Positions 1 to 64,000 of a DNA stretch of 64,000 nucleotides are shown in pieces. A model generated the notes under the pieces. It worked only from the letters and a program-made list of their open reading frames with translations. It searched no databases and was not told the origin of the DNA. Both the position numbers and the translations under genes were made by a program. Within the stretch, counting starts at the first letter, position 1, and every line of letters begins with the position of its first letter. The DNA is taken from the NCBI GenBank assembly GCA_964035545.1, contig OZ037767.1, positions 1,313,680 to 1,377,679 on the forward strand, read 5' to 3'. The stretch comes from Bugula neritina (lineage: Eukaryota > Animalia > Bryozoa).

Positions 1-88
1 AGAAATCAGCTAGTATTAGTGGAGGAGTTCAAAAGACTGCTAGTTATAGCTGGTGACTATCCAATTACTACCATCTCCTGAGACATAC

Positions 89-2710
89 CTTTAGTCTGGT
101 AGTGACTAAGTTAGACCATGTTAGCCCCAGCGCAGGTAAGTTTCTATTTTCACCGCTACCTGTCATATCAGCCATGACCTGCAATAGTTTGACTGAGTAA
201 AACACAACTGAATAGAATACTTGAATATTAACAACGACACAGACCATACAATAAGGCACCTGGCGGCTACCAAAGAGTAGGAGATGTCTGGCTAGTCGGG
301 ACGTTAACATTTACACCCAACCCATTTACCTGGTTGACACAGAACACAGCTACGTGATACTCCTTTGCTAGACGATGCAACTGCACACCGATAGCTGATA
401 TGTCTTTAGATCTGGCAGATATTGTCTGTTGCTCATCTTGACCTCTAAACACAGCAGTGATTGAGTCTATGATGATGAGGTTAGTTAGACCTCGAGCGAG
501 GAGTTTTGGGACTTTATTCTCAAGTGCAGCTAGCAGCTGGTCCTGTGAGTATATTTACAAACATGACATTGGTGCTGGCAGCAAACATGAACTAGATTCT
601 TATAACGTGCAATGAAACCAAGTAAACAACAAGATGCTGTAGTAATAGTCTTTTCTTTTTTCAAAAACAAAGCCAACAGCTCAGTTTAGAATTCATAAAT
701 AAAAATGTGATGAAAATTTTTCAAAGCGCAAAATTCATAATGACAAATACTGTTTCTTTTTATACTGACTACATTATTAGTAAATGAACTGCAAACTAAT
801 ATTACAGGGTTAATGTCAAATGTAGTCAAAGCAGACGTATGCACAGCAGACGTATTAACAGAATACAAATGTAAATTACATCACATAATAGACCACCTTG
901 TTTGAAATATGCTCTACAAACACGTGATCAGAAAATCTGTGGTTAGTCAAAAGTGGATTATGGTGTTTGATTGACTGTTCAAGCTGCAGCAATCTTTGGC
1001 TAGGAAATACATCTTCAGTGCAGATATAGAGGCAATCTACAGCATAATACAAGATATAGAGGTAATCTGCAGCATAATACAAGATATAGAGACAATCTAC
1101 AGCATAATACAAGATATAGAGACAATCTACAGCATACCACAAGAATGTAATTATTAGTTTGATTGAAAATAAAACTACATTTCCTAAATTTTCCGAATTA
1201 CAAAAAACTAAATGAGTGTGCAGTTGTTGTACTCTAAACTAGTGCGCTAAGTTAATAGACACTAAAATTATTAATAGCAATAAGTACTAGTGATATATAT
1301 TATAAGTATTACTACTATTAAGTATTACTACTATTAAGTATTACTACTAAGTTACTAAATAAATCAGTAGCATAAAATACTAACTGCTAAGTCTACCATT
1401 ACGTTTCACCAACTGAGAGTGAAGAGCCAGCTGCATGCAGATCTGAGTTTTCCCGCAAGCACTCTCTCCAGATATCTCAGTTATTCCCTGACAGAGGATG
1501 CCTCCTGTGAATAGAAATATCTTTTACCTCTTACTTCAAAGAACAGGATCACTGAGTTAATATAAAAGCTTATAGTTAATCAATTGAAATTTGAGTCCAA
1601 ACACTCTTCAATCTTAAATCATCACTGAGTCATTATCACTTGTAATATTTGACAAAATTTCTTGCACATCTTTATCTTAGCTTTCTACGATAGTATTACC
1701 GAAAGGAAACTAGAATATATCCCCTTAAATTTAAGATGCTTACTACTACTATTATTATTTGTTGATGTTTTAAAATCATTTTAATTAGTAAAGCAGCTAA
1801 CTCAGGTGTGTATTTGAAGAAAAAATACAGTAAACAGTCTAAAGCATTAGCAGTCATTAGTGAAACCATATCACAGCAAAAGTCATTGATTAAATTATAT
1901 CACAGCAAAAGTCATTGGTTAAACTATAGCACAATAGCAGCAGCCAATCATAAGAAGACTAATAAGATTTAGTGAAGACAAAAAACTTACCATTTAAAGC
2001 TTTATCGATTGAGTCGCATCCAATGGGCAACTTTTGATAGTCTAATTTCAGACAATCCAAAGCTGTGAAATAAAGATGAATAAAAGTTCAACTTAAACAT
2101 TACAGCAATAAATTTTGCTGATATAAAATAAAATGTGAAATGACTATGACTATACCTGATATAACTTTTATAGGGTACAACAAGTTGCAAGCTTGTTCTT
2201 TAATATTTTCAATTTTAGCTGCGGAAATCTGAGTAGCTCTTTGAAGGTCAGCGGATCCTTTTACAAGAACATCTTCCAGTTTTGAAATTTTAGCTAAAAG
2301 CATAAAATAGGGTAAAAATTTTGAAACATTTAGATTTACTTCCGATAGTAATAACTACAATACCAATTTAATTACATAATTTAAAAGCAAGTGAGTAATA
2401 GTATGAACTCAGAAAATAAATCACAATAACTACAATATCAGTACGTGATGATAATGATTCACAGCTACACGTAAGTTTTAATGTGAATCAATGAATCATT
2501 AAAACTAGAAGTAAATCAAAATCAATTTGATTCACTTTTAGTTTTAGTATCAAAATGATTTAACAGCTTGAGATGCGTTAACTTAAACTGAAGTTGAAGT
2601 TATGAGTGTGGTCGAAAACATAAAATTAAATTAAAACATTAAAGTGCACCGTTCTTGAGCTTTTTAATTAAGTCTGGATGAATTGCCAAGCCATCAACTG
2701 GAAGACTCAT
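89..2710 (-). CDS. XRCC3: XRCC3, RAD51-paralog DNA repair protein; multi-exon, 3' end runs off the left edge
   Basis: Exons ~2650-2710 (MSLPVDGLAIHPDLIKKLKN), 2156-2293, 1991-2062, 1397-1504 (GITEISGESACGKTQICMQL, Walker A), 897-1036 (LYICTEDVFPSQRL), 330-542 (LIIIDS Walker B; VFCVNQ), 89-178 (PALGLTWSNLVTTRL). Motif order matches human XRCC3 (GITELAGRSSAGKTQ, YICTEDAFP, PALGITWAN). Confidence 0.93.
1022..1140 (-). repeat. 30-bp tandem repeat x4 spanning an XRCC3 3' splice site
   Basis: Unit (-) GTATTATGCTGTAG|ATTGTCTCTATATCTT; the last copy is the functional acceptor at 1037/1036. Confidence 0.92.
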
Positions 2711-3093
2711 GTTGGATGTGAACTGAAGTTCTGGAGCAGTAGGAGCATTTCCTGCCTTTCAAAATTTAGATAACTATTGGCATTGCGCTGCCGAAGTCAC
2801 TTTAACTATTCCCGCTAAAATTAGCACCAACAAAGTCAATTCATTTGCTAAAAAGAGAAGGCAACCTTTCACAACGTGTTTTGCCTAAAGTCTAAACATT
2901 AGTTTATAACATAGTATTATTATTATATCAAAAAACTAGACTGCATTATTTTTTGCTATATCTTATTTTTTGAGTTTAAAATATACAATAAACATTGATT
3001 AGAAATAGACAATAGTTTTCATATTGTTTCTTCTTTTAATAACCGAACTCACTTCCTTCGAATGTGCCCAGTTACAGATTCCGGAAATTAACC
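2711..3093. promoter_or_regulatory. Bidirectional promoter between XRCC3 and SNX6
   Basis: Start codons at 2710 (-) and 3094 (+) are ~380 bp apart, head-to-head. ETS-like CACTTCC (~3050) and TTCCGGAA (~3079) lie in the gap. Confidence 0.7.
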
Positions 3094-6000
3094 ATGATGG
3101 TGGGTGTTGCTACAATTAAATACTTAACCATATTTATTATAGTCATTTATTGCCACCTTGTTCCCTTGTGTTTAATCGTTTGTCATAGTTCGTTAGTGTT
3201 TTATCGTAATTTAATATAAGCTTGTTTGACTTTTATAGTAAAAAAGCCGCCGGTGCTTACAGAATCTTACTCTTAGTAATGGTTCAATCAAATTCCATTT
3301 GAATTTCATTCAAAATTATTATTTTTATGATTATCAAATTGAAATTCAATCCTAATGGCTGATTGAGTAATCACTATCAGATTCAGTGATAAACTAAAAC
3401 TCATAATATTAATCATCATCAAGTAATCATAATAACCACGATGACCCTCACAACCAGTGTGACTGTTACTATAACTGCGAATTTGACAGTAGCGATCATG
3501 TTGATGTTAACAGTTAATCATAATGATAATCATAATAATAATGTAAAACTTAACCAACAGAAACTTATTCTGAAATTCAGCTACATTTTTATCATATTTA
3601 TAATCGTAGACATTATGATGATGATTGTGATCATCATTATGTGCAATTTGAAATTAACATAGCATTAACAAATTTAAATTACCCATTTAAATTTGTTGGT
3701 TTTAAGGCTTTGCCTTATGATAAACTAAAGTGACTATCATTATGTAAGAGTAAAAGTAAACAGTAACTCAAATTGTAGACACCCTCAGTCTCATTATAGA
3801 TTATCGATACTTACAGTTATGCTTATAGAGTTATAGTAACAGCAATACTACTAGTTATACTTATAGTTATACTAAATATAATAGTTGAAGTTGACAAATT
3901 AGACTAGACAGGGATATAAAATTAAAAATATTTAATAATTTATATTGTATTATTTTTATTTTAACTCAATATAATTACTATTAAGAGAATAAATATATCA
4001 TAAACTCATCTATAATAGTATGACGGATATGTTTCTAAGTAATAAAATATACCAGATGCAGTAGTAGCTCTTTTCTAAAACAAATCTTTAATTGCAGTTA
4101 ACTGCACCTTTTCAACTAATACAATAAGCTAAAAATAATGTAGTAGTTGTCAGTAATTTAGCTCATCAAACCCATTAGTTTAATGCATAGTCAATATTTA
4201 GGTATATAATATAATCCATAAACTACATAAAATAGAGTGTAGCAATTATTGTCAAAACTTTACTAGCTTCCTACACTCAATTTGAATCTGAAGAAGCTTT
4301 GCTTTTCTGTAGGACGGTATGGATGACATGATGGAGGATGCCCCTCTACACGACCCTGAACCACCAAAGGTCAAGTTTACTGAATAATTTGATTTCTTTA
4401 GCATTACTTCCAGCATAAAACTGTACATCTTGTTATGTAATCAGTTGTATAACTGCCTGATAATGTTTGTAGGGTCGTACAGCCACAAACACTTCTGTAG
4501 ATCTCAATGCAGACAGTTCCCTGGAGATAGACATCAGTGATGCTCTTAGTGAAAAAGACAAAGTCAAATTCACTGTTCACACTAAAGTAATATATTCACT
4601 GTTCACACTAAAGTAATATATTCACTGTTCACACCAAAGTAATATATTAAACCTAAAGTTGTCTTCTTTATTTGTAAAACTTTTTTTACAAAATATTATG
4701 ATACTTTTCCACCTCAACCTTTTTGTGGTTTTGCATTATTTTAATTGTTTTCTGTTATTTCTATGAAATGTCAGCCATTCAAAGAATTGGTTTCACTACC
4801 TTTTAGATGGACTCTATTTTTGCACACATTCCTTCTTCTAATTGCAGTTTTGTCAGTTATTGTGGAGTTGTCTTCCTCATTATTCAATATTTATCTATAA
4901 TTAATCTCTAAACGTAAGCTGTATTTCCTGTCTAGACTACACTCCCTGCGTTTGAGAAGCCGGAGTTCTCGGTGGTGCGACTACACGAAGAGTTTGCATG
5001 GCTACACGACCGGTTTGTGGAGAATGAAGAATACGCCGGTGTGATTGTGAGTCATGGCCGTACTATTTTGTGTCCTTCCGAGATATTTGAGCAATAATGA
5101 AAATATGCTATAATCTTGTACTAATACTCTTTTTGTATTTTTTTTATTGTTGGTAATACTACTGACATTATCCTAGGTAATGTAGTGCTATGGAAACCTA
5201 ATTATAATATACTAGTATGCAGTAGTGAGTCAAGTAACGTGAGTTAGTCCTAGTAGTGAGTTAAGTAGTGATTTAGTGGTGGTAGTGAGTTAGTAGTGGT
5301 AGTGAGCTGATAGAGAAAATAGTTCTGCGAAGCAATGTAATCATTGCCAACTCTTGTTTATTGTGCTATAATAGCATCATTCCGTATTTTCGTTATATTT
5401 TATTGCATGGTATGGTATTGTATTCAGTATTTCCGGACGTATGACATACTCATAGTTTTTCCAACCACATAAAGAGTAGTCTTTTTTTGTGAATTACTAT
5501 TGCATGTCGTATTTCCTCTTTCAAGATTCCTCCTCCACCTCCTCGACCAGACTTCGATGCCTCGAGGGAGAAGTTACAGAGACTGAGTGAGGGAGAAGGT
5601 GCTATGACTAAGGAGGAGTTCACTAAGATGAAGCAGGAGCTGGAGGCGTGAGTATAACTCTAATCAGTAGAATAGTAATATCACTTCTTGAAAGACTTGT
5701 GATAGGAAGATAGTAGGAACTATTCCATCGATATACACAGCTGAACTATAAACACTGTTCAGATTATCATAGAGTCGGCTGCACTCGATAGGCTTTTTCT
5801 TTATGTCTTGTAGCATATATGTAGTTATAGTAGAGGGCAAATGATAGACTCGGAATAATTCATGTCTCTCCCTGGAGTCACATGATTGGCTAATGTTGGT
5901 TCCATTCTAAATATAAAGGGAATTCATTTCAGGGCCTTCTTTACACGAATAGTGCCCTGCTTTCTTCTCCTGTTTTTTATTGTCTCCTCCGTCAAAGCCT

Positions 6001-9000
6001 CAGTTCCATGAAACACTGTGTTTCTGTAGTGAGTACTTGGCCACCTTCAAGAAGACTGTAGCTATGCATGAAGTGTTCCTCCAGCGAATCGCGTCTCACG
6101 CCAAACTCAGAGAAGATGTGAACTTTAGAGTCTTTTTAAAATACGAAGAGGACGTAAGTTGCTACATATATATACACTCTTTGGTGTTTATAATGTCTGA
6201 GTATTCATCATGTTATATACTCTTTAGCTCTATAGATTGTCATGTGCTCATTGATGTGCTATATTAATTGACTATTATATATGCTCTTTGACTTATATGT
6301 ACTCCTTAAATAGAAAAAGTCTAGCTCACTGTGGAAACCCCAATGGAGGGTGGGTTAAACAGTCACCATGTTGACGACATGTTTGAGGGTATACCTGCTT
6401 GTATCACAGAAGCAATTATGGCTTTCTTGAAATTACCTGCGGAGATCTAAACCCGTGACCTTAGACTTACTAGGCCAGCAGTCTGGTCATTTAAATACTC
6501 CTGTATACATTCTTTAACTACATGCAGATAACATATGCATAATTTAAATATCTTGTAGTTGTGTGCTCGAAGTAAGAACAAAAAAGAAAAGTTTAGTGGA
6601 TTTATTTCTGCTCTGACGAAGAAAGCAGACGAGACCCTCATACTCTCTGGTCAAAAGGTTAATTTATTACTTTTATTATTGATTATTGGCTTTTATTATT
6701 GATTATTGATTATTGGCTATTATTGTTTATTATTGACTATTGGCTAGTATTGCTACTTTTTCGTATACTGCTGTTAAGTCTGTCTGTTCGTCTCAAGGCT
6801 TCCAGAATATTGCTGACCAAACAGAGTATTGTAACTGAGAAATGCTTTGCTTCATGACAAAGTGGTGACAACTCCTAACTAGTACTCTATGACTACAAAA
6901 CTGCTTTCTAATGAGAAGATAATAGGAAAATAACTCTAGATGGCTTTTGATAGGTTGACGTAATTAATGTTTGGGAAAACAGTGGTCAATAGATAACCAT
7001 TGAATTCTTACTTACATTAGTTGTTTGGCTTAAATAATTAATTCATTCTTCAAGTGTGGAATCAAGAGTGTCTCTTTATTTAGAAAATGTTCAAGTATGC
7101 CTTGTGTAATCTATATCTATATCTAATCTATATTTCTACTGCTATTGTTAAGTAGATGCTGATACTATATAGTTGAAGGCCTTTAGAAATAATGAATAAA
7201 GATGTTTTTCATGAGCTCATTTGAGCTCTAGAAGATTCTATAATGTCACCATCAGTTGTATAAATGCAATTGTTGGACTCGTTGTTAGGATTCAGATGAG
7301 TTCTTTGAGAAGGAGAAGCATTTCCTGGTTGAGTATCATAGCAAACTAGCGGCAGCTACTGGCAAGGCTGACCGGGCTACCAGGTGCCAGAAAGGTGAGT
7401 ACTCCTGCTGCCGCTGTCTAGATGTAGTCTCCTCTGAATGTATGGAGGTGTGCGGTGAATATATATTAAAAATTATTGAACTGTGCTCACTAGACATAAT
7501 ATTGAGATATTTATAGTTGTATATTGAGTTGTATCTAGATTGTTGTATTACAGCTACTACTATACACTGTATTACACCTACTACTATATACTGTATTACA
7601 GCTACTACTATATACTGTATTACAGCTACTACTATATACTGTATTACAGCTACTACTATATACTGTATTACAGCTACTACTATATACTGTATTACAGCTA
7701 CTACTATATACTGTATTACAGCTACTACTATATACTGTATTACAGCTACTACTATATACTGTATTTTAGATGTGGCAGACGTGTATATTAAGCTGTCAAC
7801 TGGTTTTGTTACTCTCTCCACAATAGAGAATACGGAATTGGACAAGTAAGGAATTTAGACTAAGCTAAGGAACTTAGACTAACACTTATCTCACTCATTA
7901 TATTTATTTTCAACTCATGAAGGATTAATATGGAACTGCAGACTAAAACTGCAGTTCCATATTAATTACTCCGAATATATCTACTCCGAAGTAGATATAT
8001 TCGGAGTAACATTTTTACTCCGAATATATCTACTTCTCGAATTATCGTTTGTTAATATTTCATTTCAGGCTGTTGTGTAAAGTGGCGGAGTGCTTTGAGA
8101 AAACAAGGGTAAGTTGAATAAAAGTAAGTTATGTTTGGTAAAGGTACATTAAATTTATTACATAACATCTTTAGTATTTCCATTTTTGATTATTTTGGCT
8201 GGCAAACTTGCCACGAGCAATAAGTCATGTAACACCAATATTTTCATTTGATGTAAAGAGCTATTATCTAAACTGCATGCAAACAATTTGCTATAACTAT
8301 AATGTTTTATAGAAATTGGAGGGACGTATGGCTTCAGATTTCGACCTCAAGCTATCTGATTTGTTGCGGTACTACACAAATGACACCCGTGCTGCGCTAG
8401 ATTTGTTGTATAGGAGATCTAGGGCTTTAGCCAACTTTGAACATTCCAACAAGGTAATGGGACCTTGTGAAGTATTGCTGCTCAGAATTAATATGTTTTA
8501 ATCTGTTGATTCTACAAGTTTATGCACTAGCATTGTTGCTTTGTTACACACGTGTTGCTTAGTTACACACACGTGTTGCCTAGTTACACACGTGTTGCCT
8601 AGTTACACACGTGTTGTTGTAACCTGCTGCAGGCCCTGGACAAAGCCAGACAGAAGAACAAGGATGTGGCCAACGCGGAGGCCACGCAGCAATCAATGTC
8701 TGAGAAGTTTGAGAAAATTTCAGAAGTGGCCAGAGAAGGTATAATGAGAAGATAATGTGCTACAATATTCTCTAGAACTGTAGAAATATATTTTCTAGAA
8801 CTGTAGAAATATATTATCTAGAACTGTAGAAATATATTTTCTAGAACTGTTGAAATATATTCTCTAGAACTGTAGAAATATATTCTCTAGAACTGTGGAA
8901 ATATATTCTCTAGAACTGTGGAAATATATTTTATGATATAAAATGGTTAAGGGAATTGTTTTGAAGCAGTTTAGCATTTCTATACCGTGATATTTAACCC

Positions 9001-9537
9001 TTTTGTTGGGTGGGCTGAGAAAGTCTCAAACTTTTATGATAAACTGAAAGAGCTGAGTTTAGGAGGACTTTAAGGGATCATCTTCTCTCCGTCTCTTGAG
9101 TCAGACTGGGTGTCAGCATTCTGTTATACTTTGCTTCTATCTCTACAGAACTGGCAGCTTTCAAGACGAGGAGAATTGTCCACTTCAGAAAGAATTTAAT
9201 GGAAATGGCCGAACTTCAGATCAAACATGCCAAGGTAGGTACAAAGCGACCTTGACTCATCTCCATAGTAACGGCTATTCTTTACTCATTAGAAATGTAC
9301 TGCAGAAGAATCACTGTTACTGCATGTTGGTTTGCTTAAGATTCTATACGTTAGTGTTTAATGTCAAATCAACCTGTTTGAAAATTAGTAAATAGTATTT
9401 TAGATTTTACAGGAATATTTGTAATTCATGTTGTATTTAGTTTTGTGTTGACTTTTGGTCCATGAATTTGTCTTGTCTATTTGCAGGCCCAGGTGCAGCT
9501 GTATAAGATGTGTCTCAACGTCATTAAAGAAGATTGA
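3094..9537 (+). CDS. SNX6: Sorting nexin 6/5-type (PX + BAR, retromer-associated), 13 coding exons
   Basis: Exons 3094-3099, 4313-4369, 4473-4586, 4936-5046, 5526-5647, 6030-6153, 6559-6657, 7289-7394, 7770-7845, 8069-8108, 8313-8453, 8633-8738, 9149-9234, 9487-9537 join in frame. Peptides [60 protein letters not shown] and [11 protein letters not shown] are near-identical to human SNX6. Confidence 0.96.
3270..3900. other. 6-bp-phased TNA tract (SNX6 intron 1)
   Basis: From 3811: TTA cag TTA tgc TTA tag .. TTA tag TAA cag .. TTA tac TTA tag TTA tac TAA ata TAA. Confidence 0.75.
4569..4646 (+). repeat. 26-bp tandem repeat x3 spanning an SNX6 5' splice site
   Basis: TTCACTGTTCACACTAAA|GTAATATA at 4569, 4595 and 4621. 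Confidence 0.93.
7544..7769 (+). repeat. 24-bp minisatellite (~9 copies) ending at an SNX6 acceptor
   Basis: Unit TGTATTACAGCTACTACTATATAC; terminal variant TGTATTTTAG|ATG. Confidence 0.93.
7924..8036. repeat. Two adjacent perfect inverted repeats (18-bp and 20-bp stems) plus a third arm copy
   Basis: ATTAATATGGAACTGCAG-actaaaa-CTGCAGTTCCATATTAAT; TTACTCCGAATATATCTACT-ccga-AGTAGATATATTCGGAGTAA; arm repeated at ~8015. Confidence 0.93.
8543..8615 (+). repeat. ~20-bp repeat x3-4 before an SNX6 acceptor
   Basis: Unit GTTACACACGTGTTGCCTA. Confidence 0.85.
8764..8930 (+). repeat. 24-bp minisatellite x~7 after an SNX6 donor
   Basis: Unit ATATTCTCTAGAACTGTAGAAAT with variants. Confidence 0.9.
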
Positions 9538-11888
9538 CTGGAATATTTATAACTCTTTGAATACGACACGATAGCTCTTTCCTGGTGCATTAGTGACGGA
9601 CGCACCTGTCTGTCTGTCTGTCTCTTCTCTACCCTCATTTCCCCCGAAAGTCCTTAAAGATGCATTATTTTTATTGTTTCTTCACTTTGTTTTTAGCAAC
9701 ATTATTCAACAAATATTGCAATGGTGTGTAGCCATGCTGCAGTTGTACGTCTTGCTATTATGTGCTTTACTACCGCATTTCATATTATTTGAGACTGTGG
9801 ACAATAGAATAAATTATTACAGTTCCTATCCAATGCCTAACTATAGTGGTTTTCTAGCAATAGTTTTTGTTTTGGAGTTTCTAGAATTTAGTAATTCATA
9901 GACACTGGCTATGCTGAAATTCACGAAGTGATGGATTGACAGATCATACTTATATAACCTGTTTCAGTATGCATAATTTATAATATAATAATATAGTATA
10001 ATAATATAATCAATTAATAATACAATATAATTAAATAATAAAACACTTTATTGTCTACCGGACTCAATTTTACTCATTTTACCATGATACCCTTCAGTCT
10101 ACTTTAACAAGCTCCCTTTTAAGCGGAGATCAAACTGCCTTATAATATAAAAGTTTCAGTTACACCCAGTGTTTGCTGTGGTATGATTTGACCATTTTAT
10201 TAATTTTTTAGACCTACCCAACAAAAATTAGAATCAACAACTTTTTTCTGCTAACTGAAAAAGTTCTATATAATGGGTATTATCAAGTACAGGCTCCTAG
10301 AGCAGTGAACTCTAGGATAGAATAGCATGCTGAGTAGGTTACTGTATTGCGTCAAGTCTACTTGGGCCTTGAATTGGTGTAGACAGAAAAACAACACATT
10401 AATAAAACTACAATTATACAAACTGACCAGCTTGTCCCATTGTTCAATTCCTAAGAGAGAAATTACTCTGAGCCAAGTCTATGGGTCACCAAAGTTCAAC
10501 AGAAAGTCTAATTAATCTTCAGTGAGCAATTATTTGGTTTAGGCTTGGTGCTGAGGCAGTATTTTTAGCAAACTAGCGTAAATTGTTTAAAAATAAAAAT
10601 TAGCTCACACCCAACTGTAATAAAAGATGTTGGAAATTACAGTATTTCGTCATCAATCAAGTTGCATAAATAGAATTTAAATATACAAAGTTTTGTTACC
10701 GGCAGCTTTAAATATGTTCAGCCATTTCAACATAGGTTGGTATATTTATTACCACGAAGCAATATAAATTCACAACAATGGTATTCTACAGTAAAATAAT
10801 GATAGTTCTAACTATGATGTTACAGAAAAACTGCTTTATGGGTCAACAGATAGTTCGTTGTAGTATATACCACACATAGATTTCTGTTATTACTGCATTT
10901 CTTATTATTACTGTATTTCTAATAATTCAGTCGTCCAAGGTGGATAATTGTATCACTGCATGTAGAACTACAGTGTATACTTGTATTACTACATGCATAG
11001 CTACAGTATATAATTGTATTACTGCTCGTATATTATTATGAGCATTTTATTTCTGTAAAATTGCTCAAGAAATTTATGAAAATAGTTTACATTTGTAATT
11101 CCCTCCTTGCACCATTTTTACACTGATGGACGTACATACCCTAGTTACCATACTTACTCTTACTTACCCTATAGTTACCATACTTAGACTTACTATTACT
11201 GTTGCTATATAACCAGATACAATGCTCCATTCATACAACAACAATCATGTAGCTTCACAACAAAAAGATGTAATATAGTCCTTAGAATATTAATGAGGTG
11301 ACGTTATGATGAAACAGCTACACGCTGGGCTCCTGTTGTCTTTAAAACTATCAAATCAATATCATAATCAAAAGTGTGGCATTACAAATGAAACACATTT
11401 TGCCATTCATTTCTTTCTTTTTACAGCCAAAAGTAGCTAATAATAAATAGCCAGTGCAAGCTCTATTTCTAGTCATAGGCGTTGTGTCGTACTTGGAGAG
11501 GTGAACAGTTAACAATCTATTAACTCCTTTAGAGATATAAAGGTAGGCAAACAGACTTACATCTCCTTAGAGTATGTAGCAAAGGTATAATAATGTTTAA
11601 TAAGCACTTTATAAGGTTTATATAATTGTCATATTTTAGTCTACCAACACCAACAATAACAACTCTTGGAACCATATTATGAATGTATCATATGACAATT
11701 TTTCACAATATTACATTTAATAATTTTTTCCAAACATTTTAGCTTATATTCAATAACATTTGATTTTGTATGGTTTATATAATAATATTCTAGACAATAT
11801 TTCAGAGCTGTATGCCATATACACGAATAGCTTGAAGTGATTGCTAAGGTTAAACTCAGCATCCCAGCTAACAGTTGAGGCTTAGAAT

Positions 11889-14800
11889 ATGGAGAAAGTT
11901 AGCAGCAGACCTCTGTCCTTACCTTCTCTGAGACAGAGAATGCATACGGAGATTGATAACTCCTTCCGCCCTGTAAGTTACCCAACCATTTACCTGTAAA
12001 CTCTACCTGTAAACTCTACCTGTAAACTCTACCTTTGTACTCCACCTGTATACTATACTCTGTATGCCCTCTACTCTGTATACTCTCTGCTCTGTATACT
12101 CTACTCTGTATACTCTACTCTGTATACTCTACTCTGTATATTCTACTCTGTATACTCTCTCTCTGTACACCCTACTCTGTACACTCTACTCTGTATACTC
12201 TACTCTGTATACTCTACTCTGTATACTCTACTCTGTATACTCTGTATACTCTGTATACTCTGTATACTCTTCTCTGTATACTCTACCTGTATACTCTATA
12301 TACTCTACTCTGTATACTCTGTATACTCTGTATACTCTGTATACTCTGTATACTCTGTATACTCTTCTCTGTATACTCTACCTGTATACTCTGTATACTC
12401 TACTCTGTATACTCTACTCTGTATACTCTGTATACTCTGTATACTCTGTATACTCTGTATACTCTACTCTGTATACTCTACTCTGTATACTCTACTCTGT
12501 ATACTCTACTCTGTATACTCTCTACTCTGTATACTCTGTATACTCTGTATACTCTGTATACTCTGTATACTCTACATGTATACTCTACTCTGTATACTCT
12601 TATACTCTGTATACTCTACTCTGTATACTCTACCTGTATACTCTACTCTGTATACTCTGTATACTCTCTACTCTGTATACTCTACTCTGTATACTCTACT
12701 CTGTATACTCTACAGTCTACGTGTAAACGTATTCAAACCCCAAATCCTTGTTTCTGTTGTCACTTTGTCTGTCCTTCTGCTTTGTTACATTTTTCTTATT
12801 CATTTTGAACATTTTGGATTATATAATATTTTATATAAGCATATAAACATTACACTGGCTGTAATTATTTGTTTCGGGTTGCAAACTGTGCTAATAAGCA
12901 GAAACAGTTTAGTATATATACTGTTTGTGAAACACTGAATTTTACCTCCTGCAGCAAAGTCTGAGGTCTTGTGCTGTACAAGAGAAACTGTGTCTACTCG
13001 CAGACCAGCTGGGAGATGTCCACCTGCGCGATATTCCAGTGACTCGTAGTCTGCCTAACGTACGACCCTACACAGCTGTCATCAAGGTTATCCCAAGTTC
13101 ACCTCCTCACAATCTGTCTGCACCAAGTGCAAGTTTTTCATATGATGGTCTTGACCTTACTGGGGTCATAAGGTCACGGTACGTCAAACTTGAGTTACAT
13201 GGAATCGCTATAAATTTACCGAGTGTTTCATGGTAGTCTTCATTCGTGAGAAAACTGTTTGTACATGTTAGTAATTTCTTTGTCATATGCAAATTTTCTC
13301 TAGATATACTTTTATAAATTCAATTTTAACTGATTGTATCATGCTGTCATTAATTTATGTATAATATTATATCCCTGATTTGTGGGTATGACATCATTAG
13401 TTTATGTGTATGATGTCAAGTACATAGGTGTGTGATGTTATTGGTTTATGCACATGATGCTACTGTTCTTCGTGTATGACATCATTAATCAAGTGTATGA
13501 TTCAACTATAGTATATTATTATATAATTCTAGCTGGATGAATTATGTTTTTGTAGGATACTCGAAGATCACCCCCCAACTTGTCATCCTAGAAGAGAACA
13601 CAGCTCAGCTATAGCTCTGAAGAGGTGAGCAGTTCATGTCTAATAAAACCTTTTGATTATAACTGCAGTTTACAGAATCCCTGACACACTTCACTTATGC
13701 TGTATTAGAATCTTTTTATATATATTAGTGGAGAATTTAATTACTTGTTGCTAAAAAAAGTTTTAATGAGATGAGTAAGGCTTATGATTAATATTGACAT
13801 ATAAATAAATAAATGTATTCCAGGCTCTTTTTACTAACAGTTCTACTTGACAGGAGTTCCACTTTCTTATTTTATCATTTCCTTCACTGAGTAGAGCTCT
13901 TGCTGCTTATATCTAGGACATGTGCTTTTTTATATAATTGTCAAATTTCAGTTCGAATTTAACATGCCTGTGGAGCCATATTTTAGCTTTTAGTAACGTT
14001 ATACTGTCCATGGGATGTTCCTTAGAATGAATTGAATATTCAAGTAAAAAGTTTTATTATACCGGCAAGTCGTCAAAGCTTGTGGTCAATCGTATTGATC
14101 ATTGTGGCGGAACCTATTTTTGTTCAATAATTACTCCAGACGGAATGAAAAACAGTGACCTAAAAGGAAAATAAGAGGTAAGCAGAGTTTAATGGCAGCC
14201 TATATAGAACATGTAAAATAATTAATATACAATATCTTATAAAAACCTTTTTGTTTAAAAGTATAATTAATTTAACAGCATTTTCCACAAAGAACATCAC
14301 AATATCTCAGAGATTAATTAGTAGTAAAAATTGAATTCGGTCAAACATTTGTCTTTAAGTTTTAAATAGAGCAGACTGGCTAAATGTATACAAAACATTT
14401 ATTTTTATTTTCACTAATAGAATTGTGTGCTCCTGGCAGTTATATAACTAATTCAAGAAGAGATATAATAATGTGTATCAGCTGCATAAGATAATAGTTG
14501 AAGTTCTATTTGTCAAGTGTGGTACATTTTTAGAGTTGTGTACACTTGTCATTTGTATAGTGATATTGTCATTGGAGTTATGCACTCTTGGAATCATAAG
14601 ATGTGTATACTTGCAAAACATTATATGTAGCCTGGAGGTAGATAGAAGTACAAGATGTGGAGTAAAAATGCATTTAGCTTTCACACTAACCAATGAAAGT
14701 TTTCTTCTAATTATTCGCCCATTTTTTACTTTCGATATGCCTAATTTGTTTTCCTGGAAAAGATATTTCTTGAAAATTGAGCTATATATACATGGTTAGA

Positions 14801-17800
14801 GCATAATCAGATTGATATGTAATATTATGAGCATTTTGGGCTCATGAAATAATAGTATATTATATTATGCAAAATTGCATATATAAGTAAATAAGTTTAT
14901 ACATGTTATAAATTGTGTCCACAACTACGTAACAAACTATAAAATAATGTTAATTTTACTAACTATAAGATTATGGAGACATAATAATTAATTATACATG
15001 CTATAGACTTAGTAAAAAGGTTCGTATAGAAAATGAATTAAGCTGTTGTATAAGAATCTTGTTTCAGTAATAATACATTATTATAAAGAAAATGCTATTT
15101 GGGCTGTTACAGATATAGCTAGAATTTATTGAATGTTACATCCTGTATGCCCATAATAAATATACTAATAATATATAAGTTACAGCTAATATATAATTAG
15201 TTTTAAATCTCACTTTATAATTTATCATACTGTCCTTATAATTGGATTGATTTTCCTAACTTATTCAATAATTGTGTTCAATGACCACTTTATGTAGTAG
15301 ATGTCACATAGATGCTTATATAGAAATGCTGTCCTGTCAAATTCCTAGTAGCCAATAACCATTGTCCGTCATTCAATTAATGTAAGCTGATTATATAGGA
15401 AGACAATACACTGTATTATAATTGAACAGTGTGTTGCCATTCTGAATACAATAAGCAAATATCATCAGTCAATATCTACTTACAAAGCTCTAATGAATTA
15501 CAGGCTATGTTTTATAACCTTTGCGGGCATAAGAATTACCCTCCGATATATGATATTCTTAGACTGCGCTCACCAATGTCATGTAAACACTAAACTACAT
15601 GACAACAGGTTCATTGTGATATAATACAGAGCTTGTAGCTAGTACCTGCTCTTACCTAGAAATAAAAGCTCTTCTAAGCTGGCTGCTTTCTTATTAGTAG
15701 CTTTTCACAATGGTCTGTAGATTTTTGTATTTTAAAGAAAATAAAAACTGTAATATAACATAAGTATCTGTATTTATTACATGGAAGGCATAACTCTACA
15801 GCATTAATTACATTTTATTTTTAAATTTATATTTAATACACTAATTATAACTATCATTTACCTAATTTTTTCATATTTCAGTTCAGAATTTGAAGTGATA
15901 TGGTACATTTATCAAAAACCATCAGTCAAAAGAAATTTAATCATAAGTCTCAGCAGCAAAGAATATCAGCTGTAACTGCTGGAATAGTCAACAAAATTCT
16001 TGATACTCAACTTCCAGATACCATGAAGGTAGATATTATACAGTATATACACAGGTAGATATTATACAGTAGATATTATACAGTATATACATAGGTAGAT
16101 ATTATAGGTCACATAAATCTAAAAATAGCTTTTATTTATCAATTTCTAAATCTACGTGGGAGGGAAATTTAATTTTGGCTATAACAATTGATTTTGCTGC
16201 TGCTGCTTTGTCAAGAGCAGGCATTATATGAAATGACTTATGTTGCAATACAGCTAAGTTAAGTTATGATAATAATATAATAGAGAATAATTAAAGAATT
16301 GATTTTCTGCACCGTGATACACAATAATATCTTATATTAGCCATTTCCCATTTCTTGCCCTGAGAGACTATTACTACTGATTACAAGATAAGAGTATTCT
16401 TTAACTGAACAGTCAACACTACAGTGAGTGTTTTCAGTTTAGGTGGTACTGTGATAGTTATTATCCCTTATTGTGTCTATTACTATACCATCAGGGTTAT
16501 TAGTTATAGTCACTATTACTACAGTCAGTGGTATCTGTTGTAATCACTATTACAGTGATTAGTACTACGTATTACAGTCAATGTCCCCTAGACGTATTAC
16601 TGGACTCAACTCTCACAATGGTTACATGCTACCAACTATAGAACACATTAAAGAAGTCAGCTATGACAGGTACAAGATGAGCGCTGAACCTATTGACAGC
16701 TTGAGTCAGCAGGCATCCAAAGTAAGTGTACCTCTACATAGTGTTAACTAGTCAAGTAAACATATAATATTTTAGATAAAGGAAGAGCTAAGTTTAAAGT
16801 AAGTTAGACAATGAAAAATGTTGCATTATGTCTGAAATGAGGCGCTATATTGCCTTGTAGGTAGAGACACCGGAGTACATCTGCTTCATAAATCACAGCG
16901 ACTCAGATAAGGACAAGAAATCCTACAAGCACAACGGTGTTTGGAAGGGGCGTAGAAAGAAAGCCCCGCCTCGTGTAAAAAGTATGGATGAACTGCTATT
17001 AGAAGAATCTCTTCGACGTAATTCTCGGTCTTTGCACCGAGTCCCTGATCTAAGGGTCAAGGGTGACTTTGCTCCTGGATATACAGTAAGTGTTATATAG
17101 AGTATATATAGATATGTGTGATATATAGAGTATATCTGGACATGTATAGTATGTAGAGTATACTTCGACATATAGAGTATATAGAATACAATTAGACATT
17201 AATAATTAATATTTACTTATAAAATATGATAGGTGATATTCATCAATTTAATTTAAAATCACATTCAAATTGATATAAATTGTAAAATTATGAGCCTCTT
17301 ACATATTTTCATTTGAAGCATTTCGTTGTTTTTAATAGAAAAATTTTATATGGTAAATTATTTTAATTAATTAATTGAGGGGTCATTTTCTTGTTTTAAG
17401 ATAAAAGCGGTACTAGCTCCATATTTTTTGTTTACTTTAGCAACATTTAATTTTACAAACCTATAATACTATTTAAATGTTGCTTTTAAAAATAATTTAA
17501 AGCTGCATCACACACCAGAAAATAACATTTGACTCAACAATATTAGTTATGGGTGCATCATGAGTTGATGCTGTATAATTATAGTTGCATAAAAAACCTT
17601 TTAGTGCCTCTACTGCATATTTTGATAAATAATATTACGATTTATTTAGTGCAAGTGGGAGCGACTGAAGCACTTACCAGATATTAAACCCACAAGAGAT
17701 TTATTTGAGAGACAACCTACTGCTGTGGATGAAGACACAATAAACATGTACAAAGACATTGACGCCAACTTCTCGCAAAATAGAGTTGAGGAAATTTTAA

Positions 17801-18063
17801 AATCTGAAGGATTTTTTCCTTATGAAAGAAAATTTGAACAAACTAGTTTAGCCAAATCAAACAGTCTAAATGAGTTTGACAGTCAATGCTTTCGGATATC
17901 GGCTCAGCCTAAGATGTTTAGTATATCAGACAGCAGGGTGGGGGGTAGCAAGAAAGAGCCTAAAATATTAAGTCACTCTGCAGAATCTTTGGCTATACTT
18001 CAATCTAGGAAGAAGTTGCCTACGTTAATAATTAGTCCAGCTGGCAGAGGAAAACCAGGTTGA
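11889..18063 (+). CDS. Uncharacterised protein, 7 exons, ~430 aa, no recognisable domain
   Basis: Phase-compatible exons 11889-11972 (MEKVSSRPLSLPSLRQ...), 12955-13178, 13556-13624, ~15897-16028 (needs a gaAG acceptor), 16578-16720, 16861-17085, 17650-18063 (joins ORF 17725). AATAAA at ~18341. Confidence 0.7.
11988..12715 (+). repeat. Compound 5/9/14-bp satellite (TACTC / TACTCTGTA) in intron 1 of the unknown gene
   Basis: Starts ~15 nt after the donor at 11973; the source of spurious ORFs 12035, 12064 and 12576. Confidence 0.95.
16027..16107 (+). repeat. Donor-site tandem repeat
   Basis: AG|GTAGATATTATACAGTATATACAC repeated 3-4 times starting at the exon end. Confidence 0.85.
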
Positions 18064-18988
18064 AGTTTTATCATCAGAAATCTCAGAAAATGGCAGAATT
18101 TCTTTAATGCTGCACTTCAAGAGATTCAAACAATTTATGAAAACTAAACGCACTAGACTAGTTAGTTTATTTGAATCTCTGCTAGAAGGTCAAAGCATAT
18201 GAAGTAATCAGCAGTATTTTAACCACACAGTATAAGAGATACAAGTCCGAGTCATAAGCCTGATTATTGCCAGATTTGTAGAACTTTGTATTTTCATACT
18301 AATTTTGTCCATTTTTCTTATATGAGTTTTGCATTTTGTTAATAAATATTAATATAATAAAGAGTTTCGTAGAATTACAAACTTGGATTAGTTTATTCTC
18401 CAAGAAGCATTCATCCCTTGGCAGAATTTATTAATATGAATGAATTTCTACCAATTTAGATTCAGTGCTGTACAACATGTTTGCATAGTGCCAGTGTGTA
18501 TATAGTGTCAGAATGTGTTAGAATGTATCAGAGTGTGTCATAGTAGCAATTAATTGCTTTTATCATCATAGTTCCCAAACTTTGAAGTGGGATTCAATTT
18601 TTAATGTTTATTTTTGTCTTATACTCAGCTGGTTTTTGAAGTAAGCCTACCCACAAGGGCTCAGCTTTGTCACAAAATCATGAGGTTTACTTATGGTCCC
18701 AAGGTTATTGTAAGGTTACAAGGTCATTGTGAGGTCACAAGGTTCATGGCTTCTTTTTATTAATTTGGTGGTGAAGCTATATGAAATTTTATGTGTTTAT
18801 AACAGAATGCTTGCACGTGTACAATGTTATCCGCTTGCTCTTGATTCTACATATGTAACTGATTTGACATAGTAAATATATCTATAATGGCCACCGTATC
18901 TAATTCTATGCTATGCATGCAATTTCTCCCTTACCATACTTGTGTGCAGTTTACCAGGTATACTAACATGTTTACAGCATGAATCCAA

Positions 18989-19184
18989 ATGTGTCATATG
19001 TGTCACAGTGTCTGTCAGCATGTTGACAGCATGTGTAAGGAGCGTCAGTCTGTAAACTGTGTCAAAATGTATTAACAAGTGTCAACATGTGTCAGAGTGT
19101 GTCAACATGTGTCATCATGTGTCATCATGTGTCAGAGTGTGTCAATATGTGTCAGAGTGTGTCAAAATGTGTCACAGTGTGTTA
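18989..19184 (+). repeat. 10-bp-period TGTGTCA array upstream of the DUF4347-like gene
   Basis: GTCAACATGT, GTCAGAGTGT, GTCATCATGT...: ten consecutive decamers at 19081-19180. Confidence 0.9.
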
Positions 19185-19365
19185 GCTAGAGTAATTTGCA
19201 GAAGAGGTTTTTATTATGTAGACGAAAACACTAATTAAGAACCTGTAATTCATCACAATTGATGGAAATGACTATATATGTATTTGGTAATGTCTATAGC
19301 TTATCGAAACTGTTTTTAGACACATTAGAAAGTTAGCAGAGAGAAAAGAAGTAAGAAAGAAAAAA

Positions 19366-21888
19366 ATGGCCCGAGAAATGGTTATAAAACAGCTTACGTC
19401 AAATCATGACCTGGGAGGGCGAAAGTCTAGCCGGGATTCTCGAGTTAAACCGTGGCGAGAGGCGGTACCTAAGTTTGAGAAACCCTTCATTAATGTGCCA
19501 GGTATTAACTAGGGTCTTATAGGATGTATTCTATGGATTATTAAACTCTGATCAGCTCCTTCACTAACACAGTCATAGTACAATGTGCTCATAATTATTT
19601 TAGTGGCACGAGATTCATTATTCCACCTCACATAATAATTATATCTAACTAGTATTCTATCTCATATATCCTTGCACATATCTTTCATACTAGCTGCTAT
19701 AATTTATTTTCATTCGCGCTTGCTTTTTATTATCATTAAGTATAAGAGCCTTTTACAAGCCCATAAGAAATTTTATGTAAGATATTTTATTGTGAGCATA
19801 ACAATAAAATATTGAGTGAATATTTGATTATTTGCAAATTGATATTTTTTGTTCTGTGCTAACCAAATATTATCATCTATAGCCTAAGCCTGCTCGACAT
19901 AATTCACTATTAAAAAAATACTGGTAATTGTCTATTTTTAGCTCACAGTAAGAAAGCTATTGCGGCAGCCAACAGACGGCTGACAGAAGACGCATGGCTG
20001 GAGCAGCGAGACAACGAGATGTGGGCTATCAATAACACAAAATTCTTTAAACCTATCACCATAGTGGTAAGGGGCGTTAGTGCAACCACCCATGATCAAA
20101 GTTATAATTTATGCAAACTGTAGGCTTATAGTTGCAGCTCCAAGAAATTAAGATACCTGTATCATAATTGTATGAATAGTTAGGTGGCAATATAATTAAT
20201 TTGATTACAATCTAACTATATATATCATTTTATATCAAAACTTTAAATGTTATTATTAGAAATTGTTTGCATTTTGTGAGCACATTGCCTACTTTTTTAT
20301 TCAGTTAGTCAGTTCTCATTTAAACTTCAACACCCCCAGTGAAGTATTGGCAGCTATGGTGAAGTCAGAGCAGGTGTTCTCTTCAGTATATAACTACATG
20401 AGTGACAGCTATTCTGAAATCATTAGTAAGTCAACTATTATACACCATATTGACATTTTGTCTTACGACAAGATGGTACTGCATATCAAAGTATGTCCGT
20501 TTATTTCAAACCTGCCAGCATGTGTGAACATTTGTCAGTATGTGTCAAACTTTGTCACTATGTGTCAAACTTTGTCACTATCTGTTAATCTTTGTCACTA
20601 TGTGTCTTAAAGGGAAGCAAACAAATTTCCACTTTTGGCATTTGTTGATTGTAACTAGCTTGCAATGCTGTGCCTATAAGAATCTATCTATTGCATTAAA
20701 ATATGTTCAGTGTTGATGCTACAGGTTTAGTTAAAGAAATGCTGCAATCATGTGGGGAAGGAATAATGGCGGAAAGGTTAGTAATTATATGCAATGGAGG
20801 ACGATCTCGAGTGAACTTGATAAACACCCAGAATATTACGAGTTCCAGGTTACGGAAAGATGGTGACATTACAAAGTAAGCATGTATTCTATATAAAGTA
20901 ACAAAACATAAACAGCTGTTGATAAAAATTGTTTCATTCACTGAAATACAACACATGTATATGTCCTGAGTGTTTCAACTCGACTGTTTGCTACAAATAT
21001 GCCAGCGTACGTATGAGCTGGTTGATTGCCAGACACCTAACAAGTATTTCTGCTGTATTTGTTGCTCAGGTTTTGGGAAGATGTGGGGAAGCTAATGAGT
21101 AAAAGAGATTATACAAAGACTTCTGTAATCATAGGAGGCTCTGACTTTGCCAATACTCTCGCGGGACTGGAGGTAAGACAATTCAGCACCCTTTACATGA
21201 ACTACTGAATAAGTTAAGGGTGTATGCTATATTTGAGAGAGCTAAGCATAATTTCATAAGTATAAGTTTAGAATAAAATGATATTTTGCTGCCTCTAAGC
21301 ACGAAGCAATGAAATCGTATCAAGCTATTATTTTCTTAGTAGTGGCTGCATGTAGTTATTATAAAATAAATTTGCATTATTTTACTGAATATGTATTGAC
21401 AAGTATACTGGTGTCTAGATTGCTCAATGTGATTATAAAAGTAACTTCACTGCCTATACTTGCTACAAATTCCAAGAACAAAGTCTGTAAAAGAAATAAT
21501 TGTATAAATTTATATAGTTTCTATATTCACATATCTATAAAAGTTTCTACAGAAACTTGTTGGACTACACGAAATGAAATAATTGCAGATTGAAACTATG
21601 CAAATTTTTTTATTACTTGCTAATTATTTTTAAAGTGTTTGTTTTATTCTACTAAAACAGTATTTTGGATATGAAACAGAATATTATATACTTTAGGCTC
21701 AGTTTTGTATGTTTCAGTTGTTGACAGAACTCTCAAAAGCAATGAAACCCAACAAGGTGCAAGTACAATCGCTGCCAATGAACAAAACGCTGACTACAGA
21801 GGAAGAGGAATTTGTGAAGTCTTTGTTTGTCTCCGTCAACGTTTACTCAGAAGTTTTCCAACCTGCTGCTGGCAAGGACAAAAGATAG
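19366..21888 (+). CDS. Small stand-alone DUF4347-like protein (resembles the DUF4347 region of ECT2L), 6 exons, ~270 aa
   Basis: Exons 19366-19501, 19942-20066, 20305-20425, 20725-20875, 21070-21172, 21718-21888 join in frame. LVSSHL..EVLAAMVK..VFSSVYNY..SEIISLVKEML..AERLVIICNGGRSRVNLI..TKFWEDVGKLM..AGLELLTELSK parallels ECT2L as recalled (LISSRI..VVSVVYEH..AQSIGIFSDG..INLL..DFWEKLG..AGIEVLSQLS). Confidence 0.75.
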
Positions 21889-22723
21889 CATTGTAGTGAC
21901 AACTCCAAATGGTACTTTTAAAACATAATATAAGTTGCTTTTTCAATACTAGTAATCTTCACAGCTTGACCAAGTGTAATGCTAATGAATCTGGAGATGT
22001 GTATATATTTTATAAGCAAGATGAGTGTTAAGGAAGTCTTTTAAGAGTTGTATTGCTCACAAATTAATAGCAGTAAAACTTAGCAAAGCTAAAAGTTATC
22101 AAAGCTCATTAAAAGCATACAAGAACTTTTAACACTATTTAATGTTTATTAAGTAGTATTAATGTAAATTCTGAGTAGTATTTTTGTTGTGTTTTGTTGG
22201 TGAAAAAAACTCTTAGTCAATTGTGGCATAAATCACAAAACATGTTCAACAAATGTCATTTATGATTGAATACAACAAGCATCTACTTAGGACCAATGTG
22301 CATTTTATAACACCACCACTGATATTTTATTAATTTTATTCCATGACATGTCTATACGTGCAAATAAAGTCACGAAATAACTGTATAAAAAGTATGGGTA
22401 GATTTGTAATAAAATTAATGTGAATATATACACGTATCATACATATGTATGTCTTACACATGTCGCATAGCTGTCTAACACATGTCACAGTCTGCAAAAC
22501 ATATTGTAGTATAAACATTTGGTTTGCTGCATGATACAAAGATACAGTGACATTGGAAAAACCTCAGCAAAATGCACAAAATACATTCCCATCCACATGC
22601 CTTGGACAGGAAACACCATAGCAATGGGGTGAAGGTCATCCAAGAGATTCGCATGCTGGTCACTGTAAATTATTGGTTGCTATATTAAATTACATAAGTT
22701 ATGTACAACGTCCACGGAGTCGT

Positions 22724-25700
22724 CTAAATAAGCCCTTTGAGTTTCTTATATTCGGAGAGGTTCAGTGAACGCTTTGGTGCCGTATCTTTGATAGATGAGA
22801 TGCCTTTGGGCATCATGGACAGGGCCGAGCCTGCAATATGACAGTTAGTAATAAACAGTATATCTACTTGTAGCATACTACTGCAGTATATATCCAGTTA
22901 TTATTATTACTAGATACTAATACTAACTGAAAGTCTCAAGTGACAACTAGTTACTAGCATTGAGAGTAATCCATTATGAGAGTTATATAGTGTAGTTGTT
23001 AGTAGAATAGGTATAAACACAATAATAATGGACTCACTGTTGAGCAGAGGGACGTCAAAATCTATTTTGATATCAAAGTCGTGCACTTTGAATAGGTCAT
23101 CAGTTTTTCTCTCCTCTTTCTTCTCTGTGGCTGGCTGCAAGATCAGACAGACCTACATTACTTACTTACTACTTACTTACTTCTTACTTACTTACTTACT
23201 ACTTACTCACCTCTTACCGGCACATACTACACCCACAAGTGTAACACCAACACACCTTACTCATACACTAAACTCACGATTAGAGAGATCACCCACTCAT
23301 AACCAGAAGACTCAGTACTTCTGACTGCCACCAATTGTCAACTAGTGAGACTAAATGCCAGAGTCTCACTCACAGTTGACAGTGACTAACTCACAGCTCA
23401 CAGTGACTAGCTCACAGTGACTAACTCACAGCTCACAGTGACTAGCTCACAGTGACTAACTAACAGCTCACAGTGACTAACTCATAGTTCACAGTGACTC
23501 ACTCACAGCGACTAACTCACAGCTCACAGTGACTCACTCACAGCTCAGAGTGACTCACTCACAGCTCACAGTGACTAACTCACAGTTCAGAGTGACTCAC
23601 TCACCCCAGAGGAGGCAGCCTGTGCTTTAGCCTTCAGCGCTGCTTCGGCAGCGTCAATACTGTCCTGTCTGACTACGTCTGGTTTCACTGGCTGTGAGCC
23701 AGAATCAACTGCTTTCTTTTTAGTGGCTTAAAGAAAGAGAAAACAGAGGAAATCAGTTTTTAACTACACTTAGTGGAAGTCGTCTTCTTTTCCCAGTGAC
23801 TGAGTATGCAGTGAGCCGTAAAAATTAGTATAATAACATCAAGTATACATATTGCTTGCTGATGCAAAAAATCTATTTATGTCTTGCACAGTTTTGAAGA
23901 ATACAAAGAACCACCTTTACTAGGCTCATAAAACAGGATATTATGAACAAGAATTCCAAAATTTTCCTGAAAAGAGATGGCAAAGTGTCTAGTGAAACTC
24001 ACCGAGGACAGGACGGCACGACTGCCTGGTAAATGGGTCAGCGGCAGCATTTTTACTTTCCCTCCACTCCTTTCTCATTGCCTCCTCGGCGTGTTTGATG
24101 TTATTCATTCTGTTTCTCTCATTGATCCACCTGCAACAGCCGTATGTGCATATAGCATTGGCACCATGTGAATATATATTATTATACATATCAAAGTACA
24201 AGCATAATACAGCATTACAAAGTATACAACAGTGTAATACGATGTTATACATGTTATACTATATAATACACAGCGTAACACGCTTACGTAATGGAGTTGA
24301 GTTTCCCCACTCTTCTTTTATCCAACTCCGAGGCTTTCTCCTCGATTTCTTCGAGTTCGCCTGTTAACTTCTGAACTCGAAACTCGTCACCAGCCATTTC
24401 CGCCAACTCCTAAAGTTAAGGAGCTCAAGCTATGAGTACAATGTAGAACAGGGGCTACTACTCAACATACGACATACGACATACAGTACACAAACCTTCT
24501 CTTTCATGACTTCGTGCTTTCTGACGGCAAAATTCGTAGGATTTTTCTTAAATCTTTTCTTTTCCGCCACCAAGTCGACGATTTCTTTGTCTGTGAACTG
24601 ATGTTTCATGTATTTCTTGAGCTCGGCGACCTGTAAACAAGCAGCTCGTTATTAGACATCATTGTACAATGAGTTACCACACCTCGCGTACCATCAAACT
24701 TAGGAGTTACTCTCAATGCCACAACTATAAGAATCTCACAGCATGTTGGTGGTTCAGACAGCTACATGCTGATCTGCTCGCCGCCGGTGAGACTAAACAA
24801 ACAATAACAAGAATAACTTCACAAGAGACAGGCCACTCACCTTCTTCCTAACATCCTCCACAGTTGGCAGGAAACTCCCCGACACCATGATTGCCTCTTT
24901 CCACTTGAAGAACTCCTGTTCCGTGAATCTACTGTTGGAGACAAACTCTAGCCTGTAGACCCTCTCAGAGGCGCCAAACCTGTAAGGGTGGTGCACTAAA
25001 CATTAGCACATGTACACATAGGACCTAAGTCTATACTCTATATCATACATTGGTAAGAAATGGTGAGCCAACCTTAGCTTGAGGCCCTTATTGGTTCTGG
25101 TCGTACCCAGCTGGTATATCTTGGCAGTTTCTACCACGTCAACTATCTCTGCACACTGAAATAGACAACTCGTTTGTGTCACAAAATCTTAGTGCAAATG
25201 CATAGTGTAGAGTTTTAAAAAAATGAAAACTACCTTCCAATTTATATCAAGTAAAATAAGTAAATGCAGAAGTTCTACTTACCCTGTACACCGGGTAACC
25301 GTCTTTATTTCCTATGCCGATTCTAACAAAGCACCCGCATATAGTCTTCTTAAAGAATGGCATGTGACACCACTGTTCCAGTCTGTGACGTGACACCCGA
25401 ATGTCTTCAATATCTTCCTTCACCTGGATAAACTTCACTGGCTCCCTTTCTCTAGACCTCCGTGATCTGGTATCACTTTCACTACCCGAATCACTCCTGC
25501 AAGTTGTTGTATATTAACTGCTATGTTGTATATTAACTACTAAGTTATATATTAACTACTATGTTATATATTAACTGCTATGTTATATATTAACTACTAT
25601 GTTATATATTAACTGCTATGTTATATATTAACTACTATGTTGTATATTAACTGCTATGTTGTATATTAACTACTAAGTTATATATTAACTACTATGTTAT

Positions 25701-27011
25701 ATATTAACTACTATGTTATATATTAACTGCTATGTTATATATTAACTACTATGTTATATATTAACTACTATGCTATATATTACCTACTAAGTCATATATT
25801 AACTGCTATGTTATATAATAACTACTATGTTATATATCATGACGATACTCACTGCACAGAACTGCGACTGCTAGCTTCGGCATCTGACCCAGAATCCTCT
25901 CCTTCATCTGACTTCCTTTCCGCTGCCTCGCTGTCGCTGCCTGAGGAGCTCTCAGAGATGAGACCCATGCGCTGAGCCTTAGCCTCTACAGAGCACACAA
26001 CTCCCAATTAGACACACACTAATCTCTCTTATACAAACTCTGAACTTTCTATTACCACAATGCAGTATTATATATTAGACTTGAGAGTTTATATTCCATG
26101 AAGGAAAAAATATTTTAAAATATCCTAAAGTTTTGCTATGAAATTGTTAAAACCGGATTCTACTGTCATTTGCTGTTATGTTGACACAACTATTAGCTCT
26201 CACCGATATGTCTGTTTTACACACCTTGCGTTTTTCTTGCGTGACGCTTTGCTTTCAGTTCCTCAATGGCGGAACGCTGTTTGGATTCTTTACTATTCTC
26301 TATGGCAGCCTTTCTCTCTCTACTGCGAGCTGAGGCAGCATTCTCATCGGCAGCGATAGAAGCTGACACAGGTTTAGCAGAGGGGGCAGCTGGCTTTGGT
26401 TTACTGACTTTCTGCTTTTTAGAGGCTTCACCTTTCTGTTTCCTCTTCAGCTTTTGTTCAATATCAAATCTATAAGAGAGAGATATGGAGACGTGAGGTT
26501 ACTAGGTACCTCTGGAGTTAGTTACTAGCTACCTCTGGAGTTAGTTACTAGGTACCCCAAGTGTTAGTTATTAGGTACTTCAAGTGTTTGTTACTAGCTA
26601 CCCCAAGTGTTAGTGACTAGGTACCTGGTTTTTAACATATCTCTTCTCTCCAGACGCTCAAATATGATTTTCTCTCTTTCCTTTTGGGTCATCTGCTCTA
26701 AGCGTTTCCTGTCTTCCTCATCTCCCATTAGATTATCGTCGTAGCCATCATCAAACACCTCCTCTTCACCTGATGAGCCGCCAGATTTATTTCCTTTGGG
26801 ACTGCCAGCCGCTGAGCCTCCCGATACTTCCCCTTTAAGTAGCACAAGAGTGAGCAGTAGTGGTAGTGGTGGTAGTAGTAGTAGTAGCAATAGTAGCAGC
26901 AGCAGCAGTAGTAGTAGTATAGTAGTAGTAGTAGCAGTAGTAGTAGTAGTAGTAGTATAGTAGTAGTAGTAGCAGTAGTAGTAGTAGTAGCAGCAGTAGT
27001 AGTAGTAGTAC

Positions 27012-27055
<44 letters not shown>

Positions 27056-27154
27056 CTAGTAGTAGTAGTAGTAGCAGTACTAGTAGTAGTAGTAGTAGTG
27101 GTAGTAGTAGTAGCACTAGTAGTAGTAGTACTAGTAGTAGTACTAGTAGTAGTG

Positions 27155-27188
<34 letters not shown>

Positions 27189-27449
27189 CACTAGTAGTAG
27201 TAGTACTAGTAGTAGCAGTACTAGTAGTAGTACTAGTAGTAGTAGCAGCAATAGTAGTAGTAGCAGTAGTAGTAGTAGTACTAGTAGTAGTGGTAGTAGT
27301 AGTAGTAGTACTAGTAGTAGTAGTAGCAGTACTAGTAGTAGTAGTAGTGGTGGCAGTACTAGTAGTAGTAGTACTACTACTAGTAGTAGTAGTAGTAGTA
27401 GTATTGGTAGTAGTAGTACTAGTAGTACTAGTAGTAGTAGTAGCAGTAC

Positions 27450-27496
<47 letters not shown>

Positions 27497-28250
27497 ATAG
27501 TAAGACCTACCATCCTCCTTCTCTGATTGGTCAGAATCATCACTGGACGAAGACGATGAAGAGCCAGAACTGCTATCACTCAATGATTTGTTTAAAGTTT
27601 TCTTTGCTGGAGTTTTTGCAGTCTTTAATTTTCTTTTAGACTTGCCGTTAGCAGACCACTAAACAAGAGGAATGTGAGTCACATGAGTAGAAGCCGCTTG
27701 ATATTCCAAGACAATTAGTTCAATCTTTTTCAATCAGAGCTAACTCTATCATAATCAGTGAAGCTGCAGCAAATTTAAAATATAAAAACAAAGGTTGAAG
27801 CGAGAGAGAATGCTTGAGAAAGAAATTATTCAAAAGTCATGTGACTTCAGCAATGCTACTGTGAAACGCATTTCTTAGCGACCTAACGATTTATATACAG
27901 CACCGTTTTTACCATGAACCCGAAATATTTTTAAACAAAGCTAAAAACCGGAAACATACCTCCTCGTCACTCTCTTCAGAACTGGAGTCTGAGTAGGTGG
28001 CCAGGTTGGGTTTGCTGACTGCTTGTTTCCTCGGCCTTGTACGTCTTTTAGTGCTCTGTATCAAACCATACACTTTACTGACATTCTGATGGACTGAAAA
28101 CAATGAACTGACTTATTCAAATAAAAACTGTCCCTTAAATACAACACAAACCTCCTCAGAATCACTGTTACTACTAGCTGATGAATTTCCTCCTTCACTA
28201 TCCGACGATTGGATTGTCTTCTGTCGCTTGGCTTTATTACCACCCGCCAT
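22724..28250 (-). CDS. RTF1: RTF1, PAF1 complex subunit with Plus3 domain, ~15 coding exons
   Basis: [38 protein letters not shown]; Plus3 [30 protein letters not shown]...[18 protein letters not shown]; [10 protein letters not shown]; [17 protein letters not shown]; C-terminus [14 protein letters not shown]. Start [11 protein letters not shown] at 28250. Confidence 0.96.
23368..23604 (-). repeat. GTGAG-rich 7/14/21-bp repeat starting at an RTF1 donor
   Basis: On - strand GG|GTGAGTGAGTCACTCTGAACTGTGAGTTAGTCACTGTGAG... Confidence 0.88.
25507..25835 (+). repeat. 19-bp minisatellite filling an RTF1 intron
   Basis: Unit TATATTAACTACTATGTTA, ~15 copies. Confidence 0.93.
26498..26626 (-). repeat. 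23-bp repeat x~6 starting at an RTF1 donor
   Basis: On + strand GTTACTAGGTACCCCAAGTGTTA variants; the last copy holds the donor AG|GTACCT on -. Confidence 0.88.
26855..27500 (+). repeat. Long imperfect (AGT)n microsatellite in an RTF1 intron
   Basis: ~650 bp of AGT with AGC/ACT/GGT interruptions. Confidence 0.97.
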
Positions 28251-28399
28251 GTTATTATCACTAGTTTATTAATACTGTTTTATTCCTGATACGATCTCCT
28301 GAAATAATGACTGCATTAAATAACATAGTCCGAAAATTAAGGTTTAAAAACACATCACTATTGTAAACGTTCGGAAAAGGAAGTCAAACAGTCTAAAAT

Positions 28400-29260
28400 T
28401 GGTAAGATAAAATCACAGTAACTATCATATCAACTACCATAGAGTACTGAATGATTTGTGTTAGCAAAAAACAACTACAAGTAATAATAATGATAACCAT
28501 GACGATAAGATTAGGTAACTACAGTAATAGTAATAAATATAATCATAACAATAATATTAATATGAATTAAAATATTTACATTAATATAAACATTTTTTAT
28601 TTAAACTTAAATTTCCAGTTACAGGCACAGCTATTAGTATTAGACTTAGTATTACATTTACTGGGCTATGCAGTATACTTGACTTCATCTAATTTTATTA
28701 GAAACGAAAATAGAAATTTAAATTGCGAATTTTTTTTAAACTTTAACCTGAACTTCAACTTAAGTCAACAACAATAATATGAATATGAAATACATATCAA
28801 ATAATGAATACAAAATGAGAATGAATAGCTATGGCTGAAATTGAATGAGAATAACTGGAAGTAGGTAACTATAAGAATAACAATAACATTATCAAAATGA
28901 TTATGATTAATATTATCCTCAAGTTCATGATTAACAATAACTATAAGTATAACTCAACTGAGGTAATAAACTGAGGTAATAAACTCTAACTGTAACACTA
29001 CCTGTAAGTTAAAGTGTAACTCAAACTTACTAACACTAACAGCAACACCAACTGTAATTGTAAGAATGACAATTAGAATAAGGTTCAGAATGGCAGTGAA
29101 CGCTTACAGTTACAGTTAGTCACTTAGTGTTACTGTTGGTGTTAGACTTAGTGTTACTTATACTTATAGAGTTATACTCATACTCATACTGATACTGTTA
29201 GTGTTAGTCATAGTGTTACAGCTACTCATTATGATTAATGATTCAATCCAATAATTAAAA
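28400..29260. other. 6-bp-phased TNA tract (RTF1 5'-UTR intron)
   Basis: From 29055: TAA ttg TAA gaa TGA caa TTA gaa TAA ggt TCA gaa TGG cag TGA. Confidence 0.85.
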
Positions 29261-29299
29261 GCGGCCAGCAATTATTTAAGTAATATCAATTAATTTCAC

Positions 29300-30010
29300 T
29301 ACATAACAATTTCATATCACGATAAATTCCATCCAAATACTGCGTGCGTTTAACTGCAGTCAACGTGAACATGTATTGGTAACATTTAACATCCTAAAAA
29401 ATACAAGAATTATCATTACCGAGTTTCCTGTGGAGTGTCTCTTTCCAATACGGGCAAACAAGTCAAAATATTTTGGACGCCTCTGTTTAAGCAGCAATAT
29501 CGACTCTAGTAAGTAAATAGCGCACGCAGAACTACATTGGCGCGATAATGTTCTGGTCCGTTTTAAAGTAAGTCGATTTTGTAATTCTAGCGATAACCAA
29601 TGATGAGACGGTATTCCTTACATATGCATCATTGCTTATGTAGAGAGTTATCGTATTTACTTAATAGCTAACGCGTAAAGAAATCACTAATGAATGTAGT
29701 TGTGACACAGGCATACCTCCCGCACTAAATCTCTCCCATGCAGTGGTTTCTGTTTAAGTCCTACTTTACATTAAAGCTAATTGTGCCGATTCCAATAAAA
29801 TACGTTACGTAACAACATTGCTCTCTCTATCTAATCTAACAATACGCTTCAAAGTTTTACTTAGATGTCATATAGTACTTCGATAGTTAATTTTTTATTT
29901 CCATTGTCACTTTTGCATTAAAAATAAATGAGTTATCATTAACATTTTTATGCCTTCACCGAGTATCATCGAGTATCAGTTGGTCGATGATTTTATAATA
30001 AAGTTAATGT
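29300..30010. promoter_or_regulatory. Bidirectional promoter with non-coding first exons of RTF1 (-) and the COX20-like gene (+)
   Basis: CpG-containing stretch between two divergent genes. Candidate donors: CTCG|GTAATG on - at ~29420 and AAT|GTGAGT on + at ~30008. Matching acceptors lie at ~28298 (-) and ~30752 (+). Confidence 0.55.
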
Positions 30011-30089
30011 GAGTTCTATATCATCAAGCATGTAATTTTACTCTCTTACAGTTCTCGCATAATTCTTTCGTTTCAGTTTTTCCTCCTTT

Positions 30090-30590
30090 CTACTTCTATT
30101 ACTATTAGTATTACTAGTAGTAGTACTAGTACTGTAGTAGTTCTACTTCAACTTGTACTTGTAGTTCAGGTTGTAGTTCTAGTTCTTGTAGAACTACTGC
30201 TAGAAGCTCAAGGATAAGTACTACTACTGCTGCTGCTGCTGCTGCTACTACTACTGCTACTACTACTACGTCTACTACTACTAGTCTATTACTATTAGTA
30301 TTACTATTACTATTAATATTAACTATTAGTATTATTATTATTTTAGTTTGTCACAAAGTGCAAGCTTTAGTTTGACTTTGAGTTTAGGTACTACTACTAC
30401 TACTACTAGTACTAGTAGTAGTACTACGTCTACTCATTCTAAGTGCTATACAACTGCATTAATGATTAATTTAAATATGTTTAGCATCATTGTGATTGTC
30501 ATGGTGTAATTTTCAAAGTCAAAGTTCAAATCAAAAGTCAAAGTCTGAATTCTGAATCTCTTGTTAAACTTTAAGCTCTCACATTCTGGT
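30090..30590. other. 6-bp-phased TNA tract mixed with CTA/CTG triplets (COX20-like 5'-UTR intron)
   Basis: From 30481: TTA gca TCA ttg TGA ttg TCA; also TAA ttt TCA aag TCA aag. Confidence 0.7.
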
Positions 30591-30797
30591 TCTGTTCTTT
30601 TCCAAGTTTTTTCCTAAGTAAATTCAATCTGCTGAATTATGTAGTGATAGTTCATGATATAGGAAACTTAATCTAAAATTTATTTTTGGTGGCTAACCTT
30701 GTAATTGTTAGCAGAACATTAATTTGCATGACTTTATTATTGTTTTTTGTAGGTAAACATTTCAACTGTATCAAAACATTAGTATTGCCAATATTCA

Positions 30798-32648
30798 ATG
30801 CGAATCTGTCTTCCCAGAGTTACTATGTCAAACTGTAGGTTATTGGTTATCTGTGGATGTAAACTGTCACAAAGTCAGGCCAATCTATTGAAATGTAGAA
30901 CGTTTTCAACAAATGTGCTATTTTCAAGACCAGTTTCATCTAAACTTGCACGTCTGCAACATGACAATAGAAGCCCTGCGGTCTCTCATGGAGAAGCCAA
31001 CTTAATCAGTCTAAGCTACTTTAAAAGGGACTCTGTGCTGGTGCCAGGTCGTGGCCATATTAGGAATTTATCTCAAGATTCAAATATAAATAAGAAAAGC
31101 GAATGGTCTTTTGCAAAGAAACTGGCTTTACTATGGGGTGGTGCAGTGGCAGCTATCGGGTTAATTCTATACCTGGATTTCAATACACATGGTAAGCATT
31201 CATCCAACTGTTTTTATCAAACTTTTTCTTGGTAAAAGCAGAATTAATTCTTATGTTTTATGAATTTTTTTCTTGCCTCCTGCTGTAAAAACATATAGGT
31301 TGCCTTATTAAATAATATACACAGAAGTATGTTAAAAGCTATCGTTTTTCAGTTTAATTTTCTATGCAGTCAGTTAAGTTAGTTGAATGAATATCCAACA
31401 GTTTTTTTTAATATCCAAACCTTTTCTATGCGTTGACTCTCAAAAGTAAACAATCGAATGCTGTACTATTGTTATTAATGTTTGTATTTTTCACTTGCAT
31501 TTAACTGTTTTCACTGCAGTGAGCTTTGAATGATATGTCTATTTCACAGCTGTCTGCATTGTAGCTCAAGTTCTCAGTCTATCCTTACGGTTTGCAAATA
31601 ACTTCTTAGCCTTATGCTAGTTTGTTCCTGGGGTCTATTTTCTTGTATCTGTCAATATTGTTCTCCACTTACAGGTAAATATGTGGATGCAGAGGAGATA
31701 AAGAGAAAGCAGCAAGTAAGTTCATAGTTTTCTATAAATATTCGGTTTTCCGTGAGTTACTTTGAAGTTGTGAGATGTATAAGTACAGTCTTTCTATAAA
31801 ATAGCATGATTCTTGTATATATAAAGTATTCTACACTCTACTAGTTCTAAATGTAGTGTCAAGTAATCTTCTAGATTTTTAAGATTATATTTTATCTGGT
31901 AAATGAGTTATCAAGTTTTGTAGAGAATGCAGGGCGAGGAGGGCGGAGTTTTGAGATATATAATATCAATGCCGTGTATGAGGAACACGTTAATGTTGAT
32001 GATGGTGGGTGGTCTGACATCATGGGTGGTCACATTTCTTCTCACAAGTACGTCATACCTTGCGTTTTACTATTCTCCATTATTGTATAGATGACGTCTA
32101 TTATTCCCTGTTGTATTGTATTTAGAGTTATGTTCTATTGGCTGACAATGTTTTAGGTAATCCACGGAGGGCTTTCCTCATGTTATGTAACTCTCCAGTT
32201 ATCCTTGGCACTTTATTCTTGTAAGTATCTTCTAATATACTTCATCCAATCTACTACATTGTGTTAGGAATAGCCATGTATGATTTCAGAGTTGTCCTCT
32301 CTCTTTCATAGTGTAACTTAAGCCTTACTATTTATCTTTTCCGATATTGTGCGTTACTGTTTCCGGGCACACAATATCTAATTTTATTGAAGATTTTTTA
32401 ACTTGAATCACCGTAGTTGGAATTGGATAAGCACTATTTTTATGGTGACCTATCATATTAGAAATATTAATTTGTAATACTGCTTCTTATTGGTTGTTTT
32501 ATTTGGTTGCAGTGCCTTCTGTAGTTATGAAACTGCAGGTGATCAAGCTGACGTTGCAGAGTTCCAGTCAGCATTAGATGGCATTAGGAAGAAGCACACT
32601 TTACATGAAGACATCCCCCCTCAGAGTTCTGATGATACAAAGAAATGA
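30798..32648 (+). CDS. COX20: COX20/FAM36A-like cytochrome c oxidase assembly factor with long N-terminal extension (presequence-like region plus extra TM), 252 aa
   Basis: Exons 30798-31191, 31675-31715, 31924-32047, 32157-32220, 32513-32648 total 759 nt in frame. The C-half PCMRNTLMLMMVGGLTSWVVTFLLTSNPRRA...FAFCSYE...GIRKKHTLHE aligns by eye with human COX20 PCARHSILYGSLGSVVAGFGHFLFTSRIRRS...WFHCRYN...EIKKKILYE. Confidence 0.72.
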
Positions 32649-33499
32649 GGCTATAAAGTTGATAATGAATAGAGAGCAACTGGAATAAGGCTGTAATAGC
32701 TAATGAGCATTGGAAAATAATTTATTGATTTGGTTTATATTTTTACCAACAATATAAACTGGCTATTAGATATGCTGTTGTAACTTTGTAATGACAGAAT
32801 TACCACTAGTGGGTAGTAGTTTGAAGTTGTCTCATCTCTAAGCTTTTTTACTTCGCAGTGTACATAAGTTCCAGTATATTATATGCAAAACACAGCTGTT
32901 TGTTTTTAACCGATTTTTTTATTTGCCAATTAAAATAAAGGTTGATCTTTTATAAGTGATGGAAACGTTGTTTATGAGTGGAGTGGTTTCTATACCACCA
33001 TCTCGATTATAAACAGTTGAAATATACAAAAACAAATAGGCAATATTTTCTGTCAGCTTCAACTGCAACTGTTCATAGAATTAAATTTTCTTCATCATTT
33101 CTTGTCTAATTGTATATGATCATTTTGTTTATGGTTTGAATAGTCCTAGTGATATGGTACCGCGTTTTTCACTGGCTCGGCAGGAATGAGAACATTATAG
33201 AGTTATCATTCCCTAAACGTTTTGGGTAGGATAACTCTACAGTCAAATCGCTGGTACACTGACTGCGTTCGGAACCCTCAGTTTCGACCCAAGCTAGCGG
33301 CTTCTATCAATGCTCTCTTGCAGTTCAAAGTTTTGTAGGTCTTGTTGCAGCTTATTTTCTCCTTTTAGAAAGCAGTTTCCGGATTTAGCTTAGAAAATTA
33401 AAATGCTATCAATACCAGGCATTAAAGTGATACTATAGCGCTATAATTATGTTTATTATAATCACCATGTGTAAGAGTAATGGAAAAAAAGACACTAGA

Positions 33500-34460
33500 A
33501 TATTAATAACTATCAACTTCAAACACTAGCAGTGAATGAGTAATTGTAAATACTTATAGTTATAGTTATACTAATTACTTATTACTAATACTAATACTAA
33601 TAGTAATACTGATACTATTTACTATTAGTATTACTATTAGTATTAGTAATAGTAATACTAATAGTAATAGTAATACTCATAGTCATACTCATACTGTAAT
33701 ACTAATAGTAATACTAATACTTGAATTTATAGTAATAGTTAAAGTTATTGTTAACTACAAGTAGTGAAGTACAACTTTAACTTAAGTTATTAAGTAAACC
33801 ATTAACTTAGAGTTAGTCCTATAAGTTTCAAGTATTACTATTACAGTATGAGTATTAGTATTTAGTATAACTATTACATTTACTGGTATTACATTTACTA
33901 TTTAATTTTATATTACATTTAGATTTAGTTTTAACTTAGTCTTATAACTAAATACTATTACTATTAGTATTACTATTATTACTATTAGTATTCTCATTCT
34001 GTATTAGTATTAAATTTAATTACTGTAAGTCAAGGTGTATCACTATCAGTATCATATTCATGATGATATTGATTATGAGTATAACTATAACTATAGGACC
34101 AAGTGTTACTATTAGTATTACTATTAGTATTAGACTTAGTAGTATTACTAGGTACAGTAATCGTACTCAGTATGAGTACGAGTAATACTAATAGTAATAG
34201 TAATACTTATACTAGGGCCAGCAATTAATATTATAATAATATGATATTAACACTAGTAATAGTGACAGTTATCATAGTTGTCATAACAATTATTATAAAT
34301 TAAAATTATCATTTTCATATTGATACTCATTAATCAATTTTGTTTAGTAGTGGTAGTATTAGTTATTAGTTATTAGTATTAGTTATATTCATAATTGTTA
34401 TAATATTTTGCAATAATGATACTTAAGATCAATTGTGTTTTTATCACATTTTCATTTTGA
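33500..34460. other. 6-bp-phased TNA tract (DPP9 5' region)
   Basis: From ~33647: TAA tag TAA tac TAA tag TAA tag TAA tac TCA tag TCA tac TCA tac. Confidence 0.85.
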
Positions 34461-35372
34461 CAAAATTGCATCGAAATCTGGAATTTAAAAAATTGTTTTG
34501 CTAAGCATAAACTAAGTATTAGATTGTAAATGTATCTGTGTGGCATTTTTGGGATGCAATTTTAATGATGCATTTACTGCCCTTCACAGTGTAAGTATTT
34601 GTGCGTGAGAGAGAAATCTTTGGGGTAGAGTCAAGAGGGGCAGAGTTTGTATATGTTAAATCAAATAATTACCTAGACAAGCAAAAATAAAACTGAACAC
34701 TTTTGACTAAAGCAGGTAATGTCCAGCTCAACTAATGTTGCTGGTATCAAAAAAACAACTTGGTTTTTGAGAATCAGTTATATATTTATATAAACTTAAA
34801 GCTATTTGTTGGCATTTGCATTATGATCAAGTTTGCAATTATTCCTAGCAGTATAAAAAGTACAGATGATGATGATAAAAACTAATCAATTGATACACCA
34901 GAAGCCTAAAATCAATGAATAAAGTCATTGGAAGCAAAACTGAAAAACTGAACGGTCATTTGACCCTTCTAATTGCAGTCAACTATTCCTTAGTATTGGA
35001 TGCAAACTGATATTTTAGGCTCCGAGATTTTGTAGCTAAGCAGAAATACATACATGTAACAAGCGGTTAAGTAAAAGATAGATCTATATGTCTTAGAAGA
35101 TTGAGTCAGTTATTCTCTGTCTCTTAATGCATGCAATCAAAGAATTAATACATCCAACTATATGTTTATGAAACGCTAGTGTTCATTTCATTAGACGGTT
35201 CAACACTTGAGATGCTATTCACTTACTTTATGTAATTCTTGTCACTGGGATAACTTTGAAGAGTTTTCTTATCACTCTCTCAATTTTCATGAGTTGATCC
35301 CTAAATTATATATTAAATTTCTGTTGCTCAGTGACAGCCTATCATAGCTCTCGATTGTGAGGAGATAATAAA

Positions 35373-42761
<7,389 letters not shown>

Positions 42762-43926
42762 ACTATTATCTTTGATCGCAAATTTCAATGCCATTCAACT
42801 TTTAACCTAATTGTGCTCTAGCTTAGTTTATATACCGATACAGCTCTTTCTACAAACAGCCTGCCATAAAATGTATTGTTATGACTATTTAGGAACTAGA
42901 GCTAGCAATTTATATTCTATAAATTTATAGAAATGAATTTGCATAGTTATCTAGTAAAATGAGTTGCCGAAGCTTAACTTAACAAGTTATTAATTAAATA
43001 CTTTGCTGCTAAAATTATGCAATGTGCTATTCTCAAAAACTTGATAAAATATTTCGAACAGTGCCATCAAATAAACGAGTACACAACCCCAAGTAGTGTA
43101 TTTGGAATAACCTTGAGCAACTTTCTGGGCTGGTGCTAGGATTGCCGATAAAATTTCGGTTTTGCATTTGCGATAAACTTTTTCTGTAACACGCATTCAG
43201 ATTGGTTACTCAATATTGCAATTATTTCGATAGCCAGTTTAGACAGCTCACGGCAAAATCTTAAATTATTTCTGCCAAAAATTGGTTTCTCGTAGATTTT
43301 GTTTAGCCAATGAAATAATTTTTGTATTTTAGAACCTTTTAATTTGCATTTCAAAATTACTGTAATCATATGTTATTCAGTAGAGAATTTTCCGGCAATA
43401 TATTATGTTCTTGGAACTTACAAGCCTCCTCTTATGAATATATTACATCATTTCTATAGGAAGTTTATCGGTTAACTCTATTAACTTTAAATAATGTTTA
43501 TTTTTATTTTAAGGTTATAGCCAACTAAAAAGTCATAATATTAAACTCTCTACTTATCTGGGATTTTGACAAGTTTTGTGATGAGAATAAACATTTATTT
43601 TAGATTAGATGCAAATAAATTAGGGCCTAGATTTCACGGAGACTTATTCGTTGACCATAAACTAACCTAACAGTAGAGCTAGAAAAATAGCAGCTTGTAT
43701 TACCTCCATACATTTTTGGCTTATAAATAGAACTATTGATATATTTTGTTAAAATTGACAATAAATAAATATAATATATTAGAATGTTATCTTGCGGATA
43801 TAATAAACAGCTTCAATTGATAGAATGTTCTAGAGAATAGCTGAGTGACATCACAGCTCCAAGAAGACCAGATAGCTGTCAGTTGTTACTGGTGCACAAT
43901 CTCCAAGCTGGAAAACACCCTCCTAG

Positions 43927-46263
43927 TCATTTGTTGCTGTTCCTATGCTGCTGAATGTCATTTTCATTATAGCCTTTAAACCACGAGTGGCCCAAGACTT
44001 GGTGAATCGTAGGCCTGTCCACCCACAAAAACTTCAAACAGTAAGTTGAAAGACTTTTGCATTCACCTGACACTGATCTTCTTCCCTGCAATACATTGTA
44101 AAGTTAATACAATTTATAAGATAGGATCTGGCAAATGATTTTCAGGCAAACAGTATATCTTGCAGGAAATAGAAATGACAGAGCAAAAGCTGTCTACTAC
44201 GTATGCTATATGCTGTAACAGTTTTCTGTAGGTTGCTTTGCATGAAGGCACCAAGCAACCGTTTCTAGCAGGAGTTATAAATGATTATGATTATACCAAC
44301 CCTTGGCCACTGCAAATCCAGTTTTCTGTGCTCTTCTAATAGACTGGCATTACCCTTTGTCTCATCAAAAGGCATTCTCCCAGTTACTAGGATAAAGAGG
44401 ATAACTCCAATAGCCCATATATCTGCTTTCTTAGGTGGGTAAGGCTCACCCTATAAGGTATAGAGTTGTCACACCATTTCTATTTGTACAAAACACTTGA
44501 AAAACTGACATTATTGAGTTAAATAAATCTTGTTGATCAGGTGACTAGTTTTCTTAGAGAAACATAACATCACTAATGAGCTTTTATTGCCTAAAAATAT
44601 TTAATTTTCTGTCTATTTTACATCTTAACTTTTTGCAATTTCACTATAACAAATAATTGTTACCCTTTAACAGACAAAACTTAAGTTAGTTCACTTGTCC
44701 GATTGTTGAGATAAAATTGAAAATTTCGTTTTTTAAAAAAGAGCTGAAGACGAAGAATTAAAAAATGAACTCACCTTTAAAATCTCTGGTGCGGCGTAGG
44801 ACTTAGAGCCACAAAATGTTTTGCTCAGATCATCGTCATTGCATCGTTTTACAAACCCAAAGTCACAGAGTTTGATATTATTTAATCTATCTATGAGCAT
44901 ATTTTCTAGTTTCAAATCCCGATGTGTGATATTCAGGTCATGGAGATAACGTACAGCATCAGATACCTACATGTGTATACAATAAAAGTGCATATACATG
45001 TGCATACAATACATGTGCATGCAATTCACTAGTGCATACATTATACAATATAACATTTCACAATTGCATGCATTTACATTTTAAACGTAATTCTTGTATA
45101 TTACTGTGTAAAATAATTTATTTAAAATCAGAAAAAGCTCCAAATTTTTTACTGTATAAACATTTTACACAAATATTTTAGATTTAACGGAATTAGAATA
45201 AGAGAAACTAATAAATAATTCTTTGATTCAATCAATAAATTAATACAACTTTTTATTCATTGAACTGAAAAAATTCGATATAATTTTCAAGCCAAAAACA
45301 TTGTCATTGCGTCATTTTGCTTGTAGCTTTACTAATTGTATATAAATCTAATTCTAGAAAATAAAAATTATACCTGGTGAACCCATATTTTTCCGGTAGA
45401 TTCTGAAACAGCACCTTGACTTTGAATAAACCTAAGTGTGTCGCCTCCCTCCACAAACTCGAGGATCATATACACTCTGTGACCTTCCATAAAATAGTTC
45501 AACATCTTAACAATGTTTGGATGACTCAGATGCGGCCAGTTATCTAACTCTCGAGGTAAAAACTTTTCTTGGAAATCAGCAGGAGCACTTTTTCTATCAA
45601 TAATTTTGATTGCCACCTGATCAGGTAGCGTAGAGTGATTGTTTGGATAACTTGGCTGAATTCGTGTCGCGTGTTTCACTTTGGAGTAACTTCCAGCCCC
45701 TAAAGTATCTCGTACCAGATAGCCTCGTTTGGCTAGAACTGTGCGATAAGTTATAGGAAGGGGTTGATTTTTTTCTCCTAAATTATTTTGCACATAGTAA
45801 GGAGCTTGGGCTTCAATTGCAACAGGGCCTGTAGAAGCGCCCATATCAGCTTTCCATGCCTACCATCAAAATATCCTCAAGTATTATACAGCACAATACT
45901 ATATTCCACAAAAACATTAACATATCAGCAAATTGAGTGAACAATAATAATTTCTATACATTTAATATTTTAGACTTTTACATGTGTAACTTGTTGGAAG
46001 TACATATTTTATAACCAACTTACTCTGTGTTCTCGAACTCTGCCTGATCGGGTGGTGACCCCTTCACCCCGTGCCATAGCCACATCAAAGGAGTTACCAC
46101 AAGCAGAGGAGTTAGCAGCATTAGATGTTCTATATGAGAAGTTTCTACTACAGGAAGGGGGGTGTTCTAATGCCCTCTCTCTACGCCCCAGTAACGATCC
46201 AGAAGATATGTGGCTAGCAGATGAATCGTGGCCTGTCTTGCATCGCAGTCCATGAGAATTCAT
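43927..46263 (-). CDS. Testis-specific serine/threonine kinase (TSSK family); start at 45844 or, with an upstream in-frame exon, 46263
   Basis: Exons (46024-46263), 45374-45859, 44775-44966, 44302-44450, 43927-44085. [34 protein letters not shown] (TSSK signature), [43 protein letters not shown]. Confidence 0.9.
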
Positions 46264-47129
46264 AGTGCAGTAGATGCTAGTTCTCTCCAAATGCTACAAA
46301 CAGAGATCAACATGTTCGAAAAAATCTGATGGTTTAGAAAACATTTAGCATTTATAAACTAAATGAAGTATTTTGGTAAAATGTATTTCAAGTAAGAAAT
46401 CATAGTAAAATGTGTAGACATACTCAAAGTGAGCTAAATTTGAAACAGTACCCTCTTCTAAAGACTCAGGTTGTCAATTATGTTTATTATTATAATCAAG
46501 GCAAAATTTAAACCTTGCTATTAACTTATTTACTAAATCTGGATAAATAAAATAGCTCAGCACTCATGATGCAAGGTTTAAAGTAAAAAGATACCATAGT
46601 ATACATATTATTATTATTACACCCATTGTTGAATATTATTGTTTAGCAAATTTATGTTTAAACAATGCATACTTTTAATAACTAGTTAGTGCTAAAGTTA
46701 TTCCATTACTATAATAAACTCCATTATATGCATACAAAATTGATAGATATAATTGCAGTTACAGTTACACAGTTAAACCTAAGGAGCATACACATTTTTT
46801 ATATATTTCATACATATATATAGCAATTGCAAAAAAGAGAAAACACACACTATATGTTTACTATTGAAAGTGTTTAAGGTATCAAAACATTAAAATTAAC
46901 TCTCAAAGAAAAACATTAAAACAAAAACTTAGAAAAAACAAACTTCAAGCATATCTAGTCTAATGCAGTACTATATTATTATAAATTTTCTTGTTCCAGA
47001 GAATAATCAAAACATTATCAGGTACTTTTCAATAGTCAATAAAGTTTGATTTAGCAAAAGTATAATACTGTGTGACAATTTGGATTATACAACTGCGATA
47101 ATAACAATACATATCTGCAAAAACTTGCT

Positions 47130-47460
47130 TGAGTCTGAGATAGTTTACAATTTGAGTTACAGAATGAGTATCACTATCAGTATGAGCAGGCTACTCAACT
47201 CAAGTGTATGTAGTAATATAGATAATATTTGTAGAATTACATAATTTACAAGTTTATACTAGCTTGTATTATTATCATTAGTCAAAAAATTATCAGTATT
47301 ACAATCAATGTGACTCTCATTTTGATTTACGCTGTAACACTAAGTAACTAACAATAACCGTAACTCTACGTATTTAACTTCAAGTTTAATTTTATGCAGG
47401 TGAAATTCATTAAATTAACGCCTAAATTACAGTTAAAATAATTTATAGTAATAGAAAACA
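47130..47460. other. 6-bp-phased TNA tract (left of the Drosha/TSSK promoter)
   Basis: From 47293: TCA gta TTA caa TCA atg TGA ctc TCA ttt TGA. From 47165: TGA gta TCA cta TCA gta TGA. Confidence 0.8.
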
Positions 47461-47499
47461 ATTAAAACAGCAAACCTCTATATAAAATTCTATTATTTG

Positions 47500-47502
47500 C
47501 CA

Positions 47503-47536
<34 letters not shown>

Positions 47537-47990
47537 TTCAAACAACTAATAATGTACAGAGTTGTATTATTCAACTAATCAAGCGAACTCAATGTGCAGA
47601 TGAATGCGTGTCGCAAAGCGTCTGCTAGAAACTATGGAAACTAAACGTCACGATCTGTATATTTGGAAAAAATATGTTTTTTATAAATTTCAATTTTTGT
47701 TAGTAAAAAATCATTTGTTTTTTTTTATGCCAATTTAAAAAAAAACAGCTTTGAACATTTTTACCGCACGTAGTTTTTTCCGCAACTGAGCTATGTAGTG
47801 AAGTCGAAATAATTTGGATTAGCTGTGGCTACCACTCAGTGTTTCAGTTTTGCCACAAGTTGAATCACAATGTAGCAGGTCTCAAAGCTCGTTCGGCCAA
47901 AATAATTATATTACATTACCAAATTATTTACTTCTAAATTCTTACTCTTTTTGGGGAAAAAATAAACAATAGCAGAGGTAATCCAAAATT
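47500..47990. promoter_or_regulatory. Putative core promoter shared by Drosha (+) and a - strand unit (probably TSSK)
   Basis: CpG-containing stretch with poly-T/poly-A runs between two divergent genes, flanked on both sides by 6-bp-phased TNA tracts. Confidence 0.45.
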
Positions 47991-47999
47991 GTCAGTCAG

Positions 48000-48740
48000 A
48001 CTTTATCATAATGATAATGATTATAAATATATTTAATATTAATTGTCATCATATTCATAGTCATTATTATTATATGTATCAATATCCCATAATTATTGTC
48101 ATTATGATTGTGTATTGTTCGTGTTGACTTTGATGTTCGTGTTAAGATATTGATGGAGTATCACTATAAGTATGAGTATGACTTCAATTTAATAGTCGTT
48201 TTGACATGACATCTTGATCTTGAACTTTCACTAGCAGAGCGAGTACTAGTAGCCAAGACTGGTCAATTTTGAGTAAAGCGAAAAATTTTGGGCGTTACTA
48301 TTGCTAAGAGTAAGTCTAACAGCATCAACTTCAAGCATGAACTCGTCTAAGAAAGGAGTATCACTGTTGCCGATGGACCTTGCGGTATGTCAAACTGATA
48401 CTAAAATCAGCATAACTCACAAGAACAAGTCTAAAAACTAAAATTTTTCAAATAACTATAAGACTATTAATTATAAAATTAGATGTTGCTTCAATAATTA
48501 TGCTCACTATTTTAATTTATAGCTAATGCTATCATCATACACTTTACACAGTATGAGTATGAGTGAGTGTAACTGTACCTGTAAGAGAAAATATTTAAAG
48601 GAAATGGAATGTTAAATTGAATTGATTTGAGTTAGTAGACCTGGTAATATGGTTAAACTTATAGGCCTACGTAAGCTGAAAGTATCTCTACTAATACAAC
48701 CATTCAAAGTGAGTTCATAGATTACACTACTTATACTTAT
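48000..48740. other. 6-bp-phased TNA tract (Drosha 5' leader and first coding intron)
   Basis: From 48161: TCA cta TAA gta TGA gta TGA. From 48305: TAA gag TAA gtc TAA. Confidence 0.72.
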
Positions 48741-51700
48741 TGTTTGTAACTTTTTTTATAAACTCTATAGACTCCGTATTAGAAAAGTTAATCTTATTGT
48801 TTCCCAACTACTTAGATATCACGGCTACCAGTCTTGGTTGTTTTATTGTAGCCATAAACTTTGTTATAAATATCTACAATTCTTATTTAATCTTTTCAAC
48901 TTACACCAGGATTTGGAAATAGTGGTGTAAACTGCTGTCAATTCAAGATACTGTGTAATTTTTGTATACGAAAAGCTCAATTTTAGTTTAGTTACACTTG
49001 AACCTACCTCGTAAAAACTGTATCTACATCTGCCATCATTCTAGATTTTCATCTTCAGTTTTAATTTATAGAAATGATTGTGTGATTCAGTTGGAGTAAA
49101 CTAGTTTTAGTTGGATGCAATTAGTTTTTTGGGATTTATAGCTAGGGATGCGGTTTATAGGGTAAAATAGCTGCGGTTAAATAAGCTTATTTTTTTAATT
49201 TTTAAATTGCAATGTTTCATTCAGCAATTCCAAAGTAGTTACTTTCTCATATCTAGACTTCAACCCATCTAGACTCAATTCTGACTCGCTTTTTATAATT
49301 CAGTCAAATATCATTAATTCAACTTTTAAAGCTTGCCTTTCATAGCTGTTTTATTTTTTAAAGTGTTTTTCTGCTGACCTGTTTAATAGTTTGATTTCGC
49401 TGTTAAACTTCAGGCAATGCAAGAACAGTTGAATCAGCTGCAGCAGCAGTTATCTCAGCGGATGGCTCAAGCTTTGGGCACCCAACTTGTTCAACCAAAT
49501 TCAGGTCTGTGTAATCATTAAAGAATATCTTTTTTTATATTAAAAACATTATTTAATTTTCTGCTGAACTGCATGCATTTATTATGTAGGTATTAATATG
49601 TAGGTATTTGTTGTATATATATATATATATATATAGTTATGGTATATGTATTTATGGTATATATATATAGTTATGGTATATGTATTTATTATATGTGTAT
49701 TTACGGTATATGTATTTATTAAATATGTATTTATTGCATACTCATTTGTTATATAGGTATTTATATTTGAGTTTTACCTGTAGTCACACCTGTAGCTGGT
49801 CATCAACATTCTCAGAATATTTCCTCAAATCAACAACTAAACAGCTCAACGTTGAATCTCATGCAGGAAATGGTAAGCCATGTTTTACCAGTGTGAGAAA
49901 ATAACAACTGATTCTACACGTGGTGCTGTAACAGCTTCTTTAATGAAAGTGTTAATTTTTCTAGCTGTCATCAATTCAAGCTCAGCAGGGCCAACAATCA
50001 AGTATGACAACTCCAATAAGAAAGCCGGAAAATGTTCAGCAGATGCTGACTATCTTACAGCACAATCCTCAATTGCTACAAGCTTTAATTACTAAAACAC
50101 AGTCCCTGACCGGTGAAGGGAAGGCAGACTCTGCCAAACAGGTGAACTTTCCCCCTTACATTGACACAAGTTTGCCACCTCCATTACCCAACTCATTCCC
50201 ATATCAGCAGCCAATGCACCGTATGAGTCAGCCTGCTGTCACAACACCATATCCACACAGCAACCAGTGGCCTGGCCACATTCATAGACCACCCCTTCAC
50301 CACGTGGCTCCTCAGTTCTCTACTGCACACCCAGCCCCAGTGGTGGATACAACTCGTCCTCCCCCTCGGTTCTCAGAAACTCAGAGTTTATCCCATGGAC
50401 ACCTTGAGCATCAGAATTACGGTTATGGCATCACCAAGTCTCGAGTTGAGAATGGTGACAGGTATAGCAGGGAAAGCAAGGTGAGTCATGGCCCAGACCG
50501 TCACAGGAGAGGTGAGGCCCAGGTGAGGAGGTCTGTGAGTACAGACACTGAGACGAGGCAGAGTAGTGACAGGTACAGAGATGCTGGAAGACACCACAGT
50601 AGATCCCAGCATTGGGATGATAGAAGTCAGAGTGATGAGAGAGGTGCTGGTGTGAGAGCTGGTCCTAAACATAATGGTAGACACTATGCAGATAGTGGTG
50701 GTCATAGAGAAGATAGTGGTGGTCATAGAGAGGATAGGGGTGGTCATAGTAGTGGTGGCTCTGGTAGGTGGGAGGGGAGAGGTCATAGAGAAAGGGACCC
50801 CAGATATGGTGGTGATCGAAGCAGCCCCAATAGAATGTCTGAACGCTTTTCTCACCGTTCCAAAGATGATGACAGAGGCAGGCACAGGGAAAGAGAATGC
50901 AGGTCAAATGAGAGCAATAATTGGCAAGAGAGTCGTAGCTTTGGTCGGAATCAGGAAGATTCTAAGACTCAAGGCACCAACTATCCCCAGCAGGATAGAA
51001 ATAGGTTGGCACCAAATGGCGGGCCTTTACTCGGTGGTAACAACGTTGTCAGGGGTAATAGGTCCACCTCATCTGACAGGTTTAGTAACAAGCCTCACGC
51101 AGGCAGAAGCTGGCCTGCTCCAGCCAATGATCAGGCAGTAGTCCGTGGGGACAACTCCCACAGTTATTATACAAACTCATTTAACAGTGAGCCTGGTGAT
51201 GCTGGTAACAGCAGGGAAGGCACTCGCAGGTCGATTTATTCCCCGAACAGGTCAAACAGTGCACATTCTGAAAGTAGACAGCGTCATCATGTCAGCGCTC
51301 AGCGGTCTAGACAATCCCAGGAGTTTACTAGTCGAACCTCGCCCAACACTCGCAGACGACCGAGAGCTGACTCGAGTTTCGGCTCTCCTAGACACAAGAG
51401 CCGAAGAGTGGAAGAAAATGCTACTAAAACTTCAAATAGGGGAAAACCTGAGGAGCGAACCAACAGCTGTGGTGGCTTGAGCTCAGATGAAGATGGTAAG
51501 CTGCGCTCTTGTAGTATTTGTATGAAAGTGTACTATGAAAATGGTTTATTTGTATCACAATTAGAGTGAAAAGCTATAATCACTATTGTTTTCCTAATAT
51601 TTGAAAAACAGTGCAGTATGAGTTGTTAGTCTGTCATCTGTGTTTACACATTGTTTTTGGAATTAAAGCCATAAATGTTTTTTTAACCTAGGTCAACATT

Positions 51701-54700
51701 TTAGCAGGTTCCCATTTTGTATTTTATGTTTTGTGCTCAAATTTAACTGAATCACTAATTGCATTGTTTTAGAGAGTTCAGAGAGAAAAAAAGCCGGTAG
51801 ATCATCTACAGACAAGTGAGTTGTCTACCCATTTCAGTAAATGCTCTATTCTACTAGTATAGTCTCTTTCTTTGCTCTGTATAGTATGTAGTTCTGTATG
51901 CAGTTAGCTTCTGTTTCTACTTGAGCAGCAATAGACTGAGAGTTGGTAGCCTTTACGGGACGTATGATGAAGCAGCCAGAAAGAATGTGGAGAGTACTAT
52001 CTTACCAGACTACATTGAGTCAACCCCCGCAGGCAAATACCTGGTTAGAAATTCAGAGGTAATACTTGTGTTTCTCATACCTGTAGTTTAGTTGAGGTAC
52101 TCCTTATATGGCCGTGGTATATGCCTTGCAAGCTGACAAAGTAAATGAATCAGCAGTGTAGAAAAACTAGGTTGTGTTTATAATGGAGACCAGCAAAGAA
52201 TTTCAAGTTGTCTATGAGAGAATAACTCCTAAATTTAATAGAGTTTTTCAGTAATTGCGTTCAGTTTTCTTCACATTAAACAATAGTGGGTTAATTCTTG
52301 ACCTAATGAACAGACAGGCAACATGGAAGCCACCCAGCATTTGATTGATATGGAAGATAAGTTTGAGTACGAGGTGGTGATGAGAGCATCACGTGCTAGA
52401 CAAGGTCGTCCAGAGTACAAGTACCCTGAGAGAACTGCTCGGCTCACCTGCTGTGAGTACTACTAGTAGTAGTGGGGTAGTAGTACTAGTAATAACTGAT
52501 AGTAGTGGTAGTGGTAGTAGTACTAGTAGTAGTAGTGGTAGTAGTAGTAGTAGCAGTAGTAGTAGCAGTACTAGTAGTGGTACTGGTAGTAGTAGTGGTA
52601 GTGGTAGTAGTGGTAGTAGCATTGTAATCTGCAAGTATAGACAACTACTACCATATCTAACTTACACTTGTTATGTATCACTAATCTCACGTTTCTATCA
52701 ATCACTTACTTGTCTTACAGTAACTCAGTTAGAATTCAATTTATATAACAGGTATTGCTTGCTAACCTCTTGTATTATCTCATTTTATTTTATTTCTGAG
52801 GCCAACAAATGTTGCTAATAAATAATGTTAATTTTTGTTTGCCATTTTCAAAAGTCGAATATCTGCCATATAGCTCCTTCATCTTAGGTGACACTGACTA
52901 CATGTTCTCTGTATGAATCAGTCAAGTTCCTTTGTATTAGTTGACACTGACTACAAGTTCTCTTGATCTGTCATCAGTGTCAACAATAAGCAGGTGCTTG
53001 CAATGACATCCGCCATACCAGCTCAGATAGTCAAGGAAATAAAACAATTTGGTCGGCAATGTTTAAATAGATATGGGGTGATGTCTTCTACTCGAAATCT
53101 GACTTAGGATTCGTAGCCTCAACAACCAACAAAATATAAAGATTACTCTGGGATGAGGGCTGCATGAATGCCCCACCTGTATGTGAGGTGCTGGAGCCAT
53201 GAAACCATGCAGAGGTGTTGCCTTATCTAGTAAATAATGTTGTGATTACTAGATTTGGCTGCATCTGATGCGTGTGTCTCGTCCTACTGTTCTAGCAACT
53301 CATTGCAGTATGAGGAACAAGTAAATTTGTATACTGACTATACTGGAGTGCGTTAGAGTGATTAGACTGTGGGCTTTGTCTTACCATTGAGGGTTTGGCA
53401 GTATAAATCCTGTTTTTTTTCACAGACTGATTTGAAAGTACAATCAGTAAATAATGGAACTCCCTTCATTGAATGCCCAGTTCTGCTTCTCATGGATATC
53501 TTTATTTGATAAATATAATCATCTCAGATCCCTTCTGTTGTCTTGTGTGTTGTTCAAAGAATATCTGTATGTCCTGTTGCTAGGTAACATGTGTCTATTT
53601 TATTGGCAATATATACATTTCATACATTTGCTTTTGGGCCTGAAAATGTTCGCTAATTACTTTTTATCTGCTTGTTCGGCAACTACATGTCATGTTGCTA
53701 GGTAACATTGATATCCTGAGTGTTTGTTCACGCTTTTGCTAGGTAACATGGATATCCTGAGTGTTTGTTCACGCTGTTGCTAGGTAACATTGATATCCCG
53801 GATGTTTGTTCACGCTTTTGCTAGGTAACATGGATATCCTGAGTGTTTGTTCACGCTGTTGCTAGGTAACATAGATATCCTGGATGTTTGTTTATGCTGT
53901 TGCTAGGTAACATGGATATCCTGAGTGTTTGTTCACACTGTTGCTAAGTAACATAGATATCCTGGATGTTTGTTTATGCTGTTGCTAGGTAACATGGATA
54001 TCCTGAGTGTTTGTTCACACTGTTGCTAGGTAACATAGATATCCTGGATGTTTGTTTATGCTGTTGCTATTTCTTCCCGTAATATAATGTTTGTTTTATA
54101 CTACTAATTTATTTATGCAAGTGTGGTTTTAGAACTAAAGAATACAGGTATTTCAGTTGTTGTGTTTTGACTCAATGCTAACACCTTGAATGTTCGCTCA
54201 TGCTGTCGCTAGTTGAAGTCAACATTGCAGAAGTTTAGGCTGTTGCTATGCAGACATCTTGGATGTTTGTTTATGTGGTTGCTAGGTAAAAAGGATGGTT
54301 GTGCTCACGACTCCGAAGATGATTCAACTGATGAGTCAGACTTAGAGGAAGGGGAAGTTGAAGATAACAGCGATGAGGAGGAAGGTGTAGACAAAGGTGA
54401 AGGTCAGGCCGAGAAACAGAAACCTTTAGTGTCTCAAGAAGTTCTGGCGAAGTTGAACCATCCTGAGAGGCTGCATAAGTTTATGTGCTACAATGATAAG
54501 GGAGAGGTAGTTGTTATTACAGTACTGTACAGTGTTGTGTTACAATGTAGTGTGGTTGTTACTACAGTACTGTACGGTGTTGTGTTACAATGTATAGTGT
54601 AGTTGTTACTACAGTACTGTATGGTTTCATGTAACTTCGTAGGGCTTGCTCTGGAATTTATCTAGTCAATTTCTGTAAAACATATTTTCATGTCAATTTT

Positions 54701-57700
54701 TCAAGTTATTACATATTTGAGACTCAAAAATCAAACACTTCTACTAGGAGAATCGTTAAAGCTATAATTTGAACTCTAATTTTATATACGGAGCATAGTT
54801 TTGAAGTTTATTCTCACTATATGAAATGTGTTTATTTCCCGATAGAGATATTTCTTAACAACATCAACTCTGATCAAATCTCTTCAACTTTCAAGTGAAA
54901 AAATTAAAAGCATAACATGTTTGCTATGATTGAATCATGTATACCAGCACTATTCTAAGCAAAGTATACTATATATGGTCACATTTTGCGATCACTGGTA
55001 AATTTCAGACCAACTACGGCCCGCTGTGTAAATGCAGTCGTAAAGCTCGTCGTATCGGTGTACGTCATGCCCTGTACGCCGGGGAGAGTCTTATAGAACC
55101 TTGCAAAGTAGAGAGTAACAACATCGACAGACTGTACCACTACAGACTCAGTCTCACACCTCTCTCTAACTTCAAGGTGAGTAGCCATGGGGGGGGGGGG
55201 GCAACTAGGACATTGTTTACCTTAATCTAATAGTGTTCTGGAGGTGGACCTCAATGTGTGCAGTTGATTTTAGCAAGTCAAAAGTGATTGTGTAAACAAC
55301 TCCACGCTCTCTCTGTCTGTTTCTGGTTAGCTTGGGTGTTGGTGAGTTTCGTATATCTATGGCCACTTACTCCTTTTCTATTAGCTGCCGTAGTTGTACC
55401 TGTGCTGCTTCTTACCAGGTGAATAATCCTACGACCATCTCCTGGGACAGCCGGAATTATACCTTTGATGGGTTCTCCCTGTTCACTCATCACAAGCTGC
55501 AGCAGGTAAGATACTGTATGACAGGTGAGATATAGTATGACATAATAAAGCAATACCTCAAACTGAATCGATGTCAAACATGTTAACAATATAGCGCAAG
55601 AACTAGTTTATTTGGAGTTGTCTTCTCTAGAGAAGCAAACTAGGAGTAGTTTTTTAATTTGAGTTAACCTGAATGAGTATCCATTATTGAGGTCAGTTCT
55701 GACATATCTTATAGTAGTTAGCAACTTCTCTTGGAAAACACTGGATTACTTCACACTTCCACACGCTCCTAACTTTATATCTCACTGTTGATTACTTTGT
55801 ACCGATGTATCCCAGGAGGCCTCATTCAAGACCATCCTCTACAGCTCATACTACCAGATCAAGTTGGTGGAGGAGCCGAAACCCATCATGTTTACCGCTC
55901 GCTCTCTCAATCTCATAGCTGACTACCTCTTCTACGAGCTATTTGAGATCGCTGACTTGACCTGGGTACAGGAAGCTTTCAAACATGGCTGCCGTCAGCT
56001 GCATATAATGCCTCGGTTCACGAGGCCTCTACCAGGTAGATTATGGCTGCTTATACTGTACTTACGTGGGCGTCCATGTTTTATATGCTGGTGACAGGAA
56101 GGAGGGGTGGATAGGTCAATAGCCCCCTTTTCATTTCCCCCACTCACCCACTTATGTTATTTCCTGTTTGTCTTTTTATATTGACCTGTCATAATATAAT
56201 AATGTACGAGTCATCTGCAAGTTTAAAGAGATTTGATTGGCTGCTACACACAGAAAGCTACATTAACCTCACGATTACCAGGAAACTGCTGAGTTAATTG
56301 CAGCTATTTTTAGCCAACATTCCTTGAGCATTGATGACGTAGCAAACGTCATCAATCAAACATGTAGACGGCTCATGCCAACCAAATCATACCTGGATAT
56401 GGTGTTAGCTTTTCTCAATCATAACAGTAACATTGAATTCTGTGAAGTGGCACCATAAAGGTCAGCCACTATGCTTTATCTAAAGTACAGCCATGTCATA
56501 GTCATCCAGGCGCGTGATGAGAAGTTAATAGCTGTAATTCAAACTTGGCAAGTCTTCTAGAAACCAGTGACATATGTGATGGCTGTTGGCCAATAGTTAG
56601 GTACCAGCCATGTGGGTGCTGCCAAGGTTCAGTCACGTGCTGCCAGTTTCCAGGATGTAGAATATTTCACAGGGGATCAGAGCTAGTGCAAGATAAACCT
56701 ATGCACATAGGGGCATATAGCTAGCACATGGGGGCATATAGCTAGCATATGGGTTTATGTGCTTTATAGATGATTGGATTTGGTGTTTTTTGCATGTACT
56801 GCAAACTGAATGTTCTTTCTTACTGACTGGCCCAGGGTCTGGGTATACTCACACATCCTGGTACAGGCATAGCTCTGTCAAGTGTATTCACTAGTGGTAG
56901 AGTAGATGATTCTAGAACGTTGAGTAGATATAGAGTAGATGGTTCTAGAATATTTATTGAGTAGATATAGAGTAGATGTTTCTAGACTATTGAGTAGATA
57001 TAGAGTAGATGGTTCTAGGATATTGAGTAGATATAGAGTAGATGGTTCTAGGATATTGAGTAGATATAGAGTAGATGGTTCTAGGATATTGAGTAGATAT
57101 AGAGTAGATGTTGAGATGTTCCAATTTCCTCCTTTTGTATTGAGGTGATTATTGTTGGTAAAGAGAGGGAGGAAAGTCAGTTTATCCTGTGGGTGAGAGT
57201 CTATTGTCTATAAACATCCACTCCTCTCTGTTGTATTCCAACTAAAGTATTGTGTAACGTTTGAACTCCACTCCCCATAACTACCTCTTATTCTGTACCC
57301 TTTATGAAACATATATCAAATGCTGTCTCCTTAGTTATGTAATTTTTAGTGTTTATAGTAATACTTCACCTGTCTGAGAATGATTTGAATACTTTAAAGT
57401 TTGTTATTTTGCTAGTTTTGGGGTTTTAAAATTTCTAATTCTCAAAATATGACAATTAAAAAGTTCTGCCGTTTTGTTGAGAGGGATAAATAAACTAACT
57501 GCATGTAGGAAAGTGTTGGAATAAGTTTGCTTCCTCTGCTATTAGTGTTTATGGTTTGTCTACAGATAATGGGTTGGAAATACTTGCTATTCCTCACGTA
57601 CTGAAGTATCTCCTGGAAAATAGTCACCCTCTAATAGATGATGACAAGTTGGAGCAGGTGGCTGCCATGGAGAAGCCGGTGTGGCTGGAGAAAGTTGTGA

Positions 57701-60700
57701 AGAAGTATCAGTTTACCTTGGTCACTATACCTGGGATGGTAAGTTGTGATTGGTTGATGTGTTTGTAGACTGAATATGATTGGCTGTGGTAGATGGTAGG
57801 ATATATGTAGTAGTTATGAAAATAATTATGATTTGTTGTTAGCAAACTGATTCTTATTGTAAATGGAATATGATTGGATATTATTGTAGACAAAATGTGA
57901 TTGGATATTGTAGACAAAATGTGATTGGTTATTGCAATTGCTAGAATAGGTTTCGTTGTTAATTGTTGTACATACTTGAAAAACAATTTATAGACTGAGA
58001 TTTTTAACATTTTGATATTATATGTATTAGTAGAATATAAATTTGTAATGTAGTTATTTACATATAGGTAGAGGCTTACAGATGATTATTTACATGTGAA
58101 AGATAAAAAGTGATGGCGAGTCATATTTTTACAAAAGTTACTAACTTAAAGCAGCCTACAAGCAATTGGATTACTGAGTTTAGTTAGTAGAGCAAGTTAT
58201 ACATCTTACTAACTGGTCACAATGCAGCAGTACTAATGTGACACTAAAACCAAATCATTGTTAGTATTAAAACGGTTTAGCTATAGCAATAGGTCATTTT
58301 TGATAAACACAACTAGAATACTGTATATTAGAGTACTGTCTGTATTATATCAATACAGAGAAGCTAGTGTTTACATGTTTGAGTCACGCCAGACTCGGCA
58401 TACATTCTGCACGCTTTGCCCCCAGCATAATGTCATCCAATGTACCAAACTAACACCGGGTTAGGCTAGCCGGTCTCTACATCTTTAACATCCTGGTTCA
58501 TAGTTCAGACATTCTGCCGATTCGTTCTCCGCTCTGTCCTATGGTCTGTTACTATCTGCGATTGGACCAAAAACATAGTTATAGTAATTAGGACTGGGTC
58601 TGCAGAAGAACCCTAGCACTGCGTCCACAACGTCGTTCTTACACAGGAAACCGATACCAGAAACATCTATGTGCGAGAACGTCCCTAAAACAAAGACATA
58701 ATAGCATTATATTGAAAAGTAGATCAAATTTGTTGAACAATATTAGATCAAAGCTAGTATGTGCCCAATTTTTCACTGCAGAATATTGCAAAATTTCACC
58801 AAAGAGCTTTATAAGACGACATAACTGCATAACTGCGTGCAGTTTGGTCAAAAGCATTGGAAATACTTGTGTACCAGGAGACCCTTGAAGGAAAGAGGGT
58901 AGTTCACATTTATGATTGCAAACAGTTCAGTAATGTCATATATGTGTAGTTGTGGTAAATGTGAGGGAAGCATAAACCAATGACACCATATTCTACAAAT
59001 CTCACTCTACTTTACACACCATATCACCATACTATATACACCATATATACCACACTACTACTTTCTCTGCTTACTTTGGCACGTCTCCAGTTCCATGCCA
59101 GACATGGCACTATAATGGGACATCCATGTTTTCAAGGCAATCACACCATCTTTATCTTTGTCGAGTAAAGTAAAGAACCCACTGGCTATACTCCTGATAG
59201 CTGCTCTCCCTTCTTCTCTTACCTACAAAATAGCATATACGTCAGCTTCTTGGTAAAACTTTGTTCTGTTGTGCGGTTTTTGCTTCACTATTTTAGTTAC
59301 TGTTTATTAATTATAATAAATCCCTTGTATTTCATGGAGGTTTTACCTTATCAAAATAATATTCTCTAATAACTTTTAAAGCTGCCAAAAACTCATCACG
59401 ATTCTCAAAGTCCTGTTGTCACAGGTACTGAGCGTGACTGTATTTTTGCAATTCAACTGTTTTGATTTCTGGACTTCCAGTCTCTATTGTGTGGCCCACA
59501 TAAGCTTTTTTATCCAGTGTTTATTTGAGATTAATGGCAGTTTTTAATGTACCCATCAATACCTAGTCTTTCAATGTGTCTTGCAATAGGTAGTTAAAGC
59601 TTTGCAAATGTTTGTAATGAAAATTGCAGCTTAGGCTACTACTACTACTAAGGTCTAATCACGACTAGTGTGTACTCAAATAGCTAGATAAGATAAGAAC
59701 TTACAGCATTGTCAACGTTATGTAGATGGGTTATGTAATTTTCTACTGCTATATCTACGTCTACTTCTAGTAGGACCTCTGTCGGAGTTGGCCATGTCAT
59801 CAGTCTCCATATGCGCATCATATTTTCTTTTACCTGAGTTGAAGTACATATTGTGAAGTCACATTTTTACTCATGATTTGTATTTTGCAAGGATAAAAAT
59901 GCTCATTAGCTATACATTGCCCTCAAGTTTGTACAGTTGGCAAGCATTAAATATTTTTTGAAACTCATCAATAAGGATTATTCCTGTATACTTAACTATA
60001 TAGTATTTTGTATGAAGTCTAGTAGTAAGTTTACACAAATAAATCTGTTTTTTTGCGAAAATTTTCCTTTACTTTCACTTCTAATAACTTTACATTTACA
60101 TATATTAGCCTAATTCAACAGTTTAAAATCATTTTATTTTGCTGCCCCAAATTGGTTGTTGGTGTATAAAATAAAGACCACCTTACCATTTTTCTGTCTT
60201 GTTCCTTATATTTGTGAATCTTAGACAGCATATCATGATGTAGATGTATCTTTCCTCTGTGGCGACTGTCATGGTACGTGGTTAGATAATGTTTGTATCT
60301 CCTTCTAAACACCTGCTCAAAACACAAGAGTTATTAGTATCACAGAAATATTTAAATATCAACAGTTTCCTTCAAGTTTCCTCTATGAAGTTAGCAAGTT
60401 TAACTTCTGTTGGCAACTTTTAGTTTTCAACTTTATAGAAGTCTAGATAACTGACTGCAAGGCTAACAAACCTACCCTAGCTTCTTCATCTGTCAGGTTG
60501 TGTGGTTTATAGTTGCTGGGACACCTGCATACCCCTTCACCTCTGTTGGCATCACCACAGCTGCCGCTGCTGTTGGGTATACTACTCCGAAACTCCATCT
60601 GTCACAAATCATTAAAATAAATGTACAACTCACTCTTAAAAGTAAAGTTCACTTCAACTCAACAGACATGGGCATCTTATATAGGCTGCATTTGGTGCAG

Positions 60701-63700
60701 TCATAATGAAGCATGGTAGCTACTGATTCATTCAACCTGGATTTTATTACAATTCTGTTAATAAATAAACATTATTTGCAGAATTATTGACTAGGTAATA
60801 AAATATATAACTCCCACCTCAATCATCACTCTAGTGTTCTCTTCCTAGTTGCTGATTCACTCGCTGTCACCTTTCACTAATATTTCCTTATGAACTGCTC
60901 TACTTCGCTCTTCGGATTCATACACAGAACTAATCCACTTGCACACTGTTGGTTTATGATATATCAATCATTACTAGTACCGTCTGCCAACAATAAGCCT
61001 ATTCTAATCAGTAAATGTATTTTTTATAGATATTCATCATTTCGTCATAGCGTTAGTCTATGACGAAACAAGAATGTGAAGCAGATGTTGAAATAACATA
61101 TGCAAAAAATGGTAGAATGCCATGATATTATAATCTTGCAATATAAAGCTATAAATCTTGTTAATGTGTTGACTTGATGTGGTGATTAGAGCTAATATAC
61201 AATAGTAATACAATAAAATAATAATTTTAATAGCCAAAGCATAATGGCATTTTTATCATTTTATTATTTTTTCCGGGTTGAAGAGATCAAAATGGCAATA
61301 ACAACCAGCTTGTTCTGCCAGCAGTTGAACAAAGGAGGAAAAAGCAATTAAAGCATTCAGTTTTCTAACCAATAAGCTCAGGTGTCTATAAAAATAATTA
61401 TTTTTATTTGACTACTTTTGGCAAAAAGATGTTGTGGGTGGGTGACCGTATCATTGTGGCAGGTATAAGGTTAGGTTTCCCTTGGGTTATGGAACCATTT
61501 AACCTTCGAATAGTGTCACCGAGATTTTCTGAAGGTCTTACCAATTATTCTTGTAAAATTCATATTATTTTTCTTAAAAGTTTTTGTTACTGGAAATTGC
61601 TTACAGTTCTTGCTAAGAAAAAAGTGCGCCTAAATTGGGCTAACTAGTGACACCCTAACAAGCTCTAAATTTATACTTTGGCTATGATTATCATAATTAT
61701 ATTTGCTCTGCATTTACTGAATACTAATAGTACTGAATAGCATAAATTTAATACATCGTATTGGGAGCAGAATGCACATAAGTATGGTGTGTGTCCCTAT
61801 TTTATCTCTTCATATCTCCCCAGATATAAAAATACTATATGCTTGCAACATATTGAATATAATATTTAATCTTTGAGACTATTGAAAATGTATCAAATTT
61901 GTATAGTTAGCTATCTAATATATGCCAGTATAAAGTGACTAATACCTGCACCCTGTATGACTGTAAAGGGGTAGAAAACTAATCCCATATGTCAAGTAGA
62001 CAGTGAAAGTCAAGTCACCAACTAGGGATTATGCTAGTTTTGTGAACAGCTCTTAGAACAGCAAACACTAATGTTATACATAACATATGAGTAGTGTAAC
62101 ACCTGAAATAGGAATACATGTTCCACGATATATATACACCCAACATAAGCACTAAATATCTGCAGAAATATACCACCATTTATTGTTGTACATTGGCACT
62201 TTTTCTCGGTGCTAGTTATTTTATAAATTATTATATAGTATGGAATTTCTCAATAACTTAAATTTTGAAATATTCAAGTTAAAACACATTTGTTTATGTA
62301 TTTCTATTTTGATCTAACAATTCAATTCATATGCAATGGTCAGTATGAAATCAATAATTTAAGTGTAGTCAGTTGATTTTAATCTGAGTAAGTTATATCA
62401 ACGGTTTATTGAGTGTTAGTATTACTATACTGAGTCACATGTCTGTACAGAGACCCAGTACCATCAGGGTGGACAACATGGACCGGCCTGTACAGGATTC
62501 ACACATAGTACGATACCCCCAGATCCTACATTACTCCAGAATCAACGAGTCTCTCTCAGTTCCAGACAGTAAAGAATGCCGAACACTACTTAAACGGAGA
62601 AAGAAGCTGCATAAAGTACTCAGTATGTATACAACTTACGTGTCAACTCAGTATGTATACAACTTACGTGTCAACTCAGTATGTATACAACTTACGTGTC
62701 AACTCAGTATGTATACAACTTACGTGTCAAACCTGCAAGCCAGTCATATAATTACTGTATCAGGACAGCTCTAACATATATAATTCCTGTATCAGGACAG
62801 CTCTAACACACATATAATTACTGTATCAGGACACCTCTAACACATATATAATTACTGTATCAGGACAGCTCTAACCCACATATAATTCCTGTATCAGGGC
62901 AGCTCTAACACACATATAATTCCTGTATCAGGGCAGCTCTAACATATATATAATTCCTGTATCAGGGCAGCTCTAACATATATAATTCCTGTATCAGGAC
63001 AGCTCTAACACACATATAATTCCTGTATCAGGGCAGCTCTAACACACATATAATTCCTGTATCAGGGCAGCTCTAACATATATATAATTCCTGTATCAGG
63101 GCAGCTCTAACATATATAATTCCTGTATCAGGACAGCTCTAACACACATATAATTACTGTATCAGGACACCTCTAACACATATATAATTACTGTATCAGG
63201 ACAGCTCTAACACACATATAATTCCTGTATCAGGACAGCTCTAACTCTTCTGGTATTTCTGCAGATAGAAGGGCCATCAGTAGAGCCGACATGCAGAAAT
63301 ATTTAACTGATCTGCAGTCAGTGCAGCAAAAACTGCAGCAGCTGAAAGCTCAAGGTGCTGGTGACGGGTAAGTGGTTACAGTGTGTCATGTGACAGTGTG
63401 ACATGTCACAGCAAGTCATATTAATCATTGTTTGCTATGTATATACAACTGATGTTTTATATTGGTAATCATCTATTGCTTGCTACAGTATTTACTGTGT
63501 GACAATGTGACGTGACAATGTGATGTGATGTGACAGGTGCAGCACCAAAGAGCCCCTGATAGAGCTCAGCTCCCAGGGGTTCTTCTCCACGGGACTCAGG
63601 GCTGATGTGACTCAGTGGTCCCTCATCATTCCCAAGATTGTAGACAACGTGAGGTTTGTTCAATCTCTCAGCATCCTGCAGGACAACATGGACTATAAGT

Positions 63701-63723
63701 TCCAGAACCCCTTCTACTTGCAA
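48373..63723 (+). CDS. DROSHA: Drosha (ribonuclease 3, Microprocessor), 5' part; RNase III domains lie beyond the right edge
   Basis: Exons 48373-48384, 49414-49504, 49784-49872, 49965-51495 (P-rich then R/S-rich), 51773-51815, 51929-52059, 52314-52452, 54286-54507, 55009-55176, 55419-55505, 55816-56035, 57565-57738, 62451-62622, 63265-63367, 63537-63723. HPERLH..YND, GPLCKCSRKARRIGVRHALYAGE, RLYHYRL, FDGFSLFTH, HIMPRF, RPSTIRVDNMDR and IELSSQGFFSTGLRADV follow the Drosha central domain order. Confidence 0.93.
52455..52622 (+). repeat. (AGT/GGT)n microsatellite directly after a Drosha donor
   Basis: CT|GTGAGTACTACTAGTAGTAGTGG... Confidence 0.9.
53694..54069 (+). repeat. 41-bp minisatellite x9 related to the downstream Drosha acceptor
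   Basis: Unit GTTGCTAGGTAACATGGATATCCTGAGTGTTTGTTCACGCT at exact 41-bp spacing (GGTAAC at 53701, 53742, 53783...). Degenerate copies at ~53576 and 54240-54290 include the true acceptor GCTAG|GTAAA. Confidence 0.95.
54508..54625 (+). repeat. ~45-bp repeat x2.5 starting at a Drosha donor
   Basis: GTAGTTGTTATTACAGTACTGTACAGTGTTGTGTTACAATGTAGT. Confidence 0.85.
56900..57110 (+). repeat. 33-bp minisatellite x~6, mid-intron
   Basis: Unit TGAGTAGATATAGAGTAGATGGTTCTAGGATAT. Confidence 0.92.
58539..60826 (-). CDS. EF-hand protein of the sarcoplasmic calcium-binding protein / aequorin-like family, nested antisense in a Drosha intron, ~226 aa
   Basis: Exons 60818-60826, 60476-60598, 60187-60312, 59705-59833, 59075-59222, 58539-58684 join in frame with GT-AG ends. 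Contains RYKHYLTTYHDSRHRGKIHLHHDMLSK, FFTLLDKDKDGVIALKTW and TFSHIDVSGIGFLCKNDVVDAVLGFF..NYVFGPI. Confidence 0.85.
62618..62730 (+). repeat. 28-bp perfect repeat x4 spanning a Drosha donor
   Basis: ACTCA|GTATGTATACAACTTACGTGTCA. Confidence 0.95.
62745..63245 (+). repeat. 30-34-bp minisatellite x~15 running up to a Drosha acceptor
   Basis: Unit CATATAATTCCTGTATCAGGACAGCTCTAACA(CA). Confidence 0.95.
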
Positions 63724-64000
63724 GTGAGTGTCACTCTACTTTCTACCTGCAAGTGAGTGTCTACCTGCAGGTAGAAAGTAGAGCGAATTGTTGCAGAGAG
63801 TTGCCAATATATCCAAAAAGATGCTAACATTATTACAGTAGATATTACTTGGTGCCAGCGTCTATTATAATGGTTAAAGTATAGTGTAAGGTCATGAGGA
63901 TGAAAGTATGTAATTCTGTGGCGAGGGTTAAAAGTTTGAATAAACATTTCATCAAATAGCATTCAAGTGATTCCAATATAAACATTTATTTATATTACCT

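What the first reader, a model, noticed from the sequence alone, without database searches (positions are those of the whole stretch)
28400..30590. Candidate undescribed promoter code: non-repetitive (TNA-NNN)n tracts in 6-bp phase flanking housekeeping promoters
Seen: both sides of the RTF1/COX20-like divergent promoter carry 0.5-0.9 kb in which T-N-A recurs every 6 bp while the middle base and 3-bp spacer vary. Example from 29055: TAA ttg TAA gaa TGA caa TTA gaa TAA ggt TCA gaa TGG cag TGA. Phase holds for 4-10 units and then resets. The varied units mean this is not a simple satellite, and TNA is strand-symmetric. The same texture appears at 2340-2640, 3270-3900, 33500-34460, 47130-47460 and 48000-48740, that is, just inside the transcription units at every housekeeping-type promoter. 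By eye it is missing from the 5' ends of the unknown gene, the DUF4347-like gene and the nested EF-hand gene. Inference: a selected cis-signal such as an array for a polymerising or tandem-domain DNA-binding protein, or a chromatin licensing mark comparable in role to CpG islands or the 10-bp PATCs of C. elegans. Telomeric TTAGGG is one member of the TNA-NNN class. I know of no description of such an element, but cannot exclude one.
Basis: partly seen in the sequence, partly recalled or inferred. Interest (0 to 1): 0.9.

Follow-up and report, generated by a model that had tools for sequence, protein, structure and literature searches.

The report
Six-base scar lattices flanking bryozoan promoters
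The 6-base rhythm beside these gene starts is real and widespread in this bryozoan genome, but it looks like a record of repeated small DNA duplications, each re-joined with one flipped C:G base pair, and not like a selected "TNA promoter code".

Summary
OBSERVATION CONFIRMED. All seven listed tracts show a 6-bp period. TNA lag-6 observed/expected is 2.3-4.2 in six of them (z 3.9-8.5 against dinucleotide shuffles). Tract 2340-2640 is weaker (1.6, z 1.6). AT-matched controls and the promoter cores show nothing. The signal survives repeat masking and is not one transposon family.

INTERPRETATION ONLY PARTLY UPHELD. TNA is a projection. All four bases carry the period, and it is best kept in the weak/strong (A:T versus C:G) alphabet. 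The unit is about S-TANTA. Five bases are copied from the neighbouring unit (80-87% identical). The one C:G pair keeps no memory of its orientation. Genome-wide, neighbours are flipped in 63% of 19,704 cases.

These flips are tied to unit birth, not to later mutation. Only 8 of 80 orthologous sites differ from the published Bugula neritina draft. The tracts keep their place in that sibling lineage but diverge faster than their flanks.

BEST READING (about 0.45): stacked break-and-rejoin scars of the kind left by hairpin-forming (hAT-like) transposases, confined to promoter-flanking first-intron DNA. No enzyme was identified, and no RNA data were found to anchor transcription starts.

This scan has found the same texture before in other windows of this genome. 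I found no published description.

The parts
28400..29260 (.). Hexamer tract C, left of the RTF1-side/COX20-like promoter core. It has an internal dyad near 29093: an AACACT-type array at 28980-29060 faces an AGTGTT-type array at 29100-29230.
   Evidence: Lag-6 base match 0.46-0.60. TNA lag-6 O/E 2.52, z 6.1. Inverted pair I9. Hexamer print-out.
29261..30039 (.). Non-periodic promoter core between tracts C and D. A putative plus-strand first coding exon (ATG at 29548, donor GTAAGT at 29568) and a putative minus-strand exon ending near 29421 are read from the sequence only.
   Evidence: No lag-6 signal (O/E 1.23, 78 of 300 shuffles reach it). CpG o/e 1.30 against 0.43 for the window. Sequence. 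The exon calls are inference.
30040..30590 (.). Hexamer/trimer tract D, right of the core. It is rich in (ACT)n/(AGT)n and TACTAT/TAGTAT units.
   Evidence: Lag-6 match 0.49-0.66. TNA lag-6 O/E 4.19, z 7.6. 38% is TRF-maskable and the rest is still periodic.
2340..2640 (.). Tract A (weak). It lies in intron 1 of the RAD51-paralogue gene (minus strand) and is about 220 bp longer in the sibling lineage.
   Evidence: (z 1.6). Exon 1 ATG at 2710(-) matches the annotated CDS start in L028.
2648..2710 (-). First coding exon of the RAD51 paralogue (MSLPVDGLAIHPDLIKKLKNG).
   Evidence: Maps to the annotated CDS start L028:10001. Conserved in the alignment. Rad51 Pfam hit on the downstream exon 270-554(-).
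3050..3128 (.). Block about 80 bp long that is identical in the two lineages, inside the A/B core. It contains CCGGAA and is probably core promoter or 5'UTR.
   Evidence: Alignment.
3270..3900 (.). Tract B, between the core and the sorting-nexin (PX/Vps5) start codon at 4319(+). That start codon follows a polypyrimidine-TAG acceptor, which suggests a 5'UTR intron.
   Evidence: (z 5.7). PX domain exon at 5953-6264(+).
33400..34460 (.). Tract E, the cleanest S-TAWTA lattice (AATACT / AATAGT / ATTACT / ATTAGT in equal numbers).
   Evidence: z 8.5.
47130..47460 (.). Tract F, left of a core at 47461-47899 (CpG o/e 1.17), on the side of the minus-strand protein-kinase gene.
   Evidence: z 3.9. Pkinase exons at 44736-45859(-).
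47900..48740 (.). Tract G, right of the same core.
   Evidence: z 5.1.

Best explanation
The tracts are a mutational by-product, not a code.

Each tract grew by many separate small steps. A step adds about 6 bp: five bases copied from the adjacent unit (consensus T-A-N-T-A), plus one joint C:G pair whose orientation is not inherited. That pair is preferentially the complement of a neighbouring joint. Sometimes two adjacent joint bases are complemented in place.

This is the signature of a staggered double-strand break that is re-joined after hairpin-type end processing. The best-known example is the scar left when a hairpin-forming cut-and-paste transposase (hAT/Transib/MULE class) inserts and then excises.

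Each scar recreates an AT-rich, palindrome-like site bounded by C/G. Such a site resembles the preferred target reported for the hAT element Tol2. Scarred DNA would therefore become the next target, and discrete tracts of 0.3-1 kb would build up.

The tracts lie in tolerant first-intron or 5' DNA about 0.3-1.2 kb either side of promoter cores, presumably because that chromatin is accessible in the germ line. The core itself is spared.

Shown here: the step structure, the complement rule, the coupling of flips to unit birth, the confinement to tracts and the position next to promoter cores.

Inferred: that a transposase-type enzyme makes the breaks, the self-targeting, and the role of chromatin.
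For: 1. Isolated differences between neighbouring units are complement flips in 45 of 61 cases, 38 of them C<->G. In ordinary minisatellites of the same window only 22 of 130 are flips, and transitions dominate there.
2. Lag-6 correlation is highest in the weak/strong alphabet in 10 of 10 tracts. Control arrays keep purine/pyrimidine best.
3. Around a C/G that recurs at lag 6, the other five positions are 79-87% identical. The C/G itself is 49% same and 51% flipped. Its immediate neighbours flip in only 6-9% of cases.
4. In units with two C/G, exactly one flips in 67% of cases and both in 7%.
5. When the neighbouring positions are identical, the flip fraction is 0.61-0.69 (p about 0.008).
6. 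Genome-wide, TATTA-S-TATTA-S-TATTA gives 12,461 flipped of 19,704 (0.63), against about 2,700 hits for the mirrored control patterns. A simulation of 'insert a copy with a complemented joint' gives 0.67. A random redraw gives 0.50.
7. Flips are not ongoing point mutation. Against the published B. neritina draft only 8 of 80 palindromic-context C/G sites in tracts differ (7 of 558 elsewhere) at about 12.5% substitution divergence. Against another DNA data set at most 3 of 54 differ.
8. Adjacent double changes are complement-in-place 14 times and reverse-complement once. This fits two abutting processed ends, not small inversions.
9. An active hAT family is present: three identical copies with a 563-aa ORF and about 150 terminal-repeat matches.
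10. Hairpins on flanking DNA, opened by host enzymes and joined with footprints, are described for hAT, Transib, MULE and RAG (PMC5499845). The Tol2 target consensus TNA(C/G)TTATAA(G/C)TNA is AT-rich and palindrome-like (PMC2753552).
11. The tracts keep their position but turn over fast between lineages.
Against: - No element was caught inside a tract.
- The three hAT copies I could read do not sit in tracts. Two of their three right-hand flanks fit the usual 8-bp nTnnnnAn target, and that target predicts a period of 7-8, not 6.
- Lags 7 and 8 are depleted.
- No RAG1-like or RAG2-like gene was found.
- Outside the tracts there is no excess of isolated 6-bp duplications (42 observed, 63 expected) or of '5 copied + 1' duplications. 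A freely hopping element does not obviously predict this.
- Canonical hAT scars flip both joint bases, whereas here usually one flips.
- Indels between lineages are multiples of 6 in only 4 of 16 tract gaps, although that alignment is ambiguous.
- At a spacing of two units the flip fraction is 0.59, not the 0.50 of the simple model. C-then-G is 1.5-1.6 times commoner than G-then-C. Neither is explained.
Confidence: 0.45

Rival explanations
1. An endogenous, non-transposon process at active promoters builds the lattice. Candidates are recurrent transcription- or replication-associated breaks repaired by end joining or polymerase-theta-type templated synthesis, or a domesticated nuclease tethered to promoter chromatin. 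The step structure is the same, but the cutter is a host activity.
For: The process is strictly confined to promoter-flanking tracts, with no isolated events elsewhere. No transposon was seen in tracts. Tracts show dyad organisation and strand switches inside clusters, as expected around a bidirectional centre. Cores are CpG-undepleted.
Against: I know of no host nuclease or repair pathway that gives a fixed step of about 6 bp with a complemented joint. Polymerase-theta insertions vary in length. Fold-back copying would give reverse complements, and these are rare (1 against 14).
Confidence: 0.25
2. One reading: the lattice is a selected cis-signal. It would be an array for a polymerising or tandem-domain DNA-binding protein, or a chromatin licensing mark. 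Selection would keep the weak/strong pattern (one C:G per 6 bp, TA steps), so that strand-symmetric changes are neutral.
For: The position is specific to promoter flanks and is conserved between two lineages. The weak/strong pattern is the best conserved feature. The tracts are very abundant genome-wide.
Against: - Neighbouring units share even the free middle base in about 80% of cases, which indicates recent copying and not convergence on a consensus.
- C<->G is scrambled while the equally 'neutral' A<->T flips stay at about 10%.
- Flips are tied to unit birth, not filtered from point mutations.
- Tract sequence and length diverge faster than the flanks.
- Several CpG-rich islands in a 200-kb sample lack tracts.
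Confidence: 0.12
3. Ordinary cryptic simplicity: hexanucleotide microsatellites expanded by replication slippage and then decayed by point mutation.
For: TRF finds many weak period-3/6/12 arrays in the tracts. A 6-bp indel is seen in another data set. Higher-order 12- and 18-bp copies are visible.
Against: Slippage copies the C/G orientation, yet observed memory is zero or negative. The mismatch spectrum is the opposite of that of the window's real micro- and minisatellites. Homogeneous runs are under-represented: the C..C and G..G pairs together make 37%.
Confidence: 0.08
4. One interspersed repeat or satellite family (for example a foldback element) inserted near promoters.
For: Inverted and direct 8-10-mer pairs are equally frequent inside tracts. 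There are local dyads.
Against: There is no shared consensus between tracts, only short array-to-array matches. Units differ from tract to tract. The inverted/direct equality follows from flips in a TA-N lattice, which is closed under reverse complement.
Confidence: 0.03

Closest known systems
Excision footprints of hairpin-forming cut-and-paste transposons (hAT such as Ac/Ds, Tam3, Hermes, Tol2; also Transib, MULE; chemistry shared with V(D)J coding joints)
   Same: A short direct duplication of fixed length remains after break and rejoin. The base or bases at the joint are replaced by their complement, in place. The preferred target is AT-rich and palindrome-like with C/G at the edges (Tol2: TNA(C/G)TTATAA(G/C)TNA, PMC2753552). 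Hairpins on flanking DNA are joined by host end joining (PMC5499845). That the flanking base changes to its complement in Ac/Tam3 scars is from my own knowledge of the classical literature.
   Different: The period is 6, not 8. Usually one base pair is flipped, not two. Hundreds of scars are stacked into kilobase tracts at thousands of promoters. No isolated scars occur elsewhere. No element was caught in place.
Microsatellites / cryptically simple sequence made by slippage
   Same: Short tandem units, local homogeneity that decays with distance, and length variation between lineages.
   Different: Variation between units is dominated by complement transversions, and the orientation of C:G is not inherited. 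Ordinary arrays in the same window show a transition-dominated spectrum.
PATCs (10-bp periodic An/Tn clusters) in C. elegans germline-gene introns (from my own knowledge)
   Same: Non-coding periodic DNA concentrated in introns of broadly or germline-expressed genes.
   Different: The period is 6 bp, not about 10 bp, so there is no helical phasing. The units are TA-N lattices with one C:G, not A/T runs. There is no functional evidence here.
Tc1/mariner (e.g. Sleeping Beauty TAC(A/T)GTA) footprints (from my own knowledge)
   Same: A palindromic joint whose central base pair is resolved in either orientation.
   Different: Those scars carry constant transposon-end bases. Here the copied bases are local and differ from tract to tract.

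Membership tests
hAT-type (hairpin) excision footprint | Tandem duplication of the target-site length (8 bp in canonical hAT) | tested here: not met
   The period is 6. Lags 7 and 8 are at or below background. Two of the three right-hand flanks of the resident hAT fit an 8-bp nTnnnnAn site.
hAT-type (hairpin) excision footprint | Joint base or bases replaced by their complement, in place | tested here: met
   45 of 61 isolated differences are complement flips. One scrambled C:G pair per unit. Adjacent doubles are complement-in-place 14 times and reverse-complement once. 63% of neighbours are flipped genome-wide.
hAT-type (hairpin) excision footprint | A hairpin-forming transposase family present and active in the genome | tested here: met
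   PF05699 gives 14 matches, including three identical 563-aa ORFs, and there are about 150 terminal-repeat matches. RAG1/RAG2-like: none.
hAT-type (hairpin) excision footprint | Elements found inserted in the scarred DNA, with a target duplication of matching length | tested here: inconclusive
   No terminal repeat occurs in the 264 kb I hold. The three copies read are not in tracts.
Slippage microsatellite / cryptic simplicity | Units copied faithfully, with divergence by ordinary (transition-rich) point mutation | tested here: not met
Slippage microsatellite / cryptic simplicity | Length changes in whole units | tested here: inconclusive
   4 of 16 tract gaps against the sibling lineage are multiples of 6. 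Many are 6n plus or minus 1-2, and the alignment is ambiguous. One 6-bp indel is seen in another data set.
Interspersed repeat / satellite family | A common consensus shared by copies | tested here: not met
   Only 18-175-bp array-to-array matches between 10 tracts.
PATC-like periodic intron DNA | Periodicity of about 10 bp made of A/T runs | tested here: not met
   The best lag is 6 in every tract.
Selected promoter mark (CpG-island-like cis-signal) | Sequence or phase conserved more than neutral flanks, with a reader protein | tested here: not met
   Position is conserved. Identity is 76.6% with 160 gap columns, against 84-92% in the flanks. Substitution rate equals that of the flanks. A reader protein is not testable with these tools.

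The most novel reading that the evidence does not exclude
A nuclease tethered to promoter chromatin repeatedly cuts the DNA just beyond the core of broadly expressed promoters in the germ line. It could be an active or a domesticated hairpin-forming transposase. Each repair writes a 6-bp unit with a flipped C:G joint, so promoters carry a kilobase 'tally' of past cutting. In the stronger form, the resulting TA-N / one-C:G-per-6 lattice has itself been co-opted, for example as a nucleosome-organising or licensing mark.
Probability: 0.15. Interest if true: 0.9.

Novelty: new variant of a known kind. Interest (0 to 1): 0.66.

Why it matters
If the reading holds, thousands of bryozoan promoters are flanked by DNA made almost entirely of stacked repair scars. 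That would be a new genome-scale mutational signature, and it would mark germline-accessible promoters without any expression data.

It would also show how a self-renewing target site can turn sporadic breakage into kilobase sequence domains. It would give a natural record for studying hairpin-end joining in an animal phylum with almost no molecular genetics.

There is a practical side as well. These tracts (about 2-8% of the DNA I sampled) confuse repeat maskers, aligners and short-read assemblers. They could easily be mistaken for regulatory code.

Tried and rejected
- RNA evidence. No RNA run holds the stretch. All four runs laid on it were DNA contigs, so transcription starts and introns could not be anchored.
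- Genome-wide sampling. 
- RAG/Transib idea (5-bp target duplication, H3K4me3-reading RAG2). No RAG1 or RAG2 match in the genome. The tool's control genomes also gave no hit, so this is weak negative evidence.
- AID/APOBEC-plus-REV1-type C-to-G mutation as the source of the flips. Rejected, because orthologous sites rarely differ and transitions are not elevated.
- Small inversions, fold-back copying or template switching. Disfavoured, because adjacent double changes are complement-in-place 14 times and reverse-complement once, and the middle base of the unit does not flip together with the C/G.
- Pure random redraw of the joint base (an untemplated or transposon-end nucleotide). It predicts 50% flipped neighbours, whereas 61-69% is seen locally and 63% genome-wide.
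- Alternating (C..G..)n arrays made by 12-bp slippage. Rejected, because orientation is the same at a spacing of two units in only 41% of cases.
- Isolated scars outside tracts. None in excess.
- Gene annotation of the 200-kb block from ORFs. Uninformative.
- Literature. The B. neritina draft-genome paper and the Flustra genome paper do not mention such tracts. Searches for 6-bp periodicity in introns and for stacked footprints at promoters found nothing relevant.
Full report
WHAT WAS CLAIMED AND WHAT IS THERE

In them T-N-A recurs every 6 bp while the other bases vary.

- The quoted example at 29055 is exact.
- In six of the seven tracts TNA at lag 6 is 2.3-4.2 times expectation, and none of 300 dinucleotide-preserving shuffles reaches that (z 3.9-8.5). 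The seventh tract (2340-2640) is weaker, at 1.6 times expectation (z 1.6).
- The promoter core 29261-30039 and four AT-matched control stretches show nothing.
- The signal survives TRF masking (lag-6 match 0.40-0.51 in unmasked tract DNA, against 0.25-0.35 at lags 5 and 7).
- The tracts share no common element.

SOURCE OF THE SEQUENCE

- The window is C3:1313680-1377679 of a 216-Mb assembly.
- Earlier notes of this scan call the genome a bryozoan.
- An exon of the window finds a Bugula neritina protein at 84% identity.
- The published B. neritina draft (214 Mb, PMC7576161) is colinear with window 65-13023 at about 86% identity. The window therefore comes from a sibling lineage of the sequenced B. 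neritina.
- The tracts are present in independent data: the published draft and four public DNA runs. They are not an assembly artefact.
- Tract bins collect 10^3 to 10^5 times the word depth of unique bins, so the motifs are extremely abundant.

WHAT THE PERIODICITY REALLY IS

TNA is a projection. All four bases are correlated at lag 6, and C and G most strongly.

Recoding shows that the weak/strong alphabet (A/T versus C/G) keeps the period best in 10 of 10 tracts. The window's ordinary mini- and microsatellites keep purine/pyrimidine best, as expected from transition-dominated decay.

Isolated differences between neighbouring units are complement transversions in 45 of 61 cases (38 of them C<->G, although C and G are only about 13% each). 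In the control arrays the figure is 22 of 130.

Between C/G positions six apart the consensus is T-A-N-T-A (T 55% at +1, A 54% at +5). The unit is therefore S-TANTA, a TA-N lattice with one C:G pair per six bases.

THE KEY ANATOMY

Around a C/G that recurs at lag 6:
- The five other positions are 79-87% identical between neighbouring units. This includes the 'free' middle base, so the units are recent copies of each other and not convergent matches to a consensus.
- The C/G itself is 49% same and 51% flipped.
- Its immediate neighbours flip in only 6-9% of cases.
- A-to-T flips at weak positions stay near 10%.

In units with two C/G, exactly one flips in 67% of cases, none in 26% and both in 7%.

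When the surrounding positions are identical, the flip fraction is 0.61-0.69 (p about 0.008).

Genome-wide exact counts of TATTA-S-TATTA-S-TATTA are:
- C..C 3,450
- C..G 7,467
- G..C 4,994
- G..G 3,793
- Together, 63% are flipped, out of 19,704. The mirrored control patterns give about 2,700 hits.

A simulation in which each event inserts a copy whose joint is the complement of the parent's gives 0.67 at one unit and 0.50 beyond. A random redraw gives 0.50.

At a spacing of two units the genome-wide flip fraction is 0.59 (5,809 of 9,823). This rules out alternating arrays made by 12-bp slippage. It also shows that the simple model is incomplete: C-then-G is 1.5-1.6 times commoner than G-then-C.

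Adjacent double changes are complement-in-place 14 times and reverse-complement once.

FLIPS HAPPEN AT UNIT BIRTH

I aligned window 2100-4300 with the orthologous region of the published draft (L028). In reliably aligned tract columns, substitutions run at 12.5-12.8%, the same as in the core and flank (12.1-12.2%).

Only 8 of 80 palindromic-context C/G sites are flipped there, and 7 of 558 in the rest of the locus. In another DNA data set, at about 8% divergence, at most 3 of 54 such sites differ.

A clock-like flip fast enough to erase memory between units that are otherwise about 80-87% identical would have flipped a far larger share of orthologous sites than the 10% seen. The orientation is therefore set when a unit is made.

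The tracts keep their positions in both lineages. L028 period-6 domains 8601-9500 and 9951-10650 map to window 4007-3207 and 2748-2301.

They align poorly, at 76.6% identity with 160 gap columns, against 84-92% around them. Tract A is about 220 bp longer in the other lineage. That is fast turnover by indels, not conservation.

WHERE THE TRACTS LIE

The genome is CpG-depleted (o/e 0.43-0.51). The cores between tract pairs are less so: 1.30 at 29261-30039, 1.17 at 47461-47899, and about 0.75 at two others.

Evidence for each locus:
- At the A/B locus the published gene models put the RAD51-paralogue start codon at window 2710(-). Tract A fills the intron that follows.
- The sorting-nexin start codon is at 4319(+), directly after a polypyrimidine-TAG acceptor. 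Tract B (3270-3900) therefore most likely lies in a 5'UTR intron.
- An 80-bp block in that core is identical in both lineages.
- At the locus of the finding, RTF1 (Plus-3 domain exon at 25250-25513, minus strand) lies to the left. Putative first exons can be read in the core, but without RNA this is inference.

In an independent 200-kb sample there is one clear tract pair around a 500-bp core and one or two further tracts, about 2% of the DNA. Several CpG-rich islands there have none. The association is therefore with a subset of promoters. I could not test 'housekeeping'.

Outside the tracts, isolated 6-bp duplications (42 observed, 63 expected) and '5 copied + 1' duplications are not in excess. 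The process is confined to the tracts.

MECHANISM

A fixed-length local duplication whose joint base pair is the complement of its neighbour, or of random orientation, is what end joining of processed hairpin ends produces. hAT, Transib, MULE and RAG all leave hairpins on the flanking DNA. Host enzymes open these and join them with footprints (PMC5499845).

The hAT element Tol2 prefers AT-rich, palindrome-like targets, TNA(C/G)TTATAA(G/C)TNA (PMC2753552). This resembles the S-TANTA-S windows of the lattice. Each scar would recreate such a site, which would explain discrete, self-extending tracts.

An active hAT family exists here.

The identification of the enzyme is nevertheless unproven:
- The resident hAT looks like an 8-bp-target element.
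- Its three readable copies are not in tracts.
- Canonical scars flip two bases and give period 8.
- No RAG-like gene was found.

A single shared joint with a 7-bp stagger, or a '5 copied + 1' joint, would fit the numbers. I cannot tell these apart.

I therefore give 0.45 to transposase-type break-and-rejoin scars and 0.25 to an unknown endogenous break/repair process with the same step structure.

RELATION TO EARLIER NOTES OF THIS SCAN

The same texture was reported in several other windows of this genome.

- Note s1-472032 prompted me to test complement flips. My data confirm flips but show one scrambled C:G pair per unit, not two flipped joint bases as a rule.
- They agree with s1-441687 (TA every 3 bases, one C:G per 6 in scrambled orientation).
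- They argue against the fold-back copying proposed in s1-478510.

These notes were leads.

NOVELTY

I found no description of such tracts in the B. neritina draft-genome paper, the Flustra genome paper or targeted full-text searches.

The ingredients (footprints, simple sequence) are known. Kilobase stacks of them flanking thousands of promoters are, as far as I can tell, not described.

Noticed in passing
window 26856-27502: A 650-bp (AGT)216 microsatellite, 86% pure, next to or inside the 5' part of the RTF1 gene (minus strand). On that strand it would read as poly-Thr, Leu or Tyr if it were exonic.
   Followed up: no
window 3050-3128: A block of about 80 bp is 100% identical to the published B. 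neritina draft amid about 12% divergence. It contains CCGGAA (ETS-like) and is probably the shared core promoter or 5'UTR of the RAD51-paralogue/sorting-nexin pair.
   Followed up: partly
L028 (GCA_010799875.2 VXIV02002728.1) versus window 65-13023: The published B. neritina draft is colinear but only about 86% identical in non-coding DNA and 84% in an exon. The two assemblies represent different lineages of the species complex.
   Followed up: partly
L022-L024 (C1:30.46 Mb, C3:28.9 Mb, C5:1.59 Mb): Three identical copies of a hAT transposon with an intact 563-aa ORF, ending ...TTGACCCCAACCCTG. About 150 terminal-repeat matches occur genome-wide, most with a CATATG variant (non-autonomous copies). 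The family appears recently active.
   Followed up: partly
Genome-wide pattern hits, e.g. C1:1335534-1335651 (all minus) then 1335743-1336191 (all plus); window about 29093: Inside tract clusters the unit orientation switches strand at a centre (a dyad). C-then-G order is 1.5-1.6 times commoner than G-then-C. Neither is explained by the simple scar model.
   Followed up: partly
C1:5063405-5063510 and C1:5075597-5075700 (L008, L009): The same element of about 105 bp occurs twice, each time abutting a long (TA)n run. It may be a small mobile element associated with TA microsatellites.
   Followed up: no
window 11994-12713, 36870-37519, 25505-25837, 7544-7765: There are unusually many high-copy minisatellites: 14 bp x51, 24 bp x27, 19 bp x17 and 24 bp x9. 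Their mismatch spectrum is ordinary and transition-rich, and they served as controls.
   Followed up: partly
whole window and block: The genome is strongly CpG-depleted (o/e 0.43-0.51), with undepleted islands at some promoter cores. This implies gene-body or global cytosine methylation in this bryozoan.
   Followed up: no
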